64,000 nucleotides of DNA from an uncultured virus (IMG/VR IMGVR_UViG_3300010396_000044) (Duplodnaviria > Heunggongvirae > Uroviricota > Caudoviricetes): the IMG/VR virus record IMGVR_UViG_3300010396_000044; one strand, 5' to 3'. The notes below the pieces were generated by a model. That model was not told the origin of the DNA. It saw only the letters and a program-made list of their open reading frames with translations, and did no database searches. The translations under genes and the position numbers were made by a program. Of the stretch, positions 1-64,000 are shown piece after piece; positions within the stretch are counted from its first letter, which is position 1; each line of letters begins with the position of its first letter.

Positions 1-108
1 CCTGTCGGACGCCTACCGGGCGATCCGGTGGCGCCGCACCCACCCACTCAGCGAGTGGATCGGCATCTAACACCCCACTCCAACACTCCCAGAAAGGAGA
101 CCACCGTC

Positions 109-315
109 ATGAGCGCCAGGACAATGAACCGGCTCACCCGAATCCTTGACACGCTGACACCGGCGCTGATTGTCCTGGCGCTCGCCAGCTTCGCCCTCGG
201 CCTGTACTGCGCCTACCAGGGCTATGACATGAACGGATTCGCCGGCGACGCCGCAGGATTCGCGTTGCTGACTACCGCCACCGCCAACCTCACGTCACAC
301 GACCCCACCCACTAG
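109..315 (+). CDS. small membrane protein
   Basis: AGAAAGGAG RBS before ATG 109; two hydrophobic segments. Confidence 0.65.
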   Translation: MSARTMNRLTRILDTLTPALIVLALASFALGLYCAYQGYDMNGFAGDAAGFALLTTATANLTSHDPTH

Positions 316-349
316 CCGAAACCAAACCAACCCTAGAAAGGGCGTCACA

Positions 350-661
350 ATGTCCACACCAACCACCACCGTCCCGGCCGCACCGAGCTACCCGCCCCCG
401 ATGGTTCCGCGGACGAATACGCTCGCGATCCTGTCGCTGGTGTTCGCGTTCGTTTTCTGGCCCGCGGGGATCGTCCTTGGTCATTTGGCCCGTAGGCAGA
501 TCGCGGAAACCGGTGAGTCCGGTCATGGTTTGGCCACGGCCGGTCTGGTCATCTCTTACATCGGTTTGGCGTGCGCGGTGCTGCTGGTCTTCGGCATGGT
601 CGCCGCTGTCGGTCACGCTGCTGCGATCACCGGTGTTCACGGAGTGGGGGTGATCCGCTGA
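350..661 (+). CDS. DUF4190-family membrane protein
   Basis: Pro-rich N-terminus then TNTLAILSLVFAFVFWPAGIVLGHLARRQI..GESGHGLATAGLVISY, typical DUF4190 pattern. Confidence 0.85.
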   Translation: MSTPTTTVPAAPSYPPPMVPRTNTLAILSLVFAFVFWPAGIVLGHLARRQIAETGESGHGLATAGLVISYIGLACAVLLVFGMVAAVGHAAAITGVHGVGVIR

Positions 662-679
662 CCACACACCTAATGTCAC

Positions 680-728
680 GAGGCGCCTGACCCGGGAGAA
701 GGGGGACCGGGTCAGGCGCCTCTTTCGT
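680..728 (+). terminator. intrinsic terminator between convergent genes
   Basis: 16-bp perfect inverted repeat GAGGCGCCTGACCCGG/CCGGGTCAGGCGCCTC followed by TTTCGT. Confidence 0.8.
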
Positions 729-730
729 GT

Positions 731-961
731 CTAGGTGTGGCCGCGGTTGATGGCTTTGACGTTCGCGAGACTCATGCCGGTTCGGCGGGCGGTCTCGGCT
801 GGCCCGTATTGGGCGGCTTCCCGGCGTACGTCTTCATCCCGGATGCGTCGGATCCCTTTCATGCATTCGGCGTGGTCGGCGAGTGCACCTTCCGCTGCGG
901 CGATCCGCTCAAGTCCGGGTGGCATCGCTTCGAGTTCGTTGATGTCGGGGCAATTTGTCAC
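731..961 (-). CDS. small HTH-like protein, leaderless
   Basis: GPAETARRTGMSLANVKAI HTH-like C-terminus; TACCGT -10 box 6 nt before GTG. Confidence 0.6.
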   Translation of the reverse strand: MTNCPDINELEAMPPGLERIAAAEGALADHAECMKGIRRIRDEDVRREAAQYGPAETARRTGMSLANVKAINRGHT

Positions 962-1070
962 ACCGTGACGGTAACGCGCTCACCGAATATCCGCATCGCA
1001 GGGTAACGGGCTAGCCGGATATACCGATATGCTCAGTGAAGGAACCACACGCACTGAGAGAAGGCCCCTG

Positions 1071-1742
1071 ATGAGCACTCAGACCGAGACCACGAAGACC
1101 GTGGCGGTCGCCCTCGCCGTGAACCTCGGCGTCACCGCCCTTAAGGTCGGCGCCGGGTTGCTCACGGGGTCGGCGGCGATGCTCGCCGAAGCAGCGCACT
1201 CCCTGGTGGACTGCACCACCGAAGGTCTGCTGATGGCCGGTGAGTGGCACGGCCGGTACTGGGCGAAGGGCCCGCACCTGTGGGGCGCGCTGGCCGCGGT
1301 GAGCATGTTCGTCGTCGGCGGCTGCTGGGGCGTGTACGAGGGTGTGAGTAAGATTTTCGGTGGCGGCGTGGATGCGTGGCCGTGGGTCGCCCTGGCTGTC
1401 CTGGCGATCTCCGCGTTGATGGAGTTGACGAGCTGGCGCACCGCCTACCGCACGTTGGCCGTCGAACGTGACGGGCGCCCGTGGTTGTCGTACCTGCGGA
1501 CCACCACGAACACCTCCGCGAAAACCGTGTTGGTCGAAGACTCCAGCGACATCGGTGGTGACGTGTTGGCCATGGCCGGTATCGGCCTTGGCATGGTCAC
1601 CGGTTCACCAATTTGGGACGGTCTAGCCTCCGCGTTGATCGGGTTGTTGTTGGTCGGGTTAGCGTTTGACCTTGGGCGGCACAATCTGCGGCTGCTGCTC
1701 ACCAGGCCGGTAGCTGTAAAACCGGAGCTTGTGAGCGCGTGA
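1071..1742 (+). CDS. cation diffusion facilitator (CDF) transporter, transmembrane domain only
   Basis: GLLTGSAAMLAEAAHSLVD and VLVEDSSD/WDGLASALIG CDF motifs; about 6 TM segments; no cytoplasmic C-terminal domain. Confidence 0.85.
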   Translation: MSTQTETTKTVAVALAVNLGVTALKVGAGLLTGSAAMLAEAAHSLVDCTTEGLLMAGEWHGRYWAKGPHLWGALAAVSMFVVGGCWGVYEGVSKIFGGGVDAWPWVALAVLAISALMELTSWRTAYRTLAVERDGRPWLSYLRTTTNTSAKTVLVEDSSDIGGDVLAMAGIGLGMVTGSPIWDGLASALIGLLLVGLAFDLGRHNLRLLLTRPVAVKPELVSA

Positions 1743-1937
1743 CCCCTACGGTTTGGTATCCTTTGATCAGTCCGATCGTTCCTTGGTGGACTATGGTGAA
1801 TGGTTCGGCTGGGCCTGGTAGCGAAAGCGCTGGGCCCAGCTGGTAACGGTGAGCACCCGGTTAGGTCGCGGCGCGGTGTGGGTTTATGCTCCCCCCGGGA
1901 TCCCCCTGGACACACTTGATTGCGAGGAGACAGTTGT

Positions 1938-2303
1938 ATGGCGCAGAAGGTAATCACCGAGTTCATTGACGATATCGACGGCTCGTCAGCAGAGCGGACG
2001 TTCACGTTCGCCGTGGACGGGACTGCCTACGAGATTGATCTGTCAGCGGAGAATATTAAGGAGTTCCACGACGCTGTTGCGGGTTTCGTGGAGAGCGCCC
2101 GCCGGGTGTCGGTGTCGAGTGCTGGTAGGCGTGGCCGCAAACCTAGTGGTGGTAGTGGGTCGGGTCGGTCGCGGGAGCAGACTCGGGCGGTGCGGGATTG
2201 GGCCCGCCAGCAGGGCCACAGCATCAGTGAGCGGGGTCGGATCCCTCTTGAGGTTCAGCGGGCGTTTGAGCAAGCGCATGGTGGTTTAGTCGCGGTGGGC
2301 TAA
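1938..2303 (+). CDS. lsr2: Lsr2 nucleoid-associated protein / xenogeneic silencer
   Basis: MAQKVITEFIDDIDG..F.VDG..YEIDLS..N and VRDWARQQGHSISERGRIP; GAGGAG RBS. Confidence 0.95.
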   Translation: MAQKVITEFIDDIDGSSAERTFTFAVDGTAYEIDLSAENIKEFHDAVAGFVESARRVSVSSAGRRGRKPSGGSGSGRSREQTRAVRDWARQQGHSISERGRIPLEVQRAFEQAHGGLVAVG

Positions 2304-2316
2304 CCCGCGTCACCCA

Positions 2317-2363
2317 CAAAAGCGGGAGGCCCCTCACGGTCATTGGGTGAGGGGCCTCCCGCT
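2317..2363 (-). terminator. intrinsic terminator (probably bidirectional)
   Basis: 17-bp inverted repeat AGCGGGAGGCCCCTCAC/GTGAGGGGCCTCCCGCT with an A-tract on the left; lies between convergent genes. Confidence 0.8.
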
Positions 2364-2374
2364 GTCCGGGAGGG

Positions 2375-2536
2375 TTAGTCGTCCCAGCGCCAGAAGCGGT
2401 TGCGGTGCCCCCAGCGGTCCCGGCGCCATTCCCAGTGCCCGCGCCAGTGGTGATGGCCACGGTCACGGTCGTGGTCGCGCCAGTCGTCCCGGCCGCTGCG
2501 GGCAAGCCCAGCGGTGAACACGTCAGAGACGAGCAT
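2375..2536 (-). CDS. small Arg/His/Trp/Asp-rich peptide
   Basis: GGGGAGG RBS; RDDWRDHDRDRGHHHWRGHWEW. Confidence 0.55.
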   Translation of the reverse strand: MLVSDVFTAGLARSGRDDWRDHDRDRGHHHWRGHWEWRRDRWGHRNRFWRWDD

Positions 2537-2621
2537 CCATGCCTCCCCAAAATTGCTGTCGTGTGGTGTCTGTTTCGTTGACGTTCGCCCTGTTGTTACG
2601 TTGCCGTGGCGTATGGGTGGT

Positions 2622-2753
2622 TTACCCGGCGTGACCGTGGTTGACACCGTTGATGACGACGCTGAAACCGAGGGCGTAGCCGAGGAAGCCGCAGGCGATC
2701 AGGAACACGACCAGCGCGATCGCGAAGGACCAGGGGATCTTCGGCCAGTTCAT
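2622..2753 (-). CDS. small membrane protein
   Basis: ATGA-coupled to upstream gene; one TM segment. Confidence 0.55.
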   Translation of the reverse strand: MNWPKIPWSFAIALVVFLIACGFLGYALGFSVVINGVNHGHAG

Positions 2754-3010
2754 GGCATCGTGGTGGAGTTGATGATGGGGATGACGTCGTCGGGGCCGCA
2801 GATTTCCCATTGGGTGTTGTGCCATTGGACGGGGAAGGTGCCGAGTTTCGCGGGTAGGGCGTCGGGGTGGTAGTTCTGGACGATGCCGAGCTGGCCGCCT
2901 GGGCGGCGTTGTACCAGCGTTCGTGGTGGGAGCGGCGTCGGGTACGGGCGGTGTGTTCGCGCGCCGGGGGAGAGTTGGAGGCCGCGGAGTGGTTTCCGGT
3001 GCTGGTTCAT
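2750..3010 (-). CDS. hypothetical protein
   Basis: 4-nt start/stop overlaps with both neighbours. Confidence 0.55.
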   Translation of the reverse strand: MNQHRKPLRGLQLSPGARTHRPYPTPLPPRTLVQRRPGGQLGIVQNYHPDALPAKLGTFPVQWHNTQWEICGPDDVIPIINSTTMP

Positions 3011-3465
3011 GCGCGGTGTGTGTCGTCGAGGAGAAGTCGCACCCCGGGGGCGAGTAGCCCGTCGTGTCGCGCTGCCCGCGCCGCGGCGTCGGGTGAGACA
3101 CCTGCGGCCACCGCCCGGGCCATGAACACCGCGACTTCGTACTCGGCGGGCAGGAAAACCCGGACCGAGCCCGACCCAGGCCCGGGGTTGGCCGGGCGCA
3201 GGAAACCTCTACGACACCAGTAGTCCACCTGCCGGTAGGTCACCCCCAGCGCGGTCAGGTCCGTGGCGCAGGCGTGGGTCTCGTCGGTTGTGGCGCACGT
3301 TGAGCACCGTTTGGCGTCGTCACGCGGTTCCCATGTGCGGTGTGCGGTGTTGAGTCCGCAGAGGGCGTGGCCGTTGCGGACGGCGTGGGTGATCCAGTCT
3401 CGGCGCCGGCCACCGTTGGTGATGCGGGTGCGTGGTGTGGCCAGCCATTCCACTGTGGTGGTCAT
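3007..3465 (-). CDS. MerR-like HTH DNA-binding protein with N-terminal Zn-binding motif
   Basis: GVTYRQVDYWCRRGFLRP..PGSGSVRVF MerR HTH; H..ALCG..CSTC upstream. Confidence 0.75.
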   Translation of the reverse strand: MTTTVEWLATPRTRITNGGRRRDWITHAVRNGHALCGLNTAHRTWEPRDDAKRCSTCATTDETHACATDLTALGVTYRQVDYWCRRGFLRPANPGPGSGSVRVFLPAEYEVAVFMARAVAAGVSPDAAARAARHDGLLAPGVRLLLDDTHRA

Positions 3466-3725
3466 CTGCGGCCCCGGATTTCGATGAGTTGGGGTGTTGT
3501 GGTTCGCGGGAATGCGTCGAGTAGCCGGTTGAGGTGGCCGAGGACATGTTGTTGCCGTCGGGTTGCGTCTCGGTCTGTTTCTGGGGGTTGCCAGGAGTCG
3601 AGTAGGTCTCGGAACCTTGCGGTGGCGCTGTAACTCCACACGCTGCGTCTGTGACAACCCGTGAGCATGTTGGGCACCTCCGACCCGCCGACCGTGGACT
3701 CGACAGGGGGGGGCTGGGCGGGCAC
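3462..3725 (-). CDS. hypothetical protein
   Basis: ATGA overlap with MerR-like gene; start uncertain. Confidence 0.45.
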   Translation of the reverse strand: MPAQPPPVESTVGGSEVPNMLTGCHRRSVWSYSATARFRDLLDSWQPPETDRDATRRQQHVLGHLNRLLDAFPRTTTPQLIEIRGRR

Positions 3726-4014
3726 GTGTTGCAGACCCCGGGTCGAGCGCTGCCGTGCTCCCGTGACCTCCCAAGGTGCCCCGGCTGTGGAAACGAGTAG
3801 GGGGCGAAACCACAGCCGGGGCGGTCAGGGGATACATTCCGGCACCGTACGGCCCCTTGGGGCTGAATATGCCGGATGGTTTGCACCGTAAATGACGGTC
3901 AGGGAATTCGCTAGGTAGGGTCGGTGAATTCGCCTCGGTTCGTTACGGACGGTGCTTGGTGGGTGGTCGCGTAAACTCCCGGGAACCGTGTGGTGAGCTG
4001 CGCGTCTAGCCCGG

Positions 4015-4212
4015 GTGATGGGTCGGGTTGCGGGGTTGGGGAGGTCTCTGGTGGGTGTCCCCGGATGGGGTGTTGAGATCGGGTCGTGGTGGCGTCGTGT
4101 TGTCGCTAGGGTGCGGCGTCCCGGTGTGGTGTCGGTGTGGCATGCGGAGCGGGACGAGAGGCTCGTCGTCCGTGGGCCGGTGGGTGGTGGGCGGCATCGG
4201 CGGCCCGAGTGA
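4015..4212 (+). CDS. hypothetical protein
   Basis: first of a GTGA-coupled rightward series. Confidence 0.4.
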   Translation: MMGRVAGLGRSLVGVPGWGVEIGSWWRRVVARVRRPGVVSVWHAERDERLVVRGPVGGGRHRRPE

Positions 4213-4496
4213 CCGCGGTGTGGCGGCAAGGCGGCAGTGTCCCGTTGCACGTGTACCGGCAGCGGGGTCCGATACCGGATCGGCGACCGTGGCCGGATGG
4301 TGATCCCCCGATCGCCACGTTCTGCGACGCTGCTGACGCGGAGTTGGCGGTCCGCGCGGTTGCTGCGTTGAACCCGGACCGGCTCCGGGACGCGTTGACG
4401 GAGGTTTTCGGCGAGACCGAAGCTGATCCGCGGCTGGACGTTGAGGGTGTGGCGGGGCGTCTCGGTGAGATCCTGTCCGGGGGTATTGATCCGTGA
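4209..4496 (+). CDS. hypothetical protein
   Basis: GTGA coupling at both ends. Confidence 0.6.
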   Translation: MTAVWRQGGSVPLHVYRQRGPIPDRRPWPDGDPPIATFCDAADAELAVRAVAALNPDRLRDALTEVFGETEADPRLDVEGVAGRLGEILSGGIDP

Positions 4497-4795
4497 CGCG
4501 GGGGGATCGGTTGTGGTTGTTGGCGCTGGTCCTCGGCGCGGTCGCTTTCACCCACGTGAGGCTCGCGGGCCCGTGGCAGCTCGCGTTGACGGTCGTGTGG
4601 GTGCTGGTGTTCACGGTCACTGCGCTGTACCCGCCGCGAACACCCGCCCAGTCCGGGTGGTCGGCACCTCAGGACCTGGTCCGAGCTCAACTCGAGGCGT
4701 ACGCCACCGCCGGGTTCACCGAAGACCAAGCTAAGGCGCTGATGCAGGAAGCGCTGCGTACCGCGATCAAAACGCAGGGCGGCTGGCGCCCATGA
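4493..4795 (+). CDS. membrane protein
   Basis: two TM segments; coupled to neighbours. Confidence 0.65.
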   Translation: MTRGDRLWLLALVLGAVAFTHVRLAGPWQLALTVVWVLVFTVTALYPPRTPAQSGWSAPQDLVRAQLEAYATAGFTEDQAKALMQEALRTAIKTQGGWRP

Positions 4796-5535
4796 CCGAC
4801 TGGCCCGGCGCGCGGATTGATGAGCACCCCACCGCCCCCATCCCACAGGTGGTGGTGCCGGGCCGGCATCGGCGCCTGGACCCCGCAGCGTGGCATCCCC
4901 GGACGTTGATGTTGGCGACTGGCCGGTTGAAGGTGATCGCCGCGGGGTTGGGTTTGGTGTTGGCGGGTGGCGTGTTCGTGGTCGCTCCAGCGTTGACGGC
5001 TCAACGGAGCTCGCTGCCGGTCCCGGTTGTGGTGCCGGTGTCGTCTTCCCCGCCGATCCCGTCGCTTGGGGCGGTTCCTTCGTCCTCGTTCGTTCCGCCG
5101 CTAGTCCCGGCGCCTCCTGCGCCGCCGGTCAAGCGGCCACCGAGGCGCACCGTCGCCGCGAAACCGTCCGTCGCGGGGAAGCCACCCGCCCCAGCCCGGC
5201 CGTCACCACCACCACCGCAGCCCGTTGCGCCACCAGCCCCGTCCTCACCGGCGCCGGTGGTGGTTGTCCCAACCCCGCAACCCCCCGCGCCTGTCATTCC
5301 CGTCGTGCCCCCACCGGCGGCGCCGTCCTGGCCCACCACATCCACAGGAGAGGACGGCAACGACTGGGGACACCCCCGCTGGCGTGGCCACGACGACCGC
5401 AGGGACGACGACAGTTGGGGCCATGACCGAGACCAGGGGGGCGACAACAGCGATCATGGTGGCTACCGGGGCGGGAACGACAACCCTTCCTCGGACGACG
5501 GAGGCCCGCTCATCAACATCGGGGGCCTGCCGTGA
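4792..5535 (+). CDS. membrane-anchored Pro-rich protein
   Basis: TM segment, long Pro-rich linker, Asp/His/Gly-rich tail. Confidence 0.65.
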   Translation: MTDWPGARIDEHPTAPIPQVVVPGRHRRLDPAAWHPRTLMLATGRLKVIAAGLGLVLAGGVFVVAPALTAQRSSLPVPVVVPVSSSPPIPSLGAVPSSSFVPPLVPAPPAPPVKRPPRRTVAAKPSVAGKPPAPARPSPPPPQPVAPPAPSSPAPVVVVPTPQPPAPVIPVVPPPAAPSWPTTSTGEDGNDWGHPRWRGHDDRRDDDSWGHDRDQGGDNSDHGGYRGGNDNPSSDDGGPLINIGGLP

Positions 5536-6470
5536 CGAACTGCGCGTGTGCCTGTCACACCGGCCCCTACACGCCGTGTGACATCCCAGGCGGCTGCGGG
5601 CACTTGCATCGTGTGGATCGTCTCCCGAATTTGCGGGCCCTCGCCGGCCACGGCGACATCCCCGCACCAGCAGCCCGGCAAGAACGGCCCGGGTGGGCGT
5701 GCGCTATCCACCTGCCACCCAAACCCGGCCACACCTGGCGCCCCGCCGACGAGGGCTACCGAACGTGCGGCGCCTGCTGCAACCTGCTCCACCGCTGGCT
5801 GTCCCCCCTCGGCGTAGACACCGAAGGCCGCCCCGACAACCTGCCCTACCTCTACCTCACCCTCGACCCCCGCCCAGGGAACAACGGCCCAGGACGCCGC
5901 TCCCCCGGGTTCGCGTCCCGCTCCCCCGGCTCCGACCACGTCATTTCGATGCGTGACGCGCGGACAGTGCAAGTAGACGACACCGACCCCTGCTCAGCAG
6001 CGGCGATCCTCCGGGCTTGGGTGCTGTGGGTCTGGGACGAACGCTACGACGACCAGGCACTGAACCACCCCAACTACCGGCAACGCCGAACCGAACTCCC
6101 AGCTACTGTCAACACCGCCGCCGCGTGGCTCGACCGCAACCTTGACTGGCTCACCCGCCGCGACACCATCACCGACTTCCACGCCGAACTCAAAGAGCTA
6201 CGCCGCAAACTCCGCGCCGCCAACGGTGACCGCGGCCAGCCCCCCGTCGGGCACTGCTTCGAGCAACTCACCGACGGCGAATGCGGCGCCCCGATCTACA
6301 TGCCCCGCGGGGAGAAACCCCGCGCGCCAGACGAACCCATCACCGACCTCCCCGAACTGGTGTGCCCCGCGTGCCGATCCAGCTACACCGGTGTCCGGCT
6401 GATCCGGCTACGACTCGCCGAAGAAAAACAAGCGAAAGCAGCCGCAGGTGCTGGTGATCCAACGCGATGA
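5532..6470 (+). CDS. Cys-rich Zn-binding phage protein (possible late regulator)
   Basis: CACACH, CGAC, VGHC..CGAPI..VCPAC motifs. Confidence 0.7.
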   Translation: MTNCACACHTGPYTPCDIPGGCGHLHRVDRLPNLRALAGHGDIPAPAARQERPGWACAIHLPPKPGHTWRPADEGYRTCGACCNLLHRWLSPLGVDTEGRPDNLPYLYLTLDPRPGNNGPGRRSPGFASRSPGSDHVISMRDARTVQVDDTDPCSAAAILRAWVLWVWDERYDDQALNHPNYRQRRTELPATVNTAAAWLDRNLDWLTRRDTITDFHAELKELRRKLRAANGDRGQPPVGHCFEQLTDGECGAPIYMPRGEKPRAPDEPITDLPELVCPACRSSYTGVRLIRLRLAEEKQAKAAAGAGDPTR

Positions 6471-6651
6471 AGGGCTGTGGGTGGCGGATCGGGAAGCCCT
6501 CGCAACGTGGTTACGGCGCCCTATCTCAACCATCCGCAAGCATTGCCCGATCGTGGGCTACCACCCAGACGGCAGAGCTCTATACGACATGTTCACGTGT
6601 GAGCAGATCCTGGCCTCGATACCTACACGGCGAGGCCGGTCCGTCCCTTGA
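6448..6651 (+). CDS. small HTH-like protein
   Basis: REALATWLRRPISTIRKH..GRALYD excisionase/MerR-like pattern. Confidence 0.55.
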   Translation: MLVIQRDEGLWVADREALATWLRRPISTIRKHCPIVGYHPDGRALYDMFTCEQILASIPTRRGRSVP

Positions 6652-6693
6652 CCACCCGCAAGGTGCTAGTAGCATGCGCCCGGGCGGTGAAGT

Positions 6694-6903
6694 GTGCCCA
6701 CTTTTCGCCCCGATCCGGTGTTTCCCGTGCTAGGAGACGGTGAGAGCCTCACCGTCATCATCTCCGGGTGCGCCATGCTCTGCGCCGAGCAGCCGATCAT
6801 GGCCAGCGTGTGGCTGGGCCTGTTCACCGCGACGCTGGTCATCACCGTGATCGACGAGGACATCACCGACGCGCTCGAGCTGAACCGCAGGGAGGCGCTG
6901 TGA
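6694..6903 (+). CDS. putative small membrane protein
   Basis: hydrophobic segments; start uncertain. Confidence 0.4.
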   Translation: MPTFRPDPVFPVLGDGESLTVIISGCAMLCAEQPIMASVWLGLFTATLVITVIDEDITDALELNRREAL

Positions 6904-7060
6904 TCGCACTCGGAGCGCACCGTCGCTGAGGCTGGAGGACGAAGCAGCATAGGTGCGACCTACGTCTCACGTCCCGTGATGGCTCGCCTCCGATCCGCAC
7001 TGGTCTGGGGAACACCAGCGAGTGATGGCGAATCCATTGAGTAGTAGAATGGATGCGTAA

Positions 7061-7127
7061 AAGGACCCGGGCGGGTGTTGGTAGCACCCCCCGGGCATGG
7101 CCAACCTGATGAGAGCAGGCGACAATG
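7061..7127 (+). promoter_or_regulatory. structured 5' leader of HNH gene (copy A)
   Basis: follows TAGAAT -10 (7045-7050); two hairpins, second covers the RBS; aligns with 27852-27916. Confidence 0.6.
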
Positions 7128-7919
7128 CTTGAGGATAGTGCTGCCACCGAACGCTGGCTACCCGTAGTCGGGTATGAGGGGCACTACGAAGTATCAGATG
7201 CTGGACGTGTTCGCAGCCTAGATCGCACGCTTCCTTACGGAAACGGGTTCTTCAGGAAGCACAAGGGCGTAATCCTTGCGCAATCCGATTTCGATGATTA
7301 TGGCCACAAGGGTGTGGTCCTTAGCATGCGTGGTGTTCACGATCAGGCTTCTGTCCATCGGCTAGCCCTAACGGCGTTTATAGGGCCATGTCCAGATGGT
7401 CTTATTGGTTGTCACAACAATGGCGATCCGGCGGACAATCGTCTGAGTAACTTGCGCTGGGACACTTATTCGGAGAATAATTTAGATCGCGTCCGGCACG
7501 GAAACGATCCTCACAGGAACCGAGCGACTTGCCCTCTGGACCACCCCTTGGCGGGGTTTAATTTAGACCCAGGACAGTTGGCCAAGGGGCGCAGGACGTG
7601 CAGGGCCTGCATATGGGCACGCAATCTACGAAAAACAGCCGAGGACTTTGATTTAAAAGCAACAGCGGACGAGTGCTACGTAAAACTCGCGCTGGGGGTA
7701 GTTCCGATAGCGCACAAGCAGCGAACACACTGTCCGAGGTTCCACTTGCTCGTGGCGCCCAATTTGATCCGAGCGGCCGCTTTGCGTGGGTACCGAACCT
7801 GTTTAGCGTGTGATCGTGCGCATGGTGACAGGCGACGCGCTCTTAAGGTCGGACGTACAGTAGATGTAAAAGAAACAGCCGACGAGCACTATAAGAAAAT
7901 AATGACAGGAGCGGCGTAA
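7125..7919 (+). CDS. NUMOD4-HNH homing endonuclease
   Basis: ERWLPVVGYEGHYEVSDAGRVRS (NUMOD4); VHRL..AFIGPCP..GCHNNGDPADNRLSNLRW; two CP.H..N..R.C.AC repeats; lower GC. Confidence 0.92.
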   Translation: MLEDSAATERWLPVVGYEGHYEVSDAGRVRSLDRTLPYGNGFFRKHKGVILAQSDFDDYGHKGVVLSMRGVHDQASVHRLALTAFIGPCPDGLIGCHNNGDPADNRLSNLRWDTYSENNLDRVRHGNDPHRNRATCPLDHPLAGFNLDPGQLAKGRRTCRACIWARNLRKTAEDFDLKATADECYVKLALGVVPIAHKQRTHCPRFHLLVAPNLIRAAALRGYRTCLACDRAHGDRRRALKVGRTVDVKETADEHYKKIMTGAA

Positions 7920-7920
7920 G

Positions 7921-8076
7921 ATGATCGCGCTCGGGATAATCTTGCTCGTTCTTGGTTACTTCATGGGTATCGGGATCCTCAGCACCCTTGGCGTAGTGCT
8001 TTTGGTGGTGGGGATCATTCTGATGCTGTTAGGAACAACCGAGTACGCCGTCGGCGGCCGGCGGCACTGGTTCTGA
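7921..8076 (+). CDS. DUF6131-like small membrane protein
   Basis: own translation MIALGIILLVLGYFMGIGILSTLGVVLLVVGIILMLLGTTEYAVGGRRHWF; below ORF-track cutoff. Confidence 0.75.
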   Translation: MIALGIILLVLGYFMGIGILSTLGVVLLVVGIILMLLGTTEYAVGGRRHWF

Positions 8077-8335
8077 TGTGACTATCCACGAATGTTTGCC
8101 TCTGCCGCCCGTCCCTCCGGGCACTGTTGAGGAACGCGCACGGGCCCGGCTCGCTGCTGCGGCGCTGGCCCGTGACGCGGACGACCTGCGTTTCATCCTT
8201 GACGTGCTCGCGCTGTGGCCCGCGCAAGATCACCGGGGCGTAACTACGGCCATGTAGGCAACGCCTCCCGCGGTGAGGCGTCCTTTACACAAACGCACGA
8301 GAGTCATCCGGGTCGGGGACACCCTAAGGAGAAGT

Positions 8336-8728
8336 ATGGTTACTTTCGGTAAGCGCGTTCTGACGGTCGCTGGTCTCGTCGCGGCCTTGTCCACTGCTGG
8401 TGCGGGCGCGGCGTTCGCGGACACCCTGACCCCCATGGACCACGACCGCGGCGGTCACGGTCTCGGGCTCGGCCTGTTCGGTCATCACGGGCTGCTCGGT
8501 TTGCATTTGGGTAGCTGGTGGCATCACTCTGGCCCGGTCGCGGTTCCGGTGGGTTACCCCGTTGGTGTTCCGGTGGGCTACCCGGTGGGTGTTCCGGTTG
8601 GCTGTTCGATGGGCTGCGGTGGTGCTGTTGCCGCCCCCGTGGTGACCGCCCCCGCGCCGTGCCCCGTGGATCTGCCCGCGCCCCCGCCCCCGCCGGTGGT
8701 GGCCGCCCCAGCCCCCTGCGGCTGCTAA
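8336..8728 (+). CDS. secreted low-complexity protein
   Basis: AAGGAG RBS; signal peptide ending AAFA-D; VPVGYPVG repeats; Cys/Pro-rich tail. Confidence 0.7.
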   Translation: MVTFGKRVLTVAGLVAALSTAGAGAAFADTLTPMDHDRGGHGLGLGLFGHHGLLGLHLGSWWHHSGPVAVPVGYPVGVPVGYPVGVPVGCSMGCGGAVAAPVVTAPAPCPVDLPAPPPPPVVAAPAPCGC

Positions 8729-8879
8729 CCACGGTTTCGCGTCCCAGGGTGATTCCCCGCGTCTCCTGACCGCGCGGATCGGCGCTCACCGCGCCCCCCT
8801 GGGCGCGGCTGGGGCCGGCACCGACCCTCCGTCGGCCCCAGCCACCCACCGTCCACCCCCCGCGGAAGGACCCCCGTTC

Positions 8880-9134
8880 GTGATCTACGCAGCCCCGCCG
8901 CCTCACCCTCACCCGCCGATCGTCCGGCAACACCACGGATACCGGGATGACCACAACTTCAACCGGGACCGGCTGTACTTCGGTAACGGCGCCCGCTGGG
9001 ACTACGGCGCCGACTACTTGGACGTCACCCCCGCGTGGTGGACCGCCAACACCCAATGGATCGTCCTCGAAAACGGCGAATACCTCTGGCGCGCCCCCTC
9101 CGGCGCCCTGCTCCGGGTCCACCGTCACCGCTGA
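8880..9134 (+). CDS. hypothetical protein
   Basis: AAGGA RBS; GC3-rich codons. Confidence 0.55.
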   Translation: MIYAAPPPHPHPPIVRQHHGYRDDHNFNRDRLYFGNGARWDYGADYLDVTPAWWTANTQWIVLENGEYLWRAPSGALLRVHRHR

Positions 9135-9157
9135 GACGGGCTGAATCAGGAGGCCTA

Positions 9158-9355
9158 ATGCCGACGTTGACGATGCAGGATCGGCCGTTGGGGCTGCTCG
9201 CAATCGTGGATGCCTGCCGCGCCATGGTCACGGCTTGGGACACGGCAGCCCGAACCGAGGATCTTGAGCCTACGTTGAATGAGTTGTGCCGAGTATTAGA
9301 GCCGCGGATCAAGCTACTCACCGATGACCGCAGCACGCCCGCTGATTCGTGCTGA
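9158..9355 (+). CDS. hypothetical protein
   Basis: AGGAGG RBS before ATG 9158. Confidence 0.55.
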   Translation: MPTLTMQDRPLGLLAIVDACRAMVTAWDTAARTEDLEPTLNELCRVLEPRIKLLTDDRSTPADSC

Positions 9356-9467
9356 CAGCAGTATGTCCATTGTGGATGACCGTTCGGCGATGAAACCCGG
9401 CCGCTTAACCACGCGGATGTAACAAAAGGGTTTCCCCGGGGTGGCGCGGGATGGCGCACTACGGCCC

Positions 9468-9854
9468 ATGATGTCATCGGGCCACGGTCGACACCATCGA
9501 CCCTCGCGCCGTTGCCGTAAGAGGATTCCCCGGTTCGTTCTTGGCGCCACCGTCACAGCGGTCGCTGGCACCATCGCGCTGGACACGGGAATGGCGTACG
9601 CCGACACCGGCGGCGTCAACTGGGGCGCCATCGCAGCCTGTGAATCCGGCGGGAACTGGCACATCAACACCGGTAACGGCTTCCACGGCGGTCTCCAGTT
9701 CAGCCTCCCCACGTGGAGATCGCACGGCGGCATCGGTCTCCCTGAACTCGCCACACCTGCGTTGCAGATCTCGGTGGCCAACAACGTGCTCCGTACCCAG
9801 GGTTTGGGTGCGTGGCCGGTGTGCGGCCGTCACGCTCACGACGGTGGCCGCTGA
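9468..9854 (+). CDS. rpf: resuscitation-promoting factor (Rpf) transglycosylase, secreted
   Basis: signal peptide then NWGAIAACESGGNWHINTGNGFHGGLQF..TW..QG.GAWPVCG. Confidence 0.95.
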   Translation: MMSSGHGRHHRPSRRCRKRIPRFVLGATVTAVAGTIALDTGMAYADTGGVNWGAIAACESGGNWHINTGNGFHGGLQFSLPTWRSHGGIGLPELATPALQISVANNVLRTQGLGAWPVCGRHAHDGGR

Positions 9855-10648
9855 TGGCCGGCAAACACCGCAAGCCCAGTCCGGCGCGGGAACTGATCCC
9901 CACCGCCGCTGGCGCCACCGTCACCGCGCTCACCCTGGTCACCACCACCGGCACCATGCCCGCCATCACCGCACCCGTGAAAACCGAGGCGGTCACCCAG
10001 CCGATACGCCGACCCCAACCAGCAGTGCCACACGAGCCGCTGATGATGCTCGCACCGCCAATGCTGGCCCCGGCGTCCGTTGAGTGGTACCCGTCGTACA
10101 CACCACCACCGCAGTACTACATGCGGCAGCGACCGGTTGTGCAGCGGCAACAACCCAGACACGCATCGTCGGTCATGACGCGCACCGCCGCACCAGCACC
10201 AGCCCAAGCGCCAGCACCCCGACACGCCGCGCCGCAACACACCCAAACGCCCGTCCCACAGCAAGCGCCGATCAAGCAAGAACCCGTGCTCACCGCAGCC
10301 GTGAAAGCCGTCCACGCGGCCGTGTCCCAAGTCGGATCGCGATACGTCTGGGGCGGCGATTCGCCGGGCTCGTTCGACTGCTCCGGGCTCGTCCAATGGG
10401 CCTACCGACAATCCGGGATCAACCTGCCCCGCACCGCCGCCGCGCAAGCCGGCGCTGGACGACCTGTCAGCATGTCCGCGCTACGACCCGGTGACCTGCT
10501 GTTCTACCGCTACGGCGGCGGTATCGAGCACGTCACCATGTTCGTCGGGAACGGGCAAATCGCGGAAGCAGCCACCTTCGGCGTCCCAGTGCACGTAAGA
10601 CCGCTCTACACCGAGGGCTTGGTCGAAGCCAGACGACTCATCAACTAG
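9854..10648 (+). CDS. NlpC/P60 peptidoglycan endopeptidase, secreted
   Basis: GSRYVWGG.SPGSFDCSGLVQWAY..GINLPRT..LRPGDLLF..HVTMFVG; TGATG-coupled to rpf. Confidence 0.95.
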   Translation: MAGKHRKPSPARELIPTAAGATVTALTLVTTTGTMPAITAPVKTEAVTQPIRRPQPAVPHEPLMMLAPPMLAPASVEWYPSYTPPPQYYMRQRPVVQRQQPRHASSVMTRTAAPAPAQAPAPRHAAPQHTQTPVPQQAPIKQEPVLTAAVKAVHAAVSQVGSRYVWGGDSPGSFDCSGLVQWAYRQSGINLPRTAAAQAGAGRPVSMSALRPGDLLFYRYGGGIEHVTMFVGNGQIAEAATFGVPVHVRPLYTEGLVEARRLIN

Positions 10649-10996
10649 CCCGTCGGTAGTCAGGGTGCGCGTGCTCCGCGAAGTCGTCATCGTCATCGTG
10701 ATCGGCTCAGGAATCTGGGCCGCCCTGAGCGCCACAACACTCTGGCAAGTGCTGTGGCTCGCCGCGGTCATGCTGCTGGCGTCGTTGGAACTGTTCCCCG
10801 CACGAACACCCTGAACGGTCGGGGGTGGTGGTCGTGCCCGGCCGCCACCGACAGCGGCCAATCACCACCACCATCGCCTACACCCTCCTTATCGGCCTCG
10901 GTGTCCTCGCCTGCGCCGGCCTGCTGGGGCTGCTCACCCTCGCCCTGTTCGAGTTCATGCTCTCCACACCATGAGGAAACCCCGGGGGTACGTGGG

Positions 10997-11398
10997 ATGC
11001 GCCGCCATCACCACCCCGCGAACGTCGCCATCCACGACCGCAAAGCCACCATCGACCAAAACGTGGACCGATTCGTCACCAAATTCGGATCAGTGCAATA
11101 TTTGGCGTGGCAAACAGTGTTCATCGCAGTCTGGATCGCCCTCAACGCCGCCGCCTGGGCGTTACGGTGGGACCCATACCCCTGGATCCTGCTGAACCTC
11201 ATCTTTTCGACACAGGCCAGCTACGCGGCGCCGCTGATCCTCATGGCACAAAACCGGGCATCCGAACACGACCGCTTACGCGCCGAAGAAGACTACAAAA
11301 CGAACAACGACACCCTCACCGAACTCAGGACACTCCGCGCGGAACACGCGGACCTCCGCACACAACTCGCCACGCTGCTATCGAAACCAGCCCGGTAG
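10997..11398 (+). CDS. DUF1003 membrane protein
   Basis: WDPYPWILLNLIFSTQASYAAPLILMAQNR signature. Confidence 0.9.
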   Translation: MRRHHHPANVAIHDRKATIDQNVDRFVTKFGSVQYLAWQTVFIAVWIALNAAAWALRWDPYPWILLNLIFSTQASYAAPLILMAQNRASEHDRLRAEEDYKTNNDTLTELRTLRAEHADLRTQLATLLSKPAR

Positions 11399-11409
11399 GC
11401 GGTAAACGG

Positions 11410-11544
11410 ATGCCCAATATTGACGCGATCCTCCAGTGGCTGCAACACCCCACCCACCCGATCCTCTCATGGACCCTGCTGGTGGTCGGTGTACTACTCG
11501 TCTGTGCGATCCGCGTCTACGACAGTCACTCCGGACGGTTTTGA
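11410..11544 (+). CDS. small membrane protein
   Basis: one TM segment. Confidence 0.45.
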   Translation: MPNIDAILQWLQHPTHPILSWTLLVVGVLLVCAIRVYDSHSGRF

Positions 11545-11605
11545 TCGACTACCTAAATTCGCGGGGTGGTTAAGCAATGAACCGTTGGCTGATCGGCCTC
11601 AGCCC

Positions 11606-11884
11606 ATGGCGCTAGAAGGAACCGGCGGGAAAGAACGCCACCCGGAAGACTACGAACGCCTACACCGTTACTGGACCCGCGGTGAGGGCCTCGGCGAATG
11701 GGCTGAGGCCGACGACCCGTGGACCGAACTATTTCACCACCTCGCGAAATTCATGAACCCTGACGAGGCGAAACGCACCGCAACCGTGTGGTTCCACGAC
11801 GTTTTCGGCTTCTACCCTGGCTCTGATCTGAATCGGGTCACGCACGGTAAGCCACCGCGGGGGAAGGTAGTCGGACCAGGATGA
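11606..11884 (+). CDS. conserved actinophage hypothetical protein
   Basis: LHRYWTRGEG..W..PWT..HLAK pattern; coupled to GT gene. Confidence 0.6.
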   Translation: MALEGTGGKERHPEDYERLHRYWTRGEGLGEWAEADDPWTELFHHLAKFMNPDEAKRTATVWFHDVFGFYPGSDLNRVTHGKPPRGKVVGPG

Positions 11885-12564
11885 CGGCCAACCTGTTGAT
11901 GCTCGTCCCTACGCGGCAGCGGCCTGGTAATGCTGATGCGGTGGTGAATTCGTGGCAGGCCACCTCCGGGGGCTGCTCTGAGTTGTGTTTCGTGGTCGAC
12001 GAGGATGACCCTGATCTGAGTGAGTATCGGTCGCGGTTGGCTGATACGCCGGGTGTGTGGGTTCACCCGGTTGGCAGCAGGGGTATGGTCGCGGCGCTCA
12101 ACGCCGCCGCAGTGCACTACGCCAGCCACTACCGGTTCCTCGGGTTCATGGGCGATGATCACAGGCCGCGCAGCACCGGCTGGGATCGTCGGTTCTGCGA
12201 GTGTCTCTCCACCGGTGTGGGTGTGGTGTACGGCAACGACCTGTTGCAGGGCGAGGCGATGCCCACCGCGGTCGCGTTGACCTCGGACATCGTCCGCACA
12301 CTCGGCTATTTCGCGCCCCCATCCATGATCCATCTGTGCGTTGATTTGTGTTGGAAGCTGTGGGGTGAGGCGCTCGGGCGGATCACCTATTTGCCGGATG
12401 TGGTGATTGAGCACATGCACCCGGCTGCGCGTAAGGCGCCGATGGACGCCGGGTATGAAAAGGCGAATAGCCCGGATCGTATGCGTGATGATGCTGCCGC
12501 CTACTACGCCTACAAGGACGGGCAGTTCCACGACGACGTTGCGAAGTTGAAAGCGCTGCTGTGA
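11881..12564 (+). CDS. glycosyltransferase (GT-A / GT2-like)
   Basis: LVPTRQRP, FVVDEDD, GFMGDDHRP (DxD), HLCVD, VVIEHMH. Confidence 0.85.
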   Translation: MTANLLMLVPTRQRPGNADAVVNSWQATSGGCSELCFVVDEDDPDLSEYRSRLADTPGVWVHPVGSRGMVAALNAAAVHYASHYRFLGFMGDDHRPRSTGWDRRFCECLSTGVGVVYGNDLLQGEAMPTAVALTSDIVRTLGYFAPPSMIHLCVDLCWKLWGEALGRITYLPDVVIEHMHPAARKAPMDAGYEKANSPDRMRDDAAAYYAYKDGQFHDDVAKLKALL

Positions 12565-12631
12565 CGGCGACCGGGTTCCGTGCTGGTACAAGCCGGAATC
12601 CGTGGCTTTGCTGAACGCTAGAGGAGGAATC

Positions 12632-12892
12632 ATGGCAACGTGGGTTCGGATGGCCATTGGTAGCGACGACGTAGACGATTTCACCTACTTGAACATGGAT
12701 CACGTGAAGCAGGCGCAAGTGACTCCCACCGTCTCCGGGCCGTCCGGGTACATGATCGAGCTAGGTGGAGAAGGGCCAGCCGACTTCGGCGCGGTGTACG
12801 GACGGTGGGACACCGCTGCGCACGCTAACGCTGCGCTTCAGCTCTTGGTGCGTGGAGTCGATTTCAGTGCGACGACCGGTGAGGCACTCTGA
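12632..12892 (+). CDS. hypothetical protein
   Basis: GAGGAGG RBS. Confidence 0.6.
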   Translation: MATWVRMAIGSDDVDDFTYLNMDHVKQAQVTPTVSGPSGYMIELGGEGPADFGAVYGRWDTAAHANAALQLLVRGVDFSATTGEAL

Positions 12893-12937
12893 TTAGGTAG
12901 ATGTTCGATCCGCAAGCCCTCGCCACAGCGGTCGCCA

Positions 12938-13513
12938 ATGGCTGAACACAGGTTTTTCGAAGGCCCAATCCCGTACGTGGCCACTGCCGCATTCCACGCG
13001 AACCGCGAACGAGCACCACACCTTGAGCAGGACATGCACCGTGACCGGCTCCACCGAACCGCGCAACTCATCCGCACCGTGCACCCCAACTCCGTAGTAG
13101 ACCTCGGCTGCGGCGACGGCGGCCTCCTATCACTCATCACCGACATCGACTCCTGGGGCTACGACTTCCAACCCTCCAACACCGCCGGCTGGGCGGAACG
13201 CGGTGTGACCGCCGAGCTCCGTGACGTGCTGCACCCCGGCGCGGATGTTCGATGGGGCGAACTAGCCGTACTAACCGAAGTACTCGAGCATGTCACCGAC
13301 CCACATGGCGTCGTTCGATGGACCGCGCGCCACGCGAAGTACGTTGTAGCGTCATCACCGCACAGCGAAACACCGCACAACCACGCAGAGGAGCACGCGT
13401 GGGCTTGGGATGTTGACGGGTACCGTGATTTGTTTTCTCCGCACTGGGAGATACTCAGCCACGACACTGTCGGCTGGTGCCAGATCGTCCTAGGACGGAG
13501 CCGTCACCTGTGA
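12938..13513 (+). CDS. class I SAM-dependent methyltransferase
   Basis: VVDLGCGDG motif I; TEVLEHV.DP. Confidence 0.9.
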   Translation: MAEHRFFEGPIPYVATAAFHANRERAPHLEQDMHRDRLHRTAQLIRTVHPNSVVDLGCGDGGLLSLITDIDSWGYDFQPSNTAGWAERGVTAELRDVLHPGADVRWGELAVLTEVLEHVTDPHGVVRWTARHAKYVVASSPHSETPHNHAEEHAWAWDVDGYRDLFSPHWEILSHDTVGWCQIVLGRSRHL

Positions 13514-14388
13514 AACGAGCTCTGATCACCGGCGCCGCTGGCATGATCGGCCGCCGCTTTTGCGAATATTTGTTTGACCAGGACTGGTTGATCACCCCGA
13601 TAGACACCAAGTCTCCATATGTTATAGACGCGCGGCAGTTTTTTCGCGAAAGCAATGATCGGTACGATCTGGTTTTGCATTGCGCCGCTCACGTCGGCGG
13701 TCGACTCGACATCGAAAACCGGGTCGCCTACATTGGCGCCTACAATGTCCAACTCGACGGCGCCATGTTCGAGTGGGCATTACGTACCCGACCGGCGCAT
13801 ATCGTGTACTGGTCAAGCTCGGCTGCCTACCCCATTGAGTACCAGACAGGGCAGATCGAAGTGTCCTTGCATGAAGATGACATCGATCTGATCAGTCCCG
13901 ATGCGGCTGATTTCACCTACGGCTGGGCTAAGCTCGTCGGTGAGCGCCTCGCAATAGAGGCACAGGCAGAAGGGCTGAAAGTCCATGTCTTCCGGCCCTT
14001 CAGCGGATGGGCAGACGACCAAGACACCTCGTACCCGATGGGAGCCTACCTTGACCGGGCACGCCGACGAGCCGACCCATTCACGGTCTGGGGAGACGGT
14101 GAACAAGTACGCGACTTCATCCACATCACCGACATCATCATCGCGACCATGGCCGCAATTGACGCAGATTACCCCGGGCCACTTAATCTCTGCACAGGTG
14201 TACCCACATCGTTTAACACCCTCGCCAAGCTGGTCACCTCAGCCGCCGGATATTCGCCTACCATCGAACACGACCGAACCAAACCAGTAGGCGTGCGCTA
14301 CCGCGTCGGCGACCCCACCGAAATGCACAAAATCTGGGTGCCGCAAGTGACACTTGAGGATGCGATCAGATCAGCTCTAGCGGAGTGA
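13510..14388 (+). CDS. NAD-dependent nucleotide-sugar epimerase/dehydratase
   Basis: ALITGAAGMIG, SSSAAY, YGWAK, WGDGEQVRDFIH. Confidence 0.92.
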   Translation: MKRALITGAAGMIGRRFCEYLFDQDWLITPIDTKSPYVIDARQFFRESNDRYDLVLHCAAHVGGRLDIENRVAYIGAYNVQLDGAMFEWALRTRPAHIVYWSSSAAYPIEYQTGQIEVSLHEDDIDLISPDAADFTYGWAKLVGERLAIEAQAEGLKVHVFRPFSGWADDQDTSYPMGAYLDRARRRADPFTVWGDGEQVRDFIHITDIIIATMAAIDADYPGPLNLCTGVPTSFNTLAKLVTSAAGYSPTIEHDRTKPVGVRYRVGDPTEMHKIWVPQVTLEDAIRSALAE

Positions 14389-14395
14389 GGTCGAC

Positions 14396-14587
14396 ATGAC
14401 AACCACCGAACTCGCCGACATCACCGACCACATCCTCACCGAAATCCGCGCCATGCTCGACCACCGCGCCCGCCAACACCGACACCGCGCCGTCACCATC
14501 ACCACCACAGCCGCCACCATCTGGGCGCTCGCCGCCTTCACCCGCCGCGTACACCAAGTCCCCACCTGGCGCACAGACAACAACTGA
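14396..14587 (+). CDS. hypothetical protein
   Basis: GAGG RBS; TGATG-coupled to HNH. Confidence 0.5.
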   Translation: MTTTELADITDHILTEIRAMLDHRARQHRHRAVTITTTAATIWALAAFTRRVHQVPTWRTDNN

Positions 14588-14889
14588 TGCCCGGCTGGCA
14601 AGGCTCCCAACGCCGCAAAACCCTCCCCACCAACTGGCGGCAACTGAGGGCCACCATCCTCAAACGGGATGGTCACCAATGCACATGGACCGTCAACGGC
14701 CACCGCTGCACAAACCCAGCCACCGACGTCGACCACCGTAACCGCCACATCCAAAGCGACGATCCCTCAAACCTGCAATCACTCTGCACCACACACCACG
14801 CACACAAAACCGCGCTAGAAGGCAACACCGAACGCTGGCGATATCGAACCAAACGACCAGCCGAACAACACCCAGGCCTCATCACATAA
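14587..14889 (+). CDS. small HNH endonuclease (terminase-associated)
   Basis: W..LR..ILKRDGHQC..C..ATDVDH..NLQSLC..HH..KT; upstream of TerS. Confidence 0.9.
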   Translation: MPGWQGSQRRKTLPTNWRQLRATILKRDGHQCTWTVNGHRCTNPATDVDHRNRHIQSDDPSNLQSLCTTHHAHKTALEGNTERWRYRTKRPAEQHPGLIT

Positions 14890-15046
14890 AACTCGCACCT
14901 ACTGCACAGCGAATTACCAGCCAGAAACCATAGGCTGAACAAACCACCCCGCTGCCCGCAGTAAGACAACACACGCGCCCATACACATCGCGCAGCACAT
15001 CATTCTGCCACCCGCGGGGAATCACCGACCCCAAAGAAAGCAGAAC

Positions 15047-16009
15047 ATGACCCATACCGGACCCTGCGCACACTGCGGCAAAACCTTCACCCGCACCAGA
15101 CCAGGCGGCCCAGCACCACGCTATTGCAGCGCCGCATGCAGATCCAAAGCAGCGCACCTCAGAACCAAAGCAGACGGTAGATACGCGGCGCGATGCGCAA
15201 CAAAACAAGCCGAACGCGTCCCCATCCGCCACGCCTGCACCTGCGTAGTATGCGGGGAACGCTTCACCACCCGAACCGCCCAAGCCAAATACTGCAAGCC
15301 GCTCTGCGCTAGCAGAGCATTCAACTCTGCCCGCAAAGTAGACGGACGCCTCAAAGAACAACGCACCCGCCGCGCGGACAAAATCAAGGCATACCAAGCC
15401 ACCTACGGACGAACCCTAGCGCCATGCGCAGCATGCGGTACCACCGTCGAACGCGGACCCAACGCTCGCCACCGCAGAACAGCATGCAGCAACCAATGCC
15501 GCAGCTACCTCAGATTCGGATGCTGGCCACACTCCCAGATCCCCGCAACACACCCAATCGTCTCCACACCAATCCCCGCAGACCATCCAGCCAGAGCGCC
15601 ACAAGTAAAGCAACCGACCATCCGATTCATGGCAGGCAGATGCCCCCACTGCGGAGACTGGTTCATCTCAGACCGCCGCATAGGCGGCTTAACAGACCGT
15701 ACATGCAGCCCCCGATGCTCAAGGGCGAACCACCGAACCATGCGAAGGGCAAGACAGCGAATAGCAACCACCGAAACTGTCTCACGATACGAGATCTATG
15801 AACGCGACAAGTGGACCTGCCACATCTGCCGGAAGAAAGTAAACCGGAACAAAACAGTCCCGCACCCCAAAGCGCCAGTACTTGATCACGTCATCCCGCT
15901 CGCGCGCGGCGGCCACCACGAACGAGCCAACCTACGAACAGCGCACTTCCTCTGCAACTCACTCAAAGGCGCTCAATCCATGGGCGAACAACTAATGCTC
16001 TTCGGCTAA
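15047..16009 (+). CDS. HNH endonuclease with multiple Zn-ribbon repeats (homing-type)
   Basis: several CxxC..YCS.xC repeats; C-terminal RDKWTCHIC..LDHVIPLARGG.H..NLRTAHFLCNSLK. Confidence 0.9.
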   Translation: MTHTGPCAHCGKTFTRTRPGGPAPRYCSAACRSKAAHLRTKADGRYAARCATKQAERVPIRHACTCVVCGERFTTRTAQAKYCKPLCASRAFNSARKVDGRLKEQRTRRADKIKAYQATYGRTLAPCAACGTTVERGPNARHRRTACSNQCRSYLRFGCWPHSQIPATHPIVSTPIPADHPARAPQVKQPTIRFMAGRCPHCGDWFISDRRIGGLTDRTCSPRCSRANHRTMRRARQRIATTETVSRYEIYERDKWTCHICRKKVNRNKTVPHPKAPVLDHVIPLARGGHHERANLRTAHFLCNSLKGAQSMGEQLMLFG

Positions 16010-16123
16010 CCCACCCCCTCTATACCCCCTAAGCGTATAGACGTTCACCGCGAGGTACTGATGGGCGCGGCCTGTGTAGGTCTGGGACTTGTTGATCTAG
16101 CGCGTGTTTGGGGGGTGTGGGTT
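16010..16123. other. putative cos / packaging-initiation region
   Basis: intergenic between HNH genes and TerS; abrupt C/A-rich to G/T-rich strand switch; inferred from position only. Confidence 0.5.
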
Positions 16124-16576
16124 GTGGCTGGTCGTGGTCCGGCGCCTAAGGCGGTGCGGGTGCGGCGGAATGACACGGCGCGTCGTGATGCGGAGATGGT
16201 TGAGGTTGAGGCGACGGGTGAGTTGTTTGGGCCTTCGTTGCCTGAGGGTGTGTTGCCGGATGGTGCTGATTGGCATCCGCAGACGCGTGCGTTGTGGGAT
16301 TCGTTGCGGTGTTTGCCGTTGTTGAGGGATGAGTTGCCGTTGGGGTGGCAGTTTTTGTTGGATACGGCGTTGATGCATCACACGATGTGGGCTAAGGGGC
16401 GTTGGGAGTTCGCGTCTGAGGTGAGGCTGCGTCTTTCTAAGTTCGGAGCTACGCCTGAGGATCGGCAGCGCTTGAAGGTGCGCGTGACGTCGCCGGGTGA
16501 TTCGCGTCCTGTGCCGTCGGGTGGGGCTGGTTCGGTGGCTGATATTTCGTCTCGGCGGGCGCGGTTAACGAGCTGA
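16124..16576 (+). CDS. terS: terminase small subunit
   Basis: MAGRGPAPK..WHPQT..W..W.FLLDTALMH..EVRLR..FGATPEDR.RL. Confidence 0.88.
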   Translation: MAGRGPAPKAVRVRRNDTARRDAEMVEVEATGELFGPSLPEGVLPDGADWHPQTRALWDSLRCLPLLRDELPLGWQFLLDTALMHHTMWAKGRWEFASEVRLRLSKFGATPEDRQRLKVRVTSPGDSRPVPSGGAGSVADISSRRARLTS

Positions 16577-16585
16577 GCTGACGAC

Positions 16586-16789
16586 TCAGCGGCAGCGTTT
16601 GGGTGTGGGTGGGGTTGCGTTGGCCCAGAAGTCGGCGAGGCTGACCCACTGGTCGGTGATTGCGCCGTGGATGTGGACGCCGGCGGTGGGGTCGGTGGCG
16701 AGGACTTCAACGACGTCGTGGGCCCGGATGTTGCCCCATTGCCATAGCCAGTGTGAGCCGGTGTCGGGTGGCGGCCAGGGTGGGGTCAT
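16586..16789 (-). CDS. antisense moron, hypothetical protein, leaderless
   Basis: fills TerS-TerL gap; TAACCT 7 nt before ATG. Confidence 0.55.
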   Translation of the reverse strand: MTPPWPPPDTGSHWLWQWGNIRAHDVVEVLATDPTAGVHIHGAITDQWVSLADFWANATPPTPKRCR

Positions 16790-16806
16790 GCGGTGGAGGT
16801 TAGCCA

Positions 16807-18462
16807 GTGCCGAGGCGTTTGGTGCGGTCCTCACAGCATGATCGGGGCCGTTCGCTTGGGTGGCTGATGTTGGCGTGGTACGAGTTTTTCGTTGTGCACG
16901 GTCCGGGTGATGTGCAGGGTGAGCCGGTTCGGCATGGTGATGAGTATTCGGGTTTCGTGGCGGATTGTTACGCGCTTGACGAGTCCGGGCGGATGTTGTA
17001 TGACTCGGCGTTTTTGTCGAGGCCGAAGGGTTGCGATAAGTCGGGTATGGGTGGCCGGTTCGGTTTAGGTGAGGCGCTGGGGCCGTGCCGGTTCGCTGGG
17101 TTCGCGCGTGGCGGCGAGGTTTATGCGGATCCGTGGGGTTTGGGGTTCGAGTATCGGTTTGAGCCGGGTGAGCCGATGGGCCGTCCGGTGAAGGTGCCCT
17201 ATATCCGGTGCATGGCCACGGAGGAGGGTCAGACTGGTCTGGTTTATGACACGATCTCTTTCAACCTGTCTGAGGGTCCGTTGTCTGAGGTGCCGGGTGT
17301 TGACGCGGGTTTGACGCGGACTTTGTTGCCGGGTGGTGGGGAGATCACGCCGTCCACCGCCAGTAGCGCGTCGAAAGATGGTGGCAAAGAGACGTTCGTG
17401 TGTTTCGATGAGTCGCATTTGTATAATTCCCCTGATTTGCGGCGTATGTATGCGACGGTGACCCGGAATTTGCGGAAGCGGAAGCTGATCGCGGGCACGT
17501 GGTATTTGGAGACCACGACGATGTTCGCGCCGGGTGAGGATTCGGTCGCGGAGTCCACGTATCGGTTGTCTGAGGCGATTGAGGCGGGGAAGACTCGTCG
17601 GGATCGGCTGTTGGTGGATCACCGGTGGGGTTTGTGTGGTAACCCGGCTGATGAGGCGGAGCTGCGGGCCGCGGTGTGTGAGGCGTACGGCGACGCCATG
17701 GCCTGGAACGACCTCGACGGCATCATCGATGAGTTCTATGACCCCCGGACGCATGTCACGGATTCGCGTCGGTATTTCCTGAACGCGGAGACGGAGACGT
17801 CGGATGCGTGGATAGCGTCGCGGGAGTGGGATCCGTGTGCGGATCCGTTGGCGGTGATCGCTGACGGGGAGATGGTCACGCTCGGGTTCGATGGTTCGGT
17901 CAATGATGATGCGACGGCGTTGGTGGTGTGCCGGGTTGAGGACGGGCACCTCGAGTTGCTGGCTTGTGTTGAACGCCCGGAGGACGCGGCTGCTGGGTGG
18001 CAGGTGGATCAGGTCGCCATGGACGCTGCTGTTGCTGCCGCGTTCGATCGGTTTGATGTGGTGGGGTTTTTCGCGGATCCGCCGCATTGGCAGGATTACG
18101 TGGATCGGTGGACGGCGGAGTTCGGTGGTCGGTTGAGGGTGCGTGCGACGCAGGCGCATCCGGTGGAGTGGTGGACGAACAGGTCGTCGGTGATGGTGCG
18201 GGCGTTGGAGCGGTTCCGTGAGGCGGTTGCCGCTAAGCGGTTGACGCATGATGGGTCGACGTTGTTGCGGCGGCATGTGTTGAACGCCCGGAGGCGCACG
18301 TCGCGCGCGGGTATCACGATCGCGAAGGAGTTCCCGGGGTCGATGCGGAAGATTGATGCGGCGATGGCGGCGGTGTTGGCGTATGAGGCTCGCGCGGACG
18401 CGGTCGCGGCTGGGGTGTTGTCGTCGCGGCGAAACAGGTCGAAGCGGCTGGTGCGGTTTTAG
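16807..18462 (+). CDS. terL: terminase large subunit
   Basis: SRPKGCDKS Walker A, FDESH Walker B, LGFDGS..DATAL nuclease, KIDAAMA. Confidence 0.95.
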   Translation: MPRRLVRSSQHDRGRSLGWLMLAWYEFFVVHGPGDVQGEPVRHGDEYSGFVADCYALDESGRMLYDSAFLSRPKGCDKSGMGGRFGLGEALGPCRFAGFARGGEVYADPWGLGFEYRFEPGEPMGRPVKVPYIRCMATEEGQTGLVYDTISFNLSEGPLSEVPGVDAGLTRTLLPGGGEITPSTASSASKDGGKETFVCFDESHLYNSPDLRRMYATVTRNLRKRKLIAGTWYLETTTMFAPGEDSVAESTYRLSEAIEAGKTRRDRLLVDHRWGLCGNPADEAELRAAVCEAYGDAMAWNDLDGIIDEFYDPRTHVTDSRRYFLNAETETSDAWIASREWDPCADPLAVIADGEMVTLGFDGSVNDDATALVVCRVEDGHLELLACVERPEDAAAGWQVDQVAMDAAVAAAFDRFDVVGFFADPPHWQDYVDRWTAEFGGRLRVRATQAHPVEWWTNRSSVMVRALERFREAVAAKRLTHDGSTLLRRHVLNARRRTSRAGITIAKEFPGSMRKIDAAMAAVLAYEARADAVAAGVLSSRRNRSKRLVRF

Positions 18463-18593
18463 GGCAGGTGCCCGATCCACAGCGCTGCTTGGTAGGTCAT
18501 GCCGAGCGGTAAGGCGAGTAGGGCATTGGTGAGGAACAGGGTCGCGACGCCTCGCGCGGTTTCGCGTTTCGCTCGGTGGATGGGGTGTTTCAT
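18459..18593 (-). CDS. small membrane protein (antisense moron)
   Basis: ATGA-type coupling with 18590-18988. Confidence 0.45.
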   Translation of the reverse strand: MKHPIHRAKRETARGVATLFLTNALLALPLGMTYQAALWIGHLP

Positions 18594-18988
18594 GCGGTTA
18601 CCCGCGTGCTGGCTTGGCGGGCTGCGGTGTTGATCCGGGCGGCGAAGTCCCGGGAGATGCTGGGGAATGAGGGCCCTGCTTTGAGTACCCATTGGAAACC
18701 GGGACCGTCGATGGTGACCCATACCTCGCGGGTATCGACTTTCTTCTTGCCTTTGTAGGCGACGTTGCCGGCGGTGTCCACGGTGGCTGTTACCCCGGCG
18801 ATGGGTACGATTTCGGGGACGCCGAGCAGGGCTGGCATGCGGATGATCCGGTCTCGGTAGACGTGCACGTGGCGCAGGCTGGTGACCCGTTCGGTTTGGT
18901 GCGCTTCCATCCACTGTTTGACGGTGGCGCGGGCGTTGCGGGTTTGGGCGCGTTGGGCGATGCGTTCCTGTTTGTTGTTGAACTTCAT
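18590..18988 (-). CDS. hypothetical protein (antisense moron)
   Basis: GAGAGG RBS; fills TerL-portal gap. Confidence 0.65.
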   Translation of the reverse strand: MKFNNKQERIAQRAQTRNARATVKQWMEAHQTERVTSLRHVHVYRDRIIRMPALLGVPEIVPIAGVTATVDTAGNVAYKGKKKVDTREVWVTIDGPGFQWVLKAGPSFPSISRDFAARINTAARQASTRVTA

Positions 18989-19119
18989 CGTGGGTGCCTC
19001 TCTCGTGCCTAGCGGTCGTTTCGGTTGGTCACTGGAAGTATCGGCGTCCCATGCCTGTAATTACTCACTGTGAGCTGTGAGTGTCCTGGGAGTCTCCTGC
19101 GGGTGGAAGGGGACTGTGG

Positions 19120-20601
19120 GTGCTTGCCGACGTTCACACTCCCGGTTCCCCGGGCTGGTGGCTGATCCGTCTGGGTCAGCGGCTCGCCGTGGACGGTCCC
19201 CGGTTCGACACGCTCGACGCCTACTGGCGTGGTGAGCATCCGCTGCCGTTCGGGAACCGGAAGATGCGGGAGGCGTACCGCCGGTTCCAGCAGCAAGCGA
19301 AAACGAACTTCTGCAAACTGGTTGCCGAGTCGGTGTGTGAGCGGTTGAAAGTCACGGGGTTCCGCACCGGTGGGGACGGCTCCGACACCCTGGATAAGCA
19401 GGCGTGGGGCTGGTGGCAGGCCAACCATTTGGACGCGGACTCGGGTTTGGTGCACCGCGCGGCGGTGGTCATGTCCCGCGCCTATGTCATCGTCGGTGAG
19501 GACCCGGATAAGCCCGGTCAGCCGCTGGTCACCGTGGAGGACCCTCGGCAGGTCATCCACGAGTCGTCGCCCACGAACCGGCGCAGGTTGTTGGCGGCGA
19601 TGAAAACGTGGTGGGACGACATTCAGCGCCGGCAGTGCGCTGTCGTCTACCTCCCTGGGTCGTTGCACTACTACCGCTCCCAGCAGCAGTCCCAGGGGGA
19701 GGACCGGCTGGTGCAGCCGTGGGCGTCGCAGCAGTGGGAACCCGACGTCGATGAGGCCCCTGACGGTGCTGCGGTGAACCCGTTGGGGCAGGTGCCGGTG
19801 GTGCCGTTCCTGAACTGCCCCGGTCTCGGCGGGAACACTTTGGGTGAGTTCGAGGACGTGTTGCCGGTGCAGGACCGGATCAACACCGAAGTCTTGGACC
19901 GCATGGTCATCTCCGCGATGCAGGCCTATCGGCAACGGTGGGCTGTCGGTGTCGATTTGACTGATGAGAATGGGCAACCCGCTGGCGGGTTCGACCCGGG
20001 TGCTGATTTGTTGTGGAACGTCGCTGATGATTCCGCGAAGTTCGGTGAGTTCTCCCCCGTTGACCTCTCCGGTGTGTTGGCCGCGGTGGAGGCTGATGTG
20101 CAGCATTTGGCGGCGATTACTCGCACCCCGCCGCATTATTTGCTCGGGTCCATGGTCAATTTGAGTGGGGATGCCCTCGCGGCCGCGGAGACTGGTTTGA
20201 CCAGCAAAGTTGCGGAGCGTTCCCAGGAGTTCGGTGAGTCCTGGGAGATGGTGTACCAGCTCGCCGGGTTGGTGCAAGGTCATCAGGTTCCAGACGACTG
20301 CGAGGTCATCTGGCAGAACCCGCAGTTCCGCACATTGACGGAGCTGGCTGCGGCGTCGGTGCAGTTGGTGACTGCGGGGGTGCCGTGGCGTACCCGCATG
20401 GAGTTGCTCGATTTCACCCCATCTCAGATTGATCGGATGGAGACCGAGCGCACCCAGGACGCGATGATGGACGCCCTCCTCGGTCCTCAAGCGCCGGCCA
20501 CGGCGCCGCCGGGTCCTCCGGGTGGGGCGGCTGCACCGCTGTCCGCAGCAGCCCGGGCTGAGCAGCCCATCGGTTCCCGCGGCGGCACCACCGGCCAGTG
20601 A
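19120..20601 (+). CDS. portal protein (SPP1 gp6-like)
   Basis: TNFCKLV..ERL..GF, WQAN.LD, NPLG.VPVVPF, GEFE..QDRIN, NLSGDAL.AAE. Confidence 0.95.
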   Translation: MLADVHTPGSPGWWLIRLGQRLAVDGPRFDTLDAYWRGEHPLPFGNRKMREAYRRFQQQAKTNFCKLVAESVCERLKVTGFRTGGDGSDTLDKQAWGWWQANHLDADSGLVHRAAVVMSRAYVIVGEDPDKPGQPLVTVEDPRQVIHESSPTNRRRLLAAMKTWWDDIQRRQCAVVYLPGSLHYYRSQQQSQGEDRLVQPWASQQWEPDVDEAPDGAAVNPLGQVPVVPFLNCPGLGGNTLGEFEDVLPVQDRINTEVLDRMVISAMQAYRQRWAVGVDLTDENGQPAGGFDPGADLLWNVADDSAKFGEFSPVDLSGVLAAVEADVQHLAAITRTPPHYLLGSMVNLSGDALAAAETGLTSKVAERSQEFGESWEMVYQLAGLVQGHQVPDDCEVIWQNPQFRTLTELAAASVQLVTAGVPWRTRMELLDFTPSQIDRMETERTQDAMMDALLGPQAPATAPPGPPGGAAAPLSAAARAEQPIGSRGGTTGQ

Positions 20602-21443
20602 CCGCCCCCGGAACAACCGTCGCCGGGTCGGCGGCTCCTGCGGTGGTGACCGCCGCCGCGTACACGACAGCCACCCAAGCGCTGCGGCAACGGATGACGA
20701 CGCTGGCGCAAACACTGTTCGGTGCGCAGGGCTACCGAGATCAGGGCGCCGCGGCCTACGTCACGACGATGGCCCCGCTTGCTGACGCGGCGCAGCGAAC
20801 CATGGCGTCCCTGACCGACGCGTACCTCACCGCGCAGATCGCAGCAGCAACCGGGCAGCCGATCGCACCTACCGGTATCCCCGCGGCGCTCGTCACCGGA
20901 GCTGGGATACGCGGCGTCGCTCCGGCCACGGTCCTGCGCCGCCCCTACGTCCAAGTCTGGACGGACCTCTCCAAAGGCAAAACACTTCAGCAGGCCGTGA
21001 ACGCTGGCCGGGCCCGCGCCGAGTCCATCGCCGTCACCAACCTGCAACTCGCGAAAACCAAAGCCGCGCAACACGTCCTCACCCGATCACCCACGAAGGT
21101 CATCGGCTACAGGCGGGAACTCGGTTCGGACCCGCATCACTGCGCGCTGTGTCTGCTCACCTCGAGCCGGATCTACCGCAAAGCCGACCTGTTGCCCCTC
21201 CATCCAGGCTGCTCGTGTACGCCAGTGCCCGTCATTCGCGGCGAACGAATACCTGAGCTCGATCCGACACAGGTGCACGACACCATCCGCCGGGACCTCG
21301 GCGACAAGTATGTCCATGCCGGCGGCCGCGGGCTGGTGAATTACCGCCGAATCGTCATCACACACGAGCATTCGGAACTTGGCCCTGTCCTCGGGGTACG
21401 TGGCCAGCATTTCACCGGACCATCCGACATCCCAGGAGGCTGA
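20598..21443 (+). CDS. MuF-like minor head / capsid maturation protein
   Basis: GYRR..CALC..LHPGCSC; follows portal. Confidence 0.75.
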   Translation: MTAPGTTVAGSAAPAVVTAAAYTTATQALRQRMTTLAQTLFGAQGYRDQGAAAYVTTMAPLADAAQRTMASLTDAYLTAQIAAATGQPIAPTGIPAALVTGAGIRGVAPATVLRRPYVQVWTDLSKGKTLQQAVNAGRARAESIAVTNLQLAKTKAAQHVLTRSPTKVIGYRRELGSDPHHCALCLLTSSRIYRKADLLPLHPGCSCTPVPVIRGERIPELDPTQVHDTIRRDLGDKYVHAGGRGLVNYRRIVITHEHSELGPVLGVRGQHFTGPSDIPGG

Positions 21444-21447
21444 CACC

Positions 21448-21696
21448 GTGGGTAACCACAGCGCCGACCAGCGCCGGCAACTCCTCAAGCAAGGCAAAGC
21501 GCTACCCGACCCTAACGGCGGTCCGCCACGATTCCCCATCGCTGACGCTTCGGACCTCGATTCCGCGGTCCACCTCGCGAGAACACCCGAGGAACGCCGC
21601 TTCGTCTATAAGCGGGCGCAGCAGATGAACATGCTCGGGAAGATCCCGTCGAATTGGAAGTCAGATGGGACTCTTCGTGACGACAGTTCCTCCTAA
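21448..21696 (+). CDS. small head-module protein (DUF6582-like)
   Basis: AGGAGG RBS; RRQL..GKALP..FPI..DL..A..I.KRA..L..IP.W. Confidence 0.6.
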   Translation: MGNHSADQRRQLLKQGKALPDPNGGPPRFPIADASDLDSAVHLARTPEERRFVYKRAQQMNMLGKIPSNWKSDGTLRDDSSS

Positions 21697-21794
21697 GTAA
21701 CACCTCACAGCTTTTCACCCGCATGTCAGCGGGTGAATGCGCGACGGCGGCGCTCAACAGCCGGTCATGCCGACGGGCTCACGGAGAAACAACA

Positions 21795-22385
21795 ATGTCA
21801 GACAACGACGCCCCCGACCAGGGCGGAACAACGGAACCCCAAAACAACACCCCCGACAACAGCGACGAGCCACGCGACCAAACCCACCCAGGGCACGACG
21901 CTGACGACCAGGGACAAGACCAGCGGGAACCGGACCAGAAAAACACCGGCAAAACCTTCACCCAAGCCGACGTGGACAAACTCATCGCCGACCGCGTCGC
22001 CAGGGAACGCAAAAAATACGCCGGGCACGACGACCTGAAACGCAAAGCCTCCGAGTTCGACAAGCTCGAAGACGCCAAAAAGAGCGAAGCGCAGAAACTC
22101 AACGACCAACTTGCGGCGGCGCAAGTCGAACTCCAAGGCTACCGAGTCGCCGAAATCAGACGCAACGCCGCCATCGAGGCGGGACTCGACCAGAGACACG
22201 CCGAGTTCATCACCGCAGCCGACGCAGACCAAGCCCTAGAGCAAGCCAAACGGCTCGCCGAGGCATTCAAACCGGCCACCACACAACCCGGACGGCCGGA
22301 CCTCAAACAAGGCGCCCGCCCACAAACGCAGCAAACCATGTCCAGAGACGACCTGCTGCGGGGTCTCGCGGGCTACCGGCGCTAA
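21795..22385 (+). CDS. capsid scaffolding protein
   Basis: acidic N-terminus, KTFTQADVDKLI..RV.RER, coiled coil; precedes capsid. Confidence 0.85.
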   Translation: MSDNDAPDQGGTTEPQNNTPDNSDEPRDQTHPGHDADDQGQDQREPDQKNTGKTFTQADVDKLIADRVARERKKYAGHDDLKRKASEFDKLEDAKKSEAQKLNDQLAAAQVELQGYRVAEIRRNAAIEAGLDQRHAEFITAADADQALEQAKRLAEAFKPATTQPGRPDLKQGARPQTQQTMSRDDLLRGLAGYRR

Positions 22386-22460
22386 CCCCAGCAGCTAACC
22401 AGGCACACAGGCCCGGTCCTTTCGCTGCGCAATTTTTACAGATAAGGAGCTGGGCCAGCC

Positions 22461-23423
22461 ATGGCCACGTACAACACTGGAATTAACCGAGGCAACCCCC
22501 CGTACGGCACCGATCCGCTCGTTCCCGAGCCGTTGTCTGAGGACATCATTCAGATGCTTCCCCAGCAGTCCGCGGTGCTGAAAATGGCGCGGCAGGTGCC
22601 CATGTCCACCCGCACCAACCGGCTGCCCGTGCTTGACGTCCTGCCAGTAGCTTACTTCGTGACCGGCGACTCGGGCTTGAAACAAACCACGAACATGGCG
22701 TGGAAAAATGTAACGTTAGTGGCCGAGGAATTGGCTGCTATCGTGCCGATCCCCGACGCATATTTGTCGGACACGAACATTCCGTTGTGGGATGAGGTTC
22801 GGCCTCGGATGGTTGAGGCGCTCGCTCGCGCGATTGACGCGGCGTGCTTGTTCGGGACAAACATTCCGTCGACGTGGTCGACTGCGATCATTCCGCAGGC
22901 GATCGCGGTGGGGAACACTGTCGCGGATACGAACAACGACGTGCCAGCGTCGGTCGCGTCGTTGGCTGAGAAGATCTCCCTGGATGGCTACACTAACCTT
23001 AACGGTTGGCTTATTCGGCCTGGGTTTAAGTGGCGTTTGTTGCGGGTGCGGTCTTCCGGTTCTGGTGTGCCGATCTACGTCCCGGATTTGGAGAACGGGC
23101 AGGGCGGTAGCTTGTATGGTTACCCGTTGCAGGAAGTCGCTAACGGGGCGTGGGATCCCAGCGTGGCGGATATGGTTGTCGGCGATTGGAACATGGCCAT
23201 CATCGGTATGCGGCAGGACATCACGTTCAAAATGTTCGACCAGGGCATCATCTCCGATGACACTGGCAAAGTTGTCTGGAATAGCATGCAACAGGACGGC
23301 CAGGCTATGCGGGTGGTCATGAGATTAGCGTTCGCGACTGCGAATCCTGTGACCCCGTTGAATAGCAACGATAACACCCGCTACCCCTTCGGTGTTCTGG
23401 CCACGGGAAGTGCGTCAAGCTAA
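22461..23423 (+). CDS. major capsid protein (HK97 fold)
   Basis: LVPE..IIQ, ELAAIVPIP, IDAA.LFG, LYGYP, GDW..IG.RQDIT, QQD..A.R..MR. Confidence 0.93.
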   Translation: MATYNTGINRGNPPYGTDPLVPEPLSEDIIQMLPQQSAVLKMARQVPMSTRTNRLPVLDVLPVAYFVTGDSGLKQTTNMAWKNVTLVAEELAAIVPIPDAYLSDTNIPLWDEVRPRMVEALARAIDAACLFGTNIPSTWSTAIIPQAIAVGNTVADTNNDVPASVASLAEKISLDGYTNLNGWLIRPGFKWRLLRVRSSGSGVPIYVPDLENGQGGSLYGYPLQEVANGAWDPSVADMVVGDWNMAIIGMRQDITFKMFDQGIISDDTGKVVWNSMQQDGQAMRVVMRLAFATANPVTPLNSNDNTRYPFGVLATGSASS

Positions 23424-23428
23424 ACCCG

Positions 23429-23497
23429 CTAGCGCATGTAGTCGCGGTGAGCATGCATAGGAAAACCGGGCGCATGCTCACCGCGACTACGCGCTAG
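23429..23497. terminator. long inverted repeat after capsid gene (terminator/RNA stabiliser)
   Basis: 19-bp perfect stem GTAGTCGCGGTGAGCATGC plus 7 bp beyond a 2-nt bulge; 15-nt loop; no U-tract. Confidence 0.6.
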
Positions 23498-23523
23498 ATT
23501 CCCCCGTGGGGAGAGGAGACAGG

Positions 23524-24558
23524 GTGCGGGTCCTCGCGATGCTGCACTTGTACTCACCGAACCATAATGCTGGCGCCGAGGTCGCCGCTCACGCTCTGCT
23601 GCGGACCTTAGTTGGTCGTGGGCATCAGGTTGTGGTGCAGTTGTCGCAGGTGCATCCGATGTTCCACACCGGCCCGTACGTGTATGACGGTGTGTCAGTG
23701 TGGCCGTACCGGGACAAGGACGACCCGCTGCGTTGGATCAACTCCCCTACCCCGCCGCAGCTGATTGTTGCGCATTTGGAGAACGCGATCCGCGCGTCAA
23801 TCCTCGGCAGCATGCATAAAATCCCCTCTGCGATTCTCATGCACAACACGTACACGAAATCGAAAGCTGATTTGCGGTGGGGTGCTGGGTTGGTGGTGTA
23901 CAACACGGAGTGGATGCGCGCGGATGTGGAGCGGTGGTGGGAGTCAAACCAGGGAACGACCCCCCCGCGGGGAATCGTGGTGCATCCTCCGATTTTCCCT
24001 GACCAGTACCGGATCACTCCCCCACCGGCTCGGGCGGGTTGCGTGACGTTGGTGAACCTTTACAAGGAGAAGGGTTCGGCAATGTTTTACGCGCTTGCGG
24101 AGCGGTTCCCGCGGCAGCGGTTCCTTGGCGTGTGCGGCGCGTACGGTAAGCAGGATGTCCGCAGCGGGTTGCCGAACGTGGAGATCGTGCAGCATGTCGC
24201 GGCGCATGAGATGCCGGCGCGGGTTTATTCGCGGACGCGGGTGCTGCTGGCGCCGTCGTCGTACGAATCGTATGGGCGGGTGGCGGTGGAGGCGGCGTGT
24301 TCGGGGATTCCGACGATCGCGCACCCGACCTCGGGTCTGGTGGAGGCGTTGGGTGAGGGTGGCACGTTCGCTGACCGGGATGACGTTGATGCGTGGGCCG
24401 GGGCGTTGCGGGGGTTGTTGACGCCGAGGGGTTGGGTGGCGGCGTCGGCTCGGGCTCGTGCGGTGGCTGACCGTTTGGACACGGCTGGGGATTTGGAGCG
24501 GTGGGCGGTCGAGGCGGAACGTCTCAGCCGCGCTGTGAGAGCTCCTGTCTTGGTGTGA
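23524..24558 (+). CDS. glycosyltransferase (GT-B / GT4-like)
   Basis: HNAGAE N-terminus; LLAPSSYESYGRVAVEAACSGIPTIA..GLVE. Confidence 0.9.
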   Translation: MRVLAMLHLYSPNHNAGAEVAAHALLRTLVGRGHQVVVQLSQVHPMFHTGPYVYDGVSVWPYRDKDDPLRWINSPTPPQLIVAHLENAIRASILGSMHKIPSAILMHNTYTKSKADLRWGAGLVVYNTEWMRADVERWWESNQGTTPPRGIVVHPPIFPDQYRITPPPARAGCVTLVNLYKEKGSAMFYALAERFPRQRFLGVCGAYGKQDVRSGLPNVEIVQHVAAHEMPARVYSRTRVLLAPSSYESYGRVAVEAACSGIPTIAHPTSGLVEALGEGGTFADRDDVDAWAGALRGLLTPRGWVAASARARAVADRLDTAGDLERWAVEAERLSRAVRAPVLV

Positions 24559-24661
24559 GGCGAGGGCGGGACTCGAACCTGCGACCTCCGCTACTTCTGG
24601 TTTCGGCCCCAGCTGGCGGCCTACACACTTCACGGCGCTCTATCCGCTGAGCTACCTCGCC
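24558..24661 (-). ncRNA. tRNA-like RNA with oversized anticodon region
   Basis: GGCGAGG/CCTCGCC acceptor, TA-GCTC..GAGC D-arm, AGGTC, GCAGG-TTCGAGT-CCCGC T-arm; 48 nt instead of 17 between D-arm and variable loop; TACGAT -10 upstream. Confidence 0.8.
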
Positions 24662-24682
24662 GAACGGGAATCGTAACGGGAG

Positions 24683-25312
24683 GTGGCTGGGGTGTCGTTG
24701 CCTCCGTTGGCTCAGGTGTCGGATGTGACCGCGCGGTTGCCGTCGTCGGTGTCGGTGGAGACAACGCGGGTGGCGGCGCTGTTGACGGACGCTTCAGCGG
24801 TGGTGCGTAACTTCACCCGGCAGCAGTTCACGACGGCGCAGACCACGGACAAGATCCGCCCGATCGGTTACCGGCTGCGACTGCCCCAAAAACCTGTCGT
24901 GTCTGTTGATTCGCTGGCGTTGTTGTTGTTCAACTCGGCGACGCCGTACCCGTTCCCCGGGTGGTGGTGGGACGGCTCGGACGAGGTGTGGCTTGTCACC
25001 GGGGATCAGCTCATCAACCTCGCTGAGGAGGCTGTGGGGTTTCTGGAGTGGCAGTCGCCGGTGTGTTTGGTGACTTACACCCATGGTTACGACATGTCGC
25101 CTGATGATGTGGTTGGTGTGGTGTGTTCGATGGTGATCCGCACGTTGACTGCGCCGGGTTTGGGTGGGGTGGTCAGTGAGGGTGTGGGTGAGTACAACTA
25201 TCGGCTTTCCGATGCTGCGGCGCAGGGGTCGATGGCGTTGACGGTGGCTGAGCAGCAGATCCTGAAGCCGTACCGGCCGCGTAAGTCCGCGACAGCTGAA
25301 CTGCGCTGGTGA
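24683..25312 (+). CDS. head-to-tail adaptor
   Basis: PLA..DV..R..LL.DAS..VR, YTHGY..P.DV..VVC.MV.R, E.VG.Y. Confidence 0.85.
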   Translation: MAGVSLPPLAQVSDVTARLPSSVSVETTRVAALLTDASAVVRNFTRQQFTTAQTTDKIRPIGYRLRLPQKPVVSVDSLALLLFNSATPYPFPGWWWDGSDEVWLVTGDQLINLAEEAVGFLEWQSPVCLVTYTHGYDMSPDDVVGVVCSMVIRTLTAPGLGGVVSEGVGEYNYRLSDAAAQGSMALTVAEQQILKPYRPRKSATAELRW

Positions 25313-25328
25313 GGCATAATGGCTGGCT

Positions 25329-25877
25329 ATGAAGAAGATCCCCACTCTCTATAGGCGTGATCCTGATGATTTGCGCTGTTTGACTCGGGAGCGTCACCCA
25401 GACACATTGTGGGTGGACGAGGACTGTTCTGTCGCCACCCGCAAGTACGATGGAACGTGTCTTATGTTGGACAATGAATCCACGTGGTGGGCGCGGCGGG
25501 AAGTGAAGCCAGGAAAAACCCCGCCGCCCGGGTTCCAGGTCGCCGAGGTTGATCGTACCACCGGGAGAACAGTCGGTTGGGAACCGATTGACCAGTCACC
25601 GTTCGTTAAGGCGTGGCAAGACGCTCAACGAAACCAAGAGTCCCGATCCTTCACTCCTGGCACGTACGAGTTGATTGGCCCAAAAGTCAATGGCAACCCA
25701 GAGAAACGTGAGCGACACGAACTGATTAAACACGCCGAGGCGGAGCGCATAGACGGAGTTCCAGTGGAATATGACGACCTGCGAGATTGGCTCGCCGAGT
25801 TCCCTGGCGAGGGGATCGTGTGGCATCATCCCGATGGGCGCATGACAAAAATTAAGCGCCGCGACTTCGGTTCGTAA
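25329..25877 (+). CDS. RNA ligase, RLIG1/C12orf29 (DUF5565)-like
   Basis: ATRKYDGTC (motif I KxDG), GTYELIGPKVNGNP, EGIVWH.PDG.MTKIK; CATAAT 8 nt upstream; lower GC. Confidence 0.8.
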   Translation: MKKIPTLYRRDPDDLRCLTRERHPDTLWVDEDCSVATRKYDGTCLMLDNESTWWARREVKPGKTPPPGFQVAEVDRTTGRTVGWEPIDQSPFVKAWQDAQRNQESRSFTPGTYELIGPKVNGNPEKRERHELIKHAEAERIDGVPVEYDDLRDWLAEFPGEGIVWHHPDGRMTKIKRRDFGS

Positions 25878-25926
25878 AAGTTCAGTAACCAGCCCCGCCG
25901 GATCCGACCATGCGGGGGGGGGGCTG

Positions 25927-26262
25927 GTGTTTTTCCCGAACGCGATTAGTGTCACGGTGTCTCACCGGACGATTGACCGTAACGGTGACTGGACCGTGAC
26001 GAGTTCGTACCGGCTCGACGGGTGCGCTATTTCGCTGGCCTCGAAGACTCGTGCTTATGCGACGGAGACGTTCGAGCAGGACACCATCATGGGTATTACC
26101 ATGTTGTTCGCCCCCTCAGGGTCCGATATTCGTGTCGATGACCTGGTCACGTTGGATGACGGCACGATCTGGCATGTGTGGGGTTTGCCGACACAGTTTC
26201 AGTCGCCGTTCACGGGGTGGACGCCGGGCATGCAAGTCCCGCTGCGCCACTTCTCCGGGTAA
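25927..26262 (+). CDS. head-to-tail stopper
   Basis: FAP.G.DI..D.V..W.V.G.P..SPFTGW; position. Confidence 0.8.
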   Translation: MFFPNAISVTVSHRTIDRNGDWTVTSSYRLDGCAISLASKTRAYATETFEQDTIMGITMLFAPSGSDIRVDDLVTLDDGTIWHVWGLPTQFQSPFTGWTPGMQVPLRHFSG

Positions 26263-26277
26263 GGGAGGTCGCTGGTA

Positions 26278-26616
26278 ATGGGGTTCGGTCGTGTTTCCAT
26301 TGATTATGAGACTCTTGGGCATTGGATGTTCGAGTCCGAAGACTTGGCCGCGGCGCTGGGGGCGCACGCTGAGACTGGGGTGGCGTTCGCGAAATCGATC
26401 GCCCCGGTGGGTCCGCCTCGTGACCCGCACCGTGGAGAGTTCCGGGACTCCATCCACGCGGAGGTGTCCCGCGGTATCCGTGGTGGTGTGGCCGCGCGGA
26501 TCGTCGCTGGCCCGTTGTGGCCCGAGTTCGGCCGCAGGTGGACCAACCCTTATGCCGGGTCGGACACCCTGCGCCGCACCCGCCAGTACCTCAACAGCCC
26601 CAAACGGAGCGCCTAA
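26278..26616 (+). CDS. HK97 gp10-like tail completion protein
   Basis: AKSIAPV..G.FRDSI..EFG. Confidence 0.7.
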   Translation: MGFGRVSIDYETLGHWMFESEDLAAALGAHAETGVAFAKSIAPVGPPRDPHRGEFRDSIHAEVSRGIRGGVAARIVAGPLWPEFGRRWTNPYAGSDTLRRTRQYLNSPKRSA

Positions 26617-27027
26617 ATGGGCTTGGACCTGCCAGCGTTCGCTGACGCCGAGGAGGTCGGTGTTGCGCTGCTGTCCCCGATCGGGCCGCCTGTGGTCAAA
26701 GGAACACCACCCACGCTGACACCACCGATGATCGTGGTGCGCCGCACGGGCGGTAACTGTGACTACGTCACCGATTTCCCCGAGTTGATGGTCCGCGCGT
26801 TGGACGCGACTCGTCCGGCGTCGATGGCGCTTCAGTTGCAATGCCAACGGATCATTGAGAACGCTTTCGCTACCGAGGTCACCTTGGACGACGGCACGAT
26901 CGTCCTCATTGACGGTACGCAAACGATGACGTCGGGGCATCCGATGGTGTACGAGAACGTGGACGTGCGCGAAGTCATGGCCATTTACCAGATCAAAATG
27001 CGCCGACCGGTTTTCGTGCCGAGCTAG
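26617..27027 (+). CDS. tail terminator
   Basis: FADAE, P.IVVRRTGG..D.P; position before major tail. Confidence 0.8.
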   Translation: MGLDLPAFADAEEVGVALLSPIGPPVVKGTPPTLTPPMIVVRRTGGNCDYVTDFPELMVRALDATRPASMALQLQCQRIIENAFATEVTLDDGTIVLIDGTQTMTSGHPMVYENVDVREVMAIYQIKMRRPVFVPS

Positions 27028-27136
27028 TTCCAACGTTGGCGATAGGTCTATCGCCTAGATGTAACGCAAACACCGTTTTGTTGTAGATCCCGCCCGCTGG
27101 GCGGTCCATCCACCCTGCCCAGGAGAGGGAAGTTCC

Positions 27137-27808
27137 GTGGCCGATTACACCAGCATCGCGCATCGTCAGGCGACGCTGATCCGCAAGGCCCTGCAAGGAT
27201 CCATTTTCATCGCGCCCTACACCGCGACCGCGGTGACCGCGATCACCACCGGCTCGGCGGCCGACATCCTCACCCTCCCCGCTGGCTATGTGGACGCGGG
27301 CATGGTCGACAAAAAGAACGCCCCCACCTGGGCGTCCAAGGTCACCAACACTGCGGTCATGACGTGGGGGGACGTGTACGCCGCCCGGCGGGACATCACC
27401 GCAGTCGACGGCTCCCTGAAGTTCACCATGCTCGAAACCAACAAAACATCCCTTCAGTTGTATTTGGGTCAGGATCTGTCGACCACGCCGCTGGACGCGA
27501 CGACTAAGGAACTGGTCATCTACCAGGCGGCCCGTCCGCAGCCTATTCCTTATCGCGTGCTGGGCATTTTCCAGGACGGCAGCGGTAGCGACGCCATCTA
27601 CATTGGGCGTTTCTACCCGCGCGCTTTCGTCACTGACATCGGTGATCAGAAATGGGATGACGATGCCGATGCTCTCGTCTACGATGTGACTTTGACGCCT
27701 GAGAACGATTCCGTGCTGGGTACGCCCGTCATTCATTACTATGCAGGACCGGGATGGCAATCGTTGTTAACCGAAGCCGGTTTTTCGACTAATCCAGGCG
27801 CCAGTTAG
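27137..27808 (+). CDS. major tail protein
   Basis: LP.GY.D.G, RRDI..L.FTMLET, YPRA.V, Y.VT; position. Confidence 0.88.
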   Translation: MADYTSIAHRQATLIRKALQGSIFIAPYTATAVTAITTGSAADILTLPAGYVDAGMVDKKNAPTWASKVTNTAVMTWGDVYAARRDITAVDGSLKFTMLETNKTSLQLYLGQDLSTTPLDATTKELVIYQAARPQPIPYRVLGIFQDGSGSDAIYIGRFYPRAFVTDIGDQKWDDDADALVYDVTLTPENDSVLGTPVIHYYAGPGWQSLLTEAGFSTNPGAS

Positions 27809-27851
27809 CAATAGCTGGTAACATTGAGTGCGACCTTAGCGATACCTTGAC

Positions 27852-27916
27852 AAGGACCCCGGCGCCTGCGTCAACAGGCCCGGGGCGTGGCCGAACCTGG
27901 TGAGAGGTCCGACATG
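27852..27916 (+). promoter_or_regulatory. structured 5' leader of HNH gene (copy B)
   Basis: aligns with 7061-7127 with compensatory changes. Confidence 0.6.
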
Positions 27917-28939
27917 GATCAGGCTAGCGGTTGTGAAGTCTGTGGCAAGCCCACGGCGTGGTTTGAGCGTTGGCAACGGTATAACCGCTACTGCGGTTCG
28001 ACGTGTCGCGCCGCGGCGTATCGGCGCCGCCACGCGGCTGTGTCTGATCGGCCCGGCGAGGTGGCCTGTGAGGAATGCGGCGTCTCATACCGGATCCGGT
28101 CGTATGGTCCGGTTCCTCGTTGGTGTGCTGATTGCGCTGAGCAGCGTGGCCGGGATCGGGCTAATAGTGTTTATGAGAGACGGTCTCCGTCCCGTCGGCT
28201 GACTTGCCGGACATGCGCGGTGGAGTTCACGGCGCCTACGAAGCCTGGGGCTGCCCCCACGCGGTGCTCGCAGTGCAAGACGACGCATGATCGAGACCGT
28301 AGACGTGCTTACCGAGACAGCCATCGGAGCAGGAAGCCACCGGCTACGTGTCGGGCTGTGGTCTGTGTGGACTGTGGTGCTGAGTTTGAACGTGTGCACA
28401 GCAATGGTGTCCGGCGGCGCTGTGTTGCGTGTCGCGCTGCGCATAATATGGTGAGGCATCGGCGGTATCAACCGAACCGGGACCGGTCACCCCGGCCATG
28501 CGACATGTGCGGCGTGTTGATCACTCCGGAGCCTGTTGGGCCAGTGGCCAACTGGTGTCGCGTTTGCGCAGGGGCCAGGCAGGGACAGCAGCGGGACGAA
28601 TGGCTTAAGAAACGCCCCGAGCTGCTACGTCGCCGTTGGCAAGCGAACAAACAACGCCGCCGCGCAGCCAAGTACGCAGGCCATGTAGAACGGTTCTCTT
28701 CTCAAGAGATCTACGAGCGTGACGGCTGGGTCTGCGGTATCTGTGATCAACCTGTGGATCGGTCGCGGCGATACCCAGATCGGGATTCCGCGTCGTTGGA
28801 TCACATCGTTCCTTTGTCACGTGGCGGTAGTCACACTAGGCGCAATGTCCAACTTGCGCATCTTCGGTGCAACCTGGATAAGAGTGATCGGGTTGCCGAC
28901 CATGAGGTGGTAGCTGATGGCAACATTCCGCCTGGATGA
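27914..28939 (+). CDS. HNH endonuclease with Zn-ribbon repeats (homing-type)
   Basis: about five CxxC..CxxC repeats; RDGWVCGIC..LDHIVPLSRGG.H..NVQLAHLRCNLDK; inserted between major tail and chaperone. Confidence 0.9.
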   Translation: MDQASGCEVCGKPTAWFERWQRYNRYCGSTCRAAAYRRRHAAVSDRPGEVACEECGVSYRIRSYGPVPRWCADCAEQRGRDRANSVYERRSPSRRLTCRTCAVEFTAPTKPGAAPTRCSQCKTTHDRDRRRAYRDSHRSRKPPATCRAVVCVDCGAEFERVHSNGVRRRCVACRAAHNMVRHRRYQPNRDRSPRPCDMCGVLITPEPVGPVANWCRVCAGARQGQQRDEWLKKRPELLRRRWQANKQRRRAAKYAGHVERFSSQEIYERDGWVCGICDQPVDRSRRYPDRDSASLDHIVPLSRGGSHTRRNVQLAHLRCNLDKSDRVADHEVVADGNIPPG

Positions 28940-29231
28940 CTATATCGCGGAGTCCAAGGTTGACCCGTTCGAGTTGGATTGCGGGGATCAGGGCCGGTTT
29001 GTGTTGAATTACCCGGATGGGGACACGTTGACGCAGCTGACGGAGTGCCCGCTGAACCAGACCCGGCGGATCTTCCAGCTGTTGACGGGGGATCAGTTTG
29101 ATCAGATTTGGCCGATCGTTGCACCGTTGCCGGGGAAGGTGCTGTCCGGGGTGATCAACGATGTGATCAGTCATTTCAATTTGGGGCAGGTGCAGCAGTT
29201 GCCGGGGGGTTCGCGGGCCTCGCGGCGCTGA
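28917..29231 (+). CDS. tail assembly chaperone (short form)
   Basis: position before TMP; ends just after G-run slippery site. Confidence 0.8.
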   Translation: MATFRLDDYIAESKVDPFELDCGDQGRFVLNYPDGDTLTQLTECPLNQTRRIFQLLTGDQFDQIWPIVAPLPGKVLSGVINDVISHFNLGQVQQLPGGSRASRR

Positions 29232-29668
29232 TCAATGAGCACGGCGAGGCCATCGAATACGACCTGCAATCGTTCCTCGGTGTGGATATTCACGACTTTT
29301 TCCGCGGACACCGGCCGTGGGGGCAGTTGTACCGGTTTATTGCGCAGTTGCCTCCGCATTCGCGGTATCACGCCGCGCTGGTTGCTGATGAGGACAGTGT
29401 ACGGCGGCTGCTCTCCGACAAACCGGGCGATGGGCGGTTGTCGATGGCCGGTTGGACACCTGAACGGGACCTGCTGACCACCATCGCGGAAATATTGAAT
29501 GAGATGCACGCGACGCTGATCCAAGCCAACTCCGAGAAGGGGAAACGCCCCGCGACGGAGCGGATGCCGCGGCCGTGGACAGCGTTCGAGAAAGTAGCCG
29601 CGAAACAAGCGTACGACGAACACAAACAGCGAGTGCGGTTGTTCCTAGCCCGTAGCCGAGACGAATAG
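28917..29668 (+). CDS. tail assembly chaperone, -1 frameshift extended form
   Basis: G GGG GGT at 29204-29210 shifts into AIEYDL..G.D..R..LP..S frame. Confidence 0.75.
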
Positions 29669-29689
29669 GCGAGGGGGTGGGTAAAAGGT

Positions 29690-32600
29690 ATGGCGGATTA
29701 CAGTGTTGGTTCGGCATACCTTTGACCGGTAACTCACTGTTCTGCCTGATCTGTCGGGTTTCGGTGAGAACGTTCGTCGGCAGCTCGCTGAGGAGGATTT
29801 TTCCGCGACTGTTCCGCTTGATCCGGAGCTGAACTCCGAGGAGCTGGACGCTCGGATCGCGGAGATCAAGGCCCGGCTGGATGAGTTGTCCGGTGGCGAC
29901 GTCACGGTCGGTGTTGATGACGCTGATGCGTTGGCCGAGATTGAGGTCCTCAAGGCCGAGCTGGATGAGCTTGAGGCCAAACGCGCCACGATCTCCGCGC
30001 GGGCGGACACCGTTGAGGCCCGCGCTGACCTGGATGAGCTCAAGGCCAAGGCTGATGAGCTCGACGGCAAGACCGTCACCATCCACGCCAAAGCGGACAC
30101 CAGTGAAGCGGAAAGCGGTCTCAACGGTCTGATGGCCGCCGCTGTGGGGCTGGCACCAGCGATCATCCCCATCGCCGCCGCCGCAGCGGGTGGTTTGGGT
30201 GCTATCGGGATCGGCGCGCTCGGCGCCGTGGCCGGTATCGGGGTCCTCAAAGAGGCCTTCTCCGGGGTCGGCACGGCGATCTCGGCGGTGCAAACCGCGC
30301 AAACCCAGCAGGGGCAGAACGCCGCTTCGGCGGCGGCGCAGCAGATCTCCTCCGCGAACTCCGTCGCCAACGCCCAGGACTCGCTGCGGACCGCGGTGGA
30401 GAACGTGGCAGTGGCGCAGGAGACGGCCGCGCGGAATGTCGCCTCGGCGATGGAGCAGCAGCAAAACGCGGTACAGGCCGTGGCGGTCGCGGAAGAGACA
30501 GCCGCCCGGAACATCGCGTCGGCGATCGAGCAGCAGAAGCAAGCTGAGCAGTCCCTCACCGACGCGATCCGGTCCCAAACCCAGGCGCAGCAAGCCCTGA
30601 CTCAGGCGAGGATCGACGCGCAGAACGCGCTGATCAACTCAACGTTGTCGGTGCAGGACAACGCGCTGGCGCAACGCTCCGCGCAGTTACAGCTCGAGCA
30701 GGCGCAGCAGAACCTTGCGCAACTGTCCCCGTCAGCGACCGCGCTCCAGCGCCAGCAGGCGCAGCTGGCGGTCGATCAGGCGCAGCAGCAGATCACCGAC
30801 ACCATCGCTCAAGGCCAGCAGCTTCAACAGCAGAACACCACGCTCCAGAAGCAGGGCGTTGAGGGTTCTCAGCAGGTCGTCGCGGCGCAGAACTCGATCA
30901 CCTCCGCGAATGAGCAGGTCGCCAGTTCTCAGCAGCGGGTCGGGGACACCACCGCGGCGGTCGCCCAGGCTCAGGAAGACGCTGCCCGCAACGTCGCGGG
31001 AGCCCAACAGAAACTCGCTGATGCCACGAAGGCGGTCGCCCAGGCCCAGGAGGACGGGGCGCGGCAGATCGCGCAGTCCCAGCAGGCCGTGGTCACCGCC
31101 ACCCGCGCGCTGCAAGACGCCCAAGCATCTCAGGCCGCTCAAGCCGCCAGCGCAGCGAACGCGAACAACGCCGTCGCCGCGGCCATGGCGAAACTGTCCC
31201 CGGCCGGGCAGTCGTTCGTCAACTTCATTGTCGGGCTCAAACCCCAACTCGACCAGCTCAAGCAATCCGCATCCGATGGGGTCCTCACGGGGCTCCAGGC
31301 CGGCATCCAAGCCGTGCTACCCGATCTGCCGCTGCTCAACAGCCTCATCGCAACCATCTCCGGGGCACTGGGTGATCTCGCTAAAGACGCTGGCCAGGCG
31401 TTGGCGTCGCCTTACTGGACCGGGTTCATCTCGTTCATCCAAGGCGAAGCCGCGCCAAGTATCCAAACCTTCGGGGTCATCATCGGGAACCTGGCACACG
31501 GGTTCGCTGGGCTGCTGGAAGCCTTCAAACCTGTCTGGGATCAGATGGGCGCCGGGCTCGAGCATTTGACCGCGGACTTCGCGAACTTCGGTGCTACCGC
31601 ATCCAGCAACACCGGGTTCCAAAATTTCCTGGCCTACGTCGAAAAAGAAGGCCCCGTCGTCGTCCAGACCCTCGGTAACCTGATCCTCGCTTTCGCGCAT
31701 ATCGGGGAGGCTCTGGGGCCATTGGGCGGGGTCGTTCTGACAGTGGTCAACGATCTAGCTAAATTCGTCGCGGCTATCCCTACCCCGATTCTCACTCCAC
31801 TCGTCACCGCCCTTTACTTGGGGTATTTGGGGTGGAAATCATGGCAGATCGTCGACAACATCACGACGAGCATCGGCAAATTCGTTGAGGGTGTCCAAAC
31901 GCTGCTGACCAAACTGGGCATCCTCAACGACACCACGGCCACCGCCACCGTCGCGGTGGAAACCCAGACCGTGGCCACTGAGGAGTTGACCACGGTACAA
32001 GGCGTGCAGGCCATTGACCTGGACGCGTTAACCGTCAGCGAGACCGCGAAAACTGTCGCTGAAGGCGCCGACACCGCAGCCACCGAAGGGCTCACGGTCG
32101 CGACCGGTGCTTTGGATGTGGCGATGGACGCCAACCCCATCGGCCTCGTCATCACAGCCCTCGGCGCCCTCATCCTCGTCGTCGTCGAAGTATGGGATCA
32201 TTTCGACACGCTGAAGGCCGTTGTCGGTGACGTGTGGGGCTTCCTCGGCTCCGTTATCCAAGGCACCTATAACGACGTCATCAAACCAGTTTTCGACTTC
32301 TTCGTCGGAATCATCGATGGGCTGGTTGGCGCGTTCCAAACCGCGATCAACAACATCGGCAGCATTTGGGGCCTGCTCGGGAACATTGTTAAAGCCCCCG
32401 TCAATTTCGTTATTGACCCGATCTACGATAAGGGCATCGCCGGTCTGTGGAACGACATCGCCGGTGTTTTCGGCCTGCCGACGTTGCCGATCATCGCCAC
32501 TTTGGCGGGTGGTGGGGTGCTCTCCGGGTACGCCCCCGGCCGGGACACGGTGCCCGCCCTGTTGTCCCCCGGCGAAGGTGTGTTGGTCCCTGAGGCTGTC

Positions 32601-33488
32601 GCGGGGCTCGGCCCTGACTTCGTGTTGTGGGCCAACGAGTTCTACTCCGGTGGCCGCAGCACACCGTCCAGCCCGGGCCGGTTCGCCACGGGCGGCATCG
32701 TCGGTGACATCGCCGGCCTGTTCACCGACCCGGCCGGGACCATCGCCAACATTTTCGCCCCGACAACCAGCCAAACCAACCAAATCCCCGGCACCGGCGA
32801 ACTACACCAAGCCTTGGTGGACATCCCCGGGAAAGTCGTCAGCGCCGCCGTTGACAAGGCTAAAAGCTACGTCTCTAGTTTGGCGTCGGCAGTGACCGGC
32901 AGCATCGGCGGCGGGGTTGAACAATGGCGTCCCGTCGGGCTTGCCGCGCTCACCGCGGAAGGCCAGGACGCTGCGGCGAACATCAGCTACCTACTCGCGC
33001 AGATGACCACCGAGTCCGGTGGCAACCCGACGATCGTCAACACAACCGACAGCAACTGGGTGGCTGGTACCCCCAGCGTCGGATTGTTGCAGGTCATCGG
33101 ACCCACCTACGCGACGTACAAAGACCCACGGTTCGACAAAGGTCCTTACGAATATGGGGTGTCCGTCGACCCAATGGCGAACATCACCGCTGCGATCAAG
33201 TACACGCTGTCTGCGTACGGTTCTCTGTCGTCGGTGTGGGGGCAGGGTCACGGCTACGACAACGGCGGATGGCTGCCACCGGGCCTGACGATGGCCTACA
33301 ACAACACCCGGACCCCGGAAGCGGTCCTCACCGGGTCGCAGTGGTCGACGCTGATGAACCGCACCCAGGGCGGCGACTCGGGGCGGCCGATCACCGTCAA
33401 CGTGTACCCCCGCGCTGACCATTCCGAGGCGGAGATCGCTGACATGGTGTCCCGCCAGTTGTCGATCTCGATGCGGACCCACCGTTGA
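29690..33488 (+). CDS. tape measure protein with C-terminal lytic transglycosylase; 5' end interrupted by 13-nt gap
   Basis: MADYSVGSAYL|TVLPDLSGFG N-terminus; Ala/Gln coiled coil; GGG..GYAPG.D.VPALLSPGE; ESGGNP..GLLQ SLT. Confidence 0.9.
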
Positions 33489-34426
33489 CCGCGCCCGTCG
33501 TCACAACACCCAACGTGCAGCTAGACGGGCTGACGATGCTGTACCGGGTCAATGGGGGCCCCGTCCCCACTGACAGCAACGGCGTGGAGTGGCTACTCAC
33601 CAAGTTCGACGGCTGGACGGGGGTGCCGGCGCCGAGCGCGGTGTCCACAACCCGGATCAACCGGGTCAACCATTCGGGCGCGTTCCGTTCGGCCTCCTAC
33701 CGCGGCCCCCGGATCCTGAGCATGGAGCTGCACGTCACGGCCCCCGATGTGCAGACGCTGCGGAACGTTGAGGAGCAGGTCAACTCGATCTGTTCGGACC
33801 CGGCGCAGCTCTATCCGATGGTGGTGATGGAGGGTGGCCTGACGCGGGTCATCATGGTTGAGCTTAATGACGCGATCAGCAGCGCGCCGATCAACTGGTA
33901 TTCGACGCATTACGCGTTCGCGTTGGCGGCGCCGGATCCGCGGAAGCATGACAATTCGTGGCAGTCACCGATCGCCACGTTGGGTGTGTCCTCGTCGGGT
34001 GGTTTGGTGTTGACGAGCCCTGGTGCGTCTTATGCGAGTCCGGGGGCGGATTTCGGGACGGTGGGTAGCCCGAGTCAGGCCAGTGTGCACAACTTTGGTA
34101 CGGCGATCGCTCGCCCGTTTTTCGCGGTGCAGGGACCGTTGCAGGCGCCCTGGCAGATCAGCGACATCGGGAGCGGTGCGGTAATCAACTGCACTCGCGC
34201 GCTCGGGGCAACGGACAGCATGGTTATCAACTGTGATGATTTCCCCGCGCAGGGTTTCCCTGGTCGCAGCGCCTATCTGAACACGTCGATCAGTCAACGC
34301 GCGGCGATTTTGGTGCCGTTCGGCTGGCCCAAGGTGCTACCGGGGGCCACGAACACGTACGTGCTTCGTTCAACGAGTTTCACCGCCGCGACGATGACGG
34401 TTTCGCTGCGCTCGGTGTGGAATTAG
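33485..34426 (+). CDS. distal tail (Dit-like) minor tail protein
   Basis: GVEW..DGW, L.APDPRK, N.GT..P..GP; follows TMP. Confidence 0.8.
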   Translation: MTAPVVTTPNVQLDGLTMLYRVNGGPVPTDSNGVEWLLTKFDGWTGVPAPSAVSTTRINRVNHSGAFRSASYRGPRILSMELHVTAPDVQTLRNVEEQVNSICSDPAQLYPMVVMEGGLTRVIMVELNDAISSAPINWYSTHYAFALAAPDPRKHDNSWQSPIATLGVSSSGGLVLTSPGASYASPGADFGTVGSPSQASVHNFGTAIARPFFAVQGPLQAPWQISDIGSGAVINCTRALGATDSMVINCDDFPAQGFPGRSAYLNTSISQRAAILVPFGWPKVLPGATNTYVLRSTSFTAATMTVSLRSVWN

Positions 34427-34596
34427 GCCTCAAGTCGAGCCTGAAAACGCGGGACTAGGTCCGTGGTGTCCAGTTTCCCGTTTGACAGGTGAATAGCGGC
34501 CATGGAACTGGCCACTGGATCTATACGGTAAGCCATTTTAACTAGCCGCGCGGCTACAAACATTCGGGCGTTATGGATCCGGGTGGATATTCGCAT
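34423..34596 (-). CDS. antisense moron, small hypothetical protein, leaderless
   Basis: fills gap; TACAGT 6 nt before ATG; lower GC. Confidence 0.45.
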   Translation of the reverse strand: MRISTRIHNARMFVAARLVKMAYRIDPVASSMAAIHLSNGKLDTTDLVPRFQARLEA

Positions 34597-34626
34597 GACC
34601 TGACTGTACCAGTAAAGGGTGGTTCC

Positions 34627-35811
34627 ATGACTAATACTGCGCCGCAGCAGCAGCCAGCGGTTGTTGACAAGGACACCACCAACAACAACGGCACCACCGC
34701 GCAGGCCCTGCGGTACGGGTTCGGGGCGCTGTCCCAGCCAGCACCGGCGCAAACGTTCCAGTGGGCCACGGGGGTTTTCCCTGGCGACTCCAATGGCACC
34801 ACGATCACGGACTACCAGGTCACCCAAACCTCGCCCAGTGCGACGATGGCGGTGTTGGTGCAGCCGGGGCAGCTGGTCGTCAACCGGTCCCTCGGCGGCC
34901 CTTATTTCGGTACCTCTAACGCCGCGTTCAACGTGACCATCCCGACTGCGAACACGAACCCTCGCATTGATTACGTGGTGATGCGGGTGCGGGATTTTGG
35001 TGTGGATGGGGTTAGTTCGGCGGTGCAGACCTACGCCGCTGTCGTGTTGTCCGGCACACCGGCTGGTAGCCCATCCGAGCCGGTGTCGCAGCTCACCGAC
35101 GGTGACGTGCTCCTGGCCGCGGTCACCGTGCGGGGCAGCACCACCTCGATTCTCAACTCGGACATCTCCGACCGCAGGGTGTTCGTGGCCGCGCAGGGTG
35201 GCATCTACCCGCTGTCCAGTGTGGACACCCGCAACGGCGCCTACCCCGGGCATGTCCGGTACAACATGAACACCGGCGCCTACGAGGGCTGGTCAGGCGC
35301 CGCGTGGGTGGTCATCGCCGCTCCCGCTACGTGGTCGAGCTGGACCCCCTCACTGACCTATGCGGGTGCGGGTGGTGTGTCGGCTGGGACGGTGAGCCTG
35401 GGTTCGGGTGGTGTGGTCACCGGCCGGTACATGCTGCAAGGCAAACGCCTCGAGATCGCTTACACGTTCCAGTGGGGCACCAGCGGTTTCACCGCCGGGG
35501 AAGGCGCTATCCAAACCACGTTGCCGCCGGGTATGACATCCCGTTCCGTTGGTGAGACACAGATCTTGTGTCAGTGGTTTTCGGGAACGACGTCCCAGAC
35601 GATCTGGTCAGGGTCGGCGTTCGTCCCGGCTAATAGTAATGCTATCCGGCCGCAGTTCCCGATCAGCGCTGCCATGTGCAACCTGCTGCCGTTCCAGGTG
35701 GGTGGTAATGGCGGTACCGGGGTCGGTACCGGTGTGCCTCTCATCTCGGGTTCGTTCAGTGATGGTCCTGGCGCGATCCTGAACATCAACGGAACAATCG
35801 AGATCCAGTAA
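34627..35811 (+). CDS. minor tail protein
   Basis: NPRIDYVV.RV.D..V..GTP...P..P..LA.V.V..I.D.R. Confidence 0.8.
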   Translation: MTNTAPQQQPAVVDKDTTNNNGTTAQALRYGFGALSQPAPAQTFQWATGVFPGDSNGTTITDYQVTQTSPSATMAVLVQPGQLVVNRSLGGPYFGTSNAAFNVTIPTANTNPRIDYVVMRVRDFGVDGVSSAVQTYAAVVLSGTPAGSPSEPVSQLTDGDVLLAAVTVRGSTTSILNSDISDRRVFVAAQGGIYPLSSVDTRNGAYPGHVRYNMNTGAYEGWSGAAWVVIAAPATWSSWTPSLTYAGAGGVSAGTVSLGSGGVVTGRYMLQGKRLEIAYTFQWGTSGFTAGEGAIQTTLPPGMTSRSVGETQILCQWFSGTTSQTIWSGSAFVPANSNAIRPQFPISAAMCNLLPFQVGGNGGTGVGTGVPLISGSFSDGPGAILNINGTIEIQ

Positions 35812-35887
35812 CGACGGTGTCGTCGCTCACATGAAATTAACAGAGTGGACACAGCTAGCGCACAAAGCCTTGAATTAATCTTAGGCA

Positions 35888-36655
35888 ATGACCAGGGAAG
35901 ACAGCGACTTCTACACCTGCGTGAACTGCAAGGAACGTCGCACCGCTGACGAATTGAGATATCCGGGTGTGACGAAAGCGGCCCCCCGCATGGTATGTCG
36001 GCAATGCCGACTGAATAACCCTGACCAAGGGTGGTGCAACGGACATCGTACATTCCATCCGTTGAATCATTTTTACAAGAATGTTCGAAGGGTCGACGGA
36101 CACACCGAGAGCTGCCGCGCCGTTTTAGCCGATCAGCAATGGGCAACACGTCACAAAACAACTATGCAACTTCGATATCGGACGTGCATGGCGTGCAATC
36201 AGGAAAGACCAGTCTCATCATTCAAGGGAACCAGACACAAGCGGCATGTCTGTGTACCGTGCGCCGACAGTCACCCAGATCAATCATGGTGCGCCGGTTG
36301 CAAGGATTGGGCCCTCCTTGAGTGGTTTGACATCTCTTCCAGAGAGCGCCCAATGTCTTGGTGTGCTTTATGCTGGGCGCTTCGAACTCACGGTACTACC
36401 CTGGCCGCCGTTCTAGAGCTACAGGAATCACCTACCCCCGCGTGCGCAGTTTGCGGGCTAACGGAGCGTCGCAAACTGTGCGTTGATCACGACCATCGAT
36501 GTTGTCCTGATGACAGGTCGTGCGGGCAATGCGTACGGGGACTGTTATGCGTGACATGTAACCGTATCGAGGGATTACTAGCGACGCCAGTTAAAGCGAT
36601 TCACATGGCTGCATATATGGCTAGAGCCGACATGCGATTGTCTCAAAAGGAGTAA
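35888..36655 (+). CDS. endonuclease VII-type homing nuclease
   Basis: Q..CAVC..LCVDHDH.CC..SCG.CVRGLLC..CN; repeated CxxC domains; low GC. Confidence 0.9.
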   Translation: MTREDSDFYTCVNCKERRTADELRYPGVTKAAPRMVCRQCRLNNPDQGWCNGHRTFHPLNHFYKNVRRVDGHTESCRAVLADQQWATRHKTTMQLRYRTCMACNQERPVSSFKGTRHKRHVCVPCADSHPDQSWCAGCKDWALLEWFDISSRERPMSWCALCWALRTHGTTLAAVLELQESPTPACAVCGLTERRKLCVDHDHRCCPDDRSCGQCVRGLLCVTCNRIEGLLATPVKAIHMAAYMARADMRLSQKE

Positions 36656-36660
36656 CGGGA

Positions 36661-37287
36661 ATGTCCCTGCACTGGTTTCGGCAGGCCCCCGCGAAAGCGT
36701 GGACGAAACAGGTCAATTTCACCTCGGATGCTATGACGGTGACCCTGCACACCAGCAGCTTCACCCCAGCAGTCGACACCCAAGCCTACGTTTCAGACCT
36801 CACCAACGAACTCGCCACAGGTGGCGGCTACACGGCTGGTGGCCAAACGCTGTCGAGTTGTACCTGCACGTACACCACGGCGGCGAGTTGGTCAACTACG
36901 TGGCAGGCGTCGACAGCGGTGACGTTGGATTACGTGGTGCGCCCAGCCAGTTCTAACGGGTTCCTGTATCGCTGCGCGGTGGCGGGTACGACGTCGGCTA
37001 GCGCCCCGACGTGGCCAACGGTCGTTGGTACGACGGTCACTGATGGTGGTGTGACCTGGGAATGCGTCGGGTCAGGCATCATCGTGTTTGCTGCGACGTC
37101 GCCGAGCTGGGCCACTGCAACATTCGGGCCATGCCGCTATATGGTGATCAGTGACCGGACACCGGGCACCGCATCAACCCAACCGCTCATGGGATATTTC
37201 GACTTCGGGTCGGACAAAACGGGGCAGGGTGGGGCGTTCACCTACAACTTCAACCCGCAGGGCGTCGCGCACATCTTCGTACCTTAA
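36661..37287 (+). CDS. minor tail protein
   Basis: D..NE..GYTAGG..L; LYRC..AGTT..PTWPT..G.TV.DG.V.W module. Confidence 0.75.
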   Translation: MSLHWFRQAPAKAWTKQVNFTSDAMTVTLHTSSFTPAVDTQAYVSDLTNELATGGGYTAGGQTLSSCTCTYTTAASWSTTWQASTAVTLDYVVRPASSNGFLYRCAVAGTTSASAPTWPTVVGTTVTDGGVTWECVGSGIIVFAATSPSWATATFGPCRYMVISDRTPGTASTQPLMGYFDFGSDKTGQGGAFTYNFNPQGVAHIFVP

Positions 37288-37297
37288 AAGGGGAACC

Positions 37298-38173
37298 ATG
37301 GGCGACTGGCCGCTGGCCTCCGGCTTCCGCGCGGAGAGTTTCGGCACGAGCACCGCCACCCAAGGCGGCACTACGGTGACAGGGGGGGCCACTGCTCATA
37401 CTAAAGGGTCTTGGGTGCAGCTGGACGCGTCAACTTCATTCGACGCTACCGTGTTTGCCCTGTATGTCGTGGTTCAATTCCAGGATACTTTATACTTGTT
37501 GGACGTCGGTATTGGCGCGGCGGGCAGCGAACAAGTTATCGTGCCTAATTTTTTGATCTCTCAGAGCGTGGGCCTGGTCTCCGAACTATTGTTGCCGATC
37601 GGTGTCCCGGCGGGCTCTCGTGTCGCGGTTAGATGCCAAGACAACTTCGGCAGCTCTAATCTGTACGTAACGGGCATGTTGTATTCCGGCGGGTGGGGTA
37701 ACGATCCCACCTATCAGACCATGACAGCTTACGGCGTGAACACCGCCGCAAGTAACGGGACGATAGTAGACGCCGGGGCCGTAGCTAACACTAAGGGTAG
37801 TTGGACGCAAATCGTGGCGTCTACCACGACCACAATGAAAGCGTTCATGATGTCAGCTATTCGCCCGGCGCCGGCTACCAGCATCACCGCGGATTTTTCT
37901 GTGCTTGCGGACGTGGGTGTCGGAGCCTCGGGTTCAGAGCAGGCACTGCTCTCGAATATGAGGTATTTTTCCTCAATACAGACCGGTGGTGTTATTACTC
38001 CGTACACGGCGGGTTCTGCCACGTTGTCCGGGTTGTCCACCCTGGTGCCTCGAATTATCCCGCCGGTGCCCTGCGATATTTCACAGGGTGTGCGTCTAGC
38101 TGTTAGACAGCAAGCCACTACCACTAACGCTAATGATCGGAAAGCGGCCTACGCTATTTACGGTCTGAACTAA
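37298..38173 (+). CDS. minor tail / receptor-binding-associated protein, two internal repeats
   Basis: A.TKGSW.Q..AST..DVG.GA.GSEQ present twice. Confidence 0.7.
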   Translation: MGDWPLASGFRAESFGTSTATQGGTTVTGGATAHTKGSWVQLDASTSFDATVFALYVVVQFQDTLYLLDVGIGAAGSEQVIVPNFLISQSVGLVSELLLPIGVPAGSRVAVRCQDNFGSSNLYVTGMLYSGGWGNDPTYQTMTAYGVNTAASNGTIVDAGAVANTKGSWTQIVASTTTTMKAFMMSAIRPAPATSITADFSVLADVGVGASGSEQALLSNMRYFSSIQTGGVITPYTAGSATLSGLSTLVPRIIPPVPCDISQGVRLAVRQQATTTNANDRKAAYAIYGLN

Positions 38174-38185
38174 AGGGGACGTCCC

Positions 38186-38527
38186 GTGGCCGTTAGTGTC
38201 AGCAATTCAGGGTCTCAAACCGCTACAATCAACACCGAGCACACTCTTGGCGCCGCGATTACCACTGCTGGCATTTACCAGCTTAAAGTGGACATGGCGA
38301 ATCTCGCGGCCGGTGATGTACTCGAATTGAGGATGTACGGGAAAGTTCGATCAACCGACACGGAGCGTTTGATGTGGGGCCCGGCGTCTTATGGGCCAGT
38401 GCCCCCAAGTGTGGACATCGCGGTGTCCCCTGCTGACGTATGCGCTGCTTCGGTGAAATTCACTCTCAAGCAGACGGCTGGCACTGGCCGCGCCTACCCG
38501 TGGGCCATTTATTCGACCGGAGCGTAA
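38186..38527 (+). CDS. minor tail protein
   Basis: FTLKQTAGTGRAYPW C-terminus; position. Confidence 0.65.
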   Translation: MAVSVSNSGSQTATINTEHTLGAAITTAGIYQLKVDMANLAAGDVLELRMYGKVRSTDTERLMWGPASYGPVPPSVDIAVSPADVCAASVKFTLKQTAGTGRAYPWAIYSTGA

Positions 38528-38530
38528 ATC

Positions 38531-40540
38531 ATGTCGTGGTTTACGCAGCAGTGGGCTGTCTACACCCCCACTATTTCCGATGTCATCATCACGGGCGACG
38601 CGCCGTCCGCGTTGCGATCAAGCGGCCCGCTCGGCGCGGCGTCACCAGACCTCGCTATCACCGATGCCCCAACAGGGTTGCGTTGTGGCGGCGCGGACGG
38701 TGTGCAGGGTTCGGGCATCGTCGTTGGCCCGGACACGCCCAGCGCCGCGCGTTATGGCGGCCCTGACGGCGGCCCTGCGGTTGATCTAGCAGTCAGCGAC
38801 GGGCCTCGTGGTACGCGCTACGGCGGCCCCAGCGGCGTGGCTGCTGTCGGTTTGACCCTGGTCGGTGACAGCCCGAGCGCAACGCGCGGCGGTGGCCCGG
38901 ACGGGTCAGTGTTCGCTGATGTTGGTGGCGGGGTCACGGTCACCGACACCCCGGGCGGTAGTCGGTACTACGGGCCCGACGGTGCGCTCGCCATCGGGGT
39001 CGTTTTCGGCCCGGACACGCCCAGCGCGGGGCGTAACAGCGGACCGGATGGCGGCGTCGCGGCCGATGTCGTCCTAGCCGACGCGCCGTCAGCGGCCCGG
39101 GTTGGCGGCCCTGCGGGTGTCGTCGTGGTTCTGGTGGGCGCCACCGACACCCCCAGCGCCCTCCGCAACGCCGGGCCTGTTGGTGCGCTCGCCATCGTCA
39201 TACCCCTCACCGGGGACACCCCCTCACCGGCCCGCCACGGCGGCGCCTCCGGGGTCCTCATTGTCGGGATCGGCGCGGACACCGACGTCGGCCCAGACAC
39301 ACCGGGCGCGATCCGCGGCGGGGGCCCGTCCGGGGACGTGCTGCTGGCCTTCCTCCCCACGCGTATCCCGTACGTTTCCCCCGCGCCCCTGGCGATCCCG
39401 GCCTACTCCGTGTGGCTCGCTGACACCGTCACCGGCCGCATGCTCTGGGAACTACCCCTGGTGTCCCACACCTGGTCGATCACCCTCGGTCAAGTCGGGA
39501 CCGCGTCGGTCACCCTCGACATTGAGAAAACCTGGGATTCCCTGTCCGACCAGGACGAGCGAGACCCGCGGGTGCTTCTCCGTGAAGTGATCACCGGGCC
39601 GTGGCGGTTCTGTATCGTGATCATGTGGGGCAACAACGTTGTCTGGGCCGGGCCGTACATCAGCCTTACCCAACCCCAACCCAACCAAGTGCAACTCAAC
39701 TGCGCCGAAATCCTCAAGCTCTACTCAAAACGGGTCATGGTCGCACCCGGGGCGCCCAACGCCACCGACACCACCGCCAACACCGTCATCGGCCCGGCAA
39801 CGACCAAACCCCACGCCATGGCGGTACTCCTGACCCAAGCCCTCACCGGCACCGGGAACAGCCTGCCCATCACCATCCCTGACCCCGGCGGCGCGGGCAC
39901 CGACTACCGCACCTACTACGGCTACGACCTCCGCAAATACTCCGACGCCATCGCCAGCCTCTCCGCCGAATACGACGGCCCCGAACTACGCCTCGACCCG
40001 CAAATCACCGCCGGCACGGACGCCAACTACCTCAACTGGGTCGCGCAAATCGGTAACCCGCACATCGGGCGAACCGTCACACCCTGGGTCTGGGACGACG
40101 ACGTCTCAGCCATGATCACCCTCGACGCCGACGCCTCCAACCAGGCCATGGGCTGGTGGTCCGGCGGCTCAGGATCCAGCACCGACAAAGTCATCGACCA
40201 CCTCACCGACACCCACCTCCTGGCAGTCGGCTACCCCATGCTCGAGGAAGTCGACACCAACAACTCCAGCCAAACACTGTGGGCGGTGCTGGACGCCATC
40301 ACCGCCGCTGACCTCGCCGCGAACAAGGACCCGATCCTGGCCTACCAGGTCAGTGTCCGCGCCGACACCGATCCCATGGTCGGCACCTACAAGGTCGGTG
40401 AGGACTACATCCTCGACGTCCGGGACAACCCGGTGATCCCCGACGGCACCTACACCCGCCGCATCGCCGGGCTCCAAGGCACCGAGAAACCCTGGGTGAC
40501 GATCACCGACGCGCCACCCCTGCCGGTAGGGAGCAGCTGA
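38531..40540 (+). CDS. minor tail protein with N-terminal repeat array
   Basis: about 11 D(T/A/S)PS..R.GGP.G repeats, then D..TG..ELP..VWAGP..GYP.LE domain. Confidence 0.8.
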   Translation: MSWFTQQWAVYTPTISDVIITGDAPSALRSSGPLGAASPDLAITDAPTGLRCGGADGVQGSGIVVGPDTPSAARYGGPDGGPAVDLAVSDGPRGTRYGGPSGVAAVGLTLVGDSPSATRGGGPDGSVFADVGGGVTVTDTPGGSRYYGPDGALAIGVVFGPDTPSAGRNSGPDGGVAADVVLADAPSAARVGGPAGVVVVLVGATDTPSALRNAGPVGALAIVIPLTGDTPSPARHGGASGVLIVGIGADTDVGPDTPGAIRGGGPSGDVLLAFLPTRIPYVSPAPLAIPAYSVWLADTVTGRMLWELPLVSHTWSITLGQVGTASVTLDIEKTWDSLSDQDERDPRVLLREVITGPWRFCIVIMWGNNVVWAGPYISLTQPQPNQVQLNCAEILKLYSKRVMVAPGAPNATDTTANTVIGPATTKPHAMAVLLTQALTGTGNSLPITIPDPGGAGTDYRTYYGYDLRKYSDAIASLSAEYDGPELRLDPQITAGTDANYLNWVAQIGNPHIGRTVTPWVWDDDVSAMITLDADASNQAMGWWSGGSGSSTDKVIDHLTDTHLLAVGYPMLEEVDTNNSSQTLWAVLDAITAADLAANKDPILAYQVSVRADTDPMVGTYKVGEDYILDVRDNPVIPDGTYTRRIAGLQGTEKPWVTITDAPPLPVGSS

Positions 40541-40541
40541 G

Positions 40542-41351
40542 ATGCCCACCACGCCGCTACCCAGCCGGCACCTGTCCGATGATCTGGTCGCTATCCGTAA
40601 ACAGCTGGATGAGTTGCAGCGCGCGGTGAACAGGCCCGCCGCGTCAATCCGCGACGCGAACAACAACGTTGTGCAGATGGTGAACAGCTCAACCCCCGGT
40701 CCGGTGATGGCAGCCCCCGGGCATGGGGTGTCGCTGGTCATGGCCAACGGAGCGGTGACCGTCGCGGACGAAGCCGGCCGCAACACGGCGCCGCTCACCG
40801 CGTCCGGGTTCACAGGCCCGGTGACCGGGGACACCCACGGCGTGCACCACGGCGACGTCGGCGTCAACGGGTCCGAGTTCTACAACCACTACGGCGACTT
40901 ACACGGCAACGGCTACGGATTCTGGTACGGCCCCGTCGGTGACGGAACCACCCAAAACCAGATCAACGCCACCAACGTCTTCGCCACCGGATTCTTCGGC
41001 AACGTCGGCATCCCGGGACAGAACTGGACCCTCTACGGCACCGTCGTCGCCCCCTCAGAAGCCCGGCTCAAACGCGACGTCACACTACGCCAAGACAACG
41101 CCGGCCAGCTGGTGGACGCGGTGCCCAGCTACCAGTGGTACTGGAAACCCGAAGCCTTCAACGACGACAACGAGCACGCCGGCCCCCTGGTGGACGACCT
41201 CGCTGAGCACGCGCCGTGGCTCGTGCGCCAAGAACACGACAGCGACCCCCGGGGCTACAACGATCGGGACCTGATCGGGGTGCTGTGGGCCGCGCTGCGG
41301 GACGCCCGCGCCCGCATCACCGCGCTAGAAACCCGACTCGACAGCAACTGA
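40542..41351 (+). CDS. tail fibre/spike with intramolecular chaperone (peptidase S74-like)
   Basis: SEARLKRDV..Y..H.G..LW.AL..RI..LE. Confidence 0.75.
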   Translation: MPTTPLPSRHLSDDLVAIRKQLDELQRAVNRPAASIRDANNNVVQMVNSSTPGPVMAAPGHGVSLVMANGAVTVADEAGRNTAPLTASGFTGPVTGDTHGVHHGDVGVNGSEFYNHYGDLHGNGYGFWYGPVGDGTTQNQINATNVFATGFFGNVGIPGQNWTLYGTVVAPSEARLKRDVTLRQDNAGQLVDAVPSYQWYWKPEAFNDDNEHAGPLVDDLAEHAPWLVRQEHDSDPRGYNDRDLIGVLWAALRDARARITALETRLDSN

Positions 41352-41367
41352 AACTGGGGGCCGCTCG

Positions 41368-41679
41368 GTGATCACACTCGGATCCAAGGGCGACACCCTC
41401 ACCGTCTACCTGTTCCGCGACGCCATGTTCTACGTCCCCATGGTCGCCACGGACCCGTGGCCCGACGGGGTCACCATCGAGCTGCACCTGATCAGCAACC
41501 AGCTCACCGATGACATCGTGTGGACCGCCACCATCGACGGCAGCACCGCCGCGTTCAACGAATCCCCCGACCAAGTCAACGCCGCGATCGACGCCAAGGT
41601 CTATGAGTCCCGCCTGTTTTACGTCGTTGACGGGATCGGTCCGCTGGGCTGGGCGCACGGGGGTGTCAATGCCACTTGA
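41368..41679 (+). CDS. small tail-associated protein
   Basis: DPWPDG..W.ATI.G..A.F; position. Confidence 0.6.
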   Translation: MITLGSKGDTLTVYLFRDAMFYVPMVATDPWPDGVTIELHLISNQLTDDIVWTATIDGSTAAFNESPDQVNAAIDAKVYESRLFYVVDGIGPLGWAHGGVNAT

Positions 41680-42028
41680 ACTCACCCCCGGTGTTGAAGT
41701 CACTATCGAACCGCCCGCCGTCCCCACCGTCACTGTCGTTCCACCACCAGCAGCGACCGTCACCGTGCTGCCCATCGCCGGCCCACCCGGCCCGCAAGGC
41801 CCACCCGGCGCCGCTGGAGTCTCGACCAACGCCTCCTGCGTGTGGACGCAGAGCACGCCGGTCTATCTGGTCCAGGCCATCCACAACCTGGGCTTCTACC
41901 CGGCGGGGGTCGTCGCCATCGACACCTCAGGGACCGAGGTCGAGTACTCCACCGTGTCCTATCCCTCCATCAACATCACCGAAGTCTCGTTTGACGTGCC
42001 CTTTTCGGGCGCACTTTATCTGAGTTAG
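41669..42028 (+). CDS. tail-associated protein with short collagen stretch
   Basis: GPPGPQGPPG; HNLGFYP..F..PFSG.LYLS. Confidence 0.7.
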   Translation: MPLELTPGVEVTIEPPAVPTVTVVPPPAATVTVLPIAGPPGPQGPPGAAGVSTNASCVWTQSTPVYLVQAIHNLGFYPAGVVAIDTSGTEVEYSTVSYPSINITEVSFDVPFSGALYLS

Positions 42029-42039
42029 GGGTCTGATCC

Positions 42040-43209
42040 ATGCCGCGCCGGTTTGCCACCTCTATTGACCTCATGGGCCTGGCGCTGCTGCACGCAGCCA
42101 TCGACCCCGTGTCATCCGATCCCGCTGGCCTCGGTAGCGGAGACGCCGGCCGGGTGTGGGTGAACACGACGGTCCCCACCGTGAAGTACTGGACCGGCAC
42201 CACGGCCATTGACCTGCTGGCCCGCGCCAACCAGACCGGCACCCAGCTGGCCAGCACCATCTCGAATTTCACCGCGACGGTGCAGGGCATCCAATGGTCG
42301 TCAATGACCGCGCCCACGGGTGCGGTGAACATGAGCTCGCAGAACTTCTCGAATCTGGCCACTGCCACGGCCAGCGGGCAAGCTGTCGAGTACGCACAAT
42401 TCAATAACGCGATCGCGGCGGTGCAAGCCGGGCTGGACTTCAAGGCCCCACCAGCCACGGTCGTGGTCACCACCAACATGTCCCTGACGGCCCCGGGCAC
42501 GACCATCAACGGGCACACCATGGCGGTCGGGGACACGGTGCTACTCACCGGACAAACCACCACCAGCCAGAACGGCATCTACACCTGGAACAGCGCGACC
42601 AGCCTGACCCGGCGGGCCGACTCGAACACCAACACCTCGATCTACTCCGGGACCATGATCTCGGTCGGCGCCGCGGACAGCACCAACCCGGACACGGTGT
42701 GGATGCAGACCGCGGTCGGCACCGGCACCAACGGCGCCCTGACACTCGGCACCGACAGCCAAACCTGGATCAAACCGTTCAGCGCCACAACGTACACGGC
42801 CGGTAATGGCATCAACATTACGGGCGCCACGATCAGCGCCGTTGTTGCTGGTAGTTCCAACACGGTTAACTCCGCAGCAGGGTCCACCAATGGCCTGTCC
42901 GTTGGCGGGTCTGGTCTCTATATCGACCCGACCACGGGCACCCGTAAAGTGTGGGGCACCGTTCCTACAGCGACGTCCGGTATCTACACCGTGTCCGGAG
43001 CGGCTTGCACGATCGCCCACGCACTCAATAACCAATATGTCCAGGTCCGGGTGTTCGCGGGCTCTTCCCCTCCCACCATCGGCGGTTCCACACCCTCGGC
43101 GGGCGAAGAAATCGAAGTGCAGATTGTGCGCACCGACGCTAACAACGTCCAGCTGACTTTCCCAGCCGCTCCCGGCTCGAATAACTATAACTTCTCAATC
43201 CAAGGTTAA
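42040..43209 (+). CDS. tail fibre / head-decoration-like protein
   Basis: GLDFK..GDTVLL.GQT..QNGIY..LTR.AD; YTAGNGI. Confidence 0.75.
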   Translation: MPRRFATSIDLMGLALLHAAIDPVSSDPAGLGSGDAGRVWVNTTVPTVKYWTGTTAIDLLARANQTGTQLASTISNFTATVQGIQWSSMTAPTGAVNMSSQNFSNLATATASGQAVEYAQFNNAIAAVQAGLDFKAPPATVVVTTNMSLTAPGTTINGHTMAVGDTVLLTGQTTTSQNGIYTWNSATSLTRRADSNTNTSIYSGTMISVGAADSTNPDTVWMQTAVGTGTNGALTLGTDSQTWIKPFSATTYTAGNGINITGATISAVVAGSSNTVNSAAGSTNGLSVGGSGLYIDPTTGTRKVWGTVPTATSGIYTVSGAACTIAHALNNQYVQVRVFAGSSPPTIGGSTPSAGEEIEVQIVRTDANNVQLTFPAAPGSNNYNFSIQG

Positions 43210-43212
43210 AAT

Positions 43213-43695
43213 ATGGCGCGCATTTTTGGCACGCCGATTATCCTGCCCGCCGATCCTGGCTCATCCATGCAGGCGGCCACTAAGCAATACGTGGACAACC
43301 ACACAGCGACCGGGACAGCTGGTGGGGCGCTGAATGGCACCTACCCGAACCCGAACCTGGATGTGGCGCCCTGGGCGCCGATCACGCTCACCGACGCGGC
43401 GACCGTCGCGGTGGACGCCTCCCTGGGTAACCACTTCCGGTGCTCCCTGACCGCGAGCCGGACCATCGGTGCGCCCAGCAACGCCACAGACGGTCAGCGG
43501 ATCCTGTTCGAACTGACCGCCTCCGGGGGGTCCTGGACACCGACGTTCACCACGGGCAGCTCCGGGTCCTACATCTTCGGCTCGGACATCACAGCGGTAA
43601 CCGCCATCGCGACGGGAAAGACCGATTTCATCGGGGCCGTCTATAACTCGACGGCAGCCCGGTGGCGGATCATCGCCTACGTCAAGGGCTTCTGA
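43213..43695 (+). CDS. tail-associated protein
   Basis: AATKQYVD, GG.L.GTYPNP, LTDAAT.A.DAS.GN. Confidence 0.7.
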   Translation: MARIFGTPIILPADPGSSMQAATKQYVDNHTATGTAGGALNGTYPNPNLDVAPWAPITLTDAATVAVDASLGNHFRCSLTASRTIGAPSNATDGQRILFELTASGGSWTPTFTTGSSGSYIFGSDITAVTAIATGKTDFIGAVYNSTAARWRIIAYVKGF

Positions 43696-45132
43696 ATGGC
43701 TATCGCACTCCAGGGCACCCCGGCAGCGGTGGTCGGCTCGTCATCCACGGCGACCTCGATCACCCTGACCATGCCGACCGGCAGCGTGGGCGACATTCTC
43801 TTTGTGCAGGTGACGGCCGGAGGCACCTCCTCCGGGTGCGTGCTTATCAGCCCCGCCGCCGCGGGTTGGACGATGGTCTGGTCCGTGGTCAACGCGGTCA
43901 TGACCACGAAAGTGTTCTACCGTTTCGTGCAGGCGGGGGATGCGACGTCCTACACTTTTAACCTCAATACCGGCGCCCCGGTGGCGGGAACCGTGGCGCG
44001 CTATTCGGGGTTGTCCTCCAGCACCCCGTTCCGTTTTGTGAACGCCACCGAGCAGGGCGCAGACAACTCAGTGGCCTACACCTCGATAGCGTTCCCGCCG
44101 ATTGACAACGTACAGAGCACCGATCTGACGTTGTGTTTCGTCGGGAACGCCACCAACACGGGGAGCCGCTCGCAGTCCACAGCGCTAACCACGCCGACCG
44201 GGTGGACCAACGTTATTAACTCCCTCGGTCCCACCTCCAACCAGTCCATCGCGCACATGGCGATGGCTACCTACTCCAAGGCTGCCGGTACTGACACGCC
44301 GTCCGTCACCACGAACTCCGGTAGCTCGTGCGCCATCTCCCTGGTGCTCATCGACTCGTCCAACGTGGTGGCGCCGGCCACGGGTGGGACGATCTCGTTT
44401 GTCAACGCGGCCACCACGGGGCAGAGCGCCACCAGCGGCACCATCACGGTCAGCGTGCCCTCCGCCGTGGCCGACGGTGACCTGTTACTGGCTGCGGTGG
44501 CCAACCCGAGTGGCGATGGTCTGTGGTCATCCATGACCGGGTGGGAGGCCATACCCATCACGACCAACAGCATGGAGCAGCAGGGTACGGGCAGTGACCT
44601 ATCGGACCTGGATGCGGCATTGTTCTACCGGATCGCTTCATCGGAACCGTCCAGCTACACATTCACCAACACCAAGAGCAATCACGGCAACGCCGGAGTG
44701 ATCGCCGCCTATCGGGGCATCCGCAATCCGTGGCCTATTCACCTGATGAATGTAACCAAGAGCCAGGGGTCGGGTAACACCTCGACCACTACCTCAGTGG
44801 CGCCCTACGCGCTTAACACGCTCAACGTCATTAACTCAGACATGCTCATTGTCAATCTCTACTGTTGCGGCAACGACGTGTCCAGCGGGGCTATCACGTT
44901 CACGATGCCGAGCAGCCCATGGAACAACCGAGCCACGGTGTCCGCGAGCATCGCAGCGACGTTCAATGGCGCCGTCGCAGTTGCCGACAAGCTGGGCGCC
45001 ACGGATCTCCCCACCGTCACCGCGAGCGTGGCCTGCGGGTGGGTCGTGTTCTCAGTGGCGGTGATCGGCGCCCCGGCGACATCCGGCCCGTCTAATGCGC
45101 AGAAGTCGGGATTCATGCCGTTTTTCATGTAA
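43696..45132 (+). CDS. minor tail / adhesin-like protein, two repeated domains
   Basis: P....GD.L..GW..FYR...SY.F..Y.G repeated twice. Confidence 0.7.
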   Translation: MAIALQGTPAAVVGSSSTATSITLTMPTGSVGDILFVQVTAGGTSSGCVLISPAAAGWTMVWSVVNAVMTTKVFYRFVQAGDATSYTFNLNTGAPVAGTVARYSGLSSSTPFRFVNATEQGADNSVAYTSIAFPPIDNVQSTDLTLCFVGNATNTGSRSQSTALTTPTGWTNVINSLGPTSNQSIAHMAMATYSKAAGTDTPSVTTNSGSSCAISLVLIDSSNVVAPATGGTISFVNAATTGQSATSGTITVSVPSAVADGDLLLAAVANPSGDGLWSSMTGWEAIPITTNSMEQQGTGSDLSDLDAALFYRIASSEPSSYTFTNTKSNHGNAGVIAAYRGIRNPWPIHLMNVTKSQGSGNTSTTTSVAPYALNTLNVINSDMLIVNLYCCGNDVSSGAITFTMPSSPWNNRATVSASIAATFNGAVAVADKLGATDLPTVTASVACGWVVFSVAVIGAPATSGPSNAQKSGFMPFFM

Positions 45133-45236
45133 CGATGCGACATCGACCCCTGCCGACCGTGATTCCGCATCCCCGCAGTAAACCCTCCCCACGGCTCGTT
45201 CTCCCGTTCGTTACTTAACAATCGGGAGGCTCACGC

Positions 45237-45647
45237 GTGGATCCGCTTCAACGACTTCACCGCGCGTGGAAAGCTAAACCCCTCGCGATCACCCTCGTCT
45301 TCGCGCTCGTCCCCGTCGGGGTCATCGTGCTCGTCTTCGGGGACTCCGCGGACTGGGCATTCGCCACCATCGGCGGCGGCGGCATCATCATCCGATACAT
45401 GGGGATCCTCATGATCCTCGGAGGAGCCTTCGTGGCATACAGCGTCATCCGCAAAGACGCCTTCTACGAAGTCCTCGGTCTCACCTTCGCCGCGTTAGGA
45501 ACCGCTGTCTACGGTGTCGGGATCCTCCTCGGATTCGGCGCGGAAGGCCTCATCACCGGCCTTGGGTACGTCAGCATGACCCTGGCGTTCCTCGGTCGGG
45601 TCGCGCTGCTGTGCCGCTCAGCGAAGATCGCCGCCAGCGAGCCATGA
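45237..45647 (+). CDS. 4-TM membrane protein (holin candidate)
   Basis: four hydrophobic segments; start of lysis block. Confidence 0.6.
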   Translation: MDPLQRLHRAWKAKPLAITLVFALVPVGVIVLVFGDSADWAFATIGGGGIIIRYMGILMILGGAFVAYSVIRKDAFYEVLGLTFAALGTAVYGVGILLGFGAEGLITGLGYVSMTLAFLGRVALLCRSAKIAASEP

Positions 45648-46039
45648 TTCCCACCCTCGGCACCCTGCTCACCGTGCTCACCGCGGCCCTCTCCGGCGGC
45701 GCCTCAACCCTGATCCTCGGCCTCGTCCACCGCCGCGGGGAACTCCGCCGCCTCCACACCGAAGCCGACGTCAACGTCTCCACCGTCACCGACACCCTCA
45801 TCCAACGCCTCCAATCCGACGGGAACATCTACCGCGAACAAGTCAGGGAACTCCAAAACAAAGTCGACCACCTCGAAAACAAGTACGAACGCCAACAACG
45901 CGACTTCATCTCCCAACTCCGGGACGCGCACACCGAAAACACCCGACTATCAACCCGCGTCGCCCAGCTGCAAACCGACCTGGACATCGCGAACCGGCAA
46001 ATCGAGGAACTACGCCGCCGCAGCCTAGGAGCCTCCTGA
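45644..46039 (+). CDS. membrane-anchored coiled-coil protein
   Basis: N-terminal TM then coiled coil; ATGA coupling. Confidence 0.7.
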   Translation: MIPTLGTLLTVLTAALSGGASTLILGLVHRRGELRRLHTEADVNVSTVTDTLIQRLQSDGNIYREQVRELQNKVDHLENKYERQQRDFISQLRDAHTENTRLSTRVAQLQTDLDIANRQIEELRRRSLGAS

Positions 46040-46224
46040 TGCGCCGCTGGCTCGTGCTCTGGCGCCCCCGACCGAAACGTGACCTTCCGGACGATTTGTT
46101 ACCGGAAATCCAATCGGTCCGCCACCAGCTAAACCAAACGCTGCACACGCTGCAACAGTTCGAGCGGCGCCTCAACGCGCTCGCCGAACTCACCAAAGCG
46201 GAAGAGGAGGCGACCGGTGAGTGA
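46039..46224 (+). CDS. hypothetical protein
   Basis: TGATG coupling. Confidence 0.55.
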   Translation: MRRWLVLWRPRPKRDLPDDLLPEIQSVRHQLNQTLHTLQQFERRLNALAELTKAEEEATGE

Positions 46225-46675
46225 CCCCACCCATGACGACGCGGCGGGGCTACTCATCACAGCCCGCAGCCTCACCGCATCCGTCGGTGACCTCACCGAG
46301 CAGATGAAACGAGCCGACCGGCGCACCTACGCGCTCGCCGTGTCTCTCGCGCTGGACGTTTTCCTGACCCTCGCGTTGGGTGCCTTCGGGGTCAACTTCC
46401 GGGACGAATCAGATTGCCAAGCGCAACAGAACGCGGCGTTCCGCGAAGCAGTAACCCGTGTCCGCGCCGCAGACGAAGAATTCAACGAACGGGAACTCGC
46501 GTCCTACGACGCGCAACTAACCCTGCTCAACACCGGGTTGGACCCAACCCGAACTCAGGCGCAGAAAACAGCAGCCACGAACACCTACAAGCAAGCCATC
46601 CTTAATGCCCGGGCGGCGATCGTCACCAAAGAACACACAAGCGCTATCAGTAATCTCCCCGCCGGGAACTGCTGA
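46217..46675 (+). CDS. membrane protein
   Basis: GAGGAGG RBS; one TM, C..N and terminal Cys. Confidence 0.65.
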   Translation: MSDPTHDDAAGLLITARSLTASVGDLTEQMKRADRRTYALAVSLALDVFLTLALGAFGVNFRDESDCQAQQNAAFREAVTRVRAADEEFNERELASYDAQLTLLNTGLDPTRTQAQKTAATNTYKQAILNARAAIVTKEHTSAISNLPAGNC

Positions 46676-47637
46676 TGACCGCCCACCTAGGACTCGACTA
46701 CGCCGGCGGTCTCCCCGGAGCCGCCGCGATCAAAAAAGCAGGGTACCGGTTCGTGTGCCGTTACCTCACCCCCGGCGGCCCAGGACTACCGGGGAAACTC
46801 CTCACACCAGAGGAGTACGCGGATCTTCAAGCGCACGGCATCGCCGCCGTCGTCAACTGGGAAACCAGCGCGACGCGGATGCTCGACGGCTACAACGCGG
46901 GCGTAGCAGACGCCGAAGCGGCAGAAACGCGAATCCGTGCGGTGGGCCACCCCCTGGACCGTCCGGTTTTCTTCTCGGCTGATTTTGACGCGACCCCTGC
47001 GCAGCAAGCCGAGATTGATGACTACCTGCGCGGGGTCGCGTCCGTCCTCGGCGCGGACCGGGTCGGGATCTACGGCAGCTACAACGTGGTGAAACGCTGC
47101 CTCGACAACCACACCGCGCGGTGGGCGTGGCAAACCGCAGCCTGGTCCAGGGGCCAGGTCGAGCCCCGCATCCACATCTATCAACGCATCACCAGCGCCA
47201 CCGTCGGCGGCGTCGAATGCGACGTGAACGAGGCCCTCAAGCTCCCCGACTTCGGGCAACACCCCACCCCCCACCACCGGAGGGACGACATGCCTCTCTT
47301 GCCCGCGACCACAATGCCAGCCGACCCCAACAGCGATCCCTCGACGTGGCCCCAAACCAACTTTGACGTCACCTTCGTCCCCGGCGAGGGCTGGTCTTGT
47401 GTGATCGGCGTAGAAGAATGGCCCGGCCGCACCAAAGACACCGCCCGCGGATTTGTGCTCTTAGCGTCGTGGGAAACACCACGCGGCCTCGTTCCCGTGA
47501 CCCCAGCGTTAGCGGTCGGTGGCGGAGGAATCATCCTCTACGACCACGCTCCCACCGTCACCTTCACCGCACCCCCTGACGCGTCCGGGCTCACCCTGAA
47601 CTACGGCGCGCCCGGAGGGGTAACGATAGGCACCTGA
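46675..47637 (+). CDS. endolysin, DUF1906/GH25-like glycoside hydrolase
   Basis: GY.FVCRYL..K.L..E, FFSADFD, GIYG, WQT.AWS, CDVN. Confidence 0.9.
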   Translation: MTAHLGLDYAGGLPGAAAIKKAGYRFVCRYLTPGGPGLPGKLLTPEEYADLQAHGIAAVVNWETSATRMLDGYNAGVADAEAAETRIRAVGHPLDRPVFFSADFDATPAQQAEIDDYLRGVASVLGADRVGIYGSYNVVKRCLDNHTARWAWQTAAWSRGQVEPRIHIYQRITSATVGGVECDVNEALKLPDFGQHPTPHHRRDDMPLLPATTMPADPNSDPSTWPQTNFDVTFVPGEGWSCVIGVEEWPGRTKDTARGFVLLASWETPRGLVPVTPALAVGGGGIILYDHAPTVTFTAPPDASGLTLNYGAPGGVTIGT

Positions 47638-47759
47638 CCCTGCTGTTTGAGGGGGTATTTGACCCCCAGGTGCGCCGCTGCCGGGCGAGATCTAAGACAC
47701 CTAGTCCCACCCCCACCCCCTTTTGCGCGCTGCGGGGGTTTCACCCAAAGGAGTAGCCC

Positions 47760-48776
47760 TTGACTCAACCTGCGCACGTTCAAACCAACCGGCACCAGCT
47801 AAAGCTGGGTCGACTCGCGCCGCATTCCGAGGCAACTCACCCCCGGCTCAAACTCGAGAACTTCCTCACGTCCGGTTACTCGCTGACGGTGCCCCCCGTG
47901 GTGGACTACCTCTCGAAGGTCACGACATGGCCGGTGAGTTTGAACGATCGGCTCGGTGACTGCACAGCCGCCGCAGCTGGGCACCTGCGGGAATCGTGGA
48001 CGGCCTATGCCCAGGGCGCTACCACAGTCACCACCGACGCGGACATCCTGACATTCTACGAGGAATGCTCCGGGTATATCCCCGGCCGCCCGGACACTGA
48101 TCAGGGCGCGGTGATGCAGGACTGCCTCAACATTTGGCGCAAGACCGGCCTAGCGGGCGACAAGATCCTCGCGTTTTTCCAAATCAACCCATCTAACCTC
48201 GCGGAAATCAAAACCGCGCTCTACGCGTTCGGCGGCATCTATGTCGGCGTCAACCTGCCGAACTCTGCGCTCGACCAATTCGAGGCCGGACAACCATGGG
48301 ACTATAATTCGCGCCTAGACAACAGGATCGCTGGGGGACACTGCGTTCATTTGGGGGCCATCGATTCCAGCGGACTGATGACAGTCACCACATGGGGCCG
48401 GACGCAGCAGGTCACCCCAGCGTGGTGGGCCAAGTTCACGGAAGAAAGCTGGGCTGCGGCCACTGTGGATTGGGTGAAGAACAATGTGAGCCCCGAGGGC
48501 TTGGACACCGCCGCGCTCAACGCGGAGTTCCAGGCGTTAACCGGGCAGCCTGGACCATTCCCTGTTGCACCCACACCGACTCCAACCCCGACTCCAACCC
48601 CGACACCTACTCCTCCACCGGCCCCGGTTCCGGTGAGTGTTGCGGATCAGGCATTGGCAGCCGCGATTCCCGCGTCGTGGCTGAACGGCTACCACGTCGG
48701 CAACAACGAGCAGGTTCGCAAAGCGTTGCAATCCTGGTTTGCCGCGACAGGGCTCACCCCCACCAGCGGTAAGTAA
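47760..48776 (+). CDS. papain-like cysteine peptidase, putative second lysin
   Basis: NDRLGDCT.AA.GH, GGHCV, TWG; PT linker and small C-terminal domain. Confidence 0.7.
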   Translation: MTQPAHVQTNRHQLKLGRLAPHSEATHPRLKLENFLTSGYSLTVPPVVDYLSKVTTWPVSLNDRLGDCTAAAAGHLRESWTAYAQGATTVTTDADILTFYEECSGYIPGRPDTDQGAVMQDCLNIWRKTGLAGDKILAFFQINPSNLAEIKTALYAFGGIYVGVNLPNSALDQFEAGQPWDYNSRLDNRIAGGHCVHLGAIDSSGLMTVTTWGRTQQVTPAWWAKFTEESWAAATVDWVKNNVSPEGLDTAALNAEFQALTGQPGPFPVAPTPTPTPTPTPTPTPPPAPVPVSVADQALAAAIPASWLNGYHVGNNEQVRKALQSWFAATGLTPTSGK

Positions 48777-48808
48777 TGTACGCATCCACAAGGAAGAGGT
48801 AAACAGTA

Positions 48809-48970
48809 ATGTCGTCACCTATCCTGTCCATTATCACCGAGATCATCACTATCATCGAGGGTCTGCTGAACAAGGCAGAGCAGAGCCCAGATGGGAAGGT
48901 TTCGGCGGCTGACCTGCGCACCGCTTTGGGCAAGGCCAAGGCAGCCCAGGAACGCCACGCCGGCAAGTAA
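48809..48970 (+). CDS. small hypothetical protein
   Basis: GAGG RBS; 53 aa. Confidence 0.55.
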   Translation: MSSPILSIITEIITIIEGLLNKAEQSPDGKVSAADLRTALGKAKAAQERHAGK

Positions 48971-49000
48971 TCATCGTCTTGCAGGCGGAAGGGCGGTCTC

Positions 49001-49504
49001 ATGCCCGACTACAGCAATGAGCGTAACAACGCCCTCATGTTCGCGGTGGAATCACACCGGAACGACATCACACCATGCGATCCACGCCGGGTGCTTCGCG
49101 CCGCGAACATGTACTTCTGCTGGCTCACCGCGCCCATCCGACTGATTCTCGGACGCGGACCAGCGGTTGACCAGACCACCGGGCAACCAACAAACAATGA
49201 AGGAGACACGATGAAGGACACCGATAAGGCGCAGCTCACCGTCACCGCTGAGGACGCGAAAGGTCAGGTCACCGCTTCCGGTGCCGACATCACCTTCACT
49301 TCAGCTGACACCACTGTTGCGACGATTGTCACGGACCCGGATGGCACGATGTGGGTTGTGGCGGGAAACCCCGGGTCTACTGTGATCACTGCTGATTGGC
49401 CTGATTCACCTGGTGGTGATTTGCAGGGCACCTTGGCGGTGGATGTGACCGCGGGGGACGCGACCAGTCTCGTGATCACCGCTGGGGCGCCTGTCCCGCA
49501 GTAG
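49001..49504 (+). CDS. Ig-like (Big_2) domain protein
   Basis: ITFTSADTTVATI..G..ITA; a second start with AAGGAG RBS at 49211. Confidence 0.6.
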   Translation: MPDYSNERNNALMFAVESHRNDITPCDPRRVLRAANMYFCWLTAPIRLILGRGPAVDQTTGQPTNNEGDTMKDTDKAQLTVTAEDAKGQVTASGADITFTSADTTVATIVTDPDGTMWVVAGNPGSTVITADWPDSPGGDLQGTLAVDVTAGDATSLVITAGAPVPQ

Positions 49505-49513
49505 TCGCAGGTC

Positions 49514-49566
49514 GGGCTGGGCGCGCGCATTGAGTAAAGCGGTGCCGCGCCCAGCCCCCTTGTTTC
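49514..49566 (+). terminator. intrinsic terminator
   Basis: GGGCTGGGCGCG/CGCGCCCAGCCC followed by CCTTGTTT; between convergent genes. Confidence 0.65.
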
Positions 49567-49747
49567 ACACGCGCCCGTGGTGGGCCTTAGCGATTTCCAG
49601 GGCCCGTTGTAGCCGCTGCTCGTTCACGCTCGCCCTGCGGTGCGCTGGCCGGTGTGCCCCAGCGTGCAGGGACACGAGAACACCCACGGTGATCAGTCCC
49701 GCCACCGCGAGCCCGACGATCAACACGATCAACACGTAGGTACCCAC
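49565..49747 (-). CDS. small membrane protein
   Basis: N-terminal TM. Confidence 0.55.
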   Translation of the reverse strand: MGTYVLIVLIVGLAVAGLITVGVLVSLHAGAHRPAHRRASVNEQRLQRALEIAKAHHGRV

Positions 49748-49813
49748 CCTTGGTGGGTGCCCTCTGCGCCCGTGGTGAAACCCCTACACCATCCCAACCT
49801 TTGAGGAGATTGC

Positions 49814-50446
49814 GTGCGCGTTTCAGCGTTAGGAGCGGTCCTGGCTGCGGTCACGGCGATCCTGCTCGGCGGGTGCGGCTCCAGCCCCGACCAAGACGGC
49901 GCGACCAGCACCAACCCCACCACCGGCGACGCCCCCAGCAGCGTCCCCAACACGCCGCCGCTTGCCGTGATCCCGGCGAACAATCATGTGACCGGCACCT
50001 ACCCCGCCTCCTGCGTACGCCCACAGGATGCTGACCCGAAGCTGCCTGTCGTGTCGTGCACCCCCGGGTCGATCCGTTCCGATGTCACCCAAACCAGCCT
50101 CACCACCACGATCTGCCACAAAGGCTGGGCGGCCAGCGTGCGGCCACCTGAAGCCGAAACGAACAAGATCAAAACTGTGGCGATGTCCGCCTACGGCGTC
50201 CCAGCGACGCTGCGGAACACAGCGCGACTCGACCACCTCATCCCCCTCGAACTCGGCGGCTCGAACGACGAAAGCAACCTGTGGATCCAGGACCAGAACT
50301 CCAGCGACAGCAAGGACCGCGTAGAGAACGATCTCCACGCCGCGGTGTGCGCTGGCACGGTGACACTGGCCGACGCGCAACAGGCCATCGCCAGCAACTG
50401 GGAAACCGCCGAGCAACACCTCGTGCTCCCCAGCAACAACCGCTAA
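49814..50446 (+). CDS. lipoprotein with HNH-like nuclease motif
   Basis: lipobox LLGGC; LDHLIPLELGGSN..NLW..KD..E. Confidence 0.75.
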   Translation: MRVSALGAVLAAVTAILLGGCGSSPDQDGATSTNPTTGDAPSSVPNTPPLAVIPANNHVTGTYPASCVRPQDADPKLPVVSCTPGSIRSDVTQTSLTTTICHKGWAASVRPPEAETNKIKTVAMSAYGVPATLRNTARLDHLIPLELGGSNDESNLWIQDQNSSDSKDRVENDLHAAVCAGTVTLADAQQAIASNWETAEQHLVLPSNNR

Positions 50447-50478
50447 ACGACCCAAGTTCCCGGGTTGGGGGTGCCGCG

Positions 50479-50670
50479 GTGGGCATCCTGTGGGACCGGT
50501 TCACCGGCGCTGACGAACGGCAACGCTCCCAGAACATCCTCCGCGACAAGATCCCCGCCGAACGGGGCCTCTCCGCCGAAACCATGGCCGCCGTCACCGA
50601 CGGCCAGCTCGAGATCGACGACGACGACCCGCAAGCCCAGAAACTTCGCGACCTCGGCAACTCGCGCTGA
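50479..50670 (+). CDS. hypothetical protein
   Basis: GC3-rich codons. Confidence 0.5.
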   Translation: MGILWDRFTGADERQRSQNILRDKIPAERGLSAETMAAVTDGQLEIDDDDPQAQKLRDLGNSR

Positions 50671-50699
50671 TCTACCAACCCAAACGAGGGGGTTCCTTC

Positions 50700-50867
50700 A
50701 TGCCCAACATCCGCGGCTGCCCGGCAACCAAACAACTCCGGCGCCTGCGCCGCAACCGGGTCGTCTCCTGGGGAACACCCATCGCCGCGCTCGCCGCGCT
50801 GGCTGGGGTGCTCGCCTGGCGCTACCACACCGCTAACGAGCGGTTCGCCACCCGCGACGCCGACTAG
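50700..50867 (+). CDS. small membrane protein
   Basis: GAGGGGG RBS; one TM. Confidence 0.5.
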   Translation: MPNIRGCPATKQLRRLRRNRVVSWGTPIAALAALAGVLAWRYHTANERFATRDAD

Positions 50868-50873
50868 CTCGGC

Positions 50874-51095
50874 GTGTATACCCGGGCGTGGGCGCTCGGC
50901 ACGCTGGACCGCGCGACGAAAACAGCCGCCGGTGACCTCGTCGTCCTCTGGTCCGCCTCAAGCGCGCTGCACATCAACGCCCTCCAAATCCTCGGTGTCA
51001 CCGCAGCAGCCGTGGTGATGTCCCTACTCACCTCGATCGCCTCAGCGCCAGTCGGGGACCGGGGCACCACCAGCGCACTACCGGGAGGCCGCTGA
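50874..51095 (+). CDS. r1t-like holin
   Basis: W....DRA.KT.A..A..AV.SLLTSIAS. Confidence 0.8.
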   Translation: MYTRAWALGTLDRATKTAAGDLVVLWSASSALHINALQILGVTAAAVVMSLLTSIASAPVGDRGTTSALPGGR

Positions 51096-51239
51096 ATGCT
51101 CGCGCTCATCATCATCGCACTTGTGGTGTGGCTCGCGCTGGCCATCATCGGGTTCGCCGTCAAAATTGCCCTGATCGGTCTGATCGGGATCATCTTGTTC
51201 GCCATCACCGGCATCGCGTTGCTGCTCAAGGCGCTGTAG
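51096..51239 (+). CDS. small membrane protein
   Basis: GGAGG RBS; 47 aa, entirely hydrophobic. Confidence 0.55.
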   Translation: MLALIIIALVVWLALAIIGFAVKIALIGLIGIILFAITGIALLLKAL

Positions 51240-51626
51240 GCCCGTGGAGTGTGAGTACTGCGGCTGGTTCTTCGACCCGGTCCGCTATAGGTGGGTCTGT
51301 CCGGCCTGTCGAACGAAAAATTCTTGCTGCTCAGGTTCGCCGCTGCCGCCACGGACGAGGGCTATGCCCTCTCTGAGCTCAGCACCGGCCCCGATTCGAC
51401 CCCGAACAGACGGCGCACGTACGCCAGAGCCTCCGCGAGGGTGCGGAGCTCACCGTTGACCAGAATCATCATGGCCTCCTGAGGTTGGTCGCCAGGCGAC
51501 GACTTGAACGTCGCATTACCGGCCCCTCGGCCGGCGTGCTTGAAGCCACACGGTTCTGACGCTGCCCGTCGCGATCGGGTCTGCCGTTACCGCCACGCTG
51601 GTCACGGTCACCCGCCCACGACCCGT

Positions 51627-52862
51627 CTAGCCGGGCGGCCCCAAACCGATCACCTTGCGCGCCGGATCCGCGGACAGCATGGCCTCAATCGCCGCGACCG
51701 CCTTGGGATTCCGCGCCTTCCGAGCCATATACCGATCTTGCGTCATGGACGGGCGGGAGTGGGACAGCTGGTCGGCGATCTGCCGCGCGGACAAACCAGC
51801 ATCATCGAGGACGGTAGCCACCGTCTTGCGGAACGTGTGGCTGGTGACCCACTCGTAGCCGGCCATGTCCAGCGCGCGGCGCAGGTCGCCGAGAGTGTTA
51901 TGCGGATCCCGCAAACCACCGACGCTGTCAGGGAACACCGGCCCGAGAGGGTTCAGCGCCGTCTCTCGGCGCAACAGGAGCATCGCCACGACCGGCTCCG
52001 GTAGGTCAAGCACCTGTTCCTTCGTCTTACTCGTCCCCCGGTTGATCAGCAGTCCGGCACCCTTGACGCGGATGATGTTCGGGCCGACCGCGGCGGTTGC
52101 TTCGTCAAGGTCGATCCAGGGCCAGTGCACGGCGAGGGCTTGGCTGATGCGCAGCGACGTGCCGAGCATCCACAACACGAGATCGGGTAGATACGGGTGC
52201 ACTTTGGGTGGCGGGTTGGAACGCTGCTGCGCCCACAGGCTGTCGCCGGGTGTTTTCGCCAAGCCGGTGAGCTTGGTCCATAGGTCCACAGCCTCGCCGG
52301 GTTCGAGCGCGCGGACAGCCTTCTGCGCGCCGATGATGCGGGACACGTCCCGGACGGGGTTGGTGGGGATCGCGTTGTAGCGCGTCGCGATCTGCATCAT
52401 TCCCGACAGGACCGCCCGCGTCGTCTTCGCGACGGTGGGGCTGTGCTTGCGGAGCTCCCGCAGGAACCGGTCCAGGGTTTGCACATCCGCTTCGATGACC
52501 GTCAGCTCGCCGAGTTCCGGCTTGCCGTGGTTGTCCCAGTGGCTGCGGTACAGCCGCACGGTGCCGGGCGACAGTCCCCCTTGTTCGACGCGCTCGTTGA
52601 GATCCTCGAAGTAGTTCTGGGCGAGCGCGTTCATGCGGGTGCGGGAGTTGATGTGTCCTCGGCCCTCGGCGGCTTGGGTCTTGGTGGCGAGGGCTTGTTT
52701 GAGCCGGTTGATCGCGGCGGTTTTCGTCGCGGCGGTGCGCTCGTACTGTCGGGTGCGGCCGTCAGGGTCGCGGTGGTTGGCGAGGGCTTTCCACTTGTCG
52801 GCGACTTTCATGGTGCGGATCTCGCCGGTGGTGTTGAGCGGCAGCCGCGGCCGGCCCGTCAC
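51627..52862 (-). CDS. int: tyrosine integrase
   Basis: TSLRISQ (R), KT, HTFRKT (HxxR), LSHS..MT..RY; TAGAAT -10 upstream. Confidence 0.95.
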   Translation of the reverse strand: MTGRPRLPLNTTGEIRTMKVADKWKALANHRDPDGRTRQYERTAATKTAAINRLKQALATKTQAAEGRGHINSRTRMNALAQNYFEDLNERVEQGGLSPGTVRLYRSHWDNHGKPELGELTVIEADVQTLDRFLRELRKHSPTVAKTTRAVLSGMMQIATRYNAIPTNPVRDVSRIIGAQKAVRALEPGEAVDLWTKLTGLAKTPGDSLWAQQRSNPPPKVHPYLPDLVLWMLGTSLRISQALAVHWPWIDLDEATAAVGPNIIRVKGAGLLINRGTSKTKEQVLDLPEPVVAMLLLRRETALNPLGPVFPDSVGGLRDPHNTLGDLRRALDMAGYEWVTSHTFRKTVATVLDDAGLSARQIADQLSHSRPSMTQDRYMARKARNPKAVAAIEAMLSADPARKVIGLGPPG

Positions 52863-52985
52863 GCGGCCTGCCTGAAGATCGTTCGCATGCCAGGATTCTA
52901 CGCCTTTTGCATGGCTTTTGCATGGATTCAGCCATGTTTGACCTAGCCGAAGATCACGGTAGATGGCTTCTGAACTGGGGGATCA

Positions 52986-53025
52986 GGCTCCCCGAGTTGG
53001 ACTCGAACCAACAACCCTGCGATTA
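52986..53025 (-). other. attP: attP core, 3' half of tRNA-Asn
   Basis: minus strand TAATCGCAGGGTTGTTGGTTCGAGTCCAACTCGGGGAGCC (T-arm plus acceptor 3' strand); no 5' half; adjacent to int. Confidence 0.85.
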
Positions 53026-53464
53026 GCTGTCAACCATGAACGGTAACGAATCACCGTAAATGCGCGCACGTCAACCGGGGTCGTTGGTGCACCCTAGCGC
53101 AGGGTGGCGCATGACGTGTACATGGCTTTCGCATGGCTCCCCCATCGGGTCCGCGATGGCCCCTGCCCAGGTCACTCCGCGGCGGCTTTTTCGCCTCGGC
53201 GCGTGCCGGTGGTATGTCTACTGAGACGGTTCGGCCGCACCACAGTCCGTGACACCTCACGCCGATTTCACCCAGCATTCTTTCAGGAATTGCGCCCAAC
53301 GGGGTGCATCCGTAATTGCGGATGCGATTGCGGTGAACGAACGTGGTACATAACCTGCATGCCTCACACGGACAGTGGCCCTGCACGAGGTTTCGTTCAC
53401 CCACCGATCGGTCGCAACCGCCATCACGCACAGCGATCACTGACGCGCGGAGGATCCTCCTGGC

Positions 53465-53698
53465 ATGCGTAACCCAACCACCTCCTACCAGGCCAGCATG
53501 TCACCCGCGATCACCAAACAACGGCTTCAGGCCGCTATCGGCGTAGAAGTGGTCAGTTACGTCACGACCGCGTTGGCAGCTGACGGGCAGATGTACTCAC
53601 TGTTCCCGTCTGAGCAGGACCCTCGCGTCACCGATGATCTCGCCAGGAAAGGCGCCCATGTGCTCAGCTGCGGCCCGTGCTGCCCGGATTGCACGTAA
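53465..53698 (+). CDS. hypothetical protein
   Basis: GGAGG RBS; C-terminal CGPCCPDC. Confidence 0.5.
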   Translation: MRNPTTSYQASMSPAITKQRLQAAIGVEVVSYVTTALAADGQMYSLFPSEQDPRVTDDLARKGAHVLSCGPCCPDCT

Positions 53699-53710
53699 CT
53701 AGCCGCGCGG

Positions 53711-54184
53711 TCACCGACCGCCGTGGTCGTTGCGCTTTTTGACGCTGGTCTCAGGGGTCCCTTCGTCGCCGAGACGCACCACCGTCACGTCGTGGCTTCC
53801 TTCTTCACCGTTCGGGCGGCCCTTGGCGCCCACGAATGACCGGATGAGCCCCACAATCGCCTGCTTCTGAGCCGGCGTGAGCCGGGGCCACATCTCTACC
53901 AAATCTGGCCACGGATCGTCCCTCTTCGGTAACCGCTCACGCGCCGTCTCACTCAGCGGCTCATGCCCCAACGTGGCCAGCCACCGGTCTATGTCCAGAC
54001 CGAGCGCGTGAGCGAGGTCGATCACAGTGGGCCGCTTCGGGTCCGGCGGGTTACGGCCTTCGAGCTTCTCAATCTGCGAAGCAGAAACACCAGACAACCG
54101 CGCCAAATCACTACGGGACAACCGCTGCTCCTCCCGCGCGGAACGGACATGAGCAGCGAAATCTTCAACAGACACCCACGGCAT
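53711..54184 (-). CDS. immunity repressor (XRE HTH), leaderless
   Basis: RSAREEQRLSRSDLARLSGVSASQIEKLE..P..LA.AL; divergent from Cro. Confidence 0.88.
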   Translation of the reverse strand: MPWVSVEDFAAHVRSAREEQRLSRSDLARLSGVSASQIEKLEGRNPPDPKRPTVIDLAHALGLDIDRWLATLGHEPLSETARERLPKRDDPWPDLVEMWPRLTPAQKQAIVGLIRSFVGAKGRPNGEEGSHDVTVVRLGDEGTPETSVKKRNDHGGR

Positions 54185-54309
54185 GGTGCCAGTTTGAGGC
54201 CGATTCAGGCCTACTTGCCGGTAAGAATCACCTAGCGGAGCAGTGCGCGCACCGACTGGTGCGCTGTTCGTGACAGCGCGTCACCGGCCGCAGGGGGCCA
54301 CGCGCCCTG

Positions 54310-54338
54310 TTGCCATGTGCCATAAGATGTCGTACTAT
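54310..54338 (+). promoter_or_regulatory. early lytic promoter
   Basis: TTGCCA-17 nt-TACTAT, 6 nt before cro ATG. Confidence 0.7.
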
Positions 54339-54344
54339 GGCTCA

Positions 54345-54593
54345 ATGTCACGCCGACGATCATGGACGCAAGTCCCCCCAACCTGCCTACGACGGCTACG
54401 CATGGACGCCGGCCTCTCCGTCCAGGAGCTAGCAGACCGAGTCGGATACACCAAAGACCACCTCGGGAAATGCGAACGAGGCCGCCTCACACCCGGCGAA
54501 CCCCTCGTCCGCGCACTCGCGGAAGTCTTCGGGAAGCGGCCCTCCGAACTAGAAGACGCCCTCCGACGCGAACTCGCCACGAAGGTGGCCTAG
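54345..54593 (+). CDS. Cro-like XRE HTH protein
   Basis: LRRLR..AGLSVQELADRVGY..HL.K.ERG..P. Confidence 0.85.
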   Translation: MSRRRSWTQVPPTCLRRLRMDAGLSVQELADRVGYTKDHLGKCERGRLTPGEPLVRALAEVFGKRPSELEDALRRELATKVA

Positions 54594-54869
54594 ATGAGCA
54601 CCCGCCGGCTCAAAGGTCTCGACGCCATCCGCGACGCCACGGTTGAGTCCGCGCCCGCGCTTCACGTGCTCAACATCGGCGACATTCCCTGCGGCGCGCT
54701 CACCGTCCGGGAAGCCGCCGAGTTCACCCGCCTACCGGCGCACTGGATCAGAGCCCGGATCCGCGAGGGCCGAATCCGCGTGATCTCCGAAAGCCTCCGC
54801 GAATACGTCATCCCCCTGGCGGAGATCCCGAAAATCCTGGACTGGGCGGAGTACGTCAACACTGCCTGA
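54594..54869 (+). CDS. excisionase-like HTH protein
   Basis: LTVREAAE..IR..IR.G.I..Y.IP. Confidence 0.75.
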   Translation: MSTRRLKGLDAIRDATVESAPALHVLNIGDIPCGALTVREAAEFTRLPAHWIRARIREGRIRVISESLREYVIPLAEIPKILDWAEYVNTA

Positions 54870-54988
54870 AAAGGGCGGGGCGCCCCTTAGGTGCCCACAA
54901 CACCCAAGAACCGCCCCGCAACACCCACGGCGCCTGCACCGCCAAGAACAGGCACCCATCAACCAACCACGAAAGGTCTAAACACATC

Positions 54989-55198
54989 ATGACACGACCT
55001 GTCAAGCAGCCAACCCGGGAACAGATCCGCAACGCATTCGAGTGGACCGCCCGCTGGCACTCCGGCGGCGCCTACATCGGCGAAGCTGATCTCTCCGACC
55101 ACGCTGCTCAGGTTCTCGGTGACCGCGCCTACACGTTGATCGCCACCACCGCCCGCGACTGGCACCACCGCAACACAACCAACGGCGGCGCGGCATGA
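54989..55198 (+). CDS. hypothetical protein
   Basis: GAAAGG RBS; ATGA coupling. Confidence 0.6.
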   Translation: MTRPVKQPTREQIRNAFEWTARWHSGGAYIGEADLSDHAAQVLGDRAYTLIATTARDWHHRNTTNGGAA

Positions 55199-55365
55199 CC
55201 ATCTACGTCGATAACGCGGCCATTCCCGCCAACGTCCACAACCACGCAACCGGAAAGACCGTCACCTCAACTTGGTCACACCTCATCAGCGACCAACTCG
55301 ACCCGACTGAATTACACGAGTTCGCCACCAAACAACTCGGAACCAAAGACGGTGCGACGTCATGA
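55195..55365 (+). pseudogene. truncated DUF4031-like gene
   Basis: MTIYVD..WSHLISD..ELHEFA..LG then stop; lacks the usual FQ..HYD half. Confidence 0.55.
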
Positions 55366-55694
55366 CCAGCGAGGCCGTACTCCAATCGCTGCGTGTCCTC
55401 GCCGAAGCTGCACGCGAACACCGCATCACGCTCGGCGCCGATGGGGAACTCCGCATCAACGGCGCCCCCACGAACCCCTTCCAGCAGCTCGCCGTGTCCG
55501 TGTTGGACCGGTGGGGATGGATCACCTGGACACCCAGCCTCACCTGCTACTACGCGGTCCTCACCGAACACGGCAAAACCAACCTGGCCATCCACGCCGG
55601 CCCCGATTTTTCGGACGGGGCGCAATGGCGCGCCTTCGAGCACCACATGTTCGACGTCACCGACGCTGACCTCGCCGAAGGCGGCACGCCATGA
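55362..55694 (+). CDS. hypothetical protein
   Basis: ATGA coupling at both ends. Confidence 0.6.
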   Translation: MTSEAVLQSLRVLAEAAREHRITLGADGELRINGAPTNPFQQLAVSVLDRWGWITWTPSLTCYYAVLTEHGKTNLAIHAGPDFSDGAQWRAFEHHMFDVTDADLAEGGTP

Positions 55695-56596
55695 GCGTCT
55701 CCACCACAGTCGCAATCAATGCGCCAGGCGTATACGACATCCCTGCCAGCGAATATCACGCTGATCCCGTAATTGGCGGGTCGCTGTCATCCACCGGCGC
55801 CCGGCGGCTGCTACCTCCGTCATGCCCGGCGCTATTCAGACACGCGATCACCGACGGCCAAGAGCACCGTGCCGTGTTCGACTTCGGTCACGCCGCGCAC
55901 GCGCTTGTGCTCGGCGTCGGGGCACCCATCACCGTGGTGGACGCCGACGACTGGCGCACGAAAGCCGCCCAGGAAACAGCCAAGAAAGCCCGCGCGGACG
56001 GCGCAACACCCCTACTACGCGCCGAGTACGAGCAAGTACAAGCCATGGCCGCAGCACTGGCCGACCACCCGATCGCTGGCGCACTTATGCAGCCCGGCGC
56101 GGGCGACGCCGAGCAAACCCTCGTCTGGCAAGACCAGGAAACCGGCGTGTGGCGCCGGGCCATGCTCGACTGGGCCACCCGCGCCATCGACGGCCGGCTG
56201 ATCATCGTCGACTACAAGACCAGCAAATCCGCCGAGCCCGGCGCGGTCAGCAAAGCCCTAGAGAACTACGGCTACCTACAACAAGCGCCCTGGTACCTCG
56301 ACGGCGCCACCACGCTCGGTCTCGCCGGCGACCGTGAGCCCGCGTTTCTGTTCGTGTTCCAGGAGAAAACCCCGCCCTATCTAGTCACCGTCGCGCAACC
56401 CGACCCTGAGGTCCTCGAGTGGGGACGGCGCCGTAACCGCAAAGCGCTCGACGTGTACCGCCGCTGCGTCGAAACCAACCACTGGCCCGGCTACGCCGAC
56501 GACGTGATCTCCGTCAGCCTCCCCACCTGGGCCACCTACCAACACCAAACCGCCTGGCAACAAGGCCACTACGACACCACAGAGGACCTTCCATGA
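55691..56596 (+). CDS. RecE-like PD-(D/E)XK exonuclease (DUF3799)
   Basis: YH.D..SLSS, FG.AAH..VL, EQT..W.D, R..D..IVDYKT, Y..Q..Y, QEK.PPY. Confidence 0.9.
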   Translation: MSVSTTVAINAPGVYDIPASEYHADPVIGGSLSSTGARRLLPPSCPALFRHAITDGQEHRAVFDFGHAAHALVLGVGAPITVVDADDWRTKAAQETAKKARADGATPLLRAEYEQVQAMAAALADHPIAGALMQPGAGDAEQTLVWQDQETGVWRRAMLDWATRAIDGRLIIVDYKTSKSAEPGAVSKALENYGYLQQAPWYLDGATTLGLAGDREPAFLFVFQEKTPPYLVTVAQPDPEVLEWGRRRNRKALDVYRRCVETNHWPGYADDVISVSLPTWATYQHQTAWQQGHYDTTEDLP

Positions 56597-57711
56597 CCCG
56601 CACCAACGGGGCACTCACCCTGCCCCACCAACCCGGTCGCATAGGACAAGGCACCGCCATTGAGCAGTCCCGCGCCGCCGCCGAGGTCTTCGCCTCGGTC
56701 ATGTCCGCGAAACAAGCACCCCGCGACCAACAACTCGCGCTGCGATCCATGCACGAAGTATGCCGAATGAAAGAACTCGCCGAACGCGCCTTCTTCCGAT
56801 ACTCCCGCGCCGGCAGCCAAGTCACCGGACCAACCGTGCACCTCGCCCGCGAACTCGCCCGCTGCTGGGGAAACATCCACTACGGGGTGTCCGAACTACG
56901 CCGCGACGACGAACACGGCCAATCCGAGATGCAGGCCTTCGCATGGGACTTGGAGACCAACGCCCGCGCCGCGTCGATTTTCATCGTGCCCCACAAGCGG
57001 GACAAACGTGACGGCGCTGTGCTCCTCACCGAAGCCCGCGACATCTACGAAAACAACGCCAACGCCGGCGCACGGCGCGTGCGCGAGGCCATCTACTCCG
57101 TGCTGCCGCTGTGGTTCGTTGAGCAAGCCCAGGAGCTGTGCCGGAACACCCTCACCAGCGGCGGGGGCAAGCCCCTCCAGCAGCGGATCGCTGAAGTCAT
57201 TGACTGGTTCGGCCGGATCGGTGTCAGCGAGCAGCAACTCGCTGACAAGGTCGGTAAGGGCGCCGCGCAGTGGACGGAGCTCGACTTGGCGCCGCTCGGC
57301 GTCATCTACCGCAGCATCAAAAACGGTGAGGTCAGCAAGGACGACGAATTTCTGCCAATTACGTCCGTCACGGTTACAGCTGCGGACATCACCGGTCGGG
57401 CACCCCAACAATCCACCGACGAGCCTGAACCCGACGCCGAACGACCAGCCGCAGGGATCACCGCGCGCCAGTCCAAGCGGCTCCATGCGATTCTCACCGA
57501 AGGCCAGATCAACCGAGACACCAAACTCGCCCTCCTCAATCACCTCACCAACCGCGACGAAGAAATTACCACCTCCGCTGAACTCACCGAGGCAGAAGCC
57601 GATCTGGTCATCAACAAACTCGCTGAACTCGCGCGGTTCAAAATCCCGCTCATCGAGGCCGTGGTTGAACTCATCGACCGGCCAGCCGACAACGAAAGCA
57701 GCCAGTCATGA
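56593..57711 (+). CDS. RecT-like ssDNA-annealing recombinase
   Basis: F.Y.R.G..V.GP.V.LARELARCWGN, AWDLETN, RDIYENNAN; paired with RecE-like gene. Confidence 0.75.
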   Translation: MTRTNGALTLPHQPGRIGQGTAIEQSRAAAEVFASVMSAKQAPRDQQLALRSMHEVCRMKELAERAFFRYSRAGSQVTGPTVHLARELARCWGNIHYGVSELRRDDEHGQSEMQAFAWDLETNARAASIFIVPHKRDKRDGAVLLTEARDIYENNANAGARRVREAIYSVLPLWFVEQAQELCRNTLTSGGGKPLQQRIAEVIDWFGRIGVSEQQLADKVGKGAAQWTELDLAPLGVIYRSIKNGEVSKDDEFLPITSVTVTAADITGRAPQQSTDEPEPDAERPAAGITARQSKRLHAILTEGQINRDTKLALLNHLTNRDEEITTSAELTEAEADLVINKLAELARFKIPLIEAVVELIDRPADNESSQS

Positions 57712-58220
57712 GCGACCTCGCCGCGCGGCTGGTGAACGAGTGGGCCGCTGACCGGTACACCCAACCCACCCCCGCCGAAACAGATCTCGCCCGCTGGATC
57801 GTGGAACTCCTCGACCCCAACGACCACGGACTGCGGAGACTCAACCGCGCCCTCAACCGGTGCTGCGACCTGCACAAACTCGGCCCCGCAGGATTCTGCT
57901 GCGACCCCGACGACTGCGGGCCCTGCTGCGAAAACTGCCCCACCTGCCCCGAAATCTACCGACAACACATCAACCCGCAATACGAACCTGCCGTCATACC
58001 GATTTGGCAGGACTCCCCCGACGCGAAATGGATCGTCCCCGTCGCCGCAGATGCCGACCCAGCCAATCCCTGGGACGGATGGCTCGACGTCAACACCGAA
58101 CCCCGCTGCGTCGAACTCCACGGCTACGAACTCACACCCAACGAAGCACGAATGGCAGCCGACGCGCTCCGCGCAGCCGCCGCCCACGTTGAAAAGAACC
58201 GCTCGGAGGCCAGCACGTGA
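57708..58220 (+). CDS. Cys-rich hypothetical protein
   Basis: CCDPDDCGPCCENCPTCP. Confidence 0.6.
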   Translation: MSDLAARLVNEWAADRYTQPTPAETDLARWIVELLDPNDHGLRRLNRALNRCCDLHKLGPAGFCCDPDDCGPCCENCPTCPEIYRQHINPQYEPAVIPIWQDSPDAKWIVPVAADADPANPWDGWLDVNTEPRCVELHGYELTPNEARMAADALRAAAAHVEKNRSEAST

Positions 58221-58415
58221 CCGCCACCTGGATTCGCGACGGCATGTGGGACCTCTGGGCCGCGGCCCTCACATCACAACCCTGCACCGATCCCGACTGC
58301 GACGTATGCAACCCACCAACGAAAGAACCCCCACCATGCGCCACCCCGAAAACAACACCGCAGCCGCCGTCATCGCCGCCATCATGCTCATCATAGCTAT
58401 TGGAGTGATCCTCGC

Positions 58416-58763
58416 ATGACCACCACCACAATCCAAACCCCCGAAACCAACACCACCCAACTCATCGCGACACTCATCGCCGACTCCGTCACCGGAACCC
58501 ACCGCATCAACGGCAAATTCGTCCGCGCCAAAGCCACCGTAACCCGCGGAATCATCACCCTCACCATCCAACAAGTCGAGTTCGACACCGACGACAAAGC
58601 AGTCCAGGTAGTGCTCCAACTCACCCCACCCGCCACCATCACCCCCACCACCCCAGAACTCTCCCCATCCGCTCTGGAAACACCCGCAGTGTCCACCGCG
58701 GTCATGGCACGAAACGGCGGCGCGCACCACCAGCCACCCGACCACCAGGCGGCCAGCGCATGA
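58416..58763 (+). CDS. hypothetical protein
   Basis: ATGA coupling. Confidence 0.55.
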   Translation: MTTTTIQTPETNTTQLIATLIADSVTGTHRINGKFVRAKATVTRGIITLTIQQVEFDTDDKAVQVVLQLTPPATITPTTPELSPSALETPAVSTAVMARNGGAHHQPPDHQAASA

Positions 58764-59605
58764 CCACCCAACCGGACCTTCAACTCGCCCCCGATGAGCC
58801 AGCAACACCCCAGATGGCCACAGCCCAGGCGATGCTGGGGCTACTACGCCGCCACTACCTACCCGACGAGACGCGCCCAGCGGGGATCTTCGCACCCGAG
58901 ATCCAAGCCCCCGGACCCAGCGGCCGCCGAGCAGACCTGATCTGGCTGGGCTGCACCGCAGCCGCCGGTAGCGAACTCATCGGACACGAAATCAAGGTCA
59001 GCCGCTCGGACCTGCTAACCGAGCTCGCGGACCTCACCAAGTCCGACCCGTGGCAGCGCTACTGCGACCGCTGGTGGCTCGTCATTCCACACTCCGGGCT
59101 CATCAACGGACTCGAATTGCCGGACTCCTGGGGTGTGCTCACACCACCGTCAGGCCGCCGTCGCAGGTCCATGACAATCCACCGCCCAGCCCCACCGCTG
59201 AAGCCGGATGAGCAAGCGCCAGCGCTACGCGCCCTCGCGACATGGCTGCACTGGCGCCTCCGCGACGAACACAACCGAACCGTAGACGCGCAACACCGGC
59301 TCGAGCGGATCGAACTCGCCAACCGGCAACTCCAACTGGAACGACCACGCCCGACAGGCGAAGACGCGTCACTAGTGGCGGAAATCCTCGCGAAGCTAGG
59401 CCCATCGTACGGCACCCGAATCGGCAAATGGGGACAAGAAGTCAACGTCGATGACGTGGTAGCAGCACTGCAAGACCTCGGGAAGGTCTACTCCCGACGC
59501 GACAAAGCCCAACGAGACCTCGAACAAACACGCCGCTACCTGGACTCGGCGCAAACAACCGTAGCCCGCGCAATCCAGGCCTTCGACAAAGGCGCCGCAT
59601 CATGA
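58760..59605 (+). CDS. MmcB-like PD-(D/E)XK nuclease
   Basis: RRADLI..GHEIKVSRSD..EL..K..CDRWWLV..LP..WG. Confidence 0.75.
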   Translation: MTTQPDLQLAPDEPATPQMATAQAMLGLLRRHYLPDETRPAGIFAPEIQAPGPSGRRADLIWLGCTAAAGSELIGHEIKVSRSDLLTELADLTKSDPWQRYCDRWWLVIPHSGLINGLELPDSWGVLTPPSGRRRRSMTIHRPAPPLKPDEQAPALRALATWLHWRLRDEHNRTVDAQHRLERIELANRQLQLERPRPTGEDASLVAEILAKLGPSYGTRIGKWGQEVNVDDVVAALQDLGKVYSRRDKAQRDLEQTRRYLDSAQTTVARAIQAFDKGAAS

Positions 59606-60086
59606 CCACCCAACCGGACCAGATCCCCGCCCGCCGCATGGGCCACTTCGTCCGCACACCCGAATTCCACCGAACCATCCCACTACTCATCCTCGGCCCC
59701 AACCTCCCCAACGCCGCATGCAAAAACAAAGGCAACCTCTGGGACGACACCATCCCCGGCGAAACCGACGAACAACGCGCACAACGACACCACAAAGCCA
59801 CCACCATCTGCCACAAATGCCCCGAACAAACCCGCTGCCTCACCACCCGCCAAACCAACCCACTGCTCGGCGGGGGTATTTGGGGAGGACAGGACTTCGG
59901 GAAACCCGCACAACGCTTGTGCGCCTGCGGCTGCGGCCAACCACTCCCACCCGACGCCGCTACCACAACCACAAATGCCGCCAACGCGCATACCTCGCCA
60001 ACCCCGAAACAAAAACCGCCGACCTCAAACGCCGCGCCGCCCGAGACCGCGCACGCAACGCACGCCGGAAAACGGCGGCGGCATGA
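59602..60086 (+). CDS. whiB: WhiB-family regulator, apparently frameshifted in its 3' part
   Basis: AAC..A..IC..CP..C..GIWGG; plausible C-terminus lies in -1 frame. Confidence 0.7.
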
Positions 60087-60350
60087 ACACCCCCATACCG
60101 CTGCTCATCCAGGGCGACGCACGCCAAGGCTCACTTCTCGACCTACTGGGGGACGCATCGTGAGTCGCTAGCGGAAGCCAGCCCCCGGTGACCGCCGGGG
60201 GCATGGCCCGCCTACCTGACCTAACCAACACCCAAACCCACAGAAAGAAAGGTGTCGGCACCTCCCATGACACCACACCACACCACAAACCCACAACCCC
60301 ACCCAGACTGAACGTGCAACAACACGTACCGCATACCCAACGATGCCAAG

Positions 60351-60545
60351 GTGATCGCCAAGTTCACCATCCCCGGTGAACCAGCCACTAAACAACGAGT
60401 CCGCTACTCACGTCAACACGGCAAGCACTACACACCCACACCGACATCCCAGGCCGAAACTGACATCGGCTGGGCATTCCGAAACGCGGCAAAACTCATC
60501 CTCGCGCTTGTCAATCGGTGGCTCGACACCCAGGTTATCCGATGA
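60351..60545 (+). pseudogene. RusA N-terminal fragment
   Basis: [20 protein letters not shown]; lacks D.DN catalytic region. Confidence 0.6.
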
Positions 60546-61444
60546 CCGGCCCTCGCAAGGTCACCAAGTCGCCTAACCAGGTGCCTGACTTGATCGCGAT
60601 CGATGCCGTCCACCTTCCCGCGTTTGCTGGCCAGCCGGTACCGGTCGTCGCCCAGCTAGTAATTCCGGGGGAACCGACCAGTTGGAATCGGGTTCGCTAC
60701 AACCGCAAGACTGAGCGCTTCTATGACGCGAGTGACAACGTTCGAGCTAAAGAAACTCTGGCATGGCTGTTCAAGCAGCGCGTTCGGGACTGGCGACCGG
60801 ATCCAATCTTGACGTTCGGGGTAGCTGCAATCTTCTACGGCCGCAACCAACAGCGCCGCGATATTGACAACTGCCTGAAACTGATCCTAGACGGTTTGAC
60901 CGGGCATATCTGGTCCGACGACAATCAGGTGACCGAAGTTGCTGGCAAGCTAGTGTGGAATAGCGCGTGTCCACATACCGATGTCGTAATCTATGTAACC
61001 GACTCTAGGCGTCGGACCAAGGCGTGCCCGCAGTGCGGCGATGAGTTCCTCACCTACCCGTCGTGGACTTACGAGTATTGCTCCGCGGCATGCGGCAATA
61101 CGGCTCGGCGGACCAAAGTCCGATGTGCGACATGCAACAAGGAGATCACTGTACCGCGCTCGGTTGCGGCACGAGCTAAGACTGGAGTCCATTATTGCTC
61201 GACCGAATGTCGTGCCAAGCGGCCCCTCGCGCCAGGTAGCCGACGCGGTTCCTGTGAGGTATGTGGTGGGCCAACGAGCAAAGCGAGCTATCGGCGCTGC
61301 TCCGCACATCGGAGCTATCGCGGCGCGGTTGGGCTGACCCATCGTCGCGGCCCGGCACCGAGAACTATCGACCAAAACAGGCAGTCGGGGGACGCCAATG
61401 ACTTAACAGAGGGGAACACTAATGGCGCGTATCAGGACTATTAA
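60542..61444 (+). CDS. rusA: RusA-family resolvase with C-terminal Zn-ribbon repeats
   Basis: [26 protein letters not shown]; then CPQCG..YCS..C, C..C..YCS..C. Confidence 0.85.
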
Positions 61445-62357
61445 GCCTGAATTTTGGAGCTCTCCTGATACGGCGAGCTTGGATGACCCGTGGGCTCGGT
61501 TGCTGTATATCGCGATGTGGAACTGGGCTGACGATAAGGGGCGTGGGACGGCGAACCCGAAAGAGTTGGCTGGGTTCGCGTTCCCCAACGACGAGTCGAT
61601 CTCCTCGGCGGACATTCGGCGGATGCTCGGGGGGATCCGCCGGGCCTTCGGCGTGATCCTTTACGAGGTTGAGGGACGCCCCTACTACGCCATCCCGTCA
61701 TGGGATCTGCACCAGAAGATCGACAAACGATCAGCCGGCCGGTGCCCCGCTCCAGACGAAGGCAAGGACTGGGATCCTGAGCCGCCTGACCTGCGCAAAC
61801 AACACATCCAAACGATCTCCTCGGAGAATCCCGCCGAGTCCACGCCTGACCCTCGGCGGGATCTCGGCGCTGGAAGTTGGAACAGGGGAACAGGGGAACA
61901 GGGGAAAAACCCCTCTTGTGGTCCCGTTGATCACGTACGTCCAGACCGCGCGCGACAAGATCACCAACCCGTCACCACCGGTGCGTCCAACGCTGACCTC
62001 GCAAACCGAGCCGTCACCACCATCATCGGCAACAGCCGACCACCGTCAATTCGCAAAAGCCTCACCCAGCGAGCCGAAATGCTCCTCAACCAAGGAATCC
62101 ACGGAACCGACCTCACCTCAGGTCTCGTCGAATGGCGAAACACCCCAAACGCCCGCGTCACCTGGCTCGACTACAAAGTGAGTGACGCTATAAGCCGACG
62201 CGAAGCCAAAGAACGGCCCCCGCATCTCGCGCCGGTCACCGAGCTCGCCACCTCGGACCAACGGTTCCAGCGGGGCAGGCAGATCGCCGAGGCTCGCCGC
62301 GCTCGCCGGCTCGCCGCCGAACAACAACCACCCGCGCTGCCAGGAGCAGCATCATGA
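61422..62357 (+). CDS. phage replication initiator
   Basis: [27 protein letters not shown]. Confidence 0.85.
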   Translation: MARIRTIKPEFWSSPDTASLDDPWARLLYIAMWNWADDKGRGTANPKELAGFAFPNDESISSADIRRMLGGIRRAFGVILYEVEGRPYYAIPSWDLHQKIDKRSAGRCPAPDEGKDWDPEPPDLRKQHIQTISSENPAESTPDPRRDLGAGSWNRGTGEQGKNPSCGPVDHVRPDRARQDHQPVTTGASNADLANRAVTTIIGNSRPPSIRKSLTQRAEMLLNQGIHGTDLTSGLVEWRNTPNARVTWLDYKVSDAISRREAKERPPHLAPVTELATSDQRFQRGRQIAEARRARRLAAEQQPPALPGAAS

Positions 62358-62755
62358 CTTCCAACCAAACCATCACCGATGACCAAATCGCCGACCTCCT
62401 GTCCATGGCCGCCGTTATCGATTACCGCAAAATCGGTGACGCCGAGGTCGATTTGTGGCATGCGATCGCTGTCACCCACAACTGGACATGGCCCCTCGCC
62501 CGGCGTGCCCTGATTGACCACTACGCGGAGTCCCGGGATCGGATCATGCCCGCGGACATCACCCGCCGGATCGCTGAAGCGCGGAGGGCGGTGTATGCGG
62601 CATTCCAGATTCCGCCGCATTCGGCTGAGCTTGCGGATGATGGGCGGGCGTTTGTGGCGTGGGCGAAGGAACGCGCCGCAGAGCACATGGCGGTTGGGCT
62701 TGGCGAGTGGGCCGCTTATGGGCGGCTACCGCAGCCTCTCGAGTTGGAAGCCTGA
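62354..62755 (+). CDS. helicase-loader-like replication protein
   Basis: LL..A..D.R..W..A...HY..IMPADI; between initiator and DnaB. Confidence 0.6.
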   Translation: MTSNQTITDDQIADLLSMAAVIDYRKIGDAEVDLWHAIAVTHNWTWPLARRALIDHYAESRDRIMPADITRRIAEARRAVYAAFQIPPHSAELADDGRAFVAWAKERAAEHMAVGLGEWAAYGRLPQPLELEA

Positions 62756-62758
62756 CCA

Positions 62759-64000
62759 ATGGCCAACCGCGAAGCCACCGAGCCGTTGCCGCCGTGCGAT
62801 CTGGATGCTGAACGGGCCGTGTTGGGCGCGATCCTCATCTCGCCAGCCGCGCTCGACCAAATCATCGACACTCTCACCGTCGCCGAGTTCTACCGACCTG
62901 CGCACCAAACCATCTACGCCACCGCCCTCGACCTTTACGCCGCGGGTGACCCGGTTGACCCGATCACGATCTCCGCGCGGCTCGCCGCCGCTGGTGATCT
63001 CGTCCGTATCGGGGGTGCGCCCTATTTGCAGGATTTGGCGCATGATGTGCCCACCGCCCGGAACATTGGCTACTACGCCGAGATTGTCGCCCGCCAGGCC
63101 GTTAAGCGGCGTGCTGTGGAAACCGGGCAACGCATCGCTCAGCTCGGTCACGCCTGGGCCGCGGACGAGGACGGTCTCACCGACCGGATCGAGCAACTCA
63201 CCACCACCCTCACCACCGGCCGGCGCGATGACGATGGGTTGATTGATCTCGACACTGCGGTAGCCCAAGCCTTCGAGCGGCTCACCGGCCCTGTTCCCTC
63301 CACGATCCCCACCGGATTGCACGATCTCGACGCGATCCTCAACGGCGGTTTGCGTAACGGAGCTGTTTACGCAATCGGGGCCAGGCCCGGATCTGGCAAA
63401 AGTTTATGCGGAAGTGGTATCGGGCTCAACGTCGCGCAGTCAGGTATCGGAGTCCTCATCAATTCCTTGGAGATGGGCCGTGAGGAGATCACTAACCGGA
63501 TCCTCTCGAACATGTCCGGGGTCGAGTTAGCCGCGATCAACACTCACAAACTCAATGACTTCGACTGGGCGCGTCTACGGAAAGCTCAGGCACAGTTCCT
63601 CGGCGCGCCGCTGTTGATCCGGGACACCCCCAGCCTCACCTCCGTTGGTTTGCGTCGTCAAGCCGAGAAACTCGCCCGCAAAGCCACCGGGCTTGGGCTC
63701 GTCATCGTTGACTACACGCAGCGAATGACCCCCGCCGACGCCAAGGCCCCCCGGGAACTCCAAGTCAGCGAATTCACCCGCGACTTCAAACTCCTGGCGA
63801 TGCTCCTCAACATTCCCATCATCGCGCTCTACCAAACTAATCGGAAATCAACCGAACGGCAAACACCCGACATGAGCGACTTCCGCGAGTCAGGCTCTAT
63901 CGAGGCCGACTGTGATGTGGGAATCATTCTGAAACTCCCCACCGAACCCGAACGAGCCGGCGAACTTGACGCCCATGTGGTCAAAAACCGGCACGGCCGC
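62759..64000 (+). CDS. dnaB: replicative helicase DnaB (3' end outside window)
   Basis: own translation: PP.DLDAERAVLGAIL, FYRPAHQ, PTGLHDLD, GARPGSGKS, SLEM, IVDY.Q, RESGSIE.D.D, KNRHG. Confidence 0.95.
   Translation, partial: MANREATEPLPPCDLDAERAVLGAILISPAALDQIIDTLTVAEFYRPAHQTIYATALDLYAAGDPVDPITISARLAAAGDLVRIGGAPYLQDLAHDVPTARNIGYYAEIVARQAVKRRAVETGQRIAQLGHAWAADEDGLTDRIEQLTTTLTTGRRDDDGLIDLDTAVAQAFERLTGPVPSTIPTGLHDLDAILNGGLRNGAVYAIGARPGSGKSLCGSGIGLNVAQSGIGVLINSLEMGREEITNRILSNMSGVELAAINTHKLNDFDWARLRKAQAQFLGAPLLIRDTPSLTSVGLRRQAEKLARKATGLGLVIVDYTQRMTPADAKAPRELQVSEFTRDFKLLAMLLNIPIIALYQTNRKSTERQTPDMSDFRESGSIEADCDVGIILKLPTEPERAGELDAHVVKNRHGR

What the first reader, a model, noticed from the sequence alone, without database searches (positions are those of the whole stretch)
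29690..29746. Tape-measure gene split by a 13-nt gap: candidate programmed ribosomal bypass
Seen: ATG 29690 reads MADYSVGSAYL then stops (TAC CTT TGA CCGG TAA CTC ACT GTT CTG CCT). The long TMP frame opens right after TAA 29730-32 as LTVLPDLSGFGENVRRQL and has no ATG/GTG/TTG until 29886. Its first 51 codons carry the same ELDARIAEIKARLDEL repeat seen downstream, so they look coding. Skipping 13 nt from Leu CTT to Leu CTC (same tRNA; wobble to Watson-Crick) gives SVGSAYLTVLPDLSGF, a typical actinophage TMP start. The gap has a stop in both relevant frames and sits inside a 12-bp stem (29692-705 with 29735-746). Known precedent: T4 gene 60 matched-codon bypassing; a short UUA-flanked bypass was proposed in Streptomyces phage phiHau3 (recalled, not checked). 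Inference: recoding gates an essential tail gene, here without UUA.
Basis: partly seen in the sequence, partly recalled or inferred. Interest (0 to 1): 0.9.

Follow-up and report, generated by a model that had tools for sequence, protein, structure and literature searches.

The report
Ribosome-hop gap in phage tape-measure gene
An essential tail-length gene of an uncultured soil actinophage is broken after codon 11 by 13 real extra bases, a distant relative has an 11-base break at the same codon, and ribosomes most likely hop over it, a very rare way of decoding.

Summary
ATG 29690 encodes MADYSVGSAYL and stops at TGA 29723. The tape-measure (TMP) frame opens after TAA 29730-32. Relatives read ...AYL-TVLP... 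without a break, so the window carries 13 extra bases.

The insert is real DNA. Contigs from three studies carry it unchanged, including a strain with 9 substitutions at about 50x depth.

A second phage (L004, a complete 95.8-kb genome with terminal repeats) has an 11-base insert at the same codon. It has the same design: CTT, TGA, a short gap, a stop in the landing frame, then CTC. Trees reject the two as sisters.

A TMP 94% identical to a gapped L004-type variant is uninterrupted and reads AYL-SVLP, the junction predicted for a hop in L004.

Only the two gapped phages have an HNH endonuclease gene between the tail tube and chaperone genes (2 of 2 against 0 of 6).

Best reading (about 0.65): peptidyl-tRNA-Leu hops from CUU to CUC at an RF2-like shifty stop, probably tolerating an endonuclease-immunity insert as in T4 gene 60/MobA. 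No protein evidence exists. The stronger 5' hairpin also occurs in ungapped relatives. This scan has noted similar endonuclease-linked gaps in other phage genes.

The parts
27137..27808 (+). Tail tube protein gene (223 aa)
   Evidence: Pfam PF25681 Phage_TTP_17, E 6.6e-13. It is 74% identical to L004 1722-2405.
27887..28939 (+). Free-standing HNH endonuclease gene (350 aa) with Cys-rich N-terminal repeats, inserted between the tail tube and chaperone G genes
   Evidence: Pfam PF01844 HNH, E 3.8e-10. It is 55% identical to the HNH at the same place in L004 (2481-3221). It is absent from that intergenic space in 6 of 6 distinct ungapped relatives.
28917..29231 (+). Tail assembly chaperone G (104 aa); slippery heptamer GGGGGGT at 29204-29210
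   Evidence: 42% identical to L004 3202-3516. L004 has GGGGGGA at 3489-3495.
29211..29668 (+). T part of the G-T chaperone in the -1 frame (ORF 29108-29668), ending 22 nt before the TMP start
   Evidence: ORF list. tblastn hits to the T region of 9 of 12 related loci (7 distinct phages), 38-52% identical.
29671..29681 (+). Shine-Dalgarno-like GAGGGGGTGGG of the TMP start
   Evidence: Read from the sequence. Purine-rich counterparts lie upstream of the start codons of all relatives.
29684..29723 (+). 5' hairpin. The outer stem pairs AAAGGUAUG (29684-92, includes the start codon) with CAUACCUUU (29715-23, includes take-off CUU). The inner stem pairs 29694-29700 with 29707-29713.
   Evidence: -22.3 kcal/mol, z -5.9. 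L004 has the same register with a G-C to A-U double change. Analogous hairpins also occur in ungapped relatives, so it is not specific to the gap.
29690..29722 (+). ORF1: the first 11 codons of the TMP (MADYSVGSAYL); take-off codon CTT at 29720-22
   Evidence: It matches the N-termini of P0002-P0007 and of 18 family representatives.
29723..29732 (+). Coding gap of 10 nt (TGACCGGTAA). TGA is in the ORF1 frame directly after the take-off codon. TAA is in the TMP frame directly before the landing codon.
   Evidence: It is unchanged in contigs of three studies.
29733..29735 (+). Landing codon CTC (Leu), the first CTN triplet in any frame after the take-off codon
   Evidence: Read from the sequence. 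L004 has the same codon in the same role at 4001.
29736..33488 (+). Rest of the tape measure protein (resume codon ACT), with a C-terminal SLT-like lysozyme region; stop at 33486-88
   Evidence: Translation. 65-66% identical to P0002 and P0003. Relatives carry PF01464 SLT. Strain X5 has 2 synonymous changes and 1 Ser-to-Thr change within 29733-29885.

Best explanation
The tape-measure gene carries a short non-coding insert that translating ribosomes bypass.

Proposed steps:
1. Translation starts at ATG 29690, the orthologous TMP start with its Shine-Dalgarno sequence.
2. After 11 codons, peptidyl-tRNA-Leu sits on the rare codon CUU with UGA in the A site. This is the same CUU-UGA(C) shifty stop that release factor 2 genes use.
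3. The tRNA unpairs, the mRNA slides 13 nt (11 nt in the second phage), and the same tRNA re-pairs with CUC, the first cognate triplet downstream.
4. Decoding resumes at ACT 29736 and gives one TMP whose N-terminus joins ...SAYL to TVLP... as in uninterrupted relatives.

The two stops (one after take-off, one just before landing) make any plain +1 or -1 shift unproductive.

Refolding of the 5' hairpin behind the ribosome may help pull the mRNA forward. This step is inferred.

The insert most likely exists because it disrupts the target of the HNH endonuclease encoded 0.8 kb upstream, as the gene 60 insert does for MobA in T4. This step is also inferred and stands at about 0.45 on its own.

Low efficiency would suffice, because a virion needs only a few TMP copies.
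For: (1) Homology fixes the junction. P0002-P0007 and 5 distinct close-family loci read AY/FL-[TQ][VI]LP without a break. All 18 family representatives whose match begins at profile position 1-3 have a 9-27-aa leader; the motif is read from their first 60 residues.

(2) Second instance. L004 is a complete 95,770-bp genome with terminal repeats. It reads ATG..GCA TAT CTT TGA AG TAG CTC TCT GTG: same codon, same CTT+TGA, same stop+CTC. The displacement is 11 nt and the frame change is different.

(3) The two are not sisters.
- In the TMP tree the window groups with intact P0002/P0003 (100/100) and L004 with intact L011/P0004/P0005 (95/96). The AU test gives p 2.6e-59.
- For the G+T genes the AU test gives p 2.6e-4; for five upstream genes p 0.004.

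(4) Ungapped near-twin. P0194 is 94% identical overall to gapped-type P0189, with 6 differences in the first 540 aligned residues. It reads MPSYNVGSAYLSVLPDM..., the predicted L004 hop product with a single Leu.

(5) The insert is real and persistent. It is in contigs from three studies dated 2017-2021, including a variant strain in which 7 of the 8 listed substitutions are synonymous (codon positions worked out by me). Truncated calls occur on 8 window-type contigs and 4 L004-type contigs.

(6) Codon choice. CTT is 5.8% of Leu codons and CTC is 30.4%. Both phages use CTT before the gap and CTC after it.

(7) The window has no ATG/GTG/TTG for 51 codons after the gap.

(8) Precedents.
- 7-10-nt gaps in phiHau3-type terminase genes, with a junction peptide found by mass spectrometry in E. 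coli; an added gap stop raised recoding 2.25-fold (PMC10732093, section 3.4 and passages).
- The RF2 CUU_U/UGA(C) shift site (PMC5009743 passages).
- Pairing of exiting mRNA as the forward driver in gene 60 (bioRxiv 10.1101/2024.12.09.627546 passages).

(9) HNH link. The gene is present in 2 of 2 gapped and 0 of 6 distinct ungapped loci. For T4, the insert blocks MobA self-nicking (bioRxiv 10.1101/2022.08.31.505936, section 12).
Against: - There is no protein, ribosome-profiling or RNA evidence.
- Only two lineages carry the gap. Two pattern scans of viral contigs and one of genomes, plus 20 further TMP loci, found no third.
- The break lies only 11 codons into the gene, so a slightly shortened TMP made from a downstream start is conceivable. 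L004 has GTG 4007 and ATG 4019 just after the gap.
- A gene-60-type nascent-peptide signal cannot exist with an 11-residue chain.
- The 5' hairpin is also found in ungapped relatives (L008 z -5.7, L003 -3.9, L011 -2.5). It is therefore not evidence for bypassing in itself.
- No 3' structure is shared by the two instances.
- The HNH link rests on n = 2. The genes between the HNH gene and the gap do not share the HNH gene's distribution, which argues against one contiguous mobile cassette.
- The host and its tRNA-Leu set are unknown. Neither the window nor G001 encodes a tRNA.
Confidence: 0.65

Rival explanations
1. The 11-codon ORF is only an upstream mini-ORF. The TMP is made without its first 11-13 residues, by re-initiation or independent initiation downstream of the gap (GTG 4007 or ATG 4019 in L004; CTG 29742 or TTG 29886 in the window). 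The insert is a tolerated scar, for instance an endonuclease-immunity insert.
For: The break is very near the 5' end. L004-type genes have GTG and ATG 14 and 26 nt after the TGA, and gene callers used them. Terminating ribosomes are close to these codons.
Against: The window type has no ATG/GTG/TTG for 51 codons after the gap, and there is no SD-like sequence before CTG 29742. Starting at TTG 29886 would remove 51 conserved residues, which strain X5 and the relatives show to be under coding constraint. ORF1 keeps the family motif DY..G.AYL in both lineages. The duplicated Leu codon (CTT before, CTC after) and the stop placed just before CTC have no role in this model.
Confidence: 0.2
2. The gene is broken. 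These are defective or helper-dependent phage genomes, or recently inactivated alleles that sweep along with a selfish HNH gene.
For: A frame-breaking insert in an essential gene is what a lesion looks like. An uninterrupted allele exists in a near-identical strain (P0194).
Against: Two non-sister lineages have it at the same codon with the same codon design. It recurs in assemblies from several studies and years, and in diverged strains (96.7-99.9% TMP identity) under purifying selection. G001 is a complete genome with terminal repeats. The rest of the 1250-codon frame is intact.
Confidence: 0.06
3. The extra bases are removed or neutralised at the RNA level (splicing, cleavage and ligation, editing) or by transcriptional slippage, not by the ribosome.
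For: The window encodes an RNA-ligase-like protein (25329-25877, PF17720, E 3.6e-13).
Against: That gene is absent from the complete genome of the second gapped phage. Inserts of 11-13 nt are far too short for self-splicing introns. There is no homopolymer run for slippage. There is no Rfam match in 29000-30200.
Confidence: 0.03
4. Assembly or sequencing artefact.
For: The source is a metagenome contig.
Against: Independent Logan assemblies from three studies contain the same 13 nt with 0 gaps. Five distinct cluster members on 8 contigs share the truncated call. A second phage has its own version.
Confidence: 0.01

Closest known systems
Phage T4 gene 60 translational bypass with the MobA HNH homing-endonuclease element (PMC5009743 passages; bioRxiv 10.1101/2022.08.31.505936, abstract and section 12)
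   Same: An essential phage gene is interrupted by a non-coding insert. A stop codon follows the take-off codon directly. Take-off and landing codons are read by one tRNA. An RNA hairpin lies 5' of the site. An HNH endonuclease gene lies upstream and is present only where the insert is present.
   Different: The gap is 8-10 nt, not 50 nt. The pair is Leu CUU to CUC instead of Gly GGA to GGA. The site is at codon 11, so the long nascent-peptide signal is impossible. There is no take-off stem-loop in the gap. The HNH gene lies 0.8 kb away with two chaperone genes in between. There is no sequence relationship and the gene is different (TMP, not topoisomerase).
Short coding gaps in the large terminase of Streptomyces phage phiHau3 and of the StrepC.1 and S. 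catenulae prophages (PMC10732093, section 3.4 and passages; PMC5009743)
   Same: Actinophage. The gaps are 7-10 nt and lie in an essential late gene at a conserved protein junction. A slow-to-decode A-site codon is present and local RNA structure is predicted. Bypassing was shown by a junction peptide in E. coli. An added stop in the gap raised efficiency.
   Different: There the trigger is the rare sense codon UUA; here it is a UGA stop after CUU. The gene is different. No endonuclease link is mentioned in that paper ('HNH' occurs 0 times in its main text).
Release factor 2 (prfB) autoregulatory +1 frameshift site CUU_U with UGA(C) (PMC5009743 passages)
   Same: The shifty-stop motif is identical: CUU UGA C in the window and CUU UGA A in L004. 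Peptidyl-tRNA-Leu unpairs from CUU while a poorly terminated UGA waits in the A site.
   Different: In RF2 the tRNA re-pairs on the overlapping UUU, helped by an SD 3 nt upstream. Here a +1 shift runs into TAA 29730 after two codons, and in L004 it enters the wrong frame. Re-pairing must therefore be at a non-overlapping codon. No SD-like element lies just upstream.
Stop-hops in synthetic E. coli constructs, and the mitochondrial 'byps' of Magnusiomyces capitatus (as described in PMC5009743 and in bioRxiv 10.1101/2024.12.09.627546)
   Same: Short-distance hopping of peptidyl-tRNA over a stop or an unused codon between matched codons, without elaborate signals.
   Different: Stop-hops are low-level laboratory events in which 9 nt specify one residue. 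Byps are 27-55 nt (recalled) in mitochondria with relaxed decoding. Here 16 or 14 nt specify one Leu in a natural bacterial-virus gene.

Membership tests
Programmed translational bypassing (functional class) | Two open frames, separated by a stop-containing gap, together encode one protein that is continuous in homologues | tested here: met
Programmed translational bypassing (functional class) | Take-off and landing codons are readable by the same tRNA, and the landing codon is the first such triplet downstream | tested here: met
   CTT to CTC in both phages, with no other CTN triplet in either gap. That one tRNA-Leu(GAG) reads both codons is general knowledge. The host tRNA set was not testable.
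Programmed translational bypassing (functional class) | A stop or slow-to-decode codon lies in the A site at take-off | tested here: met
   TGA follows CTT directly in both phages.
Programmed translational bypassing (functional class) | The gap and its design are conserved in diverged relatives (selection) | tested here: met
   Two non-sister lineages. Several strains per lineage. Only two lineages in all.
Programmed translational bypassing (functional class) | A single polypeptide spanning the gap is demonstrated | not testable with these tools
   Needs mass spectrometry or a reporter assay.
T4 gene 60 / MobA bypass cassette (homologous family) | A 50-nt gap with a take-off stem-loop, an internal mini-SD and a nascent-peptide signal, in the topoisomerase subunit gene | tested here: not met
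   The gap is 8-10 nt, the chain is 11 residues and the gene is the TMP. This is not a member; it resembles the cassette in logic only.
T4 gene 60 / MobA bypass cassette (homologous family) | The insert protects the phage's own DNA from the linked HNH endonuclease | not testable with these tools
   Only co-occurrence was shown: 2 of 2 against 0 of 6.
phiHau3-type UUA-triggered terminase bypass | The rare UUA codon starts the gap; the gene is the terminase | tested here: not met
   The gap starts with TGA, and neither gap contains TTA.
Free-standing HNH homing endonuclease | An HNH catalytic domain in an intact ORF | tested here: met
   PF01844, E 3.8e-10 (window) and 1.9e-6 (L004), both above the curated cut-off.
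Free-standing HNH homing endonuclease | Patchy presence between conserved genes in otherwise syntenic relatives | tested here: met
   The gene is absent from 6 of 6 distinct ungapped loci, where tail tube and G lie 3-45 nt apart in the 5 loci in which G was found; in L007 the 488 nt before T leave no room for it. HNH content also differs between the window and G001.
Free-standing HNH homing endonuclease | Cleaves the insert-free allele and drives its own spread | not testable with these tools
   Needs a cleavage assay or mixed infection.

The most novel reading that the evidence does not exclude
A two-part selfish system spreads among about 95-kb soil actinophages. One part is a free-standing HNH endonuclease. 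The other is a separate 11-13-nt immunity insert that it imposes on the conserved 5' end of the tape-measure gene. The phage survives because the insert is built as a minimal bypass element: an RF2-type CUU-UGA take-off, a guard stop and a CUC landing codon. This element co-opts a pre-existing hairpin that sequesters the start region as the exit-side driver of mRNA sliding. TMP output, and so tail assembly, would then depend on host RF2 activity. The gapped and ungapped alleles are polymorphic among near-identical strains.
Probability: 0.33. Interest if true: 0.85.

Novelty: new variant of a known kind. Interest (0 to 1): 0.72.

Why it matters
Natural programmed bypassing is known from very few systems:
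- T4 gene 60 and its homologues
- the phiHau3-type terminases
- one yeast mitochondrion

A minimal natural element would show what a ribosome really needs in order to hop. This one has an 8-10-nt gap, no long nascent peptide and a take-off site identical to the RF2 shifty stop. It would also be easy to test in reporters.

The link to an HNH gene supports the idea that homing endonucleases repeatedly force such recoding on essential phage genes.

In practice, gene callers truncate these genes. P0001 lost 62 codons, so such sites are systematically mis-annotated in viromes.

Tried and rejected
- **INPHARED phages.** No match to 29300-30300 (megablast), to 28900-30300 (blastn) or to the first 200 TMP residues (tblastn).
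- **Own genome.** No whole genome is held for the window.
- **Related loci.** A single-protein scan of viral contigs found nothing. A scan of genome contigs with the TMP alignment found nothing. The exact 39-nt stretch is not in viral contigs.
- **Pattern scans for more instances.**
  - CTTTGA..TAR CTC..GTN CTN CC gave 92 stretches, and only the L004 contig is a TMP start.
  - DY..G.AYL+stop gave 17 stretches in genome contigs, none a TMP, and 10 in viral contigs, again only the L004 contig.
  - Twenty further TMP loci showed no split start; most begin with an ordinary start codon and leader motif, and L150 has a different N-terminus.
- **HNH relatives.** Of the other HNH relatives in viral contigs, L136 stops before the TMP start. 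L137-L142 share only the catalytic domain and I did not examine their surroundings.
- **RNA runs.** No RNA holder is listed for the stretch.
- **RNA-ligase idea.** Rejected, because the gene is absent from G001.
- **Rfam.** No match.
Not the best fold once the leader is included, and not conserved.
- **5' hairpin as a bypass-specific signal.** My own idea, weakened because ungapped relatives have analogous hairpins.
- **A second split gene.** The suspected one at 20598-21696 is two ordinary genes.
- **Phage tRNA.** None in the window or in G001.
- **Earlier scan notes.** Searches by sequence found nothing for this TMP or this HNH.
Full report
**Observation.**

The window reads ATG(29690) GCG GAT TAC AGT GTT GGT TCG GCA TAC CTT TGA CCGG TAA CTC ACT GTT CTG CCT. 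The first frame gives MADYSVGSAYL and stops. The frame one base further on is closed by TAA 29730-32, then stays open for 1251 codons to 33488. Its first ATG/GTG/TTG is TTG 29886, which is where the public gene call P0001 (1200 aa) begins.

The gene is a tape measure protein (TMP) by position and by relatives:
- It follows the tail tube gene (PF25681), chaperone G and the -1-frame T ORF.
- G has a GGGGGGT slippery site at 29204-10.
- Relatives carry an SLT lysozyme domain near the C-terminus.

**What kind of phage this is.**

- TerL is 64% identical to that of Streptomyces phage Samy, and all 2042 matching records are phages. By the first word of the organism name, the ten commonest groups, which together hold about 2020 of them, are actinobacterial.
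- The window also encodes WhiB and an Rv2525c-like hydrolase.
- It is syntenic with G001, a complete 95,770-bp IMG/VR genome with terminal repeats (TerL 80%, capsid 80%).
- The runs that hold the stretch are soil metagenomes.

**The insert is extra relative to homologues, and it is real.**

A search with the first 200 residues found 32 proteins. The six close ones (P0002-P0007; 39-65% identical in that part) all start M/V-(A)DY[SN][VA]G[SQ]AYL[TQ][VI]LP... without a break. So do five distinct close-family DNA loci: L001, L002, L003 (the same as L009 and L010), L008 and L011. Their Leu codons are CTT, TTG, TTA, CTC and CTC. The more distant intact L007 reads GYRAGSAFIQVSP at this place.

A profile search of 1.84 billion representatives found 1743 family members. 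Among the 150 listed, all 18 whose match begins at profile position 1-3 have a 9-27-residue leader. Their first 60 residues show the G.A[YF][LI].V.P motif or a variant of it. The window therefore has 13 additional bases inside a conserved motif.

Logan contigs assembled independently from runs of three studies contain them:

| Run | Status | Cover | Differences |
|---|---|---|---|
| X1 | possible source | whole stretch | 0 |
| X3 | 2019, another study | 29405-30079 | 0 differences, 0 gaps |
| X5 | 2021, another study, depth 49.5 | 29400-30001 | 9 substitutions, 0 gaps |

Of the 8 substitutions listed for X5, 7 are synonymous in the T or TMP frame and one is Ser to Thr (my reading of codon positions). 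Three of them lie in 29733-29885, so that stretch is under coding constraint.

All five full-length members of P0001's 90% cluster, on 8 contigs, are the same truncated 1200-aa call. They are 96.7-99.9% identical.

**A second instance.**

L004 is part of G001. It reads ATG CCA GAC TAC AAT GTA GGT TCG GCA TAT CTT TGA AG TAG CTC TCT GTG CTT CCC. That gives MPDYNVGSAYL, a stop, and then, after TAG, LSVLPDMSTFG...

The design is the same as in the window:
- a rare CTT followed at once by TGA
- a short gap (8 nt here, 10 nt in the window)
- a stop in the landing frame directly before CTC

The displacement is 11 nt rather than 13, so the frame change differs (-1/+2 against +1). If each insert is placed after the first CT, they read TTGA-CCGG-TAACT and TTGA-AG-TAGCT, alike at both ends.

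In the window's genes CTT is 5.8% of Leu codons and CTC is 30.4%. Given a Leu codon on each side, drawing CTT before and CTC after in both phages has a chance of roughly 3e-4 (my arithmetic). In both phages CTC is the first CTN triplet in any frame after take-off.

**The two are not sisters.**

- In a tree of 14 TMPs the window groups with intact P0002/P0003 (100/100), and L004 with intact L011/P0004/P0005 (95/96). The tree that holds the two gapped genes together is rejected (AU p 2.6e-59).
- The same holds for five upstream genes (p 0.004).
- It also holds for G+T, the genes between the HNH gene and the gap (p 2.6e-4). There L004 is sister to intact L001 (97/93).

So the insert was either gained twice, or transferred, or lost about five times. 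In every case it has been kept with its design intact.

**An ungapped twin.**

The 90% cluster of the L004 TMP holds four gapped-type calls: two of 1299 aa from GTG 4007 and two of 1295 aa from ATG 4019, on 4 contigs. It also holds P0194, which begins MPSYNVGSAYLSVLPDMSTFG.... P0194 is 94% identical to gapped-type P0189, with 6 differences in the first 540 aligned residues. Two things follow. The junction predicted for a CTT-to-CTC hop in L004 (one Leu, then SVLP) is what the uninterrupted allele encodes. And gain or loss of the insert is recent within that lineage.

**The endonuclease.**

Between the tail tube and G genes the window has a 350-aa HNH endonuclease ORF (PF01844, E 3.8e-10). L004 has a 246-aa one in the same place (E 1.9e-6), 55% identical.

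In 5 of the 6 distinct ungapped loci (L001, L002, L003, L008, L011) the tail tube gene is followed by G after 3-45 nt. In L007 the 488 nt before T leave no room for the gene. tblastn with the HNH protein hits none of the six. That makes 2 of 2 against 0 of 6. The numbers are small, and the closest intact relatives of the window (P0002, P0003) and P0194 could not be checked because their DNA was out of reach.

These phages carry several variable nuclease genes.

In T4 the gene 60 insert prevents self-nicking by the adjacent HNH endonuclease MobA (preprint 10.1101/2022.08.31.505936, abstract and section 12; PMC5009743 passage). The same logic would explain why the gap and the HNH gene travel together here. 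It would hold even though the genes between them have their own history, which argues against one contiguous cassette.

**Mechanism.**

CUU UGA C is the RF2 shifty stop. The review describes the highly conserved CUU_U shift site and notes that a C after the UGA disfavours termination (PMC5009743 passages).

Here an RF2-like +1 shift is useless. In the window it meets TAA after two codons. In L004 it enters a frame other than the TMP frame. The only route common to both phages is re-pairing of peptidyl-tRNA-Leu on the non-overlapping CUC.

One tRNA-Leu(GAG) would read CUU by wobble and CUC by Watson-Crick pairing. This is general knowledge. The host is unknown and neither phage encodes a tRNA.

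Short gaps of 7-10 nt are bypassed in phiHau3-type terminase genes. A junction peptide was found by mass spectrometry in E. coli, and a stop added in the gap raised recoding 2.25-fold (PMC10732093, section 3.4 and passages).

**RNA structure.**

With the leader included, both gapped loci fold into one long hairpin. Its 5' arm holds the start codon, and its 3' arm ends with the take-off codon plus the U of UGA.
- Window: AAAGGUAUG pairs with CAUACCUUU, plus an inner 7-bp stem.
- L004: AAAGAUAUGCC pairs with GGCAUAUCUUU.
- A G-C to A-U double change keeps the pairing.
- z-scores are -5.9 and -3.4.

At take-off the 3' arm lies inside the ribosome. After a slide of 11-13 nt most of it would have emerged. 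Refolding could therefore pull the mRNA forward, as proposed for gene 60 (preprint 10.1101/2024.12.09.627546, abstract and passages). This is inference.

Ungapped relatives have analogous hairpins that pair the Shine-Dalgarno region with the same A-Y/F-L codons (L008 z -5.7, L003 -3.9, L011 -2.5, L002 -1.9, L001 -1.4, L007 -0.3). The hairpin is thus an older feature of the TMP start, probably translational control, and not evidence for bypassing.

**Rivals.**

- **Downstream initiation.** This would give a shortened TMP and is the main rival (0.2). It is plausible for L004, which has GTG and ATG just after the gap. It is poor for the window, which has no standard start for 51 codons.
- **A dead gene (0.06).** This does not fit recurrence over years, strains and lineages.
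- **RNA-level repair (0.03).** The only hint, an RNA-ligase-like gene, is absent from G001.
- **Artefact.** Excluded.

**Novelty.**

I found no paper that links bypassing with a tape measure gene. The search 'tape measure' + 'ribosomal bypass' gave 2 papers, neither about such a case. PMC10732093 has 0 occurrences of 'tape measure' and of 'HNH' in its main text.

This scan has noted endonuclease-linked short gaps in other phage genes on other DNA, including soil actinophage neck, portal and dnaE genes. Those are unchecked AI notes, and none concerns this TMP or this HNH.

I file this as a new variant of a known kind. It works like gene 60 and phiHau3 but is not a member of either family.

Noticed in passing
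P0194 residues about 1220-1587 (relative of the L004 TMP; protein only): The ungapped TMP allele carries a 365-residue insertion in its SLT domain. The insertion starts with Cys after ...YIKARYG and ends ...LTGN before Ser. It holds two LAGLIDADG-like motifs (LLGWVCGDGS, LRGVIGAEGH), so it looks like an intein with a homing endonuclease. This TMP gene therefore hosts a second kind of selfish element.
   Followed up: partly
window 29204-29210; L004 3489-3495: A canonical -1 frameshift slippery heptamer (GGGGGGT; GGGGGGA in L004) near the end of chaperone G leads into the T frame. Two recoding events would then lie within 520 nt.
   Followed up: partly
window 25329-25877: An ORF with an RNA ligase 1 (PF17720) domain, E 3.6e-13, sits inside the head-tail connector module. 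It is absent from G001 and from the relatives whose loci cover that place.
   Followed up: partly
window 7125-7919, 15047-16009, 35888-36655; G001 10555-11244: More nuclease genes: NUMOD4+HNH_3; an HNH next to the small terminase (a 26% identical paralogue of the tail HNH); and an endonuclease VII gene among the tail genes (also in G001). G001 has an extra HNH between the capsid and glycosyltransferase genes that the window lacks.
   Followed up: partly
window 1-14900 against G001 84689-95182 and 1251-1547: The window runs across what is the terminal-repeat junction in G001. The cation-efflux, NlpC/P60, methyltransferase and epimerase genes at its left end are therefore phage genes of the right genome end, not host DNA.
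   Followed up: partly
window 23506-24558: A GT4 glycosyltransferase gene lies directly after the major capsid gene and is conserved in G001 (60% identity).
   Followed up: no
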